A stretch of DNA of 64,000 bases from an uncultured delta proteobacterium (lineage in GTDB: Bacteria > Desulfobacterota > RBG-13-43-22), in assembly GCA_963711835.1 (NCBI GenBank), contig CAVQFQ010000004.1:352001-416000 (forward strand). The letters are read 5' to 3'. Position numbers and translations under genes: made by a program. Shown piece after piece: positions 1 through 64,000 of this stretch. The number at the start of each line of letters is the position of its first letter. Within the stretch, counting starts at the first letter, position 1. The notes below the pieces were generated by a model. It did no database searches, was not told the DNA's origin, and was given only the letters and a program-made list of their open reading frames with translations.

Positions 1-287
1 TGAATGACTATGAGTTCAAAATCGTGAAATTCAAAGGCGACTTCGTCTGGCACAGTCACCCTGATACAGACGAGACATTTATCATCATAGAGGGAACGCT
101 TGTAATGAACTTCCACGACCGAAAGGTGGAAGTTCAAACTGGAGAGATGATTGTCATCCCGAAAGGTCTCGAACATAAGCCTTCTTCTGAGAACGGATAC
201 AAAGCCCTCCTCATTGAGCCGGAGGGAGTGCCCAATACCGGTGATGTTCAGAGCGAAATGACCATCGCAAAGGTTGAATGGGTGTAA
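1..287 (+). CDS. Cupin-domain protein (5'-truncated by window edge)
   Basis: Frame is open from nt 3 (NDYEFKIVKFKGDFVWHSHPDTDE...); has cupin HxH...E and G-x5-PxGxxH motifs. Confidence 0.85.
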   Translation, partial: NDYEFKIVKFKGDFVWHSHPDTDETFIIIEGTLVMNFHDRKVEVQTGEMIVIPKGLEHKPSSENGYKALLIEPEGVPNTGDVQSEMTIAKVEWV

Positions 288-389
288 AAGTGATGATCGG
301 GCCAACCCCGGTTTGGATCGACACCATCCATTCGTTTTAGCCGTTCAGCTGTCCTAATTCATTGCAAGGTTTGTCGAAAGGACTTTCCG

Positions 390-737
390 GTGAACCTTAT
401 CGAGAAAATAGCCAATGGCATAGCACAAACGAAGTTTGCAAGCAAAGCCATCAATGAACGTGCAGACCTCAGTGCATTCAAGCAGAAACCAACAGTACAG
501 AATACTTTTGGAATATTTCTGATGTGTTGTAGTTACATCATTGGCTGGCCAGCGGTAGGGTTGACCGGAGCTTTATCGATTTACTGGAGCCAGCCTTTGC
601 TAATTATCATAGGAGCACCCATCTTCCTTATAACTGCCCACCTGGTTTTTTTACTGGGAATGTATTTAGCTGGGGGCAGATATGTCATGATACTCCTTAG
701 ATGGGTCACACGGGTCACGCTTGAGAAGCTGATGTGA
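390..737 (+). CDS. Hypothetical membrane protein (2 predicted TM segments)
   Basis: 115-aa ORF with two hydrophobic stretches. Confidence 0.65.
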   Translation: MNLIEKIANGIAQTKFASKAINERADLSAFKQKPTVQNTFGIFLMCCSYIIGWPAVGLTGALSIYWSQPLLIIIGAPIFLITAHLVFLLGMYLAGGRYVMILLRWVTRVTLEKLM

Positions 738-859
738 GGAGAGACGGTCTATCGTCATCCCGTTGAAGGGGACGTAGCTCCGATAATTCCGTTAATATTT
801 TTCTCTCTCTTCTTGGCCCAGGTTTTTAAGCAGAGTTTGTAATGAGCAAATCATAAAAG

Positions 860-894
860 GGGACGTTCGTGCAGAGATTGCTTGGGGGCCTATA
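860..894 (+). repeat. ~35-bp direct repeat, copy 1 (GGGACGTTCGTGCAGAGATTGCTTG...)
   Basis: 25 bp identical to 1595-1619, extending with 2 mismatches; the two copies flank the methyltransferase. Confidence 0.9.
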
Positions 895-916
895 AGAAAT
901 AGGCCGCATTAGGGCT

Positions 917-1591
917 ATGATTATGGGACAGGAATTAAAAAACATAGAGCGGATGTACGATACAGTAGCCAAAGAATATTCGGATACATTTTCTGGTGAA
1001 CACGAAAAAAAACCGAAAGATCAAGAAATACTCCACAGATTCTCGCAAGAGATCGGGGGCAGAAGGCCGGTTTGGGATTTCGGCTGTGGTCCCGGTCAAA
1101 CTACAAACTACCTGAAAAACCTTGGTATTGAAATCTCAGGGCTGGATCTGTCAGAAAAAATACTGGAACAGGCAAGAACAATTCATCCAGAGATACACTT
1201 CCGAAAGGGAAATATTCTTGAACTCGAATTTGAAAACGACTCAATAGGCGGTGTTGTTGCTTTCTATGCTATTGTTCACTTTACAGAAGAACAAGTAGAA
1301 ATAGCCTTTCGTGAAGCATTTCGTGTATTACAGCCGGGTGGATTATTCCTTTTCACATACCACATCGGTGAGGAGACAATCCACTTAGACGAGTTTCTCG
1401 GTAAGAAAATCGATATAGATTTCATGTTTTTCACTACTGATTTCATTTTCAGTTGTCTAAAGGCCAGTGGATTTGAAAAGATAGAGATAATTGAGAGAGA
1501 CCCATACCCCGGGGTGGAGTACGAAAGCCGAAGGGCTTATGTGTTTGCGATAAAGCCAGTCGTGCCAAAATCGCTCAACCCTGCGTTATAA
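917..1591 (+). CDS. Class I SAM-dependent methyltransferase
   Basis: Motif I DFGCGPG, GLDLS, RVLQPGG. Confidence 0.9.
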   Translation: MIMGQELKNIERMYDTVAKEYSDTFSGEHEKKPKDQEILHRFSQEIGGRRPVWDFGCGPGQTTNYLKNLGIEISGLDLSEKILEQARTIHPEIHFRKGNILELEFENDSIGGVVAFYAIVHFTEEQVEIAFREAFRVLQPGGLFLFTYHIGEETIHLDEFLGKKIDIDFMFFTTDFIFSCLKASGFEKIEIIERDPYPGVEYESRRAYVFAIKPVVPKSLNPAL

Positions 1592-1594
1592 AGC

Positions 1595-1629
1595 GGGACG
1601 TTCGTGCAGAGATTGCTTGAGGGCTTATA
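1595..1629 (+). repeat. ~35-bp direct repeat, copy 2
   Basis: Matches 860-894. Confidence 0.9.
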
Positions 1630-1645
1630 CGGCTGGATGAAACGC

Positions 1646-1879
1646 TCAGTTTTCTAATAGCTTCTCGATTTCTTCCTGGTTGAATCCGACCAGAAACTGT
1701 TCTCCCTTCTGAATCACCGGCACCCGTTTCTGGCGGGTCAGTTTGAGCATGCGGACCACGGCGGCCTGGTCCTGGGAGAGGTCAACCTCCTGAAAGGCGA
1801 TTTTTTTCTGACGAAGGAACTCCTTCGTGGCCAGGCACTCCGGTCAGGATGGCAGGGAGTAAACCAGTGGTTCTTCCAT
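1646..1879 (-). CDS. Glutaredoxin/NrdH-like selenoprotein (U-P-E-C active site; in-frame UGA at 1844-1846)
   Basis: Manual translation MEEPLVYSLPS-U-PECLATKEFLRQKKIAFQEVDLSQDQAAVVRMLKLTRQKRVPVIQKGEQFLVGFNQEEIEKLLEN*; RBS GAGAGG upstream; absent from the ORF track. Confidence 0.85.
1811..1828 (-). promoter_or_regulatory. Putative bacterial SECIS hairpin (glutaredoxin)
   Basis: Perfect stem ACGAAGG-AGUU-CCUUCGU starting 15 nt after the UGA. Confidence 0.7.
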
Positions 1880-1913
1880 AATCGTCATTCCTCTCTTGCC
1901 CTCTTTAAGGGAC

Positions 1914-2906
1914 TTAAAAGGCTCTTTCCGGACCCTTGGAGTACAAGGCCAAATCCTTTTCGACCATTTCCCGGATCAGTTCCTCAAAGCTGACCCTTGG
2001 CCTCCAACCCAGGACCCTCTCCGCCTTGGAGTAATTGCCCATCAGGACCATGACTTCCGAGGGCCGGTAAAGGGTCGGGTCGATATCCAGGTAGTTTCGA
2101 AAATCCAATTCCAGCAAAGCGAAGGCCTTCTTTAGAAAATCTTCAACGGAATGGCATTGTCCGGTGGCAATGACATAATCGTCCGGCTTCTCTTGCTGGA
2201 GCATCAGCCACATGGCCTGGACATAATCCCGGGCGTGTCCCCAATCTCGTTTGGCCTGAATGTTTCCCAGTTTGATCCGCTTTTCCCGGCCTAATTTAAT
2301 TAAGGCGGCCTGAGACGTTATTTTACGGGTGACAAATTCGTGCCCCCGGCGGGGAGACTCGTGATTAAATAATATGCCGCAGGAAGCATGCAGGTTATAG
2401 GCCTCCCGGTAATTGCGGGTCAGTTCAAAACCGGCCACTTTGGAAATGCCGTAGGGGGAACGGGGATGAAAAGGGGTATTTTCATCCTGCGGGGTCTCCC
2501 GGACCTTTCCAAAGGTCTCGCTGGAAGCGGCAAAATAAAACCGGCAGCGGGGGGCCTTTTGTTTTATGGAGGACAGCAAATAATGGGTGCCGTTGATATT
2601 GGTATTGATGGTCGAAAATTCATCTTCAAAGGAATAGCTGACGAAGCTCTGGGCCGCCAGATGATAACATTCATCCGGTTGAACCGCTTCGATAACGTTG
2701 AAGAGGCTGGGGTAACTTTCCATGGAACCGGCGTGCAGGGTAATTTTATCCAGGATATGGCGCAGCCGCCAAAGGCGATGGAGAGGATCTTCCAGGGCCA
2801 TGCGGCGGACGATGCCATGGACCTCATACCCCTTGGAAAGTAAAAGTTCGCTCAAATAACTTCCATCCTGACCTGTTATTCCGGTAATCAAGGCACGTTT
2901 CATCAT
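1914..2906 (-). CDS. gmd: GDP-mannose 4,6-dehydratase
   Basis: ALITGITGQDGSYL, YHLAAQSFV, SPYGISK, ILFNHESPRRG. Confidence 0.96.
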   Translation of the reverse strand: MMKRALITGITGQDGSYLSELLLSKGYEVHGIVRRMALEDPLHRLWRLRHILDKITLHAGSMESYPSLFNVIEAVQPDECYHLAAQSFVSYSFEDEFSTINTNINGTHYLLSSIKQKAPRCRFYFAASSETFGKVRETPQDENTPFHPRSPYGISKVAGFELTRNYREAYNLHASCGILFNHESPRRGHEFVTRKITSQAALIKLGREKRIKLGNIQAKRDWGHARDYVQAMWLMLQQEKPDDYVIATGQCHSVEDFLKKAFALLELDFRNYLDIDPTLYRPSEVMVLMGNYSKAERVLGWRPRVSFEELIREMVEKDLALYSKGPERAF

Positions 2907-4079
2907 TCATCCATTTCGATTTAATTTTTGAACTATGGTTTGGAGTATGCGCTCTTTAAAGATTTCCCGGTCGAATTGAAGGGCATGGTCCCGGATCCTG
3001 GCCGGATTCAAGAGATGGGCGTGTTGCTCGAGTCTGGCCACCGCCTCCCGGAGCGCGGCCTCGGTCTGTTCCTGGAAAAGGACCCCGCTGAAAAAATCCC
3101 TTCGCCCTTCCAGGTAGTCCTCAAGGGGGACCACCGTTTCCAGGACCCCTCCCCGGCCGTAGGCCACCACCGGCCGGCCGGAGGCCTGGGCCTCCAGCGG
3201 CGTGATCCCGGCGTCTTCTTCACCGGGAAAAATCAAGGCCCGGCATTCGCCGTAAAGTTGTTTTAAGTTTTCATCCGACTGCCAGCCCAACCAGGAAATG
3301 TTCCGGCCGGATTCTTTTTGCAAAGAGGCCATCAAAGGCCCGCTGCCGGCGACCCGCAGCGGTTTTTTGCTCCGGTTAAAGGCCGAAACGGCCAGATCAA
3401 TCCGTTTATAGGGGGCCAGGGCCGTTACCATCAAATAATAGTCCCGGGGTTGAAAAGACAGGTCGAAGTGCTTCGTGTCCACCGGAACCGGGATGACCTC
3501 GGCCTCGCGGCGGTAGTATTTTAAAATGCGCCGGCGAACATTTTCGGAATCAGCCAGGAGATAGTCCACCTTCCGGCTGGTGCGCACGTCCCAGCGCCGG
3601 AGTATTCCGGCCAGAGCGGGCATGGCCATTTTGACCAGAAACCCGGCCGAGGAATTCCTGCCGAAATAACTGTCGTACATGTCCCAGATATAGCGTATGG
3701 GAGTAAACACATAGGAGATATGGAGCGTGGGAGGATGGATACGAACCCCCTTGGCCACACAATGACTGCCGGACAGGACCAGGTCATAGCCTCTTAAATC
3801 CATACTCCGGACGGCGAATGGAAAAAGGGGGAGATAATGGCGATACCTTTTTTCAACCCCGGGAAGGTGCTGGGCCCAGGTAGTCAGGATCCGGTGCCGT
3901 TCAATAGTCGGCGAAACAGACCCCTTGACATGGAGGAGGGTATAGAGGTCGGCCTGGGGAAAGATTTCGCAAAAGCATTCCAGGCACTTTTCACCGCCGC
4001 GCATACCGGTCAACCAGTCGTGGACCAGGGCCACCCGCAAAGAGGAAAGAGAGGTTTTATTTCGCCGGATTTGGGTCAT
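2907..4079 (-). CDS. Glycosyltransferase family 4
   Basis: ALVHDWLTGMRGGEK N-terminus; EDAGITPLEAQASG motif. Confidence 0.92.
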   Translation of the reverse strand: MTQIRRNKTSLSSLRVALVHDWLTGMRGGEKCLECFCEIFPQADLYTLLHVKGSVSPTIERHRILTTWAQHLPGVEKRYRHYLPLFPFAVRSMDLRGYDLVLSGSHCVAKGVRIHPPTLHISYVFTPIRYIWDMYDSYFGRNSSAGFLVKMAMPALAGILRRWDVRTSRKVDYLLADSENVRRRILKYYRREAEVIPVPVDTKHFDLSFQPRDYYLMVTALAPYKRIDLAVSAFNRSKKPLRVAGSGPLMASLQKESGRNISWLGWQSDENLKQLYGECRALIFPGEEDAGITPLEAQASGRPVVAYGRGGVLETVVPLEDYLEGRRDFFSGVLFQEQTEAALREAVARLEQHAHLLNPARIRDHALQFDREIFKERILQTIVQKLNRNG

Positions 4080-5167
4080 TTTTTTAGGGTGCGGCCCAGG
4101 GTCTTATAGGTATTTAGGACGATGCGGGTGGTTTTCTCCCAGGAATACTCCTGGGCCCGCTGAAGCCCCTGGTGCCTGAGCTCCCGGGACAGGCCGGGAT
4201 CATCAAGGACCTGTTTGATTCCCCGGACAATGGCCTCGACCTGAAAGGGGTCCACCTGGATCCCGGCCCGGCCGACGATTTCCGGCAGGGAACTTCGATT
4301 GCCTACCAGCACCGGACAGCCGCAGGCCATGGCCTCCAGGACGGGCAGGCCGAAGCCTTCATAAAGCGAGGGGGCCAAAAGCAATTGGGCCCGGGAATAC
4401 AAGGCGCGAAGCTCTTCATCGGAACAATGCGGAAAATTGATGATCCGGTCAGCCAATTCAGGCGGGATGGCCTGAAGGGTCAGCCCGACCACCACCAGCT
4501 TCCCGGGATAGGCCTGTTCCCGGACCAGCTTTTGGAAAGCGGACACGACCCGGATGCTATTCTTATGGGGTTTCGGATTGCCCACAAAAAGTAAAAATCC
4601 AGAACCCTGGCCACCGTCCGGGGAGAGGAGGGGGGGTTCCGGCCGGGGGAACCAAAAAGAATCAATTCCGTTGGGAGTAACCGTGATTTTATCCGGGTTT
4701 CCCTTGAGATAAAGCTGAATATCTTTCCTGGAATGGTCGGAGACCGTAAACACCTGAAGGCAGCGGGCCACGGCCGGCCGGAGAACCATCCTGTAATAGA
4801 TCCGGTGAAGCGGGCTGTAGTCCTTGGGAAAAACCAGATGGATGAGATCATGGATCGTCAGCAACCCCTTTCGAACAAAGGCCAAGGGGAGGGTATAGGT
4901 GGGGGAATGATAGAGATCAAATTTCTCTCTCCGTAAAAGAAGAGGGAGCTGCCATTGTTCCTGGAGGGAGTAGAGGGGTATAGGGGTGCTGATCCAGCGC
5001 GCTGTCTCAGTCCGGGGCAAGGATTCTTTCCTTCCCTCCGGACCGGTCAGGATGAAGTATTCATTTTCAAGGTCCTGGGACAGCAGGCCGTCGAGAAGGC
5101 GGCCGGCATAACGGGCTATGCCGTGCATCTGAGCTCCAAGAACCCGGGCATCAAAGAGGATCCTCAT
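4076..5167 (-). CDS. Glycosyltransferase family 4
   Basis: KPHKN; PSLYEGFGLPVLEAMACG. Confidence 0.92.
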   Translation of the reverse strand: MRILFDARVLGAQMHGIARYAGRLLDGLLSQDLENEYFILTGPEGRKESLPRTETARWISTPIPLYSLQEQWQLPLLLRREKFDLYHSPTYTLPLAFVRKGLLTIHDLIHLVFPKDYSPLHRIYYRMVLRPAVARCLQVFTVSDHSRKDIQLYLKGNPDKITVTPNGIDSFWFPRPEPPLLSPDGGQGSGFLLFVGNPKPHKNSIRVVSAFQKLVREQAYPGKLVVVGLTLQAIPPELADRIINFPHCSDEELRALYSRAQLLLAPSLYEGFGLPVLEAMACGCPVLVGNRSSLPEIVGRAGIQVDPFQVEAIVRGIKQVLDDPGLSRELRHQGLQRAQEYSWEKTTRIVLNTYKTLGRTLKK

Positions 5168-5173
5168 GGAACC

Positions 5174-6331
5174 TTACCCCTGGCCCGGGCCGGAAGAAGA
5201 GTGGCTGCTGACCGAACGATAAACCTCGAGGGTCTTGCGGGCCGCTTCTTCCCAGGAAAACCGGGTGGACTGTTCCAGGCCCAATCGGCTCAGGCGCATT
5301 CTTTCTTCCGGGTTTTGTAACAAGGCCACGATCCGGTCAGCCAGGTCCTGAATCCGGGTCGGATCCACCAGAACGCCGGCCGAACCCACAATTTCCGGGA
5401 TGGAGGAACGATTGGAAGAGATGACCGGCGTTCCGCAACTCATGGCCTCCAGGACGGGCAGGCCAAAGCCTTCATAAAGAGACGGGAAAACAAAAAGCTC
5501 GGCCCCGTTCATAAACAGGGGGATGTGTTCCATAGGAACATAGCCGGTAAAAAGGACCTGGTCCCGTACGGGATAATTTTTCAGATAATGGCTCAAGGCC
5601 CGGGTCAACCACCCTTTCTGGCCGCTGACCACTAATTGATATTCATTCCCCAGCTCGCGACAGACCCGGGTGAAGGCCTCCAATAAAACGATCAAGTTTT
5701 TTCGAGGCTCGATATTGCCCAGGTGATAGATAAATTTTTTCGTAATGCCATAGCGCTCTTTTATCCGGGCTTGAACCTCCTTTTTATCATGGGAACGAAA
5801 GATCGGGGAGGGGGCCTCATGAATCACGACAATTTTTTCCGAAGGCACCTCCAATATTTTAATCAAATCCTGACGGGTGTGATAAGAGACCGCAATGATT
5901 TTATCGGCTTTCTTCACCGCCTGTCTGAGCAAGTAGCGCATATAAGCCCCATATTTCAGAGGAATCGTTTCCGGAAAAAGGAAAGCGACCAGGTCGTGGA
6001 TGGTTACGACCAAACCATAATGATCTTTTCTGAAGGGGATCAGGGAAGCGGGGCCGTGAAAAACATGGATGCCCATCTTTTTCAACCGAACAGGTAAAAT
6101 GAAATGTTCCCAAAAATCACTCAAGGGGTGATTCTCATGGGAAAACAGGGTAAGAAAGGGGTTCTGTTCCCGGGCCAGATGCCCCAGAAGGGGCAAATTT
6201 TTCTTCTGGGACAGGAAATAATAAATCGGTCCCGGATCAACCTGTCTCAAGTTTTGTATGAGGTTCAGGACATAGTTCCCCACCCCGGAACGGTTGGGCA
6301 GAACGGTCCGGACATCAATCGCGATTTTCAT
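5174..6331 (-). CDS. Glycosyltransferase family 4
   Basis: EPRKNL; PSLYEGFGLPVLEAMSCG. Confidence 0.92.
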   Translation of the reverse strand: MKIAIDVRTVLPNRSGVGNYVLNLIQNLRQVDPGPIYYFLSQKKNLPLLGHLAREQNPFLTLFSHENHPLSDFWEHFILPVRLKKMGIHVFHGPASLIPFRKDHYGLVVTIHDLVAFLFPETIPLKYGAYMRYLLRQAVKKADKIIAVSYHTRQDLIKILEVPSEKIVVIHEAPSPIFRSHDKKEVQARIKERYGITKKFIYHLGNIEPRKNLIVLLEAFTRVCRELGNEYQLVVSGQKGWLTRALSHYLKNYPVRDQVLFTGYVPMEHIPLFMNGAELFVFPSLYEGFGLPVLEAMSCGTPVISSNRSSIPEIVGSAGVLVDPTRIQDLADRIVALLQNPEERMRLSRLGLEQSTRFSWEEAARKTLEVYRSVSSHSSSGPGQG

Positions 6332-6369
6332 GGCTCAAAACGGGCAAGGTCTCGGGTTATCATGTTAGG

Positions 6370-7824
6370 TTAAAGGCCTTCTTCCGCGTCAGCGGAAGAA
6401 AAGCGCAGCATTCTTTTCAGCAGTTGCCAGTCTTCCCGGGTTACCAATCCGAACAGGAGCAGGCCGGCCAGATAAATGCTCAAGGCCAAAGGCCAGACCA
6501 GCCCCGGCGGCGAATTTCTAAAGGCCCAGAGCGGCCAGGCCATGCAGCCGCCGCAAAGAATAAGCCGGGCCAGGCTCCGGAGCCAGGGAAGGCGGAAGAA
6601 AACCCGCTGCAAGTGCCAGAGATAAAACCCGGACAGGAGTATTTCGGTCATCACGGTGGTTACACTGGCCCCCAAATAGCCGTAGGCCGGCAGGATGAAC
6701 CAATTGAGCCCCAGGTTAAAAAGGACGGCCGCCCCACTAGCCCAGGCTATCATTTTTTCCTGGTTGATGGCAATTAAAGTATGAAAAAAGACATAATTGA
6801 TAAAAATAAAGGGAATGACCCAGATCAAAATTTTCATGGCCGGAACCGAGGGAGAGAAGGAGGGGCCGAATAGGAGAACCAGGAGAGGGTCGGCCAGGAA
6901 GATGGCGGCCAGGACCAGGGGAACGGCCGCTACGGTAAGATAGGTAAGGGTCCTTTGATAGGCCTTTTTCAGGCTCTCTTCGTCCCGGTTCTTTAAGGCC
7001 GTAAATATGGGAAAAACGCCAGCCATGATCAGGTAGGGGAGGAGGGAGACCATTTCGACGATTTTTACCGGGATGGAATACCAGCCAATTTCAGCCGAAG
7101 AAAATTTAAACAGGGAAAGGAGGACGATATCCATCCGAAAATAAACCGTCATGAAAAGGGCCGATACCCCGAGAGGCAGTCCGGAACGAAGGACTTTTTT
7201 CCAGAAAGGAAATTCCCACCGGGGGGGAAAGGGGGTTATTTTTTTCCAAATGATCCGGCCCGATACGAGACAGCTCAGGCCATAAGACCCTACCAGGGCC
7301 AGGAGAAATCCCTCCAAACCGTATCCGGCCCAGAGGACGCCCAGGGGCAGGGCCACCACCAGGACCTTGGACAAGCCTTTAATGAGGAGCTCGATTTCCA
7401 TTCTTTCGATACTATTGGTGACGGCCACCATGAAATCCAGCAGATGATTACCCGACAGATAGAGGAGGCTCAGAAAAGTCAGGAAAATCATTTCCCGGGA
7501 ATAGCCCAGGAGCCAGAGGAGCAAAGGACCCAGGGCCGAGAGTCCCAAAAGGAATAAGCCCTTGATGGAAAGGATATTTCCGGCGTAGCGTCCGAGGATG
7601 GAGGGTTGGCGGGAGACCTCCCTTATTAAAAGGGCATTCAGCCCCCAGTCGGAAAAAATGGTCAGAATCCCGGCCAGGTAATAGGCTAAGGCGTACTTCC
7701 CGAAGGCCTGGTCGCCTAAGATGCGGGCCGAAAAAATAACAAAAAAGAAGGCCAGGGAGCGAACCAGGACCTCGGCTATGAACTTGAGCAGAATGTTTTT
7801 TCGGGCCCGGTGAAATAAATTCAT
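6370..7824 (-). CDS. Polysaccharide flippase (Wzx-like)
   Basis: Many TM segments; ARILGDQAFGKY, DWGLNALLIRE, YFRMDIVLL. Confidence 0.88.
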   Translation of the reverse strand: MNLFHRARKNILLKFIAEVLVRSLAFFFVIFSARILGDQAFGKYALAYYLAGILTIFSDWGLNALLIREVSRQPSILGRYAGNILSIKGLFLLGLSALGPLLLWLLGYSREMIFLTFLSLLYLSGNHLLDFMVAVTNSIERMEIELLIKGLSKVLVVALPLGVLWAGYGLEGFLLALVGSYGLSCLVSGRIIWKKITPFPPRWEFPFWKKVLRSGLPLGVSALFMTVYFRMDIVLLSLFKFSSAEIGWYSIPVKIVEMVSLLPYLIMAGVFPIFTALKNRDEESLKKAYQRTLTYLTVAAVPLVLAAIFLADPLLVLLFGPSFSPSVPAMKILIWVIPFIFINYVFFHTLIAINQEKMIAWASGAAVLFNLGLNWFILPAYGYLGASVTTVMTEILLSGFYLWHLQRVFFRLPWLRSLARLILCGGCMAWPLWAFRNSPPGLVWPLALSIYLAGLLLFGLVTREDWQLLKRMLRFSSADAEEGL

Positions 7825-7886
7825 GGCTAAAAGCCCTTCGAGGAGCAGGAGATGCGCCGAGAGGAAACGGGAACCGATCGTTGATC

Positions 7887-9479
7887 TCAGATAAGATCCA
7901 GATTAATGCTTATCTTGGCTTTTTCCCGCAGGGAACGGGCCCAGTCTTCGAGAAGGGTGGATCGCTTCTGCTGCAGAAGGGCCTGGGAAAAGCGTTCCTT
8001 GTCTTGTTGAAAGCCGTCAAGAGGCGCGGCCCGGTATTCCTTGAAGACCAGGATTCCCCAATCCGGTCCCACCTGAAATGGTTTCTTGACCACCGGGCTC
8101 GAAGGGCCTAAGGAAAACAAGGCCTGTTGGGCTTCGGGGGAAGAGGCCCAGGAAGGGGTGTTTTTAAAACGGGAATAAAACCCGGTCTCTTGAAGGGATA
8201 GATTTTTGGCCCGGGCCTTTTCCTGAAGGTCCTTCCCCTGGGGTATGGTTTTCAGGAAGGCTTCGGCTTCCGAGAGGGCCAGTTGCCCGGCTTTTTCTTC
8301 CAGGTAATCCTGCCTGACCCTGGCTTCGGCCTGCTCGAAGGGCATGGTCTGGGGGTCTTTTCGGTCTATAGCCTGGAGAATGGCAAAGCCTCTCTTGGGA
8401 CCCAGATCCAGGATCGGTCCCAACTCCCCTTTCTTTAGGGCAAAGGCCTTGTCCTGGAATTCCTTGATCCCTTCCAGCCCCGCCCCGGATTGGCCGAACA
8501 GCATCCAGCCGCTCTCTTTTATCGGGGCCTTGGATTCCCGCCCGTAGCCGGTCAGGTTGCCTTTGGACAGAATCCGGTCATAGAGTTCTTCGGCCTTCAG
8601 ATGGGCTTTTTCCTGGGCCTTCTCCTCTTTCAAGGCGGTCCGAATCGAATCCTGAACCTGGTCCAGGGCCCGGGGTTCTTTTGTTTTAGGTTCGGTAAAT
8701 TTTTGAAGGTTCTGCTGATAGTAGGCCTGGATTTCCTTCTCGGTTACGGCTATGCCGGCCTCGAACTCGCCGGGATTGATCTCCAGATAGGCCACCCGCA
8801 CCTGCAGGGGGGTCCGGTAACGGGATTGATTTTGCGTGTAATAGGTCTTCAGTTGCCCGGGATCGAGGGGGACTTTATTTTTGAAGTCTTCCTTTTTAAA
8901 AAAAATGACCTGGGCATTGATCTCATCCGAAAGATAAGCGTAAAACTGGCGGATCTCTTCGGTCTCCACTTTTATGAAATCATTGAGGAAGACCCTGACC
9001 CTCTCCAACATCAGGTTGTCGGTCTGCTCGGCTTCAAAGTCCTGGGGGGTAATCCGGTTCATCTCCAGGATCTTTTTATAGCGATAGGAATTGAATTTTC
9101 CATTTTCCTGGAAAGCCGCCATCTGCTGTATGGACCGGGAAAGCTCGTCCGGAGTAGCCTGAAAGCCCAGGGTCCGGCCCAAATCCAAAAGTAATTTCTT
9201 TTCAATGATCCCGTCCAGGATCTTTCTTTTGAATTCCGGGGTATAGAGGGTCTTGTCATCCAGTTGCTGGCCGTAAAGGGAGCGCATCCGGTCGGTCATC
9301 TGGCGGTAGGCTTGCTGGTACTCAGCGACCGTGATGACCTTGCCGTTTACCTGGGCGACCCGCGAGGCCCGATCGGACCGAAAGCTCCCCACCCCCCAAA
9401 AGACAAAGACGATGGCGATAATGAAAAGGGCGCCCTTAATAAGCCAGGATTGAGCGTGTTTGCGCATTAAACTTAACAT
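7887..9479 (-). CDS. ppiD: SurA N-terminal domain/PpiD-like periplasmic chaperone
   Basis: MLSLMRKHAQSWLIK...FVFWG N-terminal anchor typical of PpiD. Confidence 0.8.
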   Translation of the reverse strand: MLSLMRKHAQSWLIKGALFIIAIVFVFWGVGSFRSDRASRVAQVNGKVITVAEYQQAYRQMTDRMRSLYGQQLDDKTLYTPEFKRKILDGIIEKKLLLDLGRTLGFQATPDELSRSIQQMAAFQENGKFNSYRYKKILEMNRITPQDFEAEQTDNLMLERVRVFLNDFIKVETEEIRQFYAYLSDEINAQVIFFKKEDFKNKVPLDPGQLKTYYTQNQSRYRTPLQVRVAYLEINPGEFEAGIAVTEKEIQAYYQQNLQKFTEPKTKEPRALDQVQDSIRTALKEEKAQEKAHLKAEELYDRILSKGNLTGYGRESKAPIKESGWMLFGQSGAGLEGIKEFQDKAFALKKGELGPILDLGPKRGFAILQAIDRKDPQTMPFEQAEARVRQDYLEEKAGQLALSEAEAFLKTIPQGKDLQEKARAKNLSLQETGFYSRFKNTPSWASSPEAQQALFSLGPSSPVVKKPFQVGPDWGILVFKEYRAAPLDGFQQDKERFSQALLQQKRSTLLEDWARSLREKAKISINLDLI

Positions 9480-9496
9480 AGGTTTGCCTCTGAAAT

Positions 9497-9526
9497 AAAA
9501 AAGGGCCTTACCTGAGCAAGACCCTT
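9497..9526 (-). terminator. Rho-independent terminator after the hdr/flx operon
   Basis: AGGGUCUUGC-UCAG-GUAAGGCCCU stem followed by U tract. Confidence 0.7.
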
Positions 9527-9546
9527 TGAAAAGATAACGTTACCAA

Positions 9547-10857
9547 TTATTCCTCTTCTTCTTCCATCTCCTCCAGGACCACCCCGTCCCGTTCGAACTG
9601 GGTGTCTCGCAGGGCCGTGGCTTGGGCGATTTCCTCATCACTCCAGGGTTCGATGACGATGGATTCGGCCAGAAGTTCCCAGAGATACATGGTCTCAATG
9701 GGCAATTGATATTCCTTGGTCAGGCCCTTCATGATCTGGTCCCGGCAGTTGTGGCAGGGGGCGACCACCAGTTCGGCCCCGGTGTCCCGGATCTGTTTAG
9801 CCTTGACTCGGCCGTAGTAGATCCGTTCCTTATCATACGGCATGGCCCAGGCCCCGCCGCCGGCCCCGCAGCAATAATTGTTCATGTCGACAGGATACAT
9901 ATCCACGTAATTATCCACCAACTGCTGGGTGATCCAGCGGATCTCCGGGCCGTAACTTTTGCCCAAGACCATCTGGCTCTTACGGGTGTAGTTGCAGGGA
10001 TCATGAGCCGTGGTCAATTGCGGATGTCTGGATTTGTCTATCGTCACCCGCCCGCTCTGGATGTATTCGATCATTAACTCAAAGACATTGATTACTTTAA
10101 ATTCCTTAAAGGCTTCCGGAAACCAGTTTTGCAGACCAACACGGGTCGCAAAGTAGGCGTGGCCTCACTCCGGTAGGAGGAGGGTTTTGCATTCCAACCT
10201 CCTGGCATTCTCCAGAACGCGACCCACCTGTTCCTTCCAGGCCGGATCATCTCCTGAAAAAAGGCCCCAGTTGACCCCTTCCCAGTTGGTGGAGGAAACG
10301 GTCCAGTCTTCCTTGGCGGCATAGAAGATCTTCCACCAGAACTTCATGTCGTCCGGCTCGCCGAAAGGTTCTTTGGAGTTGATGGTGGTAATGACATTGG
10401 CGCCTTTTTTATCCACCGGCACGTAAAATCCGGGGCATCCATCGTGGGCCAGTTCCTGGCCCAAATCGGCCAAGAGGCCCAGGAAGTCATCCCGGGGTAT
10501 GCCCAGGTTGTTGCCCCGCTGCAGGTTCATCATGGTCCCTTTGTGAATCGGGCCGGGAACCTTGTCCCGTTCGCGCAAACCCCGGGCCTTGCGGAAGGTT
10601 TTCATTAGATTGACCCCCATGGGACACTGGTTCTCACAGCGGCCGCAGAGGGTACAGATCCAGGGCCAGCGGGAATTAATCAGTTCATCGTCCAGTCCCA
10701 GGGCGGCCATGCGGATGGCTTTACGGGGATCAAAGCCGTCTATCCCGGTCACCGGGCAGCCCCCGGCGCAGGTGCCGCAGGTGAAACAGACATCCGCCAT
10801 CTTGGCATCTACGGCCAGCTTCCTATTTTTTTTGTTGACTCTCAAAGGTTCGGCCAT
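9547..10857 (-). CDS. HdrD-like (Fe-S + CCG domain) oxidoreductase, selenoprotein (UGA at 10165-10167)
   Basis: ORFs 10165..10857 and 9547..10074 are in one frame joined by LLPE-U-GHAYFATR (family ECGH motif) with no other stop; two 4Fe-4S motifs; HDPC and CCGAGGG. Confidence 0.85.
10128..10152 (-). promoter_or_regulatory. Putative SECIS hairpin (HdrD-like gene)
   Basis: UUUGC-GACC-CGUGUU-GGUC-U-GCAAA starting 12 nt after the UGA. Confidence 0.65.
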
Positions 10858-10926
10858 TACTAAACTCCTTTGTATATTCTTAAGCTCATCAAAAATAATA
10901 ACTTGTTTTGATCACCGAGGCAAGTA

Positions 10927-11769
10927 TTAATATTCCTTGGGCAGGCTATTTAACTTGGCCAGGGCGAAGACCGGTCCGTCCTTGCAGACGAACTCCGGGC
11001 CCACGCTGCAGCGGCCGCACATGCCGATGCCGCACTTCATCCGGTTTTCCAGGCTCATGATGATCCGTTCCGGCGAAAATCCCAACTTTTCCAGCACCGG
11101 CTGGGTGAATTTGATCATAATGGGCGGGCCGCAGACCAGGGCATAGGCGTCTTCAGCGCTGGGGGCCTTTTTTTCGGTGATAGCCGGAACGAAACCCACA
11201 TTGTATTTCCAGTCCGGGTCGTCGGTGCCGTCCACGGTGATGTGCATTTTGATGTCGTCCCGGGCTTCCCAGGCCGCCAGTTCGTCCTTGTAGAGCAGCA
11301 TGCCCGGTGAGCGGGCCCCGTAAACGACCGTAATATCCTGAAAACGGGCCCTGTTTTTTGGTTCCAGAAGATAGATAATGGTGGAGCGCAGGGTGGTGAA
11401 GGCAAAACCGCCGGCCACGATAACAATGCTTTTCCCTTCCATCTCCTCCAGAGGATACCAATTGCCCAAGGGCCCCCGGACCCCCATGACCTCCCCTTCC
11501 CTCATGTTATGGAGATAGGAGGATACCAGGCCGACTTTATTGACCGTGAATTTAATGAAGCCTTGTTCCGTGGGAGAGGAGGCGATTCCGATGGGGATTT
11601 CTCCCTTGCCGGCTATGGATAATTCGGCAAACTGTCCGGGATGGTAGGCAAAGCGCGGTTCATCCTCCGGGTTCAGAAAGACAAACTTGAAGGTCTTCAG
11701 GTTCCGGTCTTCAGTCTCGGTAATGATCTGATCGATTCGGACCGGGTAGGGTAAATAGGGATTGATCAC
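10927..11769 (-). CDS. flxA: FAD/NAD(P)-binding oxidoreductase (FlxA/AsrB-like)
   Basis: PGQF, RGPLGN, CGPPIM, MKCGIGMCGRC...CKDGPVF; GTG start after AGGGGG. Confidence 0.85.
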   Translation of the reverse strand: MINPYLPYPVRIDQIITETEDRNLKTFKFVFLNPEDEPRFAYHPGQFAELSIAGKGEIPIGIASSPTEQGFIKFTVNKVGLVSSYLHNMREGEVMGVRGPLGNWYPLEEMEGKSIVIVAGGFAFTTLRSTIIYLLEPKNRARFQDITVVYGARSPGMLLYKDELAAWEARDDIKMHITVDGTDDPDWKYNVGFVPAITEKKAPSAEDAYALVCGPPIMIKFTQPVLEKLGFSPERIIMSLENRMKCGIGMCGRCSVGPEFVCKDGPVFALAKLNSLPKEY

Positions 11770-11782
11770 GAAAACACCCCCT

Positions 11783-12826
11783 CTAATTCGCCTCAAAGGC
11801 GTTCATAAGACGGCAGACCTGCCGAATATCGATATTGACCGGGCAGAACTGGACACATCGCCCGCAGCCCACACAGGCCACCCCGTTTTCATATTTATCC
11901 ACATAATATTTCAGTTTGTGCATAAAACGCTGCCGGACCCGCTGTATCTTATGCTCTCGGGGATTGTGTCCGGAGCCGTGCAGGGTGAAGAGGGGAAACA
12001 TGCAGGAATCCCAGTTGCGCATCCGGATCCCTTCCATCCCGAAGACCTCGTCCTGGATGTCGAAACACCAGCAGGTAGGGCAGAGGTAGGTACAGGTGCC
12101 GCAGTTAATGCAGGAGAACTGGACCTCGTCCCAAAAAGGGGCGTTAAACAGTTCCAGCAGGGGCCGGCTTTTCAGACGATCAACAGGCACCGCCTCGCTA
12201 AAGGATTCCTGAGCGGTCTTTTCCAGTTGGGCGGCTTTTTCCTTGTCGGCCGGCGAGGGCTCAGAGCCCGCGGCCTTGGAAAGCAAGGCCTGACCTTTTT
12301 CGTTCAGGGCTTGGGCCAGGAACCGTTCTCCTAAATCGGTCAGCAGGATATCGAGGCCGGCACTGTCAAAAGGGCCGCCGCCCACGGAATGACAGAAACA
12401 GGTGGAACAGGGGTTATTACAACCCAAACCGATCAGAGCCAGGCTTTCCCGGCCCTGTTTCCACCAGGGATCGGTATATTCCGGGGTGGTAAAGTTGATC
12501 TGGACCAGATTTAAAGCCCGGGCGTCGCAGGGACGGACTGCAAAAAGCAGTCGGGGGTTATCAACCGCCGGTAATTCTTTGAGGATATGGGCCTCCGGGT
12601 CGGCCTGATCCAGGGTGAACTGGAACATCCGCTCCGAGGGGGGCTGGACAAAGGCCTTGGGGGAAAGCCGGGTGTTCTGAAAGGATAGATCCGGTTCAAG
12701 ACCGTCCTTCAAAGGGGTAAAGTTGACCTGCTCCTGGTCCCGGACCGGTCCATAAACCTGGTAGGATTTACCCAACTCCTTCAGCCAGGGGGTAAGATCC
12801 TTTTTTAAAATAATTTTTTCGATCAT
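11783..12826 (-). CDS. flxB: 4Fe-4S dicluster protein (FlxB/AsrA-like)
   Basis: CINCGTCTYLCPTCWC, RQRFMHK, CVGCGRCVQFCP. Confidence 0.85.
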   Translation of the reverse strand: MIEKIILKKDLTPWLKELGKSYQVYGPVRDQEQVNFTPLKDGLEPDLSFQNTRLSPKAFVQPPSERMFQFTLDQADPEAHILKELPAVDNPRLLFAVRPCDARALNLVQINFTTPEYTDPWWKQGRESLALIGLGCNNPCSTCFCHSVGGGPFDSAGLDILLTDLGERFLAQALNEKGQALLSKAAGSEPSPADKEKAAQLEKTAQESFSEAVPVDRLKSRPLLELFNAPFWDEVQFSCINCGTCTYLCPTCWCFDIQDEVFGMEGIRMRNWDSCMFPLFTLHGSGHNPREHKIQRVRQRFMHKLKYYVDKYENGVACVGCGRCVQFCPVNIDIRQVCRLMNAFEAN

Positions 12827-12926
12827 AACACAAGTCCTTTTTTAATTGCCGGCCGTCAGCGCCCGGCGGCCGGCTTTTCCTTGGTGGAAGATTTTAAGCT
12901 CTAAGCTGATGGACGAACACCGGCAG

Positions 12927-13877
12927 CTATTTTATAAATCCTTCCGGATCATCAGGGAGGTAAACATCCAGGGGCGGGCGGCCTTCCGGAATTACACCGG
13001 CTTCGAAATGATACAGTTCCCAGATGTCCTTTTCCAGTTTTTTGGTGAACTGACGGACCTTGATACCCACCGGGCAGGCCCGTTCGCAGGCCCCGCAATC
13101 GGTGCAACGGCCGGCACAATGATAGGCCCTGAGAAAATGAAAGGTCCGGATATCCGTTTTATCCAAGCTCTTGCCGACCCATTGTGGTTTGGATTCATCG
13201 ACAAAACAGTAAGGGCAATAACAAAGAGGGCAGGCATTGCGGCAGGCGTAACAGCGGATACAGGGGGCTATCAGGTCCTCAAAGTATTGCCAGCGGGCTT
13301 GGGGATCCAGGGCCTCAACCGCCCGGACGTCCTCGTAACGGTCCACATCGGTCTGCTCGGGAACCGGGTCGGCCAACAATTCGTCGTAAATGACCGGATT
13401 TCGATGGATGCAAATGGCGCAATTATCCTGGAGGAAATCTTTCTTTTCCAGGGTTTCCGTGAAACCCTTCCCTCCAACCGTAAGCTGGGTCTCCGATTCA
13501 TGGGCCTGGAGGATATCCTGCTGGCTGACCCTGGCCCAGATCTTTCGCCGGTCGACCATCCCCCGGCAGGGTGCACCGATGATATGGATCTGCTCCCGGG
13601 TTACCTGTCCTTCCTGGAGGTGGACGACGATATTCCGGCTGTCACAGCCCTTGGCTACTACGGCCAGCTTTTCTTTCGATTTGCCTATGTAGTTGGCCAG
13701 GTTTACGCCGCAAAAGGAGTCCCAGTAAAGCTGATCGGTCTTTTCCGGGTCCCGGACCAGGATCGGCTCGTTCATCATGGGAACGCTCCCGCGGCGATAG
13801 CCGATGACGGCGTCCACTTTTTTATCGGTCAAGAGTCTCTTGGCTATTTCCCGGATCTTTTGGGTATATTCCACCAT
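12927..13877 (-). CDS. flxC: 4Fe-4S dicluster protein (FlxC-like)
   Basis: KGCDSR, CIRCYACRNACPLCYC, GRCTDCGACERACP. Confidence 0.82.
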   Translation of the reverse strand: MVEYTQKIREIAKRLLTDKKVDAVIGYRRGSVPMMNEPILVRDPEKTDQLYWDSFCGVNLANYIGKSKEKLAVVAKGCDSRNIVVHLQEGQVTREQIHIIGAPCRGMVDRRKIWARVSQQDILQAHESETQLTVGGKGFTETLEKKDFLQDNCAICIHRNPVIYDELLADPVPEQTDVDRYEDVRAVEALDPQARWQYFEDLIAPCIRCYACRNACPLCYCPYCFVDESKPQWVGKSLDKTDIRTFHFLRAYHCAGRCTDCGACERACPVGIKVRQFTKKLEKDIWELYHFEAGVIPEGRPPLDVYLPDDPEGFIK

Positions 13878-13878
13878 G

Positions 13879-14313
13879 CTAAGCCACCTCAGGCATTCTC
13901 TTAATGTAATGTTGGGCCGGCCCCAGCGCCTTGACGGCCCCGGTAACTTCGGTTACCACCTGCTGAAATTTTGTCGCTTCGGCTGAAGATACCCAGGAAA
14001 AATGCAGGCGCCCCGGTTCAATGCCCATGTGCTCCAAAAGGCCCTTCAAGACAGCGAATTTGCGCCGGGCATAATAGTTCCCGGCTATATAATGGCAGTC
14101 GCCGGGATGGCAGCCTGAAACCCAGACCCCGTCGGCGCCATGGCGAAATGAAGCCAGAACGAATTTCGGATCCAACCGGCCGGAACAGGGAATCCGGACC
14201 ACGCGGATGTTCGGGGGGTACTGTAAGCGGCTCACACCGGCCAGATCGGCCCCTCCGTAACTGCACCAGTTGCATAGAAAGGCAATAATTTTCGGTTCGA
14301 ACGGTTCACTCAT
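13879..14313 (-). CDS. mvhD: Hydrogenase iron-sulfur subunit MvhD/FlxD
   Basis: FLCNWCSYGGADLAG, PCSGR, GCHPGDCHY. Confidence 0.92.
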   Translation of the reverse strand: MSEPFEPKIIAFLCNWCSYGGADLAGVSRLQYPPNIRVVRIPCSGRLDPKFVLASFRHGADGVWVSGCHPGDCHYIAGNYYARRKFAVLKGLLEHMGIEPGRLHFSWVSSAEATKFQQVVTEVTGAVKALGPAQHYIKRMPEVA

Positions 14314-14333
14314 CTAAAAACTCCTTAAGAATT

Positions 14334-14411
14334 AAGGGTCAAGGATTCAAGGGTTCAAGCGACGGGATTTGATTTCCCGTGAAGCCTGGACCCCTTGACC
14401 CCTGGGACCCT
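14334..14411. repeat. Intergenic 8-nt-period microrepeat arms in inverted arrangement around a hairpin
   Basis: AAGGGTC AAGGATTC AAGGGTTC ... CCTGGACC CCTTGACC CCTGGGAC; related arms at 25091-25128 and 32370-32410. Confidence 0.6.
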
Positions 14412-14417
14412 GTTTTT

Positions 14418-17400
14418 TTAGGCCGCCTCAATCATAGCGAAAATTTGCCCCTGATCAAAACCTTTCAAGGTAATGGCCCCGGACCGGCAGGAGGCCACAC
14501 AAAGGCCGCAGCCCTTGCAGAGGACCGGATTGATTTCGGCCTTCGCGGTTTTCTCGTTCCAGCCGGGCGCCGAGTAAGGACAGAGGGCCAGACAAACCCC
14601 GCATTGGCTGCAAAGACTGGGAATGGTCTGGGCCACGGTGCCGCTTACTTCGATCGTTAATGCTGAAAGCAGGGTGACGGCCCGGGCAACGGCTGCCTGG
14701 GCCTGGGCAATGGATTCATCCACCGGTTTGGGGTAATGGGCCAACCCGCAGAGAAAGACCCCATCGGTGGCGAAGTCGACCGGCCGCAGTTTGGCATGGG
14801 CTTCCACGAAAAACCCGTCGTCATTCAAGGGAACCTTGAAGAGCTGGGCCAGTTCATGGTCCTTATAGGAAACGATGGCCCCGGCAAGACCTAAGAGGTC
14901 GGCCTGGATCTGGACTTCCTGACTGAGGATATGATCCAAAACGGTTATCTTCAAGCCCTCTGGTTCAACGGTCACCCGGGGTTTGTTGTCTACCGTGTAA
15001 CGGATGAAGAGGATCCCGGCCTGGCGGGCCTGCTTGTAGAGGTCTTCCCGTTCCCCATAGGTTCGCAGGTCGCGATAAAGGATATAGATGTCCCGGTCGG
15101 GGTTTTCTTCCTTGAGTTTCAGGGCCGAGTGAACCGAGTGGGTACAACAGACACGGCTGCAATAAGGCCGTTCCGGTTCACGTGAACCCACGCATTGAAT
15201 AAAGACCACGGACTTGGCTTTTTCCACCAAGGGATCTTTTCCGGCCATCTTTTGGTCCAGCTCCAGATGGGTCATTACCCGGGGATCCTGCCCATAGGTG
15301 TATTCCTCAGGTTTGAGTTCCTGGGCCCCGGTGGCGATGACTACAATGCCATGTTGGATGGAGGTTGGTTCAGAACCGTTGTCGACCCGGACGAGCCGGG
15401 TCGTGAATTGGCCTACGAAGCCGCCCGCATCGAGGATTCGGTGTCCGAGGTAAGTTTTGATCCGGGGATGTTCCTCCACTTTCTTGACCAGATCAAGCAG
15501 ATAGGCCTGGATGTCTTCTCCCCGCCAAGTGGTGTTCAGATGAAGGGCCTGGCCGCCAAGCTGTGAGGATTTATCCACCAGGTAGACCTGGAAGCCCTGG
15601 TCGGCCAATTCCAAAGCGGCGGTAAGTCCGGATATTCCGCCTCCAACCACCAAACCCGAATGGGTAACCTCCACCGAGGTATCCTGCAGGGGTTCCAAAA
15701 GCGTAGCTTTGGCCACAGCCATCCGAACCAGGTCTTTGGCTTTGACGGTGGCCGCCTCCGGGTCATTGGCGTGGACCCAGGAATTCTGGTTACGAATGTT
15801 GGCCATTTCAAAGAGATACTTGTTCAAGCCTGAATCAATCAAGGTTTCCTGAAAGAGTGGTTCGTGGGTTCGGGGGGTACAGGCCGCCACCACGATTCGG
15901 TTCAGCCGGTTGTCCCGGATAACCCCTTTGATTTTTTCCTGGGTATCCTGGGAACAGGAAAACAAGTTCTCTTCTACGAATTCCACATAGGGCAGGGACT
16001 TGGCGTATTCCACCACCTCGGGCACCCGAACTACCCCGGCGATATTGATGCCGCAGTCGCAAACAAAGACCCCGATTCTGGGCCGTTCCCCGGCCACTAC
16101 TCGGGGCTTGGGGACCTGTTTCTCCCTGGTCAGGGTATTCCGGACCGACGCCAAATTGCGAGCCGCGGCGCAGGCGGCGGCGCTGGCCTCCATGACCGAT
16201 TGAGGGATGTCTTTCGGGCCCTGCACCACCCCGCAGGCATAAATCCCGGGGGCAGAGGTTTCCACCGGGGTGAAACTGCTTTTTTCCACAAACTGGTTGG
16301 CATTAACCCCGATCCCTAATTTCTGGAAAAGGTCCAAACTCTCTTTGGGGGTTTCCAGGCCCACGGACAGGACGACCATATCAAAATCTTCGATGACCAC
16401 CTGACCATTTTCGGTGGCATAGGTGATGCGCAGGTCGTTGCTCTCGGGTAACGGATCCACCGTATGGATCCGGGATCGGATAAACCGGATCCCCTGATCC
16501 TTGGCTTTGTTGTAATAGCGTTCGAAGTCCTTGCCGTGGGATCGGATATCCATAAAAAAAACGGTGGCCTCCAAAGCCTCTTTACTGTGTTCCTTGGAAA
16601 TCATGGCCTCTTTGATGGCGTACATGCAGCAGACGGCGGAACAGTAGCCGTGGTCGCAGTGATTGATGTCCCGGGAACCCACACACTGAAGCCAGGCGAT
16701 TTTTTTCGGTTCCTTATGATCGGAAGGCCGAACCAGGTGTCCCATGTAGGGACCGGAGGCGGACAGGATCCGTTCATATTCCATGGCCGTAACCACATTG
16801 GGCATCTTGGCGTAGGCGTAGGTGTCATACAGGGTGGGATCGTAACATTTGAATCCTGACGACAGGATGATTGAGCCCACGTTCAGGCTCAATTCCTTGG
16901 GTTGTTCCTGAAAATTTACCGCCTGGGTGGGGCAAAACTTTTCGCAGGCTCGGCACTTGCCTTTGAGAAAATAAATACAATTTCCGGCGTCGATGACGTA
17001 TTTCAGGGGTACGGCCTGGGCATACTGGACATAAGCCGCTTTGCGGGGCGCCAAGCCCTCGTTATACTCGTCCTTAACTTTCTTGGGGCACTTTTCGGCA
17101 CATAGACCACAGGCGATACATTTGTCCATGTCGATATAGCGGGGTTTTTGCAGTACCCGGACCTCAAAGTTGCCCTCTTCACCGGAGATGGCGGTCAGTT
17201 CCGCCATAGTGAGTAATTCGATGTTGATGTGTCGGCCGACCTCGACCAATTTGGGGGAGATAATTCACATGGCGCAGTCATTGGTAGGGAAGGTCTTGTC
17301 CAACTGGGCCATACCCCCACCAATCGAGGCGGATTTTTCCACCAAGTAGACATAAAAACCGGAATTGGCTAAGTCCAGGGCGGCTTGCATGCCGGCGATA

Positions 17401-17465
17401 CCGCCGCCGACCACCAAGACCGCTCCTACCTGATCACTCATCGATTTTTTTTGTTGCGAAGCCAT
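14418..17465 (-). CDS. hdrA: Heterodisulfide reductase subunit A-like flavoprotein, selenoprotein (UGA at 17265-17267)
   Basis: ORFs 17265..17465 and 14418..17249 join in frame as [22 protein letters not shown] (family DCxxC motif); GGGIAG FAD motifs, QCVGSRD, ferredoxin motifs. Confidence 0.92.
17234..17247 (-). promoter_or_regulatory. Putative SECIS hairpin (hdrA)
   Basis: GGUCG-AGGU-CGGCC starting 17 nt after the UGA. Confidence 0.6.
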
Positions 17466-17613
17466 AGGATCTCCTGTTTACGTTGACGAACTCCTTCGCC
17501 TGATATCCCCTCCAACCTCGGGATCAGACGGGTGAGTAAAATTAAAGCTGAGGATGTTACAACCTATAAGTATTCCGTAGAATCTTAGGTGCGGGGGTTT
17601 TGGTTAATAAAAA

Positions 17614-18165
17614 TTAGACACCGCTTCCTTCTTCGATAACCACCTGATCTAACTGTTCTAATTCTTTAAAGGCCACATTAACCCGTTCGCCGGGCCGGGT
17701 GTTGATTTGGATGCCGATGTAATCGGCGCAAATGGGCAGTTCCCGGCCGCTACGATCGACCAAAACGGCCAGGGCAATACGACGGGGCCGGCCGAAATCG
17801 ATCATGGCATCCAAAGCGGCCCGAACGGTCCGGCCGGTATAAAGGACATCATCCACCAGGATGACGATTTTATCATCAAGGGAAAAGGGAAGATCCGTTT
17901 TCCCTATGATGGGCTTGTGATTAATACGGGTCCAATCATCCCGGTAGAGCGTAATATCCAGGACGCCCAGAGGGACCTTGTGGGTCTTGGCCTGATTAAT
18001 TTTTTCCCGGATCCGATTGGCCAGGAAGGCCCCGCCGGTCCGAATTCCGATCAGGACCAAAGCTCCGGTATCGGAATAATCGGCCAAGATCCTGGCCACC
18101 ATTTGGTCCAAGGCCTCAGCCATCCCCTGGCCGGATAAAACCACTTTGGTCTTGCCTTTTTTCAT
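17614..18165 (-). CDS. pyrR: Bifunctional pyr operon regulator/uracil phosphoribosyltransferase
   Basis: LDITLYRDD, LVDDVLYTGRTVRAALDA, RELPI; start moved to MKKGKT. Confidence 0.95.
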   Translation of the reverse strand: MKKGKTKVVLSGQGMAEALDQMVARILADYSDTGALVLIGIRTGGAFLANRIREKINQAKTHKVPLGVLDITLYRDDWTRINHKPIIGKTDLPFSLDDKIVILVDDVLYTGRTVRAALDAMIDFGRPRRIALAVLVDRSGRELPICADYIGIQINTRPGERVNVAFKELEQLDQVVIEEGSGV

Positions 18166-18404
18166 AGGGATCTTAAAAAAATGAAATAAAAATTGGAAAT
18201 TAACATAGGGGCGGATATTGGTCAAGAAAAAATGTTCTTTTTTTCTCAAAGCCTTGGGAAGGGGTTTATTTTTTATAGCTGCTTGAAAATTCTAATAAAA
18301 AAGGTTAAGATGGTTGAATCGAACCTTTTTTAACTCTCAGGCCTTCCAGGCCTGGTCTTTAAACCGGTTTATGGAAAGGGTGGGCCACGGTGAAAGGGGA
18401 TTTA

Positions 18405-19115
18405 ATGTTGGGGAATCGGAAAGAGACCGGATTAAGCGAAGTTCAAAAGAATATTGCCTATACCTTTCAGGATCCTTCCCGGCTGGAGCAGGCCTTAACC
18501 CATCGCTCTTTCACCAATGAACACCCAGAATTACAGGGGAAGAATAATGAACGATTGGAATTCCTGGGAGACGCCGTCCTTAATTTATCGCTCAGCCATC
18601 TTTTAATAGAACAATTCCCGGATCTCCCGGAGGGGGATCTTTCCAAGATCCGGGCCGGGTTGGTTAATGAGAGCCACCTGGCGGACCTGGCCCAGGAACT
18701 GAAACTGGGAGATTATTTATTGATCGGGCGGGGTGAAGAGATAACCGGGGGGCGCAAAAAACCTTCGATCCTGGCCGACACCCTGGAGGCGGTCCTGGGG
18801 GCCGTTTATCTGGATGGCGGTTTAGACCCCGTCTCCGAATGGGTTTCCCGGTTTTTTAAATCCACCTTAGCGGATCAAGAGGGGCTTCCAAAAAGTGATT
18901 TTAAGACCCTGCTCCAGGAGTATTGTCAGGGAAAATTGAAAATCACCCCAGGCTATACCGTCTTTCGGGAAGAAGGACCGGACCACAAAAAAGTTTTCTT
19001 TGTGGAGGTCAGGATTCAGGATCAGGTCGTTTCTCGGGGCAAAGGGAAAACCAAGAAGGAGGCCCAGCAGAAAGCGGCCCAAAAGGCCCTGGAAGGGCTA
19101 ACCAAAAATATTTGA
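18405..19115 (+). CDS. rnc: Ribonuclease III
   Basis: ALTHRS, NERLEFLGDAVL, C-terminal dsRBD (GPDHKK...KKEAQQ). Confidence 0.96.
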   Translation: MLGNRKETGLSEVQKNIAYTFQDPSRLEQALTHRSFTNEHPELQGKNNERLEFLGDAVLNLSLSHLLIEQFPDLPEGDLSKIRAGLVNESHLADLAQELKLGDYLLIGRGEEITGGRKKPSILADTLEAVLGAVYLDGGLDPVSEWVSRFFKSTLADQEGLPKSDFKTLLQEYCQGKLKITPGYTVFREEGPDHKKVFFVEVRIQDQVVSRGKGKTKKEAQQKAAQKALEGLTKNI

Positions 19116-19199
19116 ATTTTTGGGATAGTCCCAAAGTTACGTGATTCTCAAACAGAAGGAGTAGCCTCTTAAAATATTAAATCACCCCAAAGGGCTTCA

Positions 19200-19398
19200 G
19201 GGGTCTTGATTTCAAGGATTGTCCGCCAAAACGCCAGTAGCCTGAACCCGGGCAGGAAGTTTATAATGGGGTTTAGAAACAGGCCAACACCAAAGTCCCG
19301 CCTCGGCGGGATGAATGCCCGGCTCCCAACCCACTTAGGAATTCGGGCCGGATTGGGGCTACGGATACCCTTTCGGACAACCTTGAAATCAAGACCCC
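19200..19398. mobile_element. MITE-like non-autonomous element, copy 1 (~200 bp, ~25-bp terminal inverted repeats)
   Basis: GGGGTCTTGATTTCAAGGATTGTCCG ... CGGACAACCTTGAAATCAAGACCCC; highly similar copy at 29291-29490. Confidence 0.8.
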
Positions 19399-19460
19399 TG
19401 AAGCCCTCGACGAATGGAGTGCTTAAAAATCACGTAACGTTGGGACGAACTCCGTTTTTG

Positions 19461-19525
19461 TTTTGATTATTTGGACGTTTGACCTTCGTGCTTGTTTCGA
19501 ATTTCGTGCTTCGAAATTCGAATTT
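19461..19525. repeat. TTCG-rich 7-nt-period repeat arm
   Basis: ...GCTTGTTTCGAATTTCGTGCTTCGAAATTCGAATTT; reverse-complement homolog at 54518-54575. Confidence 0.7.
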
Positions 19526-19543
19526 ATTAGTTTCGTGTTTGTT

Positions 19544-20620
19544 ATGGCTCAACTTTCTAGACGAAGCTCCCCATTTATTATTCCCATTTTCCTGCCCCAA
19601 TGGGGCTGTCCTTTTCAATGTGTCTACTGCCGGCAGGAGAGCATAACCGGCCTGCAAAGGGACTCTATCGATTTTAAGACCTTGTCTGCGCTGGTGGAGG
19701 CCGGCCTGGCCTCCAGGAAAAGAAAGCCGGGACAGCAGACTGAGATCGCTTTTTATGGCGGAACCTTCACCAGTATTGAAACAACCGCGCAGGAGGCCTT
19801 GTTGGAATGGGGCAGCCTCTACGTCCGGCAGGGCCGGGTGGACGGCCTGCGGCTTTCCACCCGGCCGGATGCCCTTCCCCCGGAGATTGTTAACGGGCTT
19901 TGGGTGAAGGGGGTAAAAACCATTGAGCTGGGCGTCCAATCCCTAAATGACCAAGTCCTAAGCGAGGCCCGGAGGGGCCATACAGCCCGGGATACCTTTC
20001 GGGCCTTCGGGCTTTTAAAAAAATGGTCTTTTAATATCGGCGCTCAGATCATGCTGGGGCTGCCCGGTGATGACGGACGGGCCTTCAGGGAGACGGTGGA
20101 GAGGCTTCTAATTTTGAAACCCGACAGGGTTCGGATTTATCCCACCCTGGTTTTACGGGGAACCACCTTAGCCCACTGGTATGAAGAGGGACGTTATGAA
20201 CCCGTGTCCCTGGATGAAGCCGTGGCCTTAGGCGCCTGGGCAGTTGAGCTATTCGAAGCAAAGGGCATCCCGGTCATAAGAATCGGCCTCCAAAATCAGA
20301 ACCAAATGAAATTGGGACAGGATCTGCTGGCCGGCCCTTTTCACCCGGCCTTTGGAGACCTGGTGCGCCGGGAAATTTTCCTGAAAAATCTAAAACATTT
20401 TTTAAAAAACAATGTTCCTTTATCATCCGTTATTGAATTGACGGTTTCGGACCGGGATGAGAGCTTCCTTACGGGTGAAAATAGGAAGGGTTGGCGACAG
20501 CTTATGATGGAATTGGGGATCACTATTCGTTTAAAGAAAGATGGGGGGTTGTTTCCCGGCTCCTGGATTTGTTCACAAAAAAATCACTCCAGGGGCATAA
20601 TGAGGACAATAGGGCCATAG
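19544..20620 (+). CDS. Radical SAM protein (Elp3/YhcC-like)
   Basis: GCPFQCVYC, AFYGGTFT, LSTRPD, ELGVQS, AGPFHPAFG. Confidence 0.9.
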   Translation: MAQLSRRSSPFIIPIFLPQWGCPFQCVYCRQESITGLQRDSIDFKTLSALVEAGLASRKRKPGQQTEIAFYGGTFTSIETTAQEALLEWGSLYVRQGRVDGLRLSTRPDALPPEIVNGLWVKGVKTIELGVQSLNDQVLSEARRGHTARDTFRAFGLLKKWSFNIGAQIMLGLPGDDGRAFRETVERLLILKPDRVRIYPTLVLRGTTLAHWYEEGRYEPVSLDEAVALGAWAVELFEAKGIPVIRIGLQNQNQMKLGQDLLAGPFHPAFGDLVRREIFLKNLKHFLKNNVPLSSVIELTVSDRDESFLTGENRKGWRQLMMELGITIRLKKDGGLFPGSWICSQKNHSRGIMRTIGP

Positions 20621-20710
20621 GAGACCGCCATGATGGGAGCCGGTTGAAGTTAACCGTCCCTTGGTCATCCCCCAGTCAAATCCCTTCCCTCACCCTTTCT
20701 CCGGAATTGG

Positions 20711-21469
20711 TTATCCGTAGCGGCCGGTGATGTAGTCGTTGGTGCGGTCGTCCTTGGGCTTGGTGAAGATCTGGCCGGTAGGACCGAATTCGAGCAGTTC
20801 TCCCAGGAGCATGAAGCCGGTCTCGTCCGAGATGCGGGCCGCCTGCTGCATGTTATGGGTGACAATGACGATGGTGTAATCCTTCTTCAGGGTCAGCATC
20901 AGACTTTCAATTTTTTCCGTGGCCATGGGATCCAGGGCCGAGCAGGGTTCGTCCATCAGAACGATCCGGGACTGAAGGGCCACAATCCGGGCAATACACA
21001 GACGCTGCTGCTGTTCCAGGGTAATGGACAAGGCCGACTGGTTCAGCTTGTCTTTCAGGGTCTCCCACAGCCCGACCGCCGAGAAGGCCTTCTCGGCGAT
21101 CGCCACCTGCTTGTTCCTTTTTGACGGCAACTGGCCGTGGACCTTCAGGCCGAAGGTGACATTTTCCAGAATCGACAGAGGAAAAGGGTTGGGCCGCTGA
21201 AAGACCATACCGGCTTCTTTGCGCAGTTCGATTAAATTGGTGCCGGGGGCATAGATATTTTTTTCCCCGATAATCACCTCGCCTTCGATCCGGACCCCGT
21301 CAATCAAGTCATTCATCCGGTTGAGGCAGCGCAGCAGGGTGGACTTGCCGCATCCCGATGGCCCGATCAGGGCCGTGATGGTCTTTTCCTTAAAGTAAGA
21401 GTTAACCCCTTTCAGGGCATGAAAAGACCCGTAATACAAATTGAGATTTTTAACGGTAATGGCAGGCAA
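20711..21469 (-). CDS. pstB: Phosphate ABC transporter ATP-binding protein (degenerate signature motif)
   Basis: GPSGCGKST, MVFQRPNPF, LMDEPCSALDP, YITGRYG; signature reads SITLEQQQRL. Confidence 0.9.
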   Translation of the reverse strand: MPAITVKNLNLYYGSFHALKGVNSYFKEKTITALIGPSGCGKSTLLRCLNRMNDLIDGVRIEGEVIIGEKNIYAPGTNLIELRKEAGMVFQRPNPFPLSILENVTFGLKVHGQLPSKRNKQVAIAEKAFSAVGLWETLKDKLNQSALSITLEQQQRLCIARIVALQSRIVLMDEPCSALDPMATEKIESLMLTLKKDYTIVIVTHNMQQAARISDETGFMLLGELLEFGPTGQIFTKPKDDRTNDYITGRYG

Positions 21470-21480
21470 GCCGGCCCCTC

Positions 21481-22233
21481 TTACCCGAATCTTCCGGAGA
21501 CATAATCTTCAGTCCGCTTTTCCTGAGGATTGGTAAATAGCTGTTCCGGTGGTCCGACTTCAATCAGTTCACCCAGGAGAAAAAAAGCCACCTTGTCCGA
21601 GATGCGGGCAATCTGTTTGGTGTTATTGCTGACTAGGATGATGGTATAGTCCTTTTTTAAATTCCGCAAAGCCTCTTCTACCTTGGCGGTTGATATCGGA
21701 TCCAGCCCGGAGGTCGGTTCATCCAGCAGGATGACCTCGGACTGCATGGCCAGGGTCCGGGCGATGCACAATCGTTGCTGCTGCCCTCCGGACAATTTCA
21801 AAGCCGATTCGAAAAGACGATCCTTCACCTCATCCCAAAGAATGGCGGCCCGTAAACTTTCCTCCACCCGCTGGTCCAACAGGTATTTATCCTTGACCCC
21901 GTGGATGCGAGGGCCGAAGGTCAGGTTTTCATAAATCGTCCGCGGCAATGGGATCGGCTTGGCAAAGACCATCCCCACCCGGGCCCTCAGGCTGTTGACG
22001 TCACATTTAGGTAAAAGGATATCTTCCTCGTCTAAGAGTACCCGCCCCCGGATCAAAATAGTCGGGATAAGATCTGTCAGCCGGTTCAAGATGCGCAACA
22101 GGGTGCTCTTGCCGCTGTTGGAGGGTCCCATGATGCCGGTAATCCGTTTTTCCGGGATAGACAGGTTGATGGATTGCAGGCTCGGTTGTTCCCCGTAAAG
22201 GACCGTTAAGTTGATAATCCGGATCTTGTCCAT
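21481..22233 (-). CDS. pstB: Phosphate ABC transporter ATP-binding protein
   Basis: GPSNSGKST, LSGGQQQRL, LLDEPTSGLDP. Confidence 0.9.
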   Translation of the reverse strand: MDKIRIINLTVLYGEQPSLQSINLSIPEKRITGIMGPSNSGKSTLLRILNRLTDLIPTILIRGRVLLDEEDILLPKCDVNSLRARVGMVFAKPIPLPRTIYENLTFGPRIHGVKDKYLLDQRVEESLRAAILWDEVKDRLFESALKLSGGQQQRLCIARTLAMQSEVILLDEPTSGLDPISTAKVEEALRNLKKDYTIILVSNNTKQIARISDKVAFFLLGELIEVGPPEQLFTNPQEKRTEDYVSGRFG

Positions 22234-22239
22234 GGTGGG

Positions 22240-23079
22240 TTAGGTATATTTTTTGATAAAGCGCCTCATGATCAGGTAGGCGCTCATATTAATCACCAGA
22301 ATCAGAAGCACCAGGATGGCCGCCGTCCCATAGGCCATGGGCATGGAGATCCCTTCCCGGGCCAGGATGTAAAAATGCACGGCCATGGTTCGGCCGGATT
22401 CGAAGATGGAATTGGGGAAGCGCAGGGATGACCCGGCGGTGAAGATGATAACCGCCGTCTCCCCGATGGAACGGGCGATGCTCAAGACCAGGCCGGTGGC
22501 AATCCCCGGCAGGGCGCTGGGCAGAACCACCAGGGTGATGGTCCTCCATTTCCCGACCCCCAGCGAATAAGCCACCTCCCGGTATTCCTGGGGTACCGCC
22601 AGGATGGACTCTTCCGAGGTCCGGATGATGGTCGGCAGCAGCATGACCGAGAGGGTTAAGCCCCCGGAAAGCAGACTCCAGCCCCAGCCGAAGGCCATGA
22701 CAAAGATGGCAAAACCGAACAGACCCAGAATAATGGAAGGAATGCCGGCCAGGCACTCGGTCCCGAAGCGGATGAGGCGGGTCATCAGACCTTCATGGGT
22801 ATATTCGGTCAGATAAATGGCGGTCCCCAGGCCCAGCGGGGTAGCAAAGGCCAGGGCGATGACGATCAGATAAAGGGTACTGACAATGGTGGCGAAGATA
22901 CCGCCGGAACGGCCCATATCCGCCGGGTTGGTGGAAAGAAAGGTCCAGGTCAGTTGGGGAAGACCATGGAAAAAGATAAAAACGATAATGAAGATCAGGA
23001 CGCCGATCGTCAACCCGGTTAATATCCAAAGCAGGATCTTCATCAAGGTCTGTCGCCCGGGGGCGTTTAGAAGGATCAT
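22240..23079 (-). CDS. pstA: Phosphate ABC transporter permease PstA
   Basis: AIYLTEY, LAGIPSIILGLFG, ARSIGETA. Confidence 0.93.
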   Translation of the reverse strand: MILLNAPGRQTLMKILLWILTGLTIGVLIFIIVFIFFHGLPQLTWTFLSTNPADMGRSGGIFATIVSTLYLIVIALAFATPLGLGTAIYLTEYTHEGLMTRLIRFGTECLAGIPSIILGLFGFAIFVMAFGWGWSLLSGGLTLSVMLLPTIIRTSEESILAVPQEYREVAYSLGVGKWRTITLVVLPSALPGIATGLVLSIARSIGETAVIIFTAGSSLRFPNSIFESGRTMAVHFYILAREGISMPMAYGTAAILVLLILVINMSAYLIMRRFIKKYT

Positions 23080-23912
23080 TTCTTTCGCATCAGGGTACTG
23101 GCCAGGATATTAAGGCCCATAATAAAAATGAACAATACAATACCGGCGGCGAACAGGGCCGTCCGGTGATCTCCCGAGGCGTAGCCCATCTCCAGGGCAA
23201 TGGTGCTGGTCAGGGTCCTGACCGGGTCGAGCGGGGAGGTCGGTATTTTGAGGGCGTTTCCGGCTACCATAATCACGGCCATGGTTTCTCCAATGGCCCG
23301 GGCCATACCCAGGATGATGGCGGTCACCACCCCGGATCGGGCCGCCGGCAGCAGGACATACCACAGGGCTTGCCAGTGCGTGGCCCCCATGGCCAGCGCC
23401 CCTTCCTTGTACAGGAGCGGCACGGCCTGCAGGGCATCAATGGAAATGCTGGTGATCGTCGGCAGAATCATAATGGCCAGGATAATAGAGGAAGCCAGCA
23501 GGGAGAGCCCGGGGCCGCCCAGATAATCGCGGATAATCGGCACCAGCAGGATCACACCCAGGAAACCGAAAACCACCGAGGGTATGCCGGCCAGCAGTTC
23601 GATGGTCGGTTTCAGGATCAACAGCCAGCGGCGGGGACAGAACTCGGCCAGGGTGATGGCGCAGGCCAGGGCCAGGGGCACCCCCAGGATGATGGCCATA
23701 ACCGTTACGGCCAGGGACGAAATGATCATCGAGAGGATGCCGAAATGGCCTTTGGTGGGGGCCCATTGGTCGCTGAAAAGAAAATTTGACAGGCCGACCT
23801 TTAGAATTACGGGCAGACCCTCCCTGAAGATAAAAATGGTGATCAGCAAGAGAAGACCGATGGCCGAAAAGGCCAGGATCATCAGGATCTTTTCAATGAT
23901 CTTTTCCCGCAT
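23076..23912 (-). CDS. pstC: Phosphate ABC transporter permease PstC
   Basis: ELLAGIPSVVFG, RAIGETMAVIMVAGN. Confidence 0.94.
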   Translation of the reverse strand: MREKIIEKILMILAFSAIGLLLLITIFIFREGLPVILKVGLSNFLFSDQWAPTKGHFGILSMIISSLAVTVMAIILGVPLALACAITLAEFCPRRWLLILKPTIELLAGIPSVVFGFLGVILLVPIIRDYLGGPGLSLLASSIILAIMILPTITSISIDALQAVPLLYKEGALAMGATHWQALWYVLLPAARSGVVTAIILGMARAIGETMAVIMVAGNALKIPTSPLDPVRTLTSTIALEMGYASGDHRTALFAAGIVLFIFIMGLNILASTLMRKK

Positions 23913-23913
23913 C

Positions 23914-24756
23914 TTAATGAACCCCTACCAGTCCCTCCTGTTCCAGGATCCCCTGCCCTTCCTTGCTCAGGACAAAATCAATAAATTTTTGGATGGGTAG
24001 GGAGGGCTGATCGAGGGTAACGAACAGAAAGGGCCGGGTCAAGGTATAGGTGTTGTTCTTAATGGTCTCCAGGTTGGGCTGGACTGAATTCACGGCCGCG
24101 GCCTTTACCTGCCGGTTAACTACGCCATAGGAAATATAGCCGATGGCTTGCGGGTTGCTGGCCACGATTTCCCGGACCGCTCCGTTCGAATCCTGCACCA
24201 GGGCCTCATCGGATATGGGGGTTTTTTTCATGACCAGATGCTCGAAGGCGTCCCGGGTGCCGGATCCTTCCTCCCGGGTAACAAAGTAAATCGGCTTGGG
24301 CAGCCACCCCAGGCCATCCCAGGTCGCGATCTTTCCGGAAAAGATATCCCGCAACTGCTCCGTCGTCATATTCCGGACCGGATTGGCGGGATGGACGATG
24401 ATGGCAATTCCGTCCCAGGCAATAATGATCCTTTTCAGGTTCCTTTCGTCCGACCTCAGTTCCCGGGAACAGGTTCCGATTTGGGCCGCCTTTTCCTGGC
24501 AGGCCTTAATGCCCGCGGTTGATCCACCGCCCTGAACATTGATAATCACCTTATTGGAGTTGATTTCCATGTAGATTTCCGCCAATTTCTCGGCAAAGGG
24601 CTGGACCGAGGTCGATCCGGCAAGGGTCAGGGATTCGACCTGGGAGGAACTTTGAGGGAAACAGCCCGGGAGAAAAAGGCCGAAGATAAACCAAAAAATT
24701 CCCCAGAAGGCTGTTTTCTTTTTCAGAAATGGTCTCACTTCACTGGGATCCATCAA
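23914..24756 (-). CDS. pstS: Phosphate ABC transporter substrate-binding lipoprotein
   Basis: AGSTSVQP, QGGGSTAG, REEGSGTRDAF; lipobox LPGC. Confidence 0.92.
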   Translation of the reverse strand: MMDPSEVRPFLKKKTAFWGIFWFIFGLFLPGCFPQSSSQVESLTLAGSTSVQPFAEKLAEIYMEINSNKVIINVQGGGSTAGIKACQEKAAQIGTCSRELRSDERNLKRIIIAWDGIAIIVHPANPVRNMTTEQLRDIFSGKIATWDGLGWLPKPIYFVTREEGSGTRDAFEHLVMKKTPISDEALVQDSNGAVREIVASNPQAIGYISYGVVNRQVKAAAVNSVQPNLETIKNNTYTLTRPFLFVTLDQPSLPIQKFIDFVLSKEGQGILEQEGLVGVH

Positions 24757-24868
24757 TTCGTATCAGGCGGCAATGATGAAACCTTTCACAAACACCCCCG
24801 AACCTGAACGGCTTCATTCAGCAGGGAATTTACATTTCAGGTGATACACCTTAAGAAGGGATGCCGAC

Positions 24869-24945
24869 TGGTGCGCCCGGCCCGACTCGAACGGGCGGCC
24901 TGCGGATTCGAAGTCCGACGCTCTATCCAACTGAGCTACGGGCGC
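24869..24945 (-). tRNA. tRNA-Arg (anticodon TCG)
   Basis: GCGCCCGTAGCTCAGTTGGATAGAGCGTCGGACTTCGAATCCGCAGGCCGCCCGTTCGAGTCGGGCCGGGCGCACCA folds as a cloverleaf with encoded CCA. Confidence 0.95.
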
Positions 24946-25234
24946 CTTCGCCGTAAAGTAATAGCAAAAATTTTTCTTAAATTCAAGTAAACCTCGGACT
25001 GGCCTGAAAATCGGAGGCTAAAGGTTTTTTGCTGAATACAGGTTGATCTTAACAGCCAAGGCTTTAACTCTTTTTAGTTTTTATGCCTTCCCCTCGAATC
25101 CTTGACTCCTTGACTCCCTGAACCCTGGATCATCGCCAACTTTTTTGGAGATGATCTTTTTTTATTCTTCCCCTTGAATCCCCCGCTGGTCTGTGTTAAG
25201 GAATACTATCTTATTTTCCTGAAAGGGTGCCCGG

Positions 25235-25531
25235 ATGTTTGTGTTCGGAAATTTGTTAATAGCCCTGGCCAAGATTCTGGATATCCTCCTCACGGCCTAT
25301 ACCTGGATCATCATAGCCCAGGCCGTCATCTCCTGGGTCAAACCCGACCCCTATAACCCTATCGTCCGTTTTCTTTACTCCGTCACCGAACCCGTTTTGA
25401 GGCCCATCCGGCAGCGCCTGCCGGTGATCTGGGGCGGCTTCGACTTTTCCCCCTTGATCCTTTTGCTGGCGATTGTCTTTTTGCAGGAGTTTTTAATCCG
25501 GAGCCTGATGCAATTAGGTTTTCGAATGTGA
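25235..25531 (+). CDS. yggT: YggT family membrane protein
   Basis: SWVKPDPYNPIVRFLYSVTEPVLRPIR...DFSP. Confidence 0.92.
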   Translation: MFVFGNLLIALAKILDILLTAYTWIIIAQAVISWVKPDPYNPIVRFLYSVTEPVLRPIRQRLPVIWGGFDFSPLILLLAIVFLQEFLIRSLMQLGFRM

Positions 25532-25884
25532 CCAAAGCCCGCCCCCTGACGACCTCACCACCCGGTTCGGATACCCCCCTCCCCTCCACCCTTAAAGAAA
25601 CCCCTCAAGGAATCTCTCTGACTATTTTGGTTCTGCCCAAATCCAGGAAAACAGGCTGGGAGGAACCCAAGGAGGCTGTCCTGCGGCTCAAGGTCCAGGC
25701 TCCCCCGGTCCATGGGGCTGCCAATCAGGCCTGCCTGGCCTTTTTGGCCGGATGGTTTGGGTTAAAAAAGTCCGCTGTGGTCCTGCTCAAGGGAGAGCGA
25801 TCCCGCCAAAAGGTCTTTTTATTGAAGGGGCTGGATCTTAAAAAAGGGCTCACCCTTCTCCCGGACCGAAATCGGTATCAATAG
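25528..25884 (+). CDS. DUF167 (YggU) family protein
   Basis: APPVHGAAN...GERSRQK; directly follows yggT. Confidence 0.85.
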   Translation: MTKARPLTTSPPGSDTPLPSTLKETPQGISLTILVLPKSRKTGWEEPKEAVLRLKVQAPPVHGAANQACLAFLAGWFGLKKSAVVLLKGERSRQKVFLLKGLDLKKGLTLLPDRNRYQ

Positions 25885-26074
25885 GGGCAAAAGACTGGGG
25901 ATAATCTTCAAAGCCTTCCTGATCAAACCACTCTTGTTTGGCCAAGGCACATCGGATGTTTAGTCCACAATATTTTAAGCAGAGCCGGTCATGGCGATTG
26001 AATTGACTAAAACACTCAAAGCGACCCTGCAACTGATCGGCGGTAAATTGGGTGATCATAAATTCCTCCATCAT
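25850..26074 (-). CDS. Small hypothetical protein (Cys-containing)
   Basis: 74-aa ORF with C-x10-C-x2-C-x5-C. Confidence 0.5.
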   Translation of the reverse strand: MMEEFMITQFTADQLQGRFECFSQFNRHDRLCLKYCGLNIRCALAKQEWFDQEGFEDYPQSFAPIDTDFGPGEG

Positions 26075-26299
26075 TTTAATCGGTTAGTGTTTTGCGGGGA
26101 TCTTACTGCGAACTTTCCTGGGGAAAACCCTCATGAGTTAAAGGGGAATTGTAAAACGCTGTCTTAAAAACAGGGAGTGATTTAGCCGGAATCATATCTT
26201 AGACCGGCCGGATTGTCCAGACAAAAGAAGGCCCCGGTCCAAGAGAGGATCCATTAATTTTAACTTATTATTTTTATTAATAAATACGATACTTGGGGA

Positions 26300-27078
26300 T
26301 TACCGGTTCAAACGCAGGAGGTTTGTCAGGGCAGGATGGATCAGCCCATTGCTGGCCAGGATTTCTTTTTTAAAGATGTTATACGGTCCCCCCTTAAAGT
26401 CGGTCACCTTTCCGCCGGCCTCCTCCACAATAAGGACCCCGGCGGCCGTATCCCAGGGCTTAAGCTGTTCTTCCCAAAACCCATCGAATATGCCCTGGGC
26501 TACCCAACAAAGATCCAGGGCCGCGGATCCGGGGCGGCGCACACCTTGGGCCTGGGTGGTCACCTGACGAAACCGTTCCATAATCGGGCCGGAGGCTTTT
26601 CGGATGGAATAAGGAAACCCGGTTGCCAGCAGACTCCGGGAGATCTCTTTTACCGAAGAAATCCTGACCGGCTGCCCGTTGCAGTAAGCCCCCTTCCCCT
26701 TTACGGCCCAATAGGTTTTTTTTGATTCCGGGTTATGAACCATACCGAGAAGAAGGTCGTTTTCCTGTACCAGGGCCAGGGAAATGCAATAAAATGGAAA
26801 GCCGTGGACGAAGTTGGTGGTCCCATCCAGGGGATCCACTACCCAGTAGGGTCCGGAAGGTATCTCCGGGTTAGGGGTTTCTTCGGCCAGGAAGGCCCGC
26901 TTGGGAAAGCTGGACTTCAGGCGGGAAATAAGGTGTTCCTGGGACTTCAGGTCCCACTCGGTGACCAGGTCGATGGCGCCCTTTTGCTGATAGGACGGCC
27001 TGCTGCGAAAACCCTTTCTGAGAATCCGGCCCGCTTCCTGAACCGCTGCCCAGGCCGCCTCGAATGATCGGGTGCTGT

Positions 27079-27082
<4 letters not shown>
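26300..27082 (-). CDS. suhB: Inositol monophosphatase family protein
   Basis: WVVDPLDGTTNF, GSAALDL, WDTAAG. Confidence 0.92.
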
Positions 27083-28104
<1,022 letters not shown>

Positions 28105-28117
28105 GGTCTCCTCCCGG

Positions 28118-29098
28118 TCACGTGTCCATTAAGGAAAGGATGGAGGTGATGATGATCTGGCCGGCAAACAATAGGGCCCGAATCTCATCCTCCTCCCAAT
28201 GATTTTCCTGATAGCCGATTAAATTCATGACCCCGTAAACCTTCCTGAAAAAATAGAGGGGCAAGCCCATATAGGATTGAAAGTGCATACAGGGGTCCTC
28301 GGGGAAAAAGACATACGAGGTGTGCTGCCTGGGCTTCATAACCGGCCTGACCAGGGGTTTTCCCTCCCGAATCACCCAGCCCGTCAAGCCCATATCCACC
28401 CCCAGATGGGTCTTTTTCAGGGGTGCCCGAAGCTTTCCTTCGGAGGCCACTACCTTATAGCGGTCGCCTTTCTTGGGGACCAGGGCTATGAAGGCCGCAT
28501 CGGTATTGGAAAATTCCCGGCAGCGTTTAAGAACCTTCAAATAATAGTCGGGCAAGGGAGGCCCTTCCATGGAGAGGTCGTTTATGTGGTAAAGAAAATC
28601 AAGAATTCGCGTCTGGCGCTTTTCCCGTTGAGAAACGCCTTCACTCTCCAGGGCCATCAGGACGATCAAGGAAAAATCCTGAAGTATTTTCTGATGCTTC
28701 TCGGTAAAGATATAATTTCGCTTACTGTCGATACACAGGACCCCGTCCTCCCCCACGGGAACGGCCAAAAAGGCCTTGATCCCTTCGTCCCGCCGGTATA
28801 GTTTTAAGTTCCGGGTATCCCGGTCGAATTGGGCGATATTAACCGGCCGCCTGTTCTTGGCCACCCAGCCAATCAGGCTGTCTCCGACCTGCATCTCGGT
28901 ATCAGGATTTATATTCAGGCTTAAGCTGTGATAACAGGTTAAGGTAAGCCGGTCTCGGCTGGCATTATACAAAAAAAGGGCGGCTGTAAAAGCCTCGGTT
29001 ACATTGCTGATGAGCTGGATGATTTCCTGCAGCCCTTTTCGGGAGGTTCTTTCCAACCGCAGCGAAGCCGGTGAACTCAAATATGGATTAAAATCCAT
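28118..29098 (-). CDS. Tandem GAF-domain protein
   Basis: Two repeats of GxxGWV...P...lavP typical of GAF domains. Confidence 0.75.
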   Translation of the reverse strand: MDFNPYLSSPASLRLERTSRKGLQEIIQLISNVTEAFTAALFLYNASRDRLTLTCYHSLSLNINPDTEMQVGDSLIGWVAKNRRPVNIAQFDRDTRNLKLYRRDEGIKAFLAVPVGEDGVLCIDSKRNYIFTEKHQKILQDFSLIVLMALESEGVSQREKRQTRILDFLYHINDLSMEGPPLPDYYLKVLKRCREFSNTDAAFIALVPKKGDRYKVVASEGKLRAPLKKTHLGVDMGLTGWVIREGKPLVRPVMKPRQHTSYVFFPEDPCMHFQSYMGLPLYFFRKVYGVMNLIGYQENHWEEDEIRALLFAGQIIITSILSLMDT

Positions 29099-29290
29099 TG
29101 CATAATGGTCTGATAAAAACTATAGTAAATTTAGATTAGGACCCAGGGCACTGAGTTCATTTTCTACCGTAGTTGCTCTGAGTTGTCAATTTATTTCCTG
29201 TCCCGAAAGAGGAACAATCCTGGTTTCAACCAATCGGCATGGTTCAAAAGTTTGGGCATACTATTTCTGATTCCCGTTGGAAGAGGACCG

Positions 29291-29490
29291 GGGGTCTTGA
29301 TTTCAAGGATTGTCCGCCAAAACGTCGGCAGCCTGACCCCGGGCAGGAAGTTCATAATGGGGTTAAGAAACAGGCCAACACAAAAGCTATTTATCATCGT
29401 GGGTGAATGCCCGGCTCCCAACCAACTTAGGAATTCAGGCCGGGTTGGGGCTATGGATTACCCTTCGGACAACCTTGAAATCAAGACCCC
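29291..29490. mobile_element. MITE-like element, copy 2
   Basis: Same terminal inverted repeats and internal sequence as 19200-19398. Confidence 0.8.
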
Positions 29491-29561
29491 CGGTCCTCCA
29501 GTCAGGCCATAATGCGCCCGTGCCGAAACTTTTGCAACATCGAGGCAACCAATCCGGATCC

Positions 29562-30662
29562 ATGAAAAAAGATAACCCAAAAAAATTGGATTTAATCGCT
29601 CCCCGGAGAAAAACCCGGCCCATTTCGGTCGGGGGAGTTCTCATTGGAGGAACGCATCCGGTGGTCGTCCAATCCATGACCAGCACCGATACCCGAAATG
29701 TCCCGGCTACCTTGAGACAAATCAGAGGGCTTAAGAAGGCCGGTTGCGAGTTGGTCCGGGTAGCCGTCCCTGATCAGGGGGCACTGGAAGGGCTGGCGGA
29801 AATCGTCTCCAAGTCCCCGTTGCCGGTCATAGGGGATATTCATTTCGATTATCGCCTGGCCCTGGAAGCCGTGAAAGCCGGGGTGGCCGGGATCCGGATC
29901 AACCCGGGCAACATCGGCGGGACCCGAAAGATTCGCCAGGTTATTGCCGCGGCCCGGGACCAGGGGGTCTGCATCCGGATCGGGGTAAATGCCGGGTCCC
30001 TGGAAAAGGATCTGCTCCCTTTTCCGCCCCAGCGCCAGGCCGAGGCCATGGTGACCTCCGCCTTAAGGCATATCGCCGTATTCGAGCAATCCAATTTTAA
30101 AAACCTGAAAATCTCCCTGAAATCCTCCGATGTCCTGCAGACCGTCCGGGCCTACCGTCTGCTGGCCGGCCAGGTTCCTTATCCCTTTCACCTGGGTATT
30201 ACCGAAGCCGGCAGCCTGATTTCGGGAACAGTCAAATCGGCCCTGGGCTTGGGGCTTTTGCTGGTTCAGGGCCTTGGGGATACCCTGAGGGTCTCTTTAA
30301 CGGCCGCGCCGCGAGAGGAAGTCCGGGTAGCCTACCAGATCCTGCGGGCCTTGGGTTTGCGGAAAAGGGGTATTGAGATCATTTCCTGCCCCACCTGCGG
30401 CCGCTGCCAAATCAACCTCATGGCCCTGGTGAAAAAAGTCGAACGGGCCGTCCGGGAGGTGGCCGCCCCCCTGAAAGTGGCTATCATGGGCTGCATCGTC
30501 AACGGCCCGGGGGAGGCCAGGGAAGCCGATATCGGAATCGCCGGCGGCAAAGGCTACGGTCTCCTCTTCGCCGGAGGCCGCCGCCTTAAAAAAATACCGG
30601 AGCAGCAGTTGGTGCCGGTCTTGCTCGAGGAAATCGAAAACCTGGTCAAGCAGAAAGGATAA
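29562..30662 (+). CDS. ispG: (E)-4-hydroxy-3-methylbut-2-enyl-diphosphate synthase
   Basis: VQSMT, DIHFDY, RINPGNIG, ISCPTCGR, MGCIVNGPGEA; the ORF-track N-terminal extension is MITE-derived. Confidence 0.95.
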   Translation: MKKDNPKKLDLIAPRRKTRPISVGGVLIGGTHPVVVQSMTSTDTRNVPATLRQIRGLKKAGCELVRVAVPDQGALEGLAEIVSKSPLPVIGDIHFDYRLALEAVKAGVAGIRINPGNIGGTRKIRQVIAAARDQGVCIRIGVNAGSLEKDLLPFPPQRQAEAMVTSALRHIAVFEQSNFKNLKISLKSSDVLQTVRAYRLLAGQVPYPFHLGITEAGSLISGTVKSALGLGLLLVQGLGDTLRVSLTAAPREEVRVAYQILRALGLRKRGIEIISCPTCGRCQINLMALVKKVERAVREVAAPLKVAIMGCIVNGPGEAREADIGIAGGKGYGLLFAGGRRLKKIPEQQLVPVLLEEIENLVKQKG

Positions 30663-30664
30663 GC

Positions 30665-32392
30665 ATGCGCTACTCTCAGACTTATATTCCCACCCTTCGG
30701 GAAAAACCGGCCGAGGCCGAAATCATCAGCCACCAACTTATGCTGAGAGCCGGCCTGATCCGCAAGCTTTCCTCCGGAATTTACAGTGTTCTGCCCCTGG
30801 GCCTGCGCTCGATCCGAAAAATGGAGACCATTATCCGGGAAGAGATGGAGCGGGCCGGGGCTCAGGAAGTCCTTCTCCCGGCCTTACAGCCGGCCGAACT
30901 CTGGCAGGAAAGCGGCCGTTGGGACAAATACGGCAAAGAGCTTTTCCGCTTCCTGGACCGCCACAACCACCCCTACTGCCTGGGACCCACCCATGAAGAG
31001 GTGATCACGGATCTGATTCGCTATGAGGTCCGCTCCTACCGCCAGCTCCCGATCAATCTGTATCAGATCCAGACCAAATTTCGGGACGAAATACGCCCCC
31101 GCTTCGGCTTGATGCGGGGACGGGAATTCGGCATGAAGGACGGCTACAGCTTTGACCGGAACGAGGCGGAAGCCGAAAAAACCTACTTCACCATGTTTGA
31201 AGCCTATACCCGGATTTTTCAACGCTGCGGTTTGCTGTTTAAGGGGGTGGAGGCCGACAGCGGGACCATCGGGGGAAGCTTTTCCCATGAGTTTATGGTC
31301 CTGGCCGAAAGCGGCGAAGATGCCATCCTGGCCTGCCCGGCCTGCAGTTACGCCGCCAATGTGGAACGGGCCGAATCGTTTGACCTGTTCCATATTGACC
31401 CGGAAGAGATTGAAAGACCCGGCCGGAAAAAAAATACCCCCGGCCGGAAAACCGTTGCCGAGGTAACCGGCTTCCTATCCCTTCCGCCCCAGCGTCTGGT
31501 GAAGACCTTGATCTATCAGACCGAAAAAGGTCCCCAGGCCGTTTTAATCCGGGGGGATCAGGAAGTCAATCCAACCAAATTGGCCAGGCATCTGGATGTC
31601 CAGGAATTGACCCTGGCCGAAGGACCTCTGGTGGAAACCCTGACCGGGGCGCCCGTCGGCTTCGCCGGAGCCCTGGGTTTAAAGCTGCCCCTCTGGGCCG
31701 ACCAAACCCTCCAGGAACTTAAAAATTTCGTCATGGGGGCCAATGAAGCCGACACCCATTTTATTGATCTCAATTGGGGCAGGGACCTTCCCCGGCCCTT
31801 CTGGGCCGATCTGCGCCAGGTCTTCCCGGAAGAACCCTGCCCCCGATGCCGAAGCCCTTTAAAGGCCTATCGGGGAATTGAAGTGGGCCATGTCTTTAAG
31901 TTGGGCGACAAATATTCACGGTCCTTGAAGGCCGCCTATCTTGACGAGCAGGGGAAGGAACAGCTCATGATCATGGGCTGCTACGGGATCGGGGTGGGAC
32001 GCACCGTAGCGGCGGCCATTGAACAGCAACATGACCAGGACGGCATCATCTGGCCCATGGCCCTGGCCCCCTTCCAGGTGATCCTCAGTCCGGTGGAATG
32101 GAAGCCCGGAAGCCCGGTTACGGAGGCGGCGGCCTCGCTTTATGAATCTCTGAGGCGGGAGGGGGTAGAGGTCCTCTTGGATGACCGGGATGAACGACCG
32201 GGCATCAAGTTCAAAGACGCCGACCTGATCGGGATCCCCATCCGGGTAACCATTGGCCCAAAGGGGCTTTCCGAGGGAAAAGTGGAAATCCGCCGGCGCC
32301 GTTCGAAGGAGACTATCCTGGTGGACAAGGATCAGGCCCTGGCCTCTATAAAAGGGATTATTGCTGAGGCCCTGGAACCCTCGACCCCATAA
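30665..32392 (+). CDS. proS: Proline--tRNA ligase
   Basis: SHQLMLRAG, LGPTHEE, KFRDEIRPRFGLMRGREF, MGCYGIG. Confidence 0.97.
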   Translation: MRYSQTYIPTLREKPAEAEIISHQLMLRAGLIRKLSSGIYSVLPLGLRSIRKMETIIREEMERAGAQEVLLPALQPAELWQESGRWDKYGKELFRFLDRHNHPYCLGPTHEEVITDLIRYEVRSYRQLPINLYQIQTKFRDEIRPRFGLMRGREFGMKDGYSFDRNEAEAEKTYFTMFEAYTRIFQRCGLLFKGVEADSGTIGGSFSHEFMVLAESGEDAILACPACSYAANVERAESFDLFHIDPEEIERPGRKKNTPGRKTVAEVTGFLSLPPQRLVKTLIYQTEKGPQAVLIRGDQEVNPTKLARHLDVQELTLAEGPLVETLTGAPVGFAGALGLKLPLWADQTLQELKNFVMGANEADTHFIDLNWGRDLPRPFWADLRQVFPEEPCPRCRSPLKAYRGIEVGHVFKLGDKYSRSLKAAYLDEQGKEQLMIMGCYGIGVGRTVAAAIEQQHDQDGIIWPMALAPFQVILSPVEWKPGSPVTEAAASLYESLRREGVEVLLDDRDERPGIKFKDADLIGIPIRVTIGPKGLSEGKVEIRRRRSKETILVDKDQALASIKGIIAEALEPSTP

Positions 32393-32414
32393 ACCCATGA
32401 CCCCTTAGCCCTTC

Positions 32415-34565
32415 ATGATCCGCATCAATACCATCATCGATCAGATCTTGTCCTATTGGCCCCAGGCCAATATCGATCTGATCGAAAAAGCCTATGTCTT
32501 CTCGGCCAAAGTGCACGAGGGGCAGGTCCGGCTTTCCGGTGAAGCCTACCTTTCTCATCCCCTGGAAGTGGCCTGGCTGCTGACCCAGATGAATATGGAC
32601 CTGATTACGATTGCCGCCGGCCTGCTCCACGATACCATTGAGGACACCCTGGCCACCCCGGAAATGATCAGAGAAAAATTCGGCCCCGAGGTCCTCGGCA
32701 TCGTCAACGGGGTCACCAAAATAAGCGCCATTCATTTCCAGAGCCAGGAGGAAAGGCAGGCCGAAAATATCCGCAAGATGATCCTGGCCATGTCCGACGA
32801 TATTCGGGTGATCCTGGTCAAGCTGGCCGACCGCCTGCACAACCTGCGGACCCTGGGCTATCATCCCCTTGAGAAACAAAGGAACATCGCCCAGGAAACC
32901 CTCGATATTTACGCCCCGCTTGCTGCCCGACTGGGCATGCATCGTATCCAATCCGAACTGGAAGACCTCTGCCTTTATTATCTCGAACCGGAGGCTTACC
33001 AGATCATCAAAGCAGGCGTGGCCAGCAACCGGGAGGAGCGGGAGCGCACCATTCGGGAAGTCAAAGAAATCCTCCAGAAAAAAATGGACTCGGAGGGACT
33101 TTCGGCCCGGGTGGAGGGCAGACCCAAGCATTTTTACAGCATCTACCGAAAAACCATCACCCAGAACCTCGATATCAGCCAGTTGTATGATCTGATTGCC
33201 TTTCGGGTCATCGTCAAAGAGGTGGCCGAATGCTACGAGGCCCTGGGTCATATCCACTCCCTTTGGAAGCCTATTCCCGGAAAATTTAAAGACTACGTCA
33301 GCCTGCCCAAGGCCAACCACTATCAATCCCTGCACACCAAAGTGATCGGCCCGGTCGGAGAACGGATCGAGATCCAGATTCGGACCGAGGAGATGCACCG
33401 GGCAGCCGAAGAAGGGATCGCTTCCCACTGGCAATACAAGGAAGGCCAGTCCCCGGATGAAACCGACGCCAAAAAATTTAGCTGGGTGCGCCAGCTCCTC
33501 GAATCCCAGAAGGAAGTCAAAGACCCTAAGGAGTTTCTGGAATCGGTCCGGATTGATCTCTTTCCCGACGAAGTCTACGTATTTACCCCCGCGGGGGACG
33601 TCAAGATGTTGCCCAAGGGATCCACCCCCATTGATTTTGCCTATGCCATCCACAGCGATGTGGGACACCACTGCACCGGGGCCCGGGTCAATAAAAAAAT
33701 GGTCCCCTTGCGTCATGTCCTGCAACACGGCGACCTGGTGGAAGTCATCACGTCAGCCGGACACCTGCCCAGTAAGGATTGGTTGAAGATCGTCAAAACG
33801 TCTAAGGCCAAAAACCGGATCAGGCAGTGGATCAAGACCGAGGAACGAAAACGCAGTATTGATATCGGCAAGGATTTATTGGAAAAGGAAATCCGCAAGA
33901 GTCCGCTGAATCTGGCCCAGCAGATGAAGGGCGAAGCCTTGCTGCAGGTCGCTCAGGATCTTTCGTTTCAACGGCTGGAGGACCTTTTGGCCGGCATCGG
34001 CTTCGGTAAAATTTCACCCCGGCAGATCATAAACCGCCTGCTGCCGAAGGAGGAGGCCGAAGAGAAAAAAGAAGCCCCAGGCCCCCCCCTGATTCGGAAA
34101 AAACAGGGGAAGAAACAGGGGGGGGTCTTGATTAAGGGGATTCATGACGTCATGACCCGCTTTGGCAAATGCTGCAACCCGCTTCCCGGCGATCCCATTC
34201 TGGGCTTTATTACCCGAGGCCGGGGCATTACCGTACACGCCCGGGCCTGCCCCCAGGCCGCCCTGGAAGACCCGGAGAGGCTGGTGGAGGTCCAGTGGGA
34301 TTTGTCCGAGAAGCAGTTCTATCCGGTCAAGATTGAAATTTGGTCCAACGACAAAAAAGGGATGCTGGCCGAGGTCAGCAGCACCATCGCCTCGGCCGAG
34401 TCCAACATCCTAAAGGCGGACGTCTTAACGACTACCGACAGGAAGGGTTATCTCCAATTTATCATCGAAGTGACGGACACCCGCCATTTACAAACCGTCA
34501 TGTCCAGCCTGAAAAAAATCAAAGGCGTCCTGACCGTCACCCGTTCCTTCGAAAAGCTGGTCTAA
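32415..34565 (+). CDS. relA: Bifunctional (p)ppGpp synthetase/hydrolase (RelA/SpoT family)
   Basis: HD motif LLHDTIED, KLADRLHN, YQSLHT, EIQIRT; TGS and ACT domains. Confidence 0.96.
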   Translation: MIRINTIIDQILSYWPQANIDLIEKAYVFSAKVHEGQVRLSGEAYLSHPLEVAWLLTQMNMDLITIAAGLLHDTIEDTLATPEMIREKFGPEVLGIVNGVTKISAIHFQSQEERQAENIRKMILAMSDDIRVILVKLADRLHNLRTLGYHPLEKQRNIAQETLDIYAPLAARLGMHRIQSELEDLCLYYLEPEAYQIIKAGVASNREERERTIREVKEILQKKMDSEGLSARVEGRPKHFYSIYRKTITQNLDISQLYDLIAFRVIVKEVAECYEALGHIHSLWKPIPGKFKDYVSLPKANHYQSLHTKVIGPVGERIEIQIRTEEMHRAAEEGIASHWQYKEGQSPDETDAKKFSWVRQLLESQKEVKDPKEFLESVRIDLFPDEVYVFTPAGDVKMLPKGSTPIDFAYAIHSDVGHHCTGARVNKKMVPLRHVLQHGDLVEVITSAGHLPSKDWLKIVKTSKAKNRIRQWIKTEERKRSIDIGKDLLEKEIRKSPLNLAQQMKGEALLQVAQDLSFQRLEDLLAGIGFGKISPRQIINRLLPKEEAEEKKEAPGPPLIRKKQGKKQGGVLIKGIHDVMTRFGKCCNPLPGDPILGFITRGRGITVHARACPQAALEDPERLVEVQWDLSEKQFYPVKIEIWSNDKKGMLAEVSSTIASAESNILKADVLTTTDRKGYLQFIIEVTDTRHLQTVMSSLKKIKGVLTVTRSFEKLV

Positions 34566-34591
34566 AAGAAGGCCCCATGACCTTAGCGGAA
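34460..34591 (+). repeat. relA 3'-end direct repeat, left copy (attL-like)
   Basis: ~132 bp, about 90% identical by eye to 43652-43783. Confidence 0.9.
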
Positions 34592-34637
34592 ATTCCAGGG
34601 ACCGCCTCCCCTGCTCGTCGAACGTCATCTCCACCGG

Positions 34638-35645
34638 ATGACCATCACCCTCAATCGTCCCCACCTTATTAATGCCCTTTCCTTGGAGATGATCCGGGAT
34701 TTTCAAATCGCCCTGGATGAGGCTGAAAACGAAGCCGACCTTCAGTTTGTGCTGCTCCTGGGGAATGGAGCCAGGGGATTTTGTGCCGGAGGCGACCTGA
34801 GGGCCCTGGCGGAGGCGGTAAGACGAAAAGATTTTGAAGAGGCCGATCGGTTTTTTAAGCAGGAATATGCCCTGGATTTGAGTATCCATCGCTTTTCCAA
34901 ACCCATCATTGTCCTGGCCGACGGGATTACCATGGGAGGCGGGCTGGGGCTGAGCGCCGGTGCGGATATCGTAGTCGCCACTGAAAACTCCCGCATGGCC
35001 ATGCCTGAAACCCAAATTGGCTTTTTCCCTGATGTCGGCGCCAGCCGCTGGCTCTTTGACAAGTGCCCCGGCGGCTATCCGGAATTCCTGGGACTGACGG
35101 GCTATGAATTGATCGGGGCAGAATGTGTCCGGGTCGGGCTGGCATCGGTTCTGGTTCAGGCCGGCCGCTTGGCGAAAGTCAGGGAAAAATTGGAGGGTTT
35201 TTCGGGAAGGTTGGCCAAGGATAAAAAAGAAGCCGTATTGCAGCTTTGGGATCTTATCAACCCATTTGTTGACCCGGTTATTACACAAAGGCCGGAAATG
35301 GATCGCTGGGTGGCCGCCCATTTTTCGGGGAAGAAATCTCTTCAAAAGATCAAGGCCTCTCTATCGCAAGACCCTTTACACCATCCCTTAAGTCTCGATG
35401 CCCTCCAGCGTTTAGAGGAACGCTCCCCGACGGCCCTGGTCCTGACCCTGGAACTGCTTCGCCTCAATCAAAGGCGCCCTTTGGAGGAGGCTTTCGCCGT
35501 AGAAGCCGGGGCGGCCCATTTTATCATCCAACACCCCGACTACCTGGAAGGCATTCGGGCCCGCCTCCTGGATCGGGACAACCGTCCCCGCTGGCAACCC
35601 TCCCGAATAGAAGAAGTGCCGCCCCTGAAGAAAATTTTTTTATAA
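34638..35645 (+). CDS. Enoyl-CoA hydratase/3-hydroxyisobutyryl-CoA hydrolase family protein
   Basis: ITLNRP..INAL, FCAGGDL, GITMGGG, AMPETQIGFFPDVG, EGIRARLLDRD..PRW. Confidence 0.9.
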   Translation: MTITLNRPHLINALSLEMIRDFQIALDEAENEADLQFVLLLGNGARGFCAGGDLRALAEAVRRKDFEEADRFFKQEYALDLSIHRFSKPIIVLADGITMGGGLGLSAGADIVVATENSRMAMPETQIGFFPDVGASRWLFDKCPGGYPEFLGLTGYELIGAECVRVGLASVLVQAGRLAKVREKLEGFSGRLAKDKKEAVLQLWDLINPFVDPVITQRPEMDRWVAAHFSGKKSLQKIKASLSQDPLHHPLSLDALQRLEERSPTALVLTLELLRLNQRRPLEEAFAVEAGAAHFIIQHPDYLEGIRARLLDRDNRPRWQPSRIEEVPPLKKIFL

Positions 35646-35860
35646 TATTTTTGCCCGGCCGACACTGGCCAGATCAGCCCCCTTTCACAAGGCGAAAAAT
35701 ACTCAGTGTCTCTAAGATCCCAGGTCCTCCCGAACAGGTCCATCCGGATATCTGGTACCCTATCCTCCCCATTTAAAGGCTCAGCAAGGCAGTCCAAATA
35801 AGTTCACTCAGCAACAACGTTCCCCTCCGACTATTATGGGTCTGATTGGGTTGTATTCTA

Positions 35861-36220
35861 TTATTTCTTGTCTTTCTTTCCCTCGGATTTGGTCTTCTTC
35901 TCCGATTTTTCTTTTTCCCCTTTCTTTCCCTGCACTTCTACTTTGGCCTCTTTCCTTGATTCTTTCTTGGCGTTCTTCCCAGATGCCAGCTTTTCAGCCT
36001 TCGCTTGCGCCAGATCCAGGTCTTGTTTCTCCTGATCGGCAATGCGGGCCACCCGAAAATCAGCTTTTCTCACTTCAGCCTTCAGCTTTCGTACTATAAC
36101 ATTTTTCTTGATATCGTCGTTCTTGAGCCCTTTCTCCTTCAGAAAAGCCCGCTGGGCGTCAAGATTTTTCAGGGCACTCTTCTTTTGATTTTCCACGTTG
36201 ATCTTGGCTCTAATATCCAT
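35861..36220 (-). CDS. Lysine-rich hypothetical protein
   Basis: 119-aa ORF with RBS GGAGGG; helical, highly charged. Confidence 0.65.
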   Translation of the reverse strand: MDIRAKINVENQKKSALKNLDAQRAFLKEKGLKNDDIKKNVIVRKLKAEVRKADFRVARIADQEKQDLDLAQAKAEKLASGKNAKKESRKEAKVEVQGKKGEKEKSEKKTKSEGKKDKK

Positions 36221-36516
36221 TCAGTTCCCTCCTTCAATAGAAATAGTGTTTTAATTTATTCAATCAATTTAACCTGCTGAACATGATGGCGAAAGTATTG
36301 GCATAAGGCAAGTTGTAGATCCCGAGCTATTCGAGGGAGGTCCGCCCCTGACCTGATCCGGGGGAATCCAGGGAATTTATGTTTACCTCGATGTTGCAAA
36401 AGCCGAGGATGCTTAAGAATTTTCTTTGATGGGAAGAGTATAAGGCAAGAAAAAGACCGGGGCAAGGAGAAAAGCAGGTCGAAAGTTAAGGGGACGAAGG
36501 ACGTATTCTTCTCCAT

Positions 36517-36640
36517 TCATGCAGGAATCAAAAAACCTTCTTCGGGCCGGGGTGGCCTGGTCTAACGATTCGATCCTTTCGGGCTCTCTTCGGGCCATAC
36601 AATACCAATTCAACTAATTTAAGAACGTCCCGGTCTCCAT
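36517..36640 (-). repeat. Array unit 1: GAGACCGGGACGTTC boundary + diverged NERD-gene 5' stub
   Basis: ATG 36598 gives MARREPERIESLDQATP..., which aligns with MARMHPEDIEGLESATE of the other copies. Confidence 0.7.
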
Positions 36641-36756
36641 TTAATTTTTCCCATAGTCCCCTTGGTCTGATTCCAGATACCGATTAACAAGTAATGCAAC
36701 TTAGAACCAACATCCCACCCTACGACCTGCGTTATATTTCGGAGCGGAGCTCCGTT

Positions 36757-37137
36757 TTAGTCTACTACCTCAATATCAGTGTCCGTTTGATATTCCCTTA
36801 TCCGGTTTTTCTGAATAATCCAGAGTTTCCCTTGAATATCTTTTTCCCCCAGGGCAACCAATAGGGTCCGGCAAAGAATGAGCAAATCGCTATAGCTTGG
36901 GCGGGAGAAGGCGAAAAACCGCAATCCCATAATATGATTTGGAGGAAAAAGTAAAGGATTGGCAAAATCCAGATCCAACGTAACCATACATCGTTTTTCG
37001 GATTGGCAGACGGAAACAACTTTTTTATCAGGAGACCCGGCCATCCCCTGGCTGATCACCGATTCGGTGTTGTGTCCGGCCTGACGAAATATTTCCGCCG
37101 CCGCCTTGCTAAGATTTTCATCCAGTTTTAACTTCAT
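36757..37137 (-). CDS. DUF5615 family PIN-like toxin (internal segment appears doubly frameshifted)
   Basis: MKLKLDENL, VTLDLDF; the expected YGIAVFRL reads in a shifted frame. Confidence 0.8.
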   Translation of the reverse strand: MKLKLDENLSKAAAEIFRQAGHNTESVISQGMAGSPDKKVVSVCQSEKRCMVTLDLDFANPLLFPPNHIMGLRFFAFSRPSYSDLLILCRTLLVALGEKDIQGKLWIIQKNRIREYQTDTDIEVVD

Positions 37138-37385
37138 TGCCGAACCTCTATGGGATATTCAAAGTAGCGTTCGCGTGCCATCTCCGCCCCATAGGCAATG
37201 CAGGCCAGGATATCCTCTTCCTCCAAGTCATATTCCTTCATGATTTCTTCGATTTTCATTCCGCCGGCCAGGAAGTCAAGGATCAACGACACCCAAATTC
37301 TCCGGCCACGGATACAGGGCTTTCCAAAGCAAATCTCGGGATGGATGGTAATTCTTGAAAGCAGTTCTTCCTTAGTCATGATCAT
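37134..37385 (-). CDS. DUF433 family antitoxin
   Basis: RITIHPEICFGKPCIRGRRI...EDILACIAY. Confidence 0.92.
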   Translation of the reverse strand: MIMTKEELLSRITIHPEICFGKPCIRGRRIWVSLILDFLAGGMKIEEIMKEYDLEEEDILACIAYGAEMARERYFEYPIEVRQ

Positions 37386-37494
37386 ACCTCCTCTTCCCGA
37401 ATTTCTTTATCGGAGAAGAAATAGAATTTAATAACAAAACACCGTTTCTGCCGGCCAGGTGTAATAAAACCTCCTCATTTCCTGACTTATCCAA

Positions 37495-37790
37495 ATTATA
37501 ACAGAAAACCGAGGTTATTTCCGAATAATTCTACCGGTTGGCAACCGCTCAGGCAATTCTTCCGCCCGGGCGGCCCGCACCACCGCGGAAGTAGTCAGGC
37601 CGAGGAACCGGGCCACGGCCGCAGCGGGATACCCCATCTCACCCACAGAGGCTCGACTAAACGCTCTTCGGGCTTCAGAAACCTTCCGCTTCCCGGAGGA
37701 AACGAAAAACCTTCCTTTCGCCCTCGGTGGGGCTTTCCAATCCTTCGATATCCTCGGGGTGCATGCGGGCCATGTCAATTTAATTCCACG
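37495..37790 (-). repeat. Array unit 2: NERD stub fused to transposase C-terminal remnant, ending in an extended -10 box
   Basis: ~296 bp, near-identical to 39073-39368. Confidence 0.9.
37515..37697 (-). pseudogene. C-terminal HTH remnant of a Y1/RAYT-like (REP-associated tyrosine) transposase
   Basis: GKRKVSEARRAFSRASVGEMGYPAAAVARFLGLTTSAVVRAA resembles the DnaA-C/TrpR-like tail of deltaproteobacterial RAYTs (recognition from memory). Confidence 0.55.
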
Positions 37791-37891
37791 TATTCAAAAC
37801 CGTCTGGATTCCATCGCCTGTAAATTTGTGCTAAAGGGAGAGGCTGGTCTTTAATTATCTTGAGGATATTTGAAAGCCCGGTCCCACTGCT

Positions 37892-38221
37892 CTAAATTTC
37901 AAGCCAAAGGCGCAAGGAACCGTCCAACTGATTTGCATCATTAAGGGAAAGTTTTCCGAGGGTTTTTAAAATCAGACCACTGTCAATGGTATAAAGGCCC
38001 CTTTTGACAGCCGTGGGAACATTCAGGCCCGAATTCCTCCAGCCCGATAAAACAAATTCTCCAGATAATAACGACAAAAGCCTGCTGGTAAGGGGAACGA
38101 TGAATAAATCTTTGGATTCCTCCTGGGTGCCCACGATAACTGCCGGTCTTACTTTTGAATTTGATAGATCTGAAAAGGGATACCTGACCAGAACAACCGC
38201 AGACTTAGAGAAGTTTGGCAT
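37892..38221 (-). CDS. PemK/MazF family toxin
   Basis: VVLVRYPFSDLSNSKVRPAVIV...VPLTS. Confidence 0.9.
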   Translation of the reverse strand: MPNFSKSAVVLVRYPFSDLSNSKVRPAVIVGTQEESKDLFIVPLTSRLLSLLSGEFVLSGWRNSGLNVPTAVKRGLYTIDSGLILKTLGKLSLNDANQLDGSLRLWLEI

Positions 38222-38405
38222 AGACCTCATCCTCAAGATTATTCCATATCTTATCTAAAGAAGGTTGGCTGACGGTCTGCCAGAATTTTGTGGCGGAATC
38301 ACTCGGGAGGACGGTGACCAAGACCTCTGTACCTTCCGGAAGGTCTGTCTCTTCCAGAAGCACCACTTTCTTTTCACGAACAACGGCTTTGAAGGTACTT
38401 AACAT
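38205..38405 (-). CDS. Antitoxin (AF2212/DUF104-like)
   Basis: MLSTFKAVVREKKVVLLEETDLPEGTEVLVTV; RBS AAGGAG; overlaps the toxin start. Confidence 0.75.
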   Translation of the reverse strand: MLSTFKAVVREKKVVLLEETDLPEGTEVLVTVLPSDSATKFWQTVSQPSLDKIWNNLEDEVYAKLL

Positions 38406-38507
38406 AACTTTCTCCTTAAAATTGTATCGAGCGGTTTCTCTTGCCAAGGTGTTGACCCACAAATAGAGGGATGTCTGTTCGACAACTTCCACGGATTGAA
38501 GTTTATT

Positions 38508-38696
38508 TTAGCCTGTTTTATCTATTTTTGAAAGAACGAAGTCGGGTTCCTTGCCCTGTTCCCCGATGGTTGGCTCATACCAGGCTATGAAATCCCTGTC
38601 TGGCCGGGTCGTTTCTCGAAGAAATCGAAAGACCTTCCGCTCGCCCTCGGTGGCGCTTTCCAGGCCTTCGATATCCTCGGGGTGCATGCGGGCCAT
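38508..38696 (-). pseudogene. Array unit 3: longest 5' stub of a NERD-domain nuclease(-helicase) gene
   Basis: MARMHPEDIEGLESATEGERKVFRFLRETTRPDRDFIAWYEPTIGEQGKEPDFVL; truncated just after the PDF motif. Confidence 0.75.
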
Positions 38697-38704
38697 ATCA
38701 ATTT

Positions 38705-38783
38705 AATTCCACGGAAACAAGAACGTCTCGGTCTCTATGCTAATTTCTTCTGCACTCTCAGAACGAACGTCCCCAATTCCACG
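38705..38783 (-). repeat. Array junction: two GACGTTC motifs 44 nt apart, bracketed by 9-bp direct repeat AATTCCACG
   Basis: Near-identical to 40201-40279. Confidence 0.85.
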
Positions 38784-38784
38784 A

Positions 38785-39042
38785 TTAATCTGCATCTCTA
38801 AGCTCTTTCTCTACCTCATCGGCCGTGTACTGAAAAGGCGAAACTTCAAACCGGGCCAGAGAAAAAATAAAGTCAGCCCTGCTGACCCCGGCTACCTCAG
38901 CGGCCTTTTCCTGGGATATTATTCCCATTTCATACCACTTGACGGCGGCTGCCAGGCGCATTTCGGCCGCAAACTCCGAGGGACTTTTCCTTATGGCGGA
39001 AAAAGCGGTTTCGGGCATATCTATCTGTAAAACAACGGACAT
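38785..39042 (-). CDS. UPF0175 family protein (orphan antitoxin)
   Basis: EMRLAAAVKWYEMGIISQEKAAEVAGVSRADF; RBS GGAGGTGA. Confidence 0.9.
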   Translation of the reverse strand: MSVVLQIDMPETAFSAIRKSPSEFAAEMRLAAAVKWYEMGIISQEKAAEVAGVSRADFIFSLARFEVSPFQYTADEVEKELRDAD

Positions 39043-39072
39043 AAATCACCTCCCATAGCCTGAATAGCCTTG

Positions 39073-39368
39073 ATTATACCAGAAAGCCGAGGTTATTTCC
39101 GAATAATTCTACCCGGTGGGCAACCGGCCAGGCAATTCTTCCGCCCGGGCGGCCTGCACCACCGCGGAAGTAGTCAGGCTGAGGAACCGGGCCACGGCCG
39201 CGCGGGATACCCCATCTCACCCACAGAGGCTCGACTAAACGCTCTTCGGGCTTCAGAAACCTTCCGCTTCCCGGAGGAAACGAAAGACCTTCCTTTCGCC
39301 CTCGGTGGGGCTTTCCAAGCCTTCGATATCCTCGGGGTGCATGCGGGCCATGTCAATTTAATTCCACG
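39073..39368 (-). repeat. Array unit 4: duplicate of 37495-37790 (NERD stub + transposase remnant)
   Basis: Near-identical, with a few substitutions and small indels. Confidence 0.9.
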
Positions 39369-39604
39369 AATTTAAGAACGTCTTTGGTTCCATAAGTTCA
39401 CTCAGTACTTACGTCCCCTCCGTTTCAAAAATCAGGTGAAAAAAGGACCTAACGCAGAAGACTTGGCGAAAACTGGAGTGGGGTGATTTGGGCTGAGGCT
39501 TCATTACCATCACCAACGAATTGGTATGAGAAAAGGGATTGTTGACAGAAGCATCGCGTTCAAGGATAATCACAAAAATGAGCCGTTAAAAAGTGGAGGA
39601 TATT

Positions 39605-39820
39605 ATGAAAGCCGTAAAACGTAAAGTGACGGATATGACAGTAGACGAACTGAAGGGTGTCATCCATGAAGTGATCGCCGAAGACATGGAGGCCTGGCGA
39701 GAAACCTATGAAATCATGGCGGACAGCAAACTCATGAATCAGATCCGACAGGCGGACCGGGACCGGGCAGTCGGCAAAAAAGGCTCCTTCATCGCCTGGG
39801 ACAAGCTGAAAAATGCCTAA
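39605..39820 (+). CDS. Putative antitoxin upstream of RelE
   Basis: RBS GGAGGA; overlaps the toxin start; ETYEIMADSKLMNQIRQA. Confidence 0.75.
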   Translation: MKAVKRKVTDMTVDELKGVIHEVIAEDMEAWRETYEIMADSKLMNQIRQADRDRAVGKKGSFIAWDKLKNA

Positions 39821-40073
39821 GATCATTCTCCATCGGAACGCAGCCAAATTCTACCGGAATGCCGACGAAGTTCTTAAGAACAGAATTGTGAATGCCGTTG
39901 ACGCCATGGCCCGGAATCCCCGCCTGGACGGACCTATCAAGAAATTGAAAGGGGAACTCAAGCACCTGTATCGCTTCCGTATAGGCGATCTGCGCATCCT
40001 GTACGAGATAGACGATTCTGAAGATACCGTATGGGTCAAAACAATCGAATGGAGAGGATCGGCATACAAATGA
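39813..40073 (+). CDS. RelE/ParE family toxin
   Basis: IKKLKGELKHLYRFRIGDLRILYEID...RGSAYK. Confidence 0.92.
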   Translation: MPKIILHRNAAKFYRNADEVLKNRIVNAVDAMARNPRLDGPIKKLKGELKHLYRFRIGDLRILYEIDDSEDTVWVKTIEWRGSAYK

Positions 40074-40112
40074 ATATGCTTGTGTGGGTTAAACCAAGTT
40101 AAAAAGTAAAAT

Positions 40113-40279
40113 GGGAGGAAACGAAAGACCTTCCGTTCGCCCTCGGTGGCGCTTTCCAGGCCTTCGATATCCTCAGGGTGCATGCGGGCCATATCAATTT
40201 AATTCCACGAATTCAAGAACGTCCCAGTCTCTATGCTAATTTCTTCTGCACTCTCGGAACGAACGCCCCCGATTCCACT
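40113..40279 (-). repeat. Array unit 5: junction motifs + NERD stub (ATG 40192)
   Basis: MARMHPEDIEGLESATEGERKVFRFL preceded by the same boundary as 38705-38783. Confidence 0.88.
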
Positions 40280-40298
40280 TTATCCTTTTAAGATTGTA

Positions 40299-41010
40299 TT
40301 ACACACGTAGATCATCCAGGAATTCTGATGGGTTATCGCTGCTTGTAACCAGAAGATGATCCCGGGCACGGGTACAGGCTACGTAAAGCAAGTGGCGCTC
40401 AGTGTCATAGACCTCTTGTAGGTCCGAGTCATCGGCCACCGTTTCGATGCGCGTTTGTGAGGGAATAACCTCGTCGTCGCAGGCCATAACGACAACGGCT
40501 CGGAACTCCATCCCTTTTGCAAGATGCATAGTGCAGATTGCAATATGCCCGCTGGCTGTCTCAACCTTGTCATCGAGTATTTTATAGGGGATTTTAGATT
40601 TCTCCACGGCCGCCCGGGCTCTATCCAGCTCATTTTCAGATCGTACGAATAGGCCGATCTCATGGGGTGCGACTCCTTCGGCTCTTCGATCTTTAAGCCA
40701 CTGTCCGACTGCTTCTATTTCCTCTTTTTTACTAGCGAACGACATGATTATCGGTTCCGGCCCGTTGAATGCCGAAATTGTGCCCCGGCGGTCTTCCAGA
40801 TTACCGTCAACATCGGATAGTTCTGGACCTAAAAGTCGGTCGGCCTGTATTCGTGTCTGGTACGAGCGATGTCCGGTAGTTGATTTGGCAGATCTCCGGG
40901 AGCGCCCGCGGACATCAACGCCGAGAGCTTTCCAGGAAACCGCGTGGAAGATCCGTTTCCCAAGGTCACCGGCAAAGAAAAGACCGTTTGGGCTATTACC
41001 CCCCAGCGCA
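40299..41010 (-). pseudogene. 3' part of a UvrD-like (SF1) helicase gene
   Basis: LFFAGDLGKRIF...TMHLAKGMEFRAV...ERHLLYVACTRAR; N-terminus missing. Confidence 0.8.
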
Positions 41011-41150
41011 GAATCGGCGTGATGAATTCAGCACGACGGCGGCTCTGGATGATTTGCTGGGTCGGCTGGCCCTGGTCATCAAGCTCCCAGTGACAAACCG
41101 GGAAATGGTAGGGAGTTTAGGATCGGTTTTTCAAAAAATCGGTTTTCCAT
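41011..41150 (-). pseudogene. 5' fragment of a type III restriction endonuclease (Res, BPTD_3080-like), frameshifted
   Basis: MENRFFEKPILNS[fs]YHFPVCHWELDDQGQPTQQIIQSRRRAEFITPI. Confidence 0.65.
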
Positions 41151-41353
41151 TTTTATGTTCTCACCGATGATCTATTTTATTAATCGCCTTAGCAAAAACC
41201 TGTAATGTCCTAAAGGTATCGTCCGTAAAATATGTTTTTTTTCTTTTTAGTAACTTACCAATTTCGATCAGCATCGGGACCCGGGAGGTTGGTGCAGGAG
41301 TTGCTTCCTTCAGCTACCATTTCCGGCATCAACAAAAACTCCAGGTCCTTGAA

Positions 41354-41896
41354 TCATTTCCTGCCATATTTGGCCCGGGGCTCCCTGGCCAAAAAACCGA
41401 TTTTCTTTCTGGGTTTAACCGGCGGGGCCATGAGCTGTCTTATCGCTTCAAAAACCACCCGGAACTGGCCATCGTATTTTTTCTCCATCTCCTCAATCTT
41501 CAGCTTTAGCTCCCCATGGGTCGCCAGGATCTCCCTCAGCCGGGTGAAGGTTCTCATAATCTGGATATTGACCATGACGGCCTGCTCGCTGTTTAGAACA
41601 CTTGAGAGCATAGCGACCCCGTTTTCGGTGAAGGCATAAGGGCGATATCTTAAACCTTTTCTATCCGATTTGGAGGTCACAAATTGTGACCTCCAATCAT
41701 TAAACTCTTCCTGGGTCAACTCAAACATGAAGTCATCGGGAAAGCGTTTTAGATTTCTTTTGACCGCCTGTTTTAAAGCCTTTGTCTCCACGCCAGATAG
41801 AACACCCAGATCACGATCAAGCATGACCTTTTTCCCTCTTAGTAGAAGGATTTTACTTTCAATAATTTCCTACGGCACTAACCCTTTTTGTTCCAT
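41354..41896 (-). pseudogene. ORF6N (KilA-N-like) domain protein with in-frame TAG at codon 9
   Basis: [29 protein letters not shown]...[16 protein letters not shown]...[18 protein letters not shown]. Confidence 0.8.
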
Positions 41897-42033
41897 TCAT
41901 TCCCTCGACCTTATCAGGCAGACACATTGATCCCAACCCTAAACGCTCGGGAAGCCTTTTAGCCTTCCGGCTCTCGTGCCAGATCTTCTCCCCCACCCAG
42001 CGTGCCCAGGCCGGCGAGATGCGGTTTGAGCCA

Positions 42034-42369
42034 TTATTTTCTCTTCCTTTTGTTTTTTTGAACTTTTTTATCGCTTACTTCCGGGGACCGATATTGTTCT
42101 TTCGGTTCGGAAGCAAAAAACAAAGAGGATTTTTTCGTAATCAACTTCTCAATTTCCTGATCTGTAAATTTCAGTTGACGAAATACACGCTTGCAATAAA
42201 TCGGATCCAGGGTCTTCTTGCCGGTTTGGACCGGAGCTGAATGTCGCCTTCCTTCAACTACCCTGGCCTATATGGCATGATCGCTGGGTCCTTGACGAAC
42301 AAAAACAGCCCCGCCTTTTTCAAGGATCCTTACCAGTTCCTTACTGGATAAAGACGGAAACTTAGACAT
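42034..42369 (-). pseudogene. HicA-like toxin with in-frame TAG at codon 34 (42268-42270)
   Basis: MSKFPSLSSKELVRILEKGGAVFVRQGPSDHAI*ARVVEG...; overlaps the hicB stop. Confidence 0.75.
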
Positions 42370-42661
42370 AGGATGGGACCTCGTGGATTTCTAACGGCTT
42401 GAGGATAAATCCTTCCTTTGGCTCTTTAACCCAGTCAGGTTCGGTATCCCTTAAAAAATCAATGAAGTCCTCAATCGGCATAGGCTCCAAAACCGTCTCC
42501 GGGTATTCTTTGAGGTCGGAGAGATATAATTCAATGGCTTCCTTCAGGTTTATCTCTACGTCGGCGAGATTATCTCCCCTGGCGGCTACATTCAGTTCCA
42601 AGCACACATCCACGTACTCCAGTTTGCTTTTACGAACAATGGCGGTAAATTTTTGGTGCAT
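42362..42661 (-). CDS. HicB-like antitoxin
   Basis: CLELNVAARGDNLADVEINLKEAIELYL. Confidence 0.8.
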   Translation of the reverse strand: MHQKFTAIVRKSKLEYVDVCLELNVAARGDNLADVEINLKEAIELYLSDLKEYPETVLEPMPIEDFIDFLRDTEPDWVKEPKEGFILKPLEIHEVPSYV

Positions 42662-42728
42662 AATAATCTCCTAACAAACCTTGATTCCCCTTCACTCGAC
42701 GGGAGGGGGTTAGGGGGTAAAAACGGAC

Positions 42729-42804
42729 CCGGGAGGTTGGATGAAATAAAAAGGCCCTAACTTTATGATGAGAAAGGGCCTTTAAGTTTCATCCAACCTC
42801 CCGG
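42729..42804. repeat. 30-bp imperfect inverted repeat with 16-nt spacer
   Basis: CCGGGAGGTTGGATGAAA-TAA-AAAGGCCCT / AGGGCCTTT-AAG-TTTCATCCAACCTCCCGG. Confidence 0.8.
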
Positions 42805-43140
42805 TTTAAGGTTAAAGGGAAAATAAAAGGAACTTTAAGAAGATAGGCTTGAAATAGCATATATCAGGCCTGTTGTCAATGTAAGGAAACTGGACCTTGG
42901 TCTGCGCTGGTTGATCGAATTTAACATCGGGACATGGCCCCCTTCGCTGACCTCGGTGATTTCCACCAGGGCCTGGTGGAGGGCCCCAGGGTCAGATAAA
43001 CCAGTTCAATATCCCGGTTGGAGAGGAGCGGGAACATGGCCAGGTTTTAAAATTTTTTTCAAAAAACAAAAAAATTTTTATGAAAGAACTGCCTGGTGGG
43101 TTGGGGAGAGTATTATTGCAGAGTAAAATTTGGGGGGCGT

Positions 43141-43419
43141 TTAATAACAAATGTCGTGGGGGCCGATCTCGATAAGATAGACACTGCCGTCGTCGAGTAT
43201 TTTAAAGACCAGCCTCTCGGAATAACTTATTGAAATAGCATAATAATCACTGAGATTGCCCTTGAGTTTGTGGGTTTTCAAGCCAGGGGCGAAGATATCC
43301 TCCTTAAATAACTTCATTTTTTGCTTAAACCTTTCTCTTTGGGAGTCAGAAAGCCCGACGATATATTTCTTAAACTTTCTATCGAAGGCCGCATCGAAAA
43401 GTATAGATTTAGGCTTCAT
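43141..43419 (-). CDS. RelE/YafQ-like mRNA interferase toxin
   Basis: LKTHKLKGNLSDYYAISISYSERLVF...IGPHDICY. Confidence 0.85.
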   Translation of the reverse strand: MKPKSILFDAAFDRKFKKYIVGLSDSQRERFKQKMKLFKEDIFAPGLKTHKLKGNLSDYYAISISYSERLVFKILDDGSVYLIEIGPHDICY

Positions 43420-43422
43420 GCC

Positions 43423-43605
43423 TTACCCGATCTGTTCGATAAAATTATCCAGACTGACTTTTTTAACCTTCCCGGCTTTTAGGTTTTTTTCGGCCTCGGC
43501 TATCCGGAGCAGGAAATTTTGCCTTTTCACACTCTGATATATTTCCTTGAGGATCCTGTATTCTTCTTTAGGAACAGCCACGGTTTCATTGGCAATTGTA
43601 TCCAC
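43423..43605 (-). CDS. Putative antitoxin
   Basis: 60 aa, RBS AAGGAGG, directly upstream of the toxin. Confidence 0.72.
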   Translation of the reverse strand: MDTIANETVAVPKEEYRILKEIYQSVKRQNFLLRIAEAEKNLKAGKVKKVSLDNFIEQIG

Positions 43606-43651
43606 ACCAACACCTCCTTTCTTCTTTTTAGATGTCTTATGGCTAACAAAA

Positions 43652-43783
43652 TATCATAAAGTGACGGACACCCGCCATTTGCAAACCGTCATGTCCGGCC
43701 TGTAAAAGATCAAAGGCGTCCTGACCGTCACCCATTCCTTCGAAAAATTGGGTCTAAAAGAAAGCCCCATGCCCTTAGCGGAA
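43652..43783 (+). repeat. relA 3'-end direct repeat, degenerate right copy (attR-like)
   Basis: Matches 34460-34591 but has a TAA and an indel in the relA frame. Confidence 0.9.
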
Positions 43784-43795
43784 GTGTCGGATGGG

Positions 43796-45139
43796 CTAAC
43801 CCTCCAGGCCGGCAGCCTTCCCGGATAGAAACCGGGACAGCCCCGGATCCACTCCCCCAACTATTGAATGCCGTATCTCGTTTTCGAGCGTGTTCTCGAC
43901 GGCCGCCTCCTCCGTCAAAGTCAGGGCTTGGTTATAGACGATGATTTCTGCGATGTCGCCGTTAAAGACCCTTAAGGAAAAGTTTAAATTGCCGCCCACC
44001 GAGAGCCGGGACGGCTCGAGATACGTTTGCGAGCAATTGACAGACGATAGCCAGTTGGTCCCGTTCACGGCCGAGAAAAAGCGGGCCGCAGCGAATTCGT
44101 ATCCGAAGGTCAGGACCTGAAACTTAGACGAATCCAATTGTTGAAGCGGGTAGGCATATTGATTCAAGGAAGACCCGTTTTGCTGAACAACAAAATTGCG
44201 GCAATTGGCGTGATTATAATCAATGATATCCGCATAGGTGGCCTGGGTAGCCCCGGGTTTCACCACAATAAAGAGGGTATAATTATTCGCCCCCTGCAAG
44301 ATATTAACGGCGTTGGCCGTAGAGAGGACCGTATGATTGGTGCCGGTGAACCGCACGGCCGGCATATTGTTGGTGGTGGCATTGGCTATCCAGAGCGGTT
44401 GGCTCGAAAGGGCTGAATCGGACTGGACGTTGAATCCATTGCCGCTTTGATCCGCCCAAAGGCTGACGCGATCGCTGCCGTCTTTGGTAATTCCTTTATC
44501 GGCCTGGAGCCAGAAACGTATCCCGGGAGCAGGGGGACTGCCGGTAGCCTTAAAGATGACTGGTAGAAATAATCTCCAAGGTACCAGGGAGGAACCGGCA
44601 GGTATGGTGAGCAAAACGGCCTGGCTTTCTTGAGGCCGGGCCATACCGCCTGAAGTGATAATAATACTGACCGCAGGCCAGACCCCCGGACTGGCCCCGA
44701 TGACCTGACCCGTGCTATTGGGGTCAACCGCCAACATGGCTTCGATGATGTAAAGACCCGGATCGGAGCCGTCAAAAAAAAGGACCGTTTCGAATTCGCC
44801 CAGGGCGTTGCATTGGACCAGGGGGGACAAAGGAATCTGGTTGACGCTCAAGCGAACAAAGCTGTTGGCCGGAAACCCGCTGCCGTGAACCGTAAAATAA
44901 CTGCCCACCCCGCCTGAAGTATAATTGACCGTTAAATTTCTAAGGACGGGTCCGGTTACCTCGTGATCGATCAGATTGCCGGCCCGGTCATATAAATAAC
45001 GAAAGAAGATGCTGTTGCCGTATTCGACCTGGATCAAACGCCCGGCCCGGTCGTAGGTATAAGTGTTCTGAACCGTATCGCCTCGGGCAGCGGTCCAAGG
45101 CAACAATAAAACGATGATTAAGCCCATGATCGGCAGCAT
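43796..45139 (-). CDS. Secreted protein with YD repeats and a LamG/concanavalin-like domain
   Basis: Signal peptide; YTYDRAGRL and YLYDRAGNL; VSLWADQSGNG...FNGDIAEIIVYNQAL. Confidence 0.75.
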   Translation of the reverse strand: MLPIMGLIIVLLLPWTAARGDTVQNTYTYDRAGRLIQVEYGNSIFFRYLYDRAGNLIDHEVTGPVLRNLTVNYTSGGVGSYFTVHGSGFPANSFVRLSVNQIPLSPLVQCNALGEFETVLFFDGSDPGLYIIEAMLAVDPNSTGQVIGASPGVWPAVSIIITSGGMARPQESQAVLLTIPAGSSLVPWRLFLPVIFKATGSPPAPGIRFWLQADKGITKDGSDRVSLWADQSGNGFNVQSDSALSSQPLWIANATTNNMPAVRFTGTNHTVLSTANAVNILQGANNYTLFIVVKPGATQATYADIIDYNHANCRNFVVQQNGSSLNQYAYPLQQLDSSKFQVLTFGYEFAAARFFSAVNGTNWLSSVNCSQTYLEPSRLSVGGNLNFSLRVFNGDIAEIIVYNQALTLTEEAAVENTLENEIRHSIVGGVDPGLSRFLSGKAAGLEG

Positions 45140-45229
45140 GACCGGAGGAGGCCTGATATCCTATTTTTCATAAAATTCTCCTTATTTTCGTCCCTGGGTC
45201 GTAGACGAGGGCTTGTAGACCGGGACATC

Positions 45230-48200
45230 CTACCTGTTAAGCAGCGTTGGATGCCAGGAACCATCACCGAAGGCCTTGGCCCGATCCAACGCATAGTTGA
45301 CAATGTGTGCGTTCGGACCCACCCCGGTGATGAGGTTTAAGCCTTTTCCGATATACTGCATCCCGGCGTTCACAGTCGATCTTATCTTTGGTGGGACGTG
45401 GCTCCACAAGTACTTTTCCTTATACTCGCCCCAGGTTGTCCACTTGTTGTCAAACGAGTCCCAGACTTTACCCTGATCCATGTACCAATCAAAGGCTATA
45501 AGTCCCATAACAAAATACCCCGCCCCTTCTACCAAGGCTGCGCCCCTTCCTCCGGTGGCCGCACCGCCTTTGACCGCTATGTCTTTCTCTATGGCTCCGA
45601 CCCCCTCTTCTGCTACTGTCTCGGTCGTCAGAACCTTTACCTGGCCCCCTTTCGGGATGATCTTTTCCAGCTCTCGCGGGTCATCGATATTATAGGGGTG
45701 GCCTTTGATCAGAGCGACTCCTGGGGGTTCCACGACCAGGACCAACGCCTTACTTTGCGAAGAGCTGTACTCGATGTTGGCGTTGAACTCCGGAAGCGCT
45801 GGCCAAGCCCGGAACTTGCTCCCTGTAAACGAGTTCGCTGGCGCGGGAAAATGCCTCTGGGTGAGTCTCTGAGACGTACGTAACGCCCTGCCGCGTTACG
45901 TTGTAGGTCGGCGAGTCAAAGACTTTACCGTTCCAGCCGTAAATGTCCTCAGTGGGTGGTTTGATGGTGATGATATCAATCGGGTCGACGACCTTTGGAT
46001 AGAAAACTCCCGAGCTCACGTCCAAGCCCCGCGGATCGGTTTTGTTTACCGGGTCGCCACCTACATAACCGTACAGATTGAGACCCGCCGACAGGCCCAA
46101 CGGGTCCTCGGTTATGAACCGCTTGGCTTCAGGGTCGTAGTAGCGCGCCTGCATGTGATAAAGACCGTTCTCGTCGGCCATCACACCATGGGTACCGATG
46201 TACTGAAAAGCGTTGACCAGACTGCCCGAGGCACCCAGCACCTTCCCATAGGGATCGTAGCCGTATGATTTCACTACAGTCTGTGAGGCATCGGTAATCG
46301 CCACGATACTGCCCCGCTCGTCACCATGGTACACCTTTGACAGCCCCCGAGCCGTCGAGGCTGTAAAGAAGCGAGCCTGCATTCTATTGTAGCTCTGGAC
46401 GTTCCCTGATCCGTCGAGGATACAATAGATCGTGCCGCCCTCGCGCACGTAACGCGCCGTCGCGGAGTTAAACGTTTTGACCAAACGGTTGCCTACGCCA
46501 TCGTAGGTGTAGGTGGTGGTGTTCGTCCCGTCGGCGACCGAGACCAGGCGGTTTAGGGCATCGTAGGTGTAGGTGGTGGTAGTACCGCCCAATTCCTTCG
46601 AAATCAGGTTGCCCCGGTCGTCGAAGGTGTAGGTCGTTAGGACGCCGTTGATGTTCGCACTAAGCATACGGTTGATCGGGTCAAAGCTGTAACTTGACTA
46701 CTGAGGGGTCGGGTTGCCGGTTACAGGTTGACTGCCCTGCACGGTGGCGATTTGGCCGGCTGATGTATAGGTATAGGTATAACTCGCAATTACAGTGGCA
46801 GCCGCCTTCTGGTTTACACGGGTAGCAACCCTTCCCGCCGTATCATAGGTGTATAAGGTGCGGGTTCCGTTGGGCAGATTGACTTGGGTTACCCGGTTCA
46901 AGGCGTCGTACTGAAAGGTCGTCTGGTTGCTTCTCCAGTCGGTGATATCCGTCAGCCTTCCGGCAGTATCGTAGGTGTAGGTCAGGGCGTTTCCGCCAGG
47001 GTAGGTGAGGGTTTTTAATCGCCCAGCCGCGGTGTACGAATAGGCCATAACCTTTCCGCTCGGGTCGGTGCGTGTGAGACGACGGCCAAGCAGGTCATAG
47101 GTCATCGTCGTCGTACCGGAGGCGTCGGTGACGATGGCCAGATTCCCCGCAGCGTCGTAGACATAGGTGATGGTCTGACCGGGCAACGCAATGCTTGTCA
47201 GTCGGCTGTCGGCGTCGTAAGCGTAAGTAATCACGGTGGCGTCACGCAAGGTCTTCTGCGTAAGCCTGCCCATTCCATCGTAGACGTAGTTCTCCGCTTT
47301 TCCATTGGGATCGGTTTTCGAAGAGAGGCGGCCGGTGTTGTCGTAGGAGAACGACCATGAATGACCGAGCGGGTCGGTGATGCCTGTCAGTCTACCAGTG
47401 TAACTATAATCGTAAGAGTATTGGACCACGCCCTGATCCGGCAGAGTTGTGGAGATGACGCGGTCCACTTTGTCGTACTGAAAAGTCTGGGTGTTGCCAA
47501 GCGGATCGGTTACGCTGATGACCCTTCCCGCCGCATCGTACAGGGTCGTCCTTGTGTTGCCGAGTGGATCGGTGGTCTGCAGAGGCCGGCCTTCCTCGTC
47601 GAATGTGGTGGTCCACGTATCGCCGTTCTCGTTTTTCACCGAGGTGACGTTGCCGTTTGAGTCGTAACCATAGTAGACATGGTGGCCGAGGGCGTCGACG
47701 ACAGCCGTGGGCCGATTCGATTTGTCGTACTGACGCATAATGGTAACACCATCAGCATCGGTGACACTCACCAGGTTGCCGTCAACATCATAAGAGTACG
47801 TTGTTATGCCGCTGAGAGCGTTCGTCACTTGCGTTGGCCGGTCAGCCCAGTCGTACGTATACGTTGCCATTGCGGCCGTCGGCACGAAGGTGCGGGTGGC
47901 CAGGTTTCCATTGTCGTCATAAGTGAGATGTGAGATATTTCCCAGGGGATCGGTGCGAGTGAGCACGTTGCCGACTTCGTCGTACGTCGTCTGGAATGTT
48001 ATGCCCGAAACAGGAAAGCTGACCTGCGTGGGCTGACCCGCCGCGTTATAAGTAAGGCTGATCTGGGCTCCGGTCGGATCGGTCATTGTCTGTGGCAGTC
48101 CGTTGGCATTGTAGGCAAAACTCCAGTTCTTGCCGTTAAAGTCTAATATTGTCGTAGGTTGACCGCTGGGGTTTACCGAGATGCTCTGACCAGATCCAAG

Positions 48201-50348
48201 GGCGTTTTGCATGGAGGTGAGGTTGCCGTTGGCATCGTACCCGAAGGTGGCAGTGGTATATCCGAGGGGACCTGTTATCGATGTAGGTCGGTTTTGCGCG
48301 TTGAAGGAAAACTGTGCCATGGCGCCGGACCGGTCGCTCGCTAGGTTCGGGTTGTTGTTGGCGTCATAGAGCATCTGCACATTCCCGCCATTCTTGTCGG
48401 TCATGCTGACCAACCGACCCTGGGAGTCTGTGGTAGAGTTGGCCTGGCGTCCTTCGCCATCGGTTACACTCGTCAGGTTGTATGCCAAATCGTAAGTATG
48501 CGTGATAGTGTTTCCGGAAGGCAGAGTGACCTGGGTGGTTGTACCATTCGCATCAACAGTGTACTGGTAGCTTGTAATGTTTCCGGCGCCATCCATTTGC
48601 TGTGTTACACGGCCGGAGGCATCATAGCTGTTGGTCAAGGTTGTCACGCCCTTTGCGTTAACCACGGTAAGAATACGGTGTGAGCTGTCGTAGCCAAAGC
48701 CCCAGGTCTTGCCACGAGGGTCCACGATGCCTGTAAGATTACCCAAGCCGTCGTACTGGAATGAAACCGTGTTGCCAGGCTTTAACGGCGATGTAATCGC
48801 TGTGAGATGCCCGGAAACGTCGTAGGTAAAAATGATCTGCCTCCCTGCAGTGTCGGTGATGTAATCGATCTGGTTCGGTGTTGTCGTTGAATACGTAAAT
48901 GCAATCTGGTTGCCGTTCAGGTCTGAGATAGCCAGCAGTCTGCCGCTTGAGTCGAACTGATAAGCGGTCTTGTCATAGAGTGTGGCCAAGTAGTGGCTTG
49001 GGTCGGGCATGGTGAGTATGACCGGCGTGTTGCAGTTGATAGGTGTAAAATTACCTGAGCCATCGCCGTGGAAGGTCTCTTCATGCCCGTCGCCCCACTT
49101 GATGGTTACGTCGGTGGAGGGTGGCGTTGGCAGCGTGAGCCTGATGTTGTAAGTGTGGGTCCAACCGTACCCCAGGGGGCCGTTGTAAATAGTGTCTAAG
49201 GAGTTATAGTTGGTTGAGAAGGTAAAAGGCAGGAGTCTGCCGGGAAAGCTGAACAGAGGCTTGGAGGTAACATAGTTCCCGAGACCGGCATGCACCGGCT
49301 CTGCGATGAGCGACCTGCCGTCACCATTGCCGAAGTTGCTATTTCGGTTCACGGGCGTGGTGGTAGGCTGGGTGAACGTGACAGTGGCCTGGTTCACCGC
49401 CGTAGCGATTGACGCCGTCACCAGGTCCACTCCCGTCGACCGGGCGAGGCGATCGTGGCTGAGGCAATCCCACTCGAGTCCGTCTGTGCCGAGACCGGGG
49501 TAAGGTGCCGAACTGCGGAGTAAAGTTTACGCCAGACGCCCGACAGGTTGACGCCGGAGTTCTGCTCGAAGACGCGGAGCCGTTAGCGTGCTGGGTGCCG
49601 TCCGCGGGTACACTGGGCGGTACGGGTGTGAACGTCAACACCTCGGTGCCGCCAAATTTGTAGTAGTCATCCGCATCATTGCAAAAACCAATCCCACCGA
49701 CCATGCCGCGGAACGTCGCATTCTCAGTGCTCCGGTAGTCGTGTTGCTTGGGCACGTTGCCCTAAGCGTGACCGTGAAGCTCTGCCCTCGCTTGAACACG
49801 CCCTCCGGCACCATGGTACACGCGCTCAAGTCGGAACATTGGCCCTCTCCGCATGACTCGCAGTAGCAGTGGTCGTTGAGCCGCGGAGATGCAGGCGGTG
49901 TGCTTGTGCCTGCGGTCCAGGCGACGTCACCAGGACTAGGACCGGCACCATGATGGGCATCCGCTTTCGGGCTGTAGTCAAGTAAAGTGAAGCATCCGGA
50001 TGGATAATAGATCGCTACGCCGTCAGTCCCCTGCGCCCTCCATGCGGCGTAGGCGCAGATCCACCCCTGCGCCGGGGCCGAATTAGGCAGGATGGTTGCT
50101 GTGATCGTCACCGTGTCGCCGAGGTTGATTATCTTTGGGCTGATGTTCAGCGTGCCCCAATCCCCCCAAAATAATGCGTTTTGACTGCCCGGCGCCGGGT
50201 CAAGGGCAAAACTATTAGGGCAAGATAAGGCCATCGCTATGGATAGAACTGCTATGGCCGTCAGAATCTTCACTGGAAAAGACCGATGCTTTCTGAAGCC
50301 CTCTTTTTGTGAAGCATTGGTCCTGATCCGATATTTCTGTCTCTCCAT
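45230..50348 (-). pseudogene. Large secreted RHS/YD-repeat protein, disrupted by several frameshifts and one in-frame TAG (46698-46700)
   Basis: Consecutive ORF pieces 49635..50348, 49339..49755, 46698..49430, 45750..46667, 45230..45745; GPLGYGWTH, dozens of YD repeats, core ARYYDP...DPVNKTDPRGL. Confidence 0.85.
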
Positions 50349-50535
50349 AAACCTAACCCCTCCCCTTCTAAAGCTGCCCCGTAAAAGATCCCATAGTTTA
50401 TCAGAATACTACTACTTAACGCCAAGAATTGTAATTATATTTTTGGTGTTCTTTGTTGTCAAGCGGATATTCCGGAATGGTTGGATTAGGGAGACAGCGC
50501 ATGGTTGGAGTCGTTTATCAGATCCGGACAAGACC

Positions 50536-50581
50536 AAAGAAAAAAACCCCATGCCGGAGGAGACACAGGGTTTTTTTCTTT
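50536..50581. terminator. Probable bidirectional rho-independent terminator
   Basis: AAGAAAAAAACCC...GGGTTTTTTTCTT inverted repeat downstream of rpmB. Confidence 0.6.
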
Positions 50582-50818
50582 AAAGGCCGTAGAATGCCTC
50601 GGATTCAGGCGGCTGCCGATGGCTCAGGAAGAATAGTCTCAAAATTCTGCCTGGACCATAAACAATAATCCAAATCCAATAAATAGGGTCTGATGAATTT
50701 CTTTCAGCAATCGAACAAAGAGGATACCTGGTGCAGGGGTTTCCAATTCGAGGATGCCCCCCACATTCAGTTCCGAAGGTGACCGCTGTGAATTTAGGCA
50801 GGTGCTGCCAAAATTATG

Positions 50819-51010
50819 TTATAAAGCCCGGGTTACTTTCCCGGACCGCAGGCAGCGGGTGCAGACGTTGATGTGTTTGATTGACCCCTGATGGACGGCC
50901 TTAACCCGTTGCAGATTGGGACGCCAGCGTTTAAAAGTCTTATTGTTGGCGTGGCTGACGTTGTGTCCTATTTGGTGTCCTTTGCCGCAGACGGCGCATA
51001 TCTGAGCCAT
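50819..51010 (-). CDS. rpmB: 50S ribosomal protein L28
   Basis: [11 protein letters not shown]...[16 protein letters not shown]...[11 protein letters not shown]. Confidence 0.96.
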
Positions 51011-51115
51011 ACGTTGTTCCTTTCTTTCAAAAACAATCTTTTTCACCGCCGAATCGCAGAGAAGGCCAGGAATGGTCTTCCTGGGACTTTTCGCGTCGTT
51101 GGAATACAATCTAAA

Positions 51116-52153
51116 TCAGATCCAGGTAATCGTTTCCCCGTCCGGACTTTTGGGAAGGACCTCACCGATCAAATAACAGTGTTCGCCCTGCCCTTCCAGG
51201 TGAGCCATAATACCTTTGGTCTGGTCGTCGGGTACAATCAGGATCATTCCCAGACCGTTGTTAAAAACCTGCCTCATCTCATCGGCGGAGACCTTCCCCC
51301 ATTTTTGGATCAGGGTAAATATGGGGGGCACCCCCCAGGAATTTCGAACCAGCCGGGCCTGGCAATCTTTGGGCAGGACCCGCGGCAGATTCTCGGTTAG
51401 ACCGCCTCCGGTAATATGGGCCATCCCTTTTACGGCATATTTCCGGATCAGGGACAGGAGAGGCTTGACATAAATCCGGGTTGGGGTGAGCAATTCTTCC
51501 CCCAGGCTGCGCCCCAATTCCGGAAGGGTCTCCTGAAGGTCCAGCGGATGGTCCTGAAAAAAAATTTTCCTGACCAGCGAGAAGCCGTTGCTATGGAGTC
51601 CGGCGGAGGCCAATCCGATGATCCGGTCTCCCGGTCGAATCGCCGAGCCGTCTATGAGCTGTTTCCTTTCAACGATACCGACCACAAAACCCGCCAGGTC
51701 ATATTCCCCCAGCGGATAAAAGCCCGGCATTTCAGCCGTCTCACCCCCGAGCAGGGCGCACCCGGCCGTTCGGCAGCCCTGGACGATACCCTCGACAATA
51801 GCCGTGGAGGTTTCCAGATCCAATTTCCCCGTGGCCAGGTAATCCAAAAAGAAGAGTGGACGGGCTCCCTGAACTATAATATCATTGACGCACATAGCCA
51901 CCAGGTCGATGCCGACCGTGTTGTGGCGATTGAGGTCCTGGGCTATTCTAAGTTTGGTCCCCACCCCGTCCGTTGAGGAAACCAGAACCGGTTCGGCATA
52001 AGCGGAAGGGTCGAGCCGGAAAAGTCCGCTGAACCCCCCGATATCGGTAAGCACCTCAGGCGAATAGGTTTGCCGAATGAGGGGTTTGATCCGTTCCACA
52101 AACGTATTGCCCAGGGTAATATCAACTCCTGCTTTTTGATACAAGTCGGTCAT
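51116..52153 (-). CDS. purM: Phosphoribosylformylglycinamidine cyclo-ligase
   Basis: STDGVGTK, GIDLVAMCVND, GGETAEMPG, GLHSNGFSL, HITGGG. Confidence 0.97.
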   Translation of the reverse strand: MTDLYQKAGVDITLGNTFVERIKPLIRQTYSPEVLTDIGGFSGLFRLDPSAYAEPVLVSSTDGVGTKLRIAQDLNRHNTVGIDLVAMCVNDIIVQGARPLFFLDYLATGKLDLETSTAIVEGIVQGCRTAGCALLGGETAEMPGFYPLGEYDLAGFVVGIVERKQLIDGSAIRPGDRIIGLASAGLHSNGFSLVRKIFFQDHPLDLQETLPELGRSLGEELLTPTRIYVKPLLSLIRKYAVKGMAHITGGGLTENLPRVLPKDCQARLVRNSWGVPPIFTLIQKWGKVSADEMRQVFNNGLGMILIVPDDQTKGIMAHLEGQGEHCYLIGEVLPKSPDGETITWI

Positions 52154-52250
52154 GGTTAAAGACGGGGGCCTTCCGCTGGCTGACCAGTTTTACGAAAATT
52201 AAAACGAATTGGGTAATTTAATAAATTAGAGAAGGAATGTCAATCCTTAA

Positions 52251-52835
52251 ATGGCCACCCCCTACGGACATGCCCTGATGGGCCTAAGTCTTTTAAATCT
52301 TTGCTTTCCCCGGCCTGCGGCCCTGTCAAAACAATCCGGATTGATTATGGGCGGGACTCTCCTGGCCGCCCTTTTCCCGGACCTGGATTTTCTCCCCGGT
52401 ATCCTGATGGGAGATCCGGCCCGTTTTCACCATGGACCTTTTCACAGCCTGGGACTTGCCTTAGGGCTTTCGTTGATCGCCGGGATGATCTTCAAAGCCA
52501 TGAAAAAAGATTCCCCTTTTCTTAAGATCGCCGGGTTTGTTTTTTTGCTGGTCTTTTCCCATTTGATTTTGGATTACTACTGCGAAGACCTTAAATTCCC
52601 CTTTGGACTTCCCTTCTTCTGGCCCTTTTCAGACCAACTGGTTCTTTCCAGCCTCCCGATCATTCCTTATATGATCCGGGACATCGCCGTGCCCGAGTTC
52701 TGGAGTCAGAACAGTTTCGTCTTTCTTGTGGAAAGCCTTCTTCTCTGGCCCATCTATCTGGCCACCCGGCTGAGGCTTAAACGTTTTCAATTGGTCCGGG
52801 GAATTGGGGAGGTTGTTCCTGACCTCGAGAGGTGA
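52251..52835 (+). CDS. Membrane-bound metal-dependent hydrolase (YdjM/DUF457-like)
   Basis: PDLD...HHGPFHSL...SHLILD...FWPF. Confidence 0.85.
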   Translation: MATPYGHALMGLSLLNLCFPRPAALSKQSGLIMGGTLLAALFPDLDFLPGILMGDPARFHHGPFHSLGLALGLSLIAGMIFKAMKKDSPFLKIAGFVFLLVFSHLILDYYCEDLKFPFGLPFFWPFSDQLVLSSLPIIPYMIRDIAVPEFWSQNSFVFLVESLLLWPIYLATRLRLKRFQLVRGIGEVVPDLER

Positions 52836-53391
52836 GTTCTTCTTCAGCCAATTTCAGGGCGGTTTGAGTAAAAAACCAACCGCGGTAGCGGGCCAAAAGA
52901 AACCGGTATAGCTCGTTCCGATCCAGGCCTTGCCTTTCAATCTCATTCCAGAATCCAAAGGGGGAAAAACGCCAGAGTTTGTCGGCATCTTTTACTAATT
53001 TCTCTTCCAGGGAATCGGCCTGGTCCCCGGAGTCATGCCGCTCGATCAGGAAAGCAATCCGTTCAATCCATTGGGGATTATAATTCAGGGATTGAAGAAC
53101 CTGACGGGCAATGGCCGCCCCTTCCAGTTCGTGGATCCGGTTAAGCCGCTCGGCTTCCTCCCCCCCGGCCCGAACCCCAAAGGCGATCCGGATCTGTAGG
53201 GGCGTCAGGTGCGACCAGCCCACATCATGCAGAATAACGGCCGGTTCCACGATAGACGATTCTCCCCCCTCTGCTTCCAATAGGCGCAAGGCATATCGGT
53301 GGGAAACTTGGGCATGGGGAAGATCCCCTCTTTGCTTTAAATAAGGTGCAGCCAGCCGGAAAAGCTCCCGGATGAATTCAGTCCAATCCAT
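52777..53391 (-). CDS. HD domain-containing protein
   Basis: H...ILHDVGW...HELEG...DADKLWRF. Confidence 0.85.
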   Translation of the reverse strand: MDWTEFIRELFRLAAPYLKQRGDLPHAQVSHRYALRLLEAEGGESSIVEPAVILHDVGWSHLTPLQIRIAFGVRAGGEEAERLNRIHELEGAAIARQVLQSLNYNPQWIERIAFLIERHDSGDQADSLEEKLVKDADKLWRFSPFGFWNEIERQGLDRNELYRFLLARYRGWFFTQTALKLAEEELTSRGQEQPPQFPGPIENV

Positions 53392-53568
53392 GACGGGGAA
53401 AATACTATGGCAGCTAAAAGAAAACAAGGGAAAGATCCAAAAAGTTAGACTTGTATATCCAGGCGATATTTACTAAAATATCCCAGTTTTCCTTAATGGT
53501 GGCGCTGGTAGGTCTTATATCAACGAGGACTAAAATTCAAAAGTACCGACTTTCTCGTTAAGGGTTAA

Positions 53569-53608
53569 CCGGCAAAGATCTTTCCGGCCTTGGCAAATTT
53601 TTTTCCGG
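53569..53608 (+). promoter_or_regulatory. Tandem upstream activator-like sites GGCAAA-N4-TTTCCGG (21-bp period)
   Basis: Two quasi-palindromic copies at 53571 and 53592, ~90-110 bp upstream of the sigma-54 site. Confidence 0.55.
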
Positions 53609-53679
53609 GGTAATCATCAGTCGAATAGGTCCCCTTCAAAATAACACTCTGAATTCAATCAGTTTTCTTTTTGCAGTTT

Positions 53680-53696
53680 TTGGCATTGAACTTGCC
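53680..53696 (+). promoter_or_regulatory. Sigma-54 (-24/-12) promoter
   Basis: TTGGCATTGAACTTGC with exact GG-N10-GC spacing, ~60 nt before the operon start. Confidence 0.75.
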
Positions 53697-53754
53697 TTAT
53701 TAACGAAAAAAGATTATTCTCCCCCTGTTTTGCGGAATAAAGGAAGGAAGCCCC

Positions 53755-54507
53755 ATGCGTCTAACGGATAAAGTGGCTGTAGTGACCGGTGCGGCTAAGG
53801 GCCTGGGCCGGGCATTTTGCCTGGGTTTGGTCAGGGAAGGGGCCCGAATCATGGCCGTGACCCGCAAGGATCTGAACAACCTGGAGCAAACCGTCCGGAT
53901 GATCCGTTCCCTGGGCGGGGAAGCCGAAATGATTCAAGCTGATGTGGCCGTGGAGGAAGACACCCTGGCCATGGCCCAGGAAACGTTCAAGAAATTTGGC
54001 CGCCTCGATATCCTGCTCAACAATGCGGCTATTTACGACGGGATCAAAAGAAAGCCCTTTTTTGAGATTGACCTGGCGGAATGGGATCTGGTTATGAACG
54101 TGAATGTCAAAGGGGCTTTTTTATCCACCCGGGCCGTCTTTCCCTTCATGAAAGAGCAGGGATACGGAAAGATTATAAATCTGGCTTCGGAAGTTTTCTT
54201 TACGGGATCCAATGGTTTTGCCCATTATGTGGCCTCCAAAGGGGGTATTATCGGTCTGACCCGAGCCCTGGCGGTGGAACTGGGGCCGCATAATATCTGT
54301 ATCAACTGTATTGCCCCCGGTTTCACCGATACCGAAGCCAGCCGGGGACTGGCCGATGTCTCCAAATACGATGTTTCCAAGACGCCCCTGAACAGGCTGG
54401 AAAAGCCGGAAGATCTGGTAGGGGCCGCCCTTTTCCTGGCTTCCCCGGAAAGTGATTTTATTACCGGGCAGACCCTGTTGATCGACGGGGGACGGGCCAT
54501 GCATTAG
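53755..54507 (+). CDS. Short-chain dehydrogenase/reductase
   Basis: TGAAKGLG, NNAA, YVASK, ITGQTLLIDGG. Confidence 0.93.
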   Translation: MRLTDKVAVVTGAAKGLGRAFCLGLVREGARIMAVTRKDLNNLEQTVRMIRSLGGEAEMIQADVAVEEDTLAMAQETFKKFGRLDILLNNAAIYDGIKRKPFFEIDLAEWDLVMNVNVKGAFLSTRAVFPFMKEQGYGKIINLASEVFFTGSNGFAHYVASKGGIIGLTRALAVELGPHNICINCIAPGFTDTEASRGLADVSKYDVSKTPLNRLEKPEDLVGAALFLASPESDFITGQTLLIDGGRAMH

Positions 54508-54517
54508 CCGGAAATAA

Positions 54518-54575
54518 AAATTCGAAATCCGAAGCACGAAATTCGAAACAAGCACCAATGTCCAAATGATCAAAA
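54518..54575. repeat. TTCG-rich 7-nt-period repeat arm (reverse complement of 19461-19525)
   Basis: AAATTCGAAATCCGAAGCACGAAATTCGAAACAAGCAC...TCCAAATGATCAAAA. Confidence 0.7.
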
Positions 54576-54806
54576 CATCTCCCCCTCCCTTGATCCCGCC
54601 CTGCGGCGGGACAGGCTCCGGGGGTTGGGGGGTGGGTGAATCCCGGAACTTCCACCCACCCTGCTCCATCTCCCTACTTCCTTTCCAGGGCAGGCGCCAT
54701 CTCCGGAGAGGAAAGGGTTTACCGGCAACGCAGCACAACGATCGGGCAGAATCCTGGTCTCTTTCTCGAGAGACCTTAATAATAACCCCCAAAAGGAGGA
54801 GGAACC

Positions 54807-56489
54807 ATGAAAGTGTATGATGTCGTCCCCGGTTTGGAATTTGAACCCGAAAGAGATTTTGCCCAATCACCCGCCTGGTTTTTGGACGGCACCCATTCCG
54901 TCCCGCCCTGGACCCCCATGTTTGGTTGGTTTTGGATCAACTTCTGCCGTCACGGTATGCAGTACGGGGCGGAAAAGCTGAGCCTGCCGACGGTTAAGGG
55001 CTGGGATTGGCGTTTCCATAATGGGGGTGGGTACCTGACTTTGTTGCTGGTCCACAGTGAGGAAGAAAAACAAAGAAGAGAGACGGAATTTCGTAAGGCC
55101 ATCCTCCCTTTTATTGAAGATTATGACGGGTTGTGGGGAGGATTTGTCAAGGAGATTTTAGGGCGCTATGAAAAGTTAAAGGCCCTGGATCCGGACCAGG
55201 CTTCCAACATCGAACTCTTGGACAATTTTGAAGAGACGATTAATACCTGCCGACGTATGTGGGAAATCCACATGTACATGATGTACGGCACTTATACGGC
55301 CTATATCCTTTTTGAAAACATGTGCCGGGACCTGGCCGGAATCGACGATACCTCACCGCTCTTTCATAACCTGGTCTCGGGTTTTGACAATAAGGTCTTC
55401 CAGGTGGATCGCCGCCTCTGGGAGTTTTCCAAAAGAGCCCGGGAGGACGGATTGGCCGAACTCTTCCTGGGAAGCAAGCCCACTGAAATCCAGGGCCGTC
55501 TCCAGGAATCATCCAAGGGCAGAGAATTCATGAAAGCTTTTATGGCCTTCATGAATGAGGACGGCTGGCGCATGCAGCGTATGTCCGAGATGAACATGCC
55601 TACCTGGGTAGAAGATCCCACCCCGGCCTTGGTCAATGTGAAACAGTTTCTCCAGAAGGGCGGAGGCTTTAACCTCGACGAGGAGAGGAGTAAAATTACC
55701 GAACAGCGGAAAAAGGCGGAAAAAGAGGTTTTGGCCAAGGTTCCCCAGGAGCAGCGAGGCTGGTTTGGCCGCTTGATGCTTTTGGCCCAAAAGAGCGGGG
55801 TCTTCAGCGAAGAACATGATCATTATCTGGATCTCTATACCCATGCCATGATGCGTCGAAGCGCCTTGGGTCTGGGACGGCGTTTCGCCCAGAAAGGGAC
55901 CCTCAACGAGGCCGAAGATATGTTTTTCCTCATCCCCGATGAGGTTCGCCGGGCCGGGATCAACCCCGATCAATTTGATTTGCGCTACATTGTGGATCGT
56001 CGAAAAGCGGATTGGCAGGAGTGGCAAAAGACCCCCAATCCACCGGCCTTCTTAAAGGAGGGCTTTGATCTGGATATGGCCATGGGGGTCCTGGTTCAAT
56101 CCATGGATCCTATCGCCCTTAAGGTAGTGGTCGGTTCCATGCCCCAGGTCCGTCCGGAGCTCAAGGCCGACCTCTATGGGACCTGCGGTTCCCCCGGAGT
56201 GGCCGAAGGCCCGGCCCGGGTGATCCTGAACGAAGACGAACTCCACCTGGTCGAAGAAGGAGATATCCTGGTAGCGGCCAGTACCTCGCCCAGTTGGACC
56301 CCGGTATTTTCCATGATCAAAGGCGTGGTCGTTGACCGCGGGGCCAGCCTTTCCCATGCCGCCATTGTGGGAAGGGAATACGGTATCCCGGTGGTCATGA
56401 ATGTCTTTGAGGGTACGGCCAAGATCAAGTCCGGTCAGCGGATCAAGGTCGATGCCAACCTGGGGGCCGTGTTTATTCTGGACAAGTAA
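54807..56489 (+). CDS. PEP-utilizing enzyme with phospho-His mobile domain (phenylphosphate synthase subunit A-like)
   Basis: GSPGVAEGPARV, TSPSWTP, GASLSHAAIVGREYGIP; N-terminal WFLDGTHS..PWTP. Confidence 0.8.
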   Translation: MKVYDVVPGLEFEPERDFAQSPAWFLDGTHSVPPWTPMFGWFWINFCRHGMQYGAEKLSLPTVKGWDWRFHNGGGYLTLLLVHSEEEKQRRETEFRKAILPFIEDYDGLWGGFVKEILGRYEKLKALDPDQASNIELLDNFEETINTCRRMWEIHMYMMYGTYTAYILFENMCRDLAGIDDTSPLFHNLVSGFDNKVFQVDRRLWEFSKRAREDGLAELFLGSKPTEIQGRLQESSKGREFMKAFMAFMNEDGWRMQRMSEMNMPTWVEDPTPALVNVKQFLQKGGGFNLDEERSKITEQRKKAEKEVLAKVPQEQRGWFGRLMLLAQKSGVFSEEHDHYLDLYTHAMMRRSALGLGRRFAQKGTLNEAEDMFFLIPDEVRRAGINPDQFDLRYIVDRRKADWQEWQKTPNPPAFLKEGFDLDMAMGVLVQSMDPIALKVVVGSMPQVRPELKADLYGTCGSPGVAEGPARVILNEDELHLVEEGDILVAASTSPSWTPVFSMIKGVVVDRGASLSHAAIVGREYGIPVVMNVFEGTAKIKSGQRIKVDANLGAVFILDK

Positions 56490-56552
56490 AAACCTTTGGG
56501 GACCTTTCCTTCCCTGCCCTGGGGAGGGAAAGGTCTTCCAGGAGCAGATTCC

Positions 56553-57578
56553 ATGAGCGATAAATGGATCTTTTGGTTTGAGGAACTGGGGACCGGGGAC
56601 AACGACCGGGTAGGGAAAAAATGCGCCAACCTGGGGGAGATGACCCGACTGGGCCTGCGCATTCCCCCCGGATTCGCTATTTCCATAGACGGGTACGAAC
56701 GATTTATGGCCGAAACCGGGGCCGGCGAGGAGATTCGGCGCTATGTCCGGGAAAACCGGGATCATTTAAAGGAAGTCAAAAATCAAATAATAGCCAGCCA
56801 GGCTATCCGGAACATTATTGAGTCCAAAGAAATGCCCCCGGATATGCGGGAGGAGTTATTCCGGTATTACGACCAGTTGAAAGAACGGGCCGAAGCCCAG
56901 GAGCTTTCGGTGGCCGTCCGGTCCAGCGGGGCGGTCAGCATGCCCGGCCAGATGGAGAGTTATCTCAATGTCCGCTGGAAGGAATCGGTACTCCAAAAAG
57001 TGATCCAGGTCTGGGGAAGCGCCTTCACCACCCGGGCCATAGCCTTTCGGCTGGAGAAAGGGATGGCCATGGAAAAAGCTCCGATCGGCATCGCTGTCCT
57101 GAAGATGGTCGAGGCCAAGTCCGCCGGCGTGGTCCTGACGGTCTTACCTACGATCGGAGACCTTTCGAAGGTGGTCGTGGAAGGTAACTGGGGTTTGGGT
57201 GAGAGTGTGGTCAGCGGAGAGGTTAACCCCGATCAGTTTATCGTGGATAAAAACGACGGGACGGTGGAAATTACCGTCAATCGTAAAACCAAGATGGTTG
57301 TTTATCATGATGGGGGGACCGTCACCGCCCAGGTTCCGGCTGAGATCCAGGAAAAGCCCTGTGTCGATCCGGAAGAATTGAAAGAAATCGTGCGGATTGC
57401 CAAACAAGTGGAGGACCATTTTCAAACGCCTCAGGATATGGAATGGGTCCTGGATCGTTTTCAATCCATTCCTGATAGTCTTTATTGGGTCCAGGCCCGG
57501 CCGGCTAAATACGCCCAGGTCAAAGAAAAGGAATCCGAATATCTGGCTGAGCTGATGACCCGCCTGTTTAAGTGGTAA
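56553..57578 (+). CDS. PEP/pyruvate-binding (ATP-grasp) protein (phenylphosphate synthase subunit B-like)
   Basis: VGKKCANLGEM, VAVRSS, WGLGESVVSG, PQDMEW, VQARP. Confidence 0.82.
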   Translation: MSDKWIFWFEELGTGDNDRVGKKCANLGEMTRLGLRIPPGFAISIDGYERFMAETGAGEEIRRYVRENRDHLKEVKNQIIASQAIRNIIESKEMPPDMREELFRYYDQLKERAEAQELSVAVRSSGAVSMPGQMESYLNVRWKESVLQKVIQVWGSAFTTRAIAFRLEKGMAMEKAPIGIAVLKMVEAKSAGVVLTVLPTIGDLSKVVVEGNWGLGESVVSGEVNPDQFIVDKNDGTVEITVNRKTKMVVYHDGGTVTAQVPAEIQEKPCVDPEELKEIVRIAKQVEDHFQTPQDMEWVLDRFQSIPDSLYWVQARPAKYAQVKEKESEYLAELMTRLFKW

Positions 57579-57609
57579 TTCCTTTCGTCAGGCCGGAAAA
57601 GGAGAAACG

Positions 57610-58269
57610 ATGGCCATGCTGTTCACGCAATATTGGGATGTGATTCCCGGTAAATTTGAGGAATATACGTCTTTTGTTACCCATGAGTACATCCCATCCC
57701 TGCAAAAACTGGGGATTCGATTGGTAGGCGGCTATTATGTGGCGGTGGGGGAAGGTCCCAGGATTGTGGCCGTGGCCACGGTAGATGAAACCGAAAATTT
57801 GCGCCAGACCCTTTCTTCCCGGGAGTACGGGATCCTTTCGACCAAATTGCTCCAATATGTCTGGAAGTATTCCAATAGAGTCTATGTGCCCAGCGGTCAC
57901 ATCCAGGAAGGACCTTATCGCATTCAGACCGGGGTCTGGAAATTCAACCAGTATTATAATATCCTCCGGGGCAAGGAAGAGGAACATTTCAAATTTGTCA
58001 AGGAAGAGTGTCTTCCGGGGATGGAAGAACTAAAGGTCCCCATCACCGGAGGCTGGCGTCTGATCGTCGGCAACGGGCCAAGGATCCTGGCTGAATCTAC
58101 CGGTCGAAGTATTGTCGATATCGCTAAAGCCATCGACACCTCCCTCTTCAGAAAACTGGTCCGCACCCTTAAAAATCAGTACGCCACGGATTACAGCAGT
58201 CGTATCCTGGCCCCCACCGGAAGAATCGAAGTACCCTATCTGATGAGTGAGATGATGAAAAAGTTCTAG
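57610..58269 (+). CDS. Hypothetical protein with duplicated alpha/beta-barrel (NIPSNAP-like) repeat
   Basis: Two internal repeats FxQYW/Y...G.GPRI. Confidence 0.65.
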   Translation: MAMLFTQYWDVIPGKFEEYTSFVTHEYIPSLQKLGIRLVGGYYVAVGEGPRIVAVATVDETENLRQTLSSREYGILSTKLLQYVWKYSNRVYVPSGHIQEGPYRIQTGVWKFNQYYNILRGKEEEHFKFVKEECLPGMEELKVPITGGWRLIVGNGPRILAESTGRSIVDIAKAIDTSLFRKLVRTLKNQYATDYSSRILAPTGRIEVPYLMSEMMKKF

Positions 58270-58291
58270 GTGTGAGACGGAGAAGGTTTTC

Positions 58292-60232
58292 ATGATGCCG
58301 GAGAGGCCCATCTATTGGAAGATCGGGGAAGTCTGGGTCTTTTATGTCCTGGCGGCCCTGGCTACCGGTCTGCTCTTGATCGGGCTGGCCGCTCACCTCC
58401 GGGTCTGGCTGAAAAGCGCCCCCGGGAGTCGGACAGCTTTTTCGAGACAAGCTCTGAAACAAGCCCTTTTGGACACCTTCCTGGGCCTGACCGTGTTCAA
58501 GGGGGACCGGCCGGCCGGCCTGATGCATTTATTGATATTCTGGGGATTTGTCATTCTGTTTGTCGGCACTTCCTTGCTGGCCGTACACGAGTATTGGTCT
58601 TCCTTTCTGGTGGGGAAGGGCCATCTCCTTTTTGAAGTCTCCATGGAAGTCGGGGGGCTTATCCTTCTGGCCGGGATTATCTGGGCCCTGGTTCGCCGAT
58701 ATATCCAACGTATCCCGAGGCTGGAGCGCCATTTGGAAGATGCGCTGGTGCCCATCGGATTGCTGCTGGTGGTTTGCTCGGGCTTCCTGCTGGAAGGGAT
58801 ACGATTGGCCGCTCAAAGGCCTCCCTGGGGCTATTGGTCCTTTGTCGGCTCATGGATCGCCGGTTTCGTCCCGGAGAGGGCGGCGGTCTCGGCCTATCCC
58901 TATCTTTGGTGGGGTCACGCCCTGATGAGTCTGGGGTTGGTGGCCCTGATCCCCTTCACCAAGCTCTTTCATCTGGTGGGAGGACCGGCGGCTTTTTACC
59001 TTCATCGGGCGGCCAAAGAGTCCGGAGGGACCGCTTCTTCTTCACCGGAAGAAGAGGAGGCCTTAAAACTGGAAGAAGTCGTCTTCTATGATGCCTGCAT
59101 GCGCTGCGGGCGTTGTGTCCAGGCCTGTCCTTCGACCGGTGCGGGCGAGCCTTTTGCACCCCGGGAATTTGTCCAGGCCACGCGCCAGGTCCTCTGGCGG
59201 GAACATTCCCCGGTCGGCGATATCCGGTTTCTAAATCCAACTCAGTCGCTCGACAGTAAAACGGCCTGGTATTGCACGACCTGCGCCGCCTGTCTGGAAG
59301 TCTGCCCAATATACGGCGCCCCCCTCGAGGCCGTGGCCAAAAAACGGGTCCTGCTGGTTGAAGAGGGGAAAGACGTGCCGGATCTTATGAACCAGACCCT
59401 GGAAAGGCTTTTTAAATATGAGAATCCCTGGGTGGCGTCCAAGCGGGAAAGGGCTGTCTGGGCCAAGGGCCTGGATATCCCGGTCCTGACCCCGGGCGGG
59501 AAAGAGGCGCCGCTTTGCTATTTTGTCGGCTGCACCACCTCCTTCGACGCGAGAGCCCAGGAGATCGCCAGGGCCTTCACGACCATCCTGAAGCGGGCCG
59601 GGGTGCCTTTCGGGATTCTGGCCGAAAAGGAGCCCTGTTGCGGGGATATCGCCCGCGTGGTGGGAGAATCGGGTCTATTTCAGGAGAAGATGGAAAACTG
59701 CTTAGACCTTTTTGGCCAGTTTGGCCTGGAGCAGGTGGTAACCTCCTCGCCCCATTGCTTCCACACCTTTCTTAATAACTATTCAGGAAGGCCTTTTGGA
59801 GTACGGCCCTATCCTCTGGTTTTAAGGGAGCTTATCGCCGAGGGACGGCTCCGGTTAAAAAAGCCTGCGAAGTTTGCGGTGACCTATCATGATCCCTGCT
59901 ATCTCGGGCGACACCATCGCATCTTTGAGGAGCCCCGGGAAATTATTCGCTCCATCCCCGGCACGAAATTAATAGAAATGACGCATCATGGTGCTGACAG
60001 CCTCTGCTGCGGCGGAGGGGGCGGAAGGATGTGGCAGGGGCAAGAACTGCATGGTGAGGCCCGAATGAGCGAAATCAGAATCAGAGAAGCACAGGCCAGC
60101 GGGGCCGAGATCCTGATAACGGCCTGTCCCCTGTGTCTCATCATGCTGGAAGATGCTTCCAAGACCCTGGATTTGGAAGGTAAACTGAGGGTAATGGATT
60201 TAAATGAGCTGGTTTTGCTGTCTTTGGAATAG
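58292..60232 (+). CDS. Membrane Fe-S oxidoreductase (NarI-like TM + 4Fe-4S + CCG; HdrF-like)
   Basis: TM N-terminus with His ligands; CMRCGRCVQACP, CTTCAACLEVCP, YHDPCYLGR, CCGGGGG. Confidence 0.88.
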   Translation: MMPERPIYWKIGEVWVFYVLAALATGLLLIGLAAHLRVWLKSAPGSRTAFSRQALKQALLDTFLGLTVFKGDRPAGLMHLLIFWGFVILFVGTSLLAVHEYWSSFLVGKGHLLFEVSMEVGGLILLAGIIWALVRRYIQRIPRLERHLEDALVPIGLLLVVCSGFLLEGIRLAAQRPPWGYWSFVGSWIAGFVPERAAVSAYPYLWWGHALMSLGLVALIPFTKLFHLVGGPAAFYLHRAAKESGGTASSSPEEEEALKLEEVVFYDACMRCGRCVQACPSTGAGEPFAPREFVQATRQVLWREHSPVGDIRFLNPTQSLDSKTAWYCTTCAACLEVCPIYGAPLEAVAKKRVLLVEEGKDVPDLMNQTLERLFKYENPWVASKRERAVWAKGLDIPVLTPGGKEAPLCYFVGCTTSFDARAQEIARAFTTILKRAGVPFGILAEKEPCCGDIARVVGESGLFQEKMENCLDLFGQFGLEQVVTSSPHCFHTFLNNYSGRPFGVRPYPLVLRELIAEGRLRLKKPAKFAVTYHDPCYLGRHHRIFEEPREIIRSIPGTKLIEMTHHGADSLCCGGGGGRMWQGQELHGEARMSEIRIREAQASGAEILITACPLCLIMLEDASKTLDLEGKLRVMDLNELVLLSLE

Positions 60233-60263
60233 AAATAATCCAAAATAGAAAGGTTACCTGGCG

Positions 60264-61253
60264 ATGATGGAGATTTTACTGTTGGTTGAGGCCAAAGAAG
60301 GACACCTGGATAAGACGACCCTGGAACTGATACGAGGGGGAAGCGACCTGGCTAAGGATCTGGATATTGGCACCTCCGCCGTAGTGGTCGGAGATGAGAC
60401 CTCCCGATTAGCGGACTCTGTGGCCTCCTATGGATTAAAGAAGATCTACAAGCTGGAACATCCTTTGTTGAAAGGCTTCCAGCCTGAGGCCTGGGTAGGG
60501 GCATTGGAGTGGTTATGCCGGCAAATAACGCCCGGGATATTTCTCATCAGTCACTCCTTCGTCGGCAAGGAAGTAGCGCCCAGGCTGGCCTATCGGTTGA
60601 ATACGGAACTCACCACCGATTGCCTGGGCCTGAGGATCGATCCCCAGGACGGCCTGCTTATTCGCACCAAGCCCATTTACGGGGGCAACGCTATCGCCCT
60701 TTTGAAGTGTGCCGGCCTGCCTCAGATGGTCACCGTTAGAAAAAATTGCTTTGGGCCCATGGAGAAAGTCACGACGCAGAGTGATCTGGTGGCTATGGTT
60801 CCTGCGCTGGATGAATCCCTAATCAAGGTTAAATCACTGAAGACGGTAAAAGAAGAAGTCGTCGAATTGGACAAAGCCAATATGGTCATAGCGGGTGGAA
60901 GAGGGATCGTGGCCAAAGAGGATTTTGAAATGCTGGGCGCTTTGGCCCAGGCGCTGAGCAAATCCCAGGGGAAGGTGATGATCGGCTGCAGCCGACCGGT
61001 GGTAGATAAATGTTGGCTGTCCTCCGACCGCCAGGTAGGCTTGACCGGTTCGATCATTGCCCCGGATACCTATATGGCCGTAGGGATATCCGGAGCCATT
61101 CAACATCTGGTGGGTATGATAAGGTCCAAGAGGATCATCGCCATCAATACCGACCCCGGCTGCAATATGTTTAAAGTAGCCGATGTGGGCGTTGTGGAGG
61201 ATTATAAGGCGCTCATCCCGGCTTTGGTAAAAAAATTGGAGGAGCTGGCATGA
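60264..61253 (+). CDS. etfA: Electron transfer flavoprotein subunit alpha
   Basis: AGGRG, QVGLTG, GISGAIQHLVGM. Confidence 0.93.
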   Translation: MMEILLLVEAKEGHLDKTTLELIRGGSDLAKDLDIGTSAVVVGDETSRLADSVASYGLKKIYKLEHPLLKGFQPEAWVGALEWLCRQITPGIFLISHSFVGKEVAPRLAYRLNTELTTDCLGLRIDPQDGLLIRTKPIYGGNAIALLKCAGLPQMVTVRKNCFGPMEKVTTQSDLVAMVPALDESLIKVKSLKTVKEEVVELDKANMVIAGGRGIVAKEDFEMLGALAQALSKSQGKVMIGCSRPVVDKCWLSSDRQVGLTGSIIAPDTYMAVGISGAIQHLVGMIRSKRIIAINTDPGCNMFKVADVGVVEDYKALIPALVKKLEELA

Positions 61254-62047
61254 AAGAAATAAATATAATTGTCTGTGCCAAACAGATACCGGATCCGGAA
61301 GTACCCTTCTCCAACGTCAGTGTAGATAGGGAGAAGAAAGAGGTCATCGTCGACGCTCCCAATGTCATAAGTCCCTATGATGAAAATGCCCTGGAAGCGG
61401 CCATCCGGATAAAGGAAGAGCTGGGGGGGAAGATAACGGTCTTGAGCCTGGGCCGGAAGGTCTCGGATACGGTCCTCCGAAAGACGATAGCCGCCGGGGC
61501 TGACGCCCTGATCCTTATTGAAGATTCGGGCTTCGAGCGGCTGAACAGCAATTCGGTGGCCTACGTGCTTTCCCGCGCCATCCGGAAGATTGGCGCCTAT
61601 GATCTTATCCTGACCGGGAGACAAGCGGGAGACTGGGACTCCGGTCAAGTGGGCCTGATCCTGGCTGAATGGCTGGGAATTCCAGCCATCAGCCTGGCCC
61701 GTTCGGTAAAAGTGGAAGGGGACCGGGTGCTGGTGGAGAAGACCATCCCAGAGGGCTATGAAGTGGTGGAGGCCGGGCTGCCGGCCTTGATAACGGTGAG
61801 CAATGAAGTGGGGGAACTGAGATATGTTTCCCGGAGCAAGATGATGGGGCTGCTCAAGCGGCCGACCCCGATACCCAAGTGGGGAGCCAAAGACCTGGTC
61901 GATGACCTCGAAAGGCTCAAAAAAATCCAACTGGTTGAGTTGTCGCCGCCGCCGGACATGCGCAGGGAGTGTTTGATCATAGAAGGGGCATCGCCTGAAG
62001 AAAAGGCGGACAAGCTGGCCGCTTTTTTCAAGGAAATCACAAAATAA
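61250..62047 (+). CDS. etfB: Electron transfer flavoprotein subunit beta
   Basis: VCAKQIPD, DENALEAA, GRQAGDWDSGQVG. Confidence 0.93.
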   Translation: MKEINIIVCAKQIPDPEVPFSNVSVDREKKEVIVDAPNVISPYDENALEAAIRIKEELGGKITVLSLGRKVSDTVLRKTIAAGADALILIEDSGFERLNSNSVAYVLSRAIRKIGAYDLILTGRQAGDWDSGQVGLILAEWLGIPAISLARSVKVEGDRVLVEKTIPEGYEVVEAGLPALITVSNEVGELRYVSRSKMMGLLKRPTPIPKWGAKDLVDDLERLKKIQLVELSPPPDMRRECLIIEGASPEEKADKLAAFFKEITK

Positions 62048-62063
62048 ATAGGGAGGTAACGAA

Positions 62064-63704
62064 ATGTCTGACCAACTGTACGACGCGGTAATTATCGGAG
62101 GAGGCCATCACGGAACGATCATGGCCCCTTACCTGGCCAAAGCCGGTTTGAAGGTGGGGGTCTTTGAGCGTTTGGACCATTTGGGCGGTGGAGCGGTGAC
62201 GGAAGACCTCCCCGCTCCCGGGTTTCGCGGGAATTTTTGCGCCCATTTTACCCGCTTCTATGGTCACCCCGCCTACAAGGAATTCAATCTTCGCGACGAA
62301 GGACTGGAATATACGTTTCCCGAGACCAATGAAGCCATTATCTTTGATGACGAGACCAGCTATATAGCCTATGCCGCTTTTACCGTAGTCGATCCCAAGA
62401 CGGGTGAAACCCGGTTCAATGAGGCGAACGTCAAAAAGACCTATGATCAGATCGCCCGCTTTTCCAAAAAGGATGCGGACACCTATCTGGATCTGACCGA
62501 AAAATATAAAGAGAAGTGGCGCGCCGCTTTTCATAAGCACCGCTATTCAGCTCCCACGCTCTGGGGAGTGCCGGACGCCCTGGAAGAGCTTTTCTCCGAT
62601 CCCAAGAGCGGGTTGGATCTGCCCATGCAGTTCATGAGCTGCAGGCAGATTGCCCGCTATTTCTTCGAAAGCGATGAACTGAGAATACTTACCTTGAGGG
62701 GCTTTCTAACCTCCTGGGGGTGTTTTCCGGATGATGTCCCCGGTATTGCCGTTACCATTGCCACGATTCACTTAACCTTAGGCTGGGAACCGGCCGCCAT
62801 CGCCAAAGGCGGAACCCAGGCCATCACCGATGCGCTGGTTTCGGTTGGAAAGAAACTGGGGGTAACCTACTCCCTTAATTCGGAGGTGCAAAAAGTACTC
62901 CTGGAAAACGGTCGGGCCAGCGGAATAAAGCTGATGGACGGCACGGAGGTTTCCGCCAGGCAATTGGTGGTGTCGGACAATGCCTCTCCTCAGCTCTTCC
63001 TGCGGCTGATCGGGGAAGACAGGATTACCGAGGATATGAAGCGCAAGGCCCGGGTCTACCAGTTCGATCGCGGCGAGCTGTTTTGGGGCACGGTAGGGGT
63101 TCATGAACTTCCGCAATATAAGGCGGCCAAATCCAACCCGGACATCAACGCCACGCCGCGCACCTATTTTGCTCCTAAAGATCTCGGGTTCATGGAAGAT
63201 AAATATATGCATGAAATCTTTCTTTTCGGCCTGCCTTCCAAAATGTTTATCCTGACCGCCCCCGACAGCATTTGGGATCGCAGCCGGGTGCCTGAAGGGA
63301 AGTATTCTTTGCATGTCGAAGAGTTTACCTGTCCGGCCCGGTTGTTTTCCCGGCGGGAATGGAAACAGATGACCGAGCAGTTTGTGGACGTGCTTTTCGA
63401 GGTCTGGTCTGAGTATGCCCCCAATATGACCAAAGATAACCTGATTACCCATCGCATTACCAATCCGGTTGATATCCAGGATACGCACCTGGACATGCGG
63501 GAAGGGGGTTGGTGTGAAGGAAACGTCACCGGAGTTCAGAATGGACGTTTCAGGGGCATGCCCGGCGGTTATCGGACCTTTATCAAAAACCTTTATATGT
63601 GCTCATCCGGTGTATACGGCGGTCCGGGCATAGGACGCGGCTCAAGTTATAATTGTTATAAGGTCATAGCCGAAGACCTCAAACTGCCCTTACCAAAATA
63701 TTAA
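62064..63704 (+). CDS. Phytoene desaturase-like FAD-dependent oxidoreductase
   Basis: IIGGGHHG...GGGAVTE, KGGTQAI, YRTFIKNLYMCSS...GPG. Confidence 0.82.
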   Translation: MSDQLYDAVIIGGGHHGTIMAPYLAKAGLKVGVFERLDHLGGGAVTEDLPAPGFRGNFCAHFTRFYGHPAYKEFNLRDEGLEYTFPETNEAIIFDDETSYIAYAAFTVVDPKTGETRFNEANVKKTYDQIARFSKKDADTYLDLTEKYKEKWRAAFHKHRYSAPTLWGVPDALEELFSDPKSGLDLPMQFMSCRQIARYFFESDELRILTLRGFLTSWGCFPDDVPGIAVTIATIHLTLGWEPAAIAKGGTQAITDALVSVGKKLGVTYSLNSEVQKVLLENGRASGIKLMDGTEVSARQLVVSDNASPQLFLRLIGEDRITEDMKRKARVYQFDRGELFWGTVGVHELPQYKAAKSNPDINATPRTYFAPKDLGFMEDKYMHEIFLFGLPSKMFILTAPDSIWDRSRVPEGKYSLHVEEFTCPARLFSRREWKQMTEQFVDVLFEVWSEYAPNMTKDNLITHRITNPVDIQDTHLDMREGGWCEGNVTGVQNGRFRGMPGGYRTFIKNLYMCSSGVYGGPGIGRGSSYNCYKVIAEDLKLPLPKY

Positions 63705-63739
63705 CGGCCTGGGAGGAAGCTGGAGATTGGGGGGATACC

Positions 63740-64000
63740 ATGCAGGCGATACATTTCCTAATTAACGGGGTCCCGCGGAAGGTGATCGCCGATCCCCAGC
63801 GAAAGCTCTTGGAGGTCATCCGGAAGGACCTGAGGTTAACAGGAACCAAAGAGGGTTGCTCGGCGGGACACTGCGGTACGTGTACGGTCCTCCTGGACGG
63901 AAAGCCCGTTCTGGCTTGCCGGATTCCGGTATCAAAGGTACGAGGGCGGTCGGTTACCACCATCGAAGGCTTAGGCACCGCCGACCAACCCCACCCTCTG
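63740..64000 (+). CDS. Xanthine/aldehyde oxidoreductase-family 2Fe-2S N-terminal domain (runs off window)
   Basis: MQAIHFLING...LTGTKEGCSAGHCGTCTVLLDG...AC...TTIEGLG. Confidence 0.88.
   Translation, partial: MQAIHFLINGVPRKVIADPQRKLLEVIRKDLRLTGTKEGCSAGHCGTCTVLLDGKPVLACRIPVSKVRGRSVTTIEGLGTADQPHPL

Follow-up and report, generated by a model that had tools for sequence, protein, structure and literature searches.

Fragments of a NERD-UvrD gene as candidate homology arms in a row of toxin-antitoxin and defense-type cassettes

Related systems and the array in the window

In integron arrays and CALINs, small accessory genes, many of them toxin-antitoxin pairs, stand in an ordered row that varies among relatives, and a CALIN needs no IntI. 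In ISCR1 complex class 1 integrons, according to the cited portions of two accounts, partial duplicates of the conserved segment flank the captured genes, and the model cited there invokes aberrant rolling-circle replication, which yields circles that homologous recombination then rescues through the conserved segment (PMC6834847; PMC3575428). IS26 arrays, as outlined in the cited part of PMC7986276, place a single module between spacers that recur as direct repeats; their unit is a repeat plus cargo, and RecA can resolve or amplify them. TIRtrons, in the excerpts cited, carry a Y1 transposase (TIRYT) with a C-terminal helix-turn-helix and terminal inverted repeats (TIRs) that start with GGGG and also occur scattered, singly or clustered (PMC3733652; PMC6006769). 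In picocyanobacteria, the cited section of one study describes procA clusters interspersed with TnpA-REP fragments (10.1101/2020.03.09.984088).

In the 64,000-nt stretch of DNA analyzed here (the window), from an uncultured delta proteobacterium (genome G000), toxin-antitoxin and defense-type modules are separated by 5' pieces (stubs) of a NERD-UvrD gene. Our best reading is that this array operates in the manner of IS26 arrays or ISCR1 complex integrons, the role of the repeat being taken by a fragment of a host gene. As in the cited ISCR1 accounts, a duplicated segment of variable length (NERD 5' pieces) flanks each block and a whole gene stands at the end; unlike in those accounts, there is no integron, a NERD-UvrD 5' piece from the host serves as the repeat, the cargo is of toxin-antitoxin or defense type, and the arrays are known from assembled contigs. 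Direct-repeat spacers with one module between them also characterize IS26 arrays as excerpted, but the spacers here are gene stubs of variable length and 75-97% identity instead of an intact IS with a DDE transposase; the transposase-driven targeted route belongs to IS26, and our spacers are known from sequence alone. The ORFs scanned included no IS91-family rolling-circle transposase; what is present instead are Y1 fragments, and those in a minority of the units. The ordered, toxin-antitoxin-rich row that varies between relatives resembles integrons and CALINs. Unlike in integrons, no attC hairpin, IntI over the cut-off or fixed crossover base was found, and the cargo, which lies in either orientation, carries an upstream region of its own. 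In G000 (89% complete), IntI (TIGR02249) gave 7 partial matches and none over the cut-off; two of the partial matches are C-terminal IntI-like fragments on C5.

A sequence-only reading of this locus had proposed an integrase-less array of five units, each a boundary motif plus NERD stub followed by one cargo module. The five minus-strand NERD starts (40192, 39351, 38696, 37773, and 36598) are real, and the cargo names hold in Pfam (ParE, UPF0175, PemK, DUF433, and DUF5615). All features below lie on the minus strand unless stated, and outer ends come from a TIR scan. At the upstream edge lies the C-terminal piece of a UvrD-like helicase, itself unrelated (40299..40745), and 41282..41884 holds an ORF6N gene with an inverted type-C TIR after it; an ORF6N gene or piece is also found upstream of 3 other arrays in G000. 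The 40192 unit has an outer TIRtron end of type D, a variant of type C (40246..40270), an inner TIR-like motif of type G 33 nt 5' of the NERD ATG (40202..40226; its own transposase was not found), a 79-nt stub (40114..40192), and, on the plus strand opposite to the stubs, cargo at 39593..40073 comprising a putative antitoxin (39593-39820; no family over the cut-off) and a ParE/RelE toxin (39813-40073). In the 39351 unit, a type-A outer end (39394..39418), shared with the intact C10:57812-58894 element, precedes an 88-nt stub (39264..39351), a frameshifted TIRYT transposase remnant, its 3' (helix-turn-helix) end, which meets the stub at a short common sequence (39096..39263), and a UPF0175 gene (38785..39042) whose DUF3368 partner breaks off here after a few codons but is present in L088. 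The 38696 unit combines a type-D outer end (38750..38774) and a 166-nt stub of 55 codons (38531..38696) with an AF2212-like putative antitoxin (weak match) and PemK/MazF toxin (37892..38492). The 37773 unit consists of an 88-nt stub with a degenerate inner motif (37686..37773), a TIRYT transposase 3' end (37515..37685; block 94% identical to one in the 39351 unit), and a DUF433 + DUF5615 (PIN-like) pair (36757..37385). Next come a type-B outer end (36693..36717), shared with the intact C8:125111-126182 element, an inner type-G motif from the same scan (36608..36632), an old, diverged stub of ~69 nt (36530..36598) with a near-copy at C16:19287, and a Lys-rich hypothetical gene (35861..36220). 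At 35702..35824 lies a leader that lacks a stub here and includes an orphan type-A TIR (35800-35824), which corresponds to the half-junction noticed earlier at 35799-35830. In near relatives, this leader is joined to a stub, and a stub is also joined to position 35701.

Several details of the earlier description need adjustment. At 39351 and 37773, the stub runs into the Y1 transposase 3' end ahead of the cargo. The Lys-rich gene, taken for cargo, is probably resident, since it resembles hypothetical-protein clusters commonest in Thermodesulfobacteriota and in near relatives, too, comes after this diverged stub. That stub is indeed far more diverged, with 64-72% identity to the four modern stubs, which show pairwise identities of 88.6-97.5% across 79 nt. 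The tandem GACGT motifs had been placed correctly within 2 nt (ACGTC at 38723/38767, 39378/39411, and 40219), except that the partner at 40262 reads GGGGGCGTT. The 9-bp repeat AATTCCACG, thought to bracket one junction, belongs to all 4 modern leaders, with an additional copy at 38775; that copy marks the joint between the start of the lost DUF3368 gene and the TIR flank, so a target duplication is not required to explain it. We also considered an island bounded by a relA duplicate (34468-34591 / 43659-43783) and rejected it, relA and the enoyl-CoA hydratase gene not being adjacent in G018 and G019; the match of near relatives to the window ends at 43658.

The boundary motif and TIRtron ends

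Rather than an attC site, GGGGACGT is the repeat found at the ends of TIRtrons, known elements with an HUH/Y1 transposase. The transposase architecture, GGGG-starting inverted repeats and dispersed TIRs are common to the published TIRtrons and the elements here. The ends here read GGGGACGT, as against the consensus GGGGWSAS given in the cited part of the TIRtron literature (PMC3733652), to which they conform at 6 of 8 positions. Cargo arrays and NERD stubs are absent from the cited portions of the TIRtron descriptions (PMC3733652; PMC6006769), and TIRtron kinship explains the motif, not the array. As in the excerpted procA clusters, C-terminal fragments of subclass 2.1 transposases lie among a repeated gene family. 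Neither an attC nor a REP hairpin was detected, the plus strand of six 141-nt junctions showing no more stable folding than shuffled sequence (z between -0.28 and +1.56).

The motif extends beyond the locus, with 102 TIR matches in the genome. Eight matches (≤5 mismatches in 25) fall within 33000-45000; when the 4.7-kb array was shuffled 20 times, a looser limit of 7 mismatches let through 0-2 matches. Intact G000 transposases flanked by inverted ~25-bp ends are located on C10 (type A), C8 (type B), and at C17:331768-332845 (type C), and the window array contains types A and B again, along with D, a variant of C. PF01797 (Y1) matched at C10, C8, C17, and C5, and the translations show HFH and catalytic-Tyr motifs; the helix-turn-helix was assigned by resemblance to Quentin subclass 2.1 and not by a profile match. 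Several open TIRYT frames in G000 carry HUH and Tyr motifs. Inspection by eye revealed no target-site duplications around the 3 intact TIRtrons, and no empty site of the C10 element was seen, its left flank alone varying; near relatives break at its left TIR. Short tandem duplications occur at TIR starts.

A TIR on the NERD strand was found in 34 of 86 leaders (15 with types A, F, and C alone, types D and G having been seeded partly from leaders), none on the other strand, and 52 lacked one. The type-A TIRtron abuts NERD at three separate places (nt 340, 634, and 792). Eight of 65 junction classes have a GGGG[AT]C[AG] that starts ≤32 nt from where the stub ends (expected 0.9; controls 1, 0, and 1); the other 57, without the strict motif, count against our best reading. 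A looser pattern raised the count to 12 of 65, but two of its motifs were picked from the data and we prefer the strict count. Outside the arrays, 7 of 58 toxin genes lay within 1 kb of a TIR (random mean 2.7, maximum 9 in 500 draws); this association is weak, and we do not retain it as general.

Stubs, linkage, and cargo turnover

NERD 5' stubs were present in 13 of 20 genomes, of the same family; in the phylum outside it, NERD-UvrD was single-copy and full-length (10 of 387 genomes). G000 holds 6 stub clusters, the window array among them, and 18 stubs in total. A complete or frameshifted ~620-aa NERD-UvrD gene lies immediately downstream of the array in 3 relatives, behind a row of 11 stubs in G018 (625 aa), behind 2 stubs in G012 (620 aa), and, frameshifted, behind 5 starts and 1 internal piece in G019. 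Across 2.6 kb, the gene and its downstream flank are 95% identical between G018 and G019, but the leaders are unlike. Thus, the full-length NERD-helicase gene anticipated earlier does exist elsewhere, as do intact Y1 transposases bearing these ends; in G000 (89% complete), tblastn did not find a full NERD-UvrD gene, which counts against our best reading. In G018, the highest similarity (93%) belongs to the stub adjacent to the full gene, but this does not hold in G019 or G012, and a growth polarity, being inconsistent across the three, was rejected. In the family, full NERD genes come after BREX or restriction genes; arrays adjoin tRNA-Leu, and others lie near tRNA-Met and tRNA-Ser.

Variable sites among stubs number 49 at third codon positions versus 16 and 18 elsewhere in G018, and 40 versus 24 and 18 in G000; the stubs are descendants of many distinct, once-functional NERD alleles. 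Frameshifting indels occur in 36 of 81 stubs, some possibly being read errors, and some NERD pieces lack the first 40-200 nt of the gene. Stub ends cluster at ~88, 129, 246-254, and 301-306 nt of NERD, which partly reflects common descent of one junction.

In all three whole-cargo unit pairs, on which the linkage comparison rests and whose kin are not independent, the leader before the stub was unlike (33-49% and 55-70%), and the leader after the cargo matched (83-98% and 100%). Identity switches inside the coding stub, at nt 20, 26, 44, 46, 72, 92, 126, and 159; in the G018 units 8446 and 10588, 15% of sites differ before nt 159 and one site after. The switch points are spread across the first ~160 nt of NERD, with no fixed crossover point found at the boundary. 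Since the cargo moves with the next leader and the switches are scattered in the stub, the site of exchange is the stub and not the GGGGACGT motif, which had been put forward as the cassette boundary. The exchanged unit is the 3' part of a stub, the cargo, the leader, and the 5' part of the next stub. Two further pairs run counter to our best reading, sharing a junction while the cargo diverges internally and the next leader differs. In addition, the 39351 and 37773 units share stub and transposase fragment with different cargo, so exchange occurs outside the stub too.

Cargo set and order vary between relatives. One row (L075) holds 3 cassettes found at separate loci in G000, a two-stub array in G408 has a different order and no GGGGACGT-type TIRs, and 4 independent short-read metagenomes contain the same cassettes with other neighbors, plus a new 1845-nt unit between two stubs. 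Joints that lead back within assembled contigs look the same for circles and reordered arrays. The content between stubs is mostly toxin-antitoxin, Abi, and PADLOC-candidate genes, plus unnamed ORFs; one integrase was found among 83 larger ORFs scanned near arrays, and lone IS110 and IS630-type elements lie within or beside some arrays.

Origin of the arrays and their significance

We favor, with a probability of roughly 0.62, a row of toxin-antitoxin and defense-type cassettes in which NERD-UvrD 5' fragments serve as homology arms, host recombination adding, removing, and reordering the cassettes. A new cassette would form by the joining of DNA from upstream of one NERD gene to a cut within another NERD copy, at a TIRtron end or through a microhomology deletion. 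Neighboring stubs may then recombine to free a one-stub circle, or incoming DNA may pair with a stub; a single crossover into a stub or the full gene would add a unit and one stub, the full gene being kept under a new leader. Addiction or anti-phage value would retain the cargo while the rest erodes, and stubs at other loci could become new landing pads even once the full gene is lost. The circles, RecA dependence, and transposase activity of this scheme are inferred. The homologous-recombination reading gives no reason for this gene and this family, which counts against it, and the mosaic stubs could stem from later gene conversion in arrays of other origin. More tentatively, and on balance doubtfully, TIRYTs may cut at the end repeats to make new NERD-stub/cargo units in a one-ended, ISCR-like manner, with host recombination stacking them at the 5' end of the defense-associated NERD-UvrD gene, free of a recombinase.

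Tandem integration of one island family beginning with leader and NERD, with later internal deletions that left addiction modules in place, had been offered earlier and appears unlikely. Such deletions are seen, from stub to transposase at microhomology, and the tRNA-Leu, tRNA-Met, and tRNA-Ser neighborhoods and the full NERD genes behind BREX or restriction genes suit islands. Tandem islands predict upstream-leader linkage, however, and the downstream linkage in 3/3 pairs argues against simple leader-stub-cargo integration, leaving the proposal already strained; the complete gene stands at the downstream end while the leader changes, and the arrays have no integrase in common. Rather improbable is the integron-like capture also proposed, in which a TIRYT in trans would recombine single-stranded TIR sites and a cassette would run from TIR to TIR. 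The strand bias of leader TIRs, the open TIRYT frames, the duplications at TIR starts, and the C10 breakpoint fit it, but identity switches in the stub, the six junctions form no hairpin, most leaders and the G408 array lack TIR matches, and toxin genes beyond arrays lie only weakly near TIRs.

SXT/R391 acts at prfC, supplying a new gene start. A dedicated recombinase targeting the NERD 5' end in trans would produce a similar layout of displaced 5' piece, cargo, new leader, and restored gene, and the clustered stub ends accord with it; with scattered switch points, pieces that miss the gene start, length clusters partly owed to shared descent, no IntI over the cut-off, and a single integrase nearby, we consider it quite improbable. 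An assembly artifact of long-read metagenome bins is scarcely credible. Some frameshifts may be read errors and no contig of the 4 metagenomes spans the whole array, but units are 2-36% apart, and short-read contigs of other studies hold single stub-bounded cassettes and the four-stub array of L075. The array is genuine and no collapse, as first judged, and the original interpretation is partly supported overall.

We found no description of NERD-stub arrays in the literature searched, supplements and most subscription papers lying outside its reach. To our knowledge, how chromosomal toxin-antitoxin pairs move and pile up without a transposase or attC is poorly explained. These arrays offer a concrete, testable route, in which part of a single host gene provides a homology arm that can be used repeatedly. 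For mining, the stubs also work as a marker, the unnamed ORFs between them being defense candidates, and the three independent TIRtron-NERD junctions are defined substrates for a TIRYT family that the cited excerpts describe from sequence only. If the TIRYT and landing-pad reading is true, this family of bacteria would share a common stock of toxin-antitoxin and anti-phage cassettes open to exchange, and TIRYTs would gain a first function.

Stub clusters, their parent gene and cargo turnover

The five minus-strand stub units reported from the sequence-only reading (ATGs at 40192, 39351, 38696, 37773, and 36598), each followed by one module, were confirmed apart from small corrections. Across the source genome (G000; C-numbers denote its contigs), we found 18 stub copies in six clusters, located in the window and at C4:135.8-138.4k, C21:129-132k (beside tRNA-Leu), C21:249-251k, C21:349-355k, and C16:19.3k. 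Cargo of the non-window clusters comprises ParE, HigB, PIN, MazE, PemK, HepT with a nucleotidyltransferase, DUF433/DUF5615, and AbiEi/AbiEii, and 13 of the 71 toxin-family matches in G000 lie inside stub clusters. A short repeat at window 36414-36500 has about a dozen more copies in the genome.

The stubs derive from a gene of ~620 aa that combines a NERD nuclease with a UvrD-type helicase (best PADLOC model C3a187 'NERD+UvrD', E 1e-81). A tblastn search with a relative's protein found no full-length copy in G000, whose genome is 89% complete. The full-length gene sought elsewhere was found in relatives: it is preceded by 11 stubs in G018 and by two in G012, and in G017 it comes after BREX genes, where the 20 kb examined contain no stub. 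A frameshifted copy in G019 is preceded by five starts and one internal piece.

When a window stub was used as the query, matches occurred in 13 of 20 same-family genomes versus 0 of 20 from other families. A query of 100 aa from the full protein matched 10 of 387 genomes from the rest of the phylum (one match per genome, frames of 613-715 aa), and a 13-row NERD profile matched 13 of the 387 (twelve frames of 578-715 aa and one of 139 aa). Since G408, a genome of another order, carries stub, cargo, stub, cargo (AlbA-domain, AbiE) and then a 626-aa gene, the layout also exists outside the family, though it is far more expanded within it. In the order of G408, 17 of 301 genomes have NERD-UvrD matches, and two more have short frames only, possibly at contig edges.

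The predicted turnover of cargo among relatives was borne out, as G018, G019, and G012 carry unlike cargo sets and orders upstream of the gene. Metagenome contig L075 holds PemK, antitoxin-RelE, and AbiE cassettes in one row, which G000 keeps at three separate loci. In four short-read sediment runs, contigs with close relatives of the window cassettes were found, several of them ending in stubs. The joints on these contigs differ and include DUF5615 followed by a modern leader (the DNA just before a stub ATG), the 36717 TIR region connected to an ORF6N or YafQ-type gene, and a stub adjoining 35701, although none of these contigs covers the whole array and joints at such likeness may stem from other organisms or loci. 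The runs also contain a new 1845-nt unit flanked by two stubs. Relative to contigs of three runs, DUF5615 in the window has three 1-base gaps (36902, 36906, and 36934), explained either by errors in the reads or by a frame that is shifted locally.

The boundary motif and TIRtron ends

The boundary motif, GGGGACGT, is the start of the ~25-bp inverted ends (TIRs) that flank three intact Y1 transposase genes on C10, C8, and C17 of G000, which supplies the intact transposase that had been sought. These elements fit the TIRtrons of PMC3733652, and their transposases subclass 2.1 of PMC6006769. The motif is not confined to the window, with 102 TIR ends of eight types across G000 and none in a shuffled contig. 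About five internally deleted TIRtrons of ~280 bp, 82-87% identical, retain a left end, a transposase 3' piece and, where kept, a right end (C12:1-273, C12:3428-3714, C19:2681-2966, C19:3961-4240, and C19:7727-8014).

A TIR facing the NERD start was found in 34 of 86 leaders, and none in the opposite orientation. Leaders contributed to the seeds for two of the TIR types, which makes a count of 15 of 86 less circular. In two window stubs, a short shared sequence marks the fusion to a transposase 3' end. A type-A element lies directly against NERD at nt 340, 634, and 792 (records L088, L087, and L039). In the relative G007, a near-complete transposase leads into the same upstream region, after which the cargo differs.

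We collected 109 NERD 5' pieces, of which 9 are full and 91 are truncated away from contig ends. The latter fall into 65 junction classes, assigned automatically and checked by hand in part only. Within 32 nt of the cut, GGGG[AT]C[AG] occurs in 8 of the 65 classes versus 0.9 expected, and the published GGGGWSAS lies near the cut in three versus 0.4 expected. TIRtron ends thus probably made some of the junctions, with most lacking such a trace. A central role of the transposase in the arrays is opposed by the G408 array, which is without any of these TIR ends, and by toxin genes elsewhere being only weakly close to TIRs.

Several further repeats and fragments were observed. TIR clusters without NERD stubs, mostly co-oriented, lie at window 768-1594, C4:320-326k, and C21:78-86k. 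In two runs, contigs align to the TIRtron at C10:57809 (L153:2309) starting 3 nt beyond its left end, where they continue into other DNA; wherever runs cover the right flank, it is conserved. The C17 element's right TIR (C17:332810-332850) falls inside the open frame of the next gene, which resembles lipB. At window 41282-41884, at C21:252763 and 253715, and in L094, the 3' end of ORF6N precedes an inverted type-C TIR. This pairing recurs in the manner of a second stub family, its copies separated by a DUF3800 gene or by a nucleotidyltransferase-HepT pair. A frameshifted 5' piece at window 41010-41151, which we liken to the 5' end of a type III restriction-type gene, has a DNA copy at C21:252600-252762. 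The relA 3' end and the next gene's start are duplicated (window 34468-34591 and 43659-43783; 91% over 132 nt); the duplicate, another host fragment ahead of a toxin-antitoxin module, directly precedes an antitoxin and YafQ-type pair. RHS/YD-repeat genes in pieces lie just past it (43796-49430). IntI-like C-terminal fragments below cut-off occur at C5:91684-92004 and C5:298848-299072, the second adjoining a TIRtron and tRNA-Asp/Val.

Probable exchange within stubs and the putative mechanism

A motif acting as a cassette site predicts that cargo is linked to the leader before the motif. In all three pairs with whole cargo in common and both neighbours available, the upstream leader was unlike (33-49% at -80 to -34; 55-70% at -33 to -1) and the downstream leader alike (83-98% and 100%). 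Cargo thus travels with the downstream leader, which speaks against the motif as a cassette boundary. In two other pairs with a common junction, divergence sets in within the cargo and the next leader is not in common.

The stubs themselves are mosaic, their 5' haplotypes going with the leader and their 3' haplotypes with the cargo. Change-point fits placed switches at coding nt 20, 26, 44, 46, 72, 92, 126, and 159, with weak or no change-points in many other stub pairs. Variation among the stubs of a single genome is highest at third codon positions, which indicates that they descend from different functional alleles instead of having decayed from a single local copy. Frameshifts occur in 36 of 81 stubs and 9 stop codons were counted, some perhaps read errors.

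Stub arrays would work like ISCR1 complex integrons, for which PMC6834847 and PMC3575428 cite a model where a duplicated segment serves to rescue circles by recombination, and like IS26 arrays (PMC7986276). The stub array belongs to neither group, nor is it an integron. In the literature searched, the procA/TnpA-REP association comes closest to having such transposase fragments within a gene array. The searches gave no description of NERD-stub arrays, and the stub array is real and family-wide, with an apparently undescribed layout.

The mechanism is most likely repeat-mediated recombination, a known kind, acting on an unusual repeat. Homologous recombination through stubs would add and shuffle units and leave the terminal NERD-UvrD gene intact. 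New units would arise from TIRtron cuts and microhomology deletions, and cargo may be kept by selection on addiction or defence.
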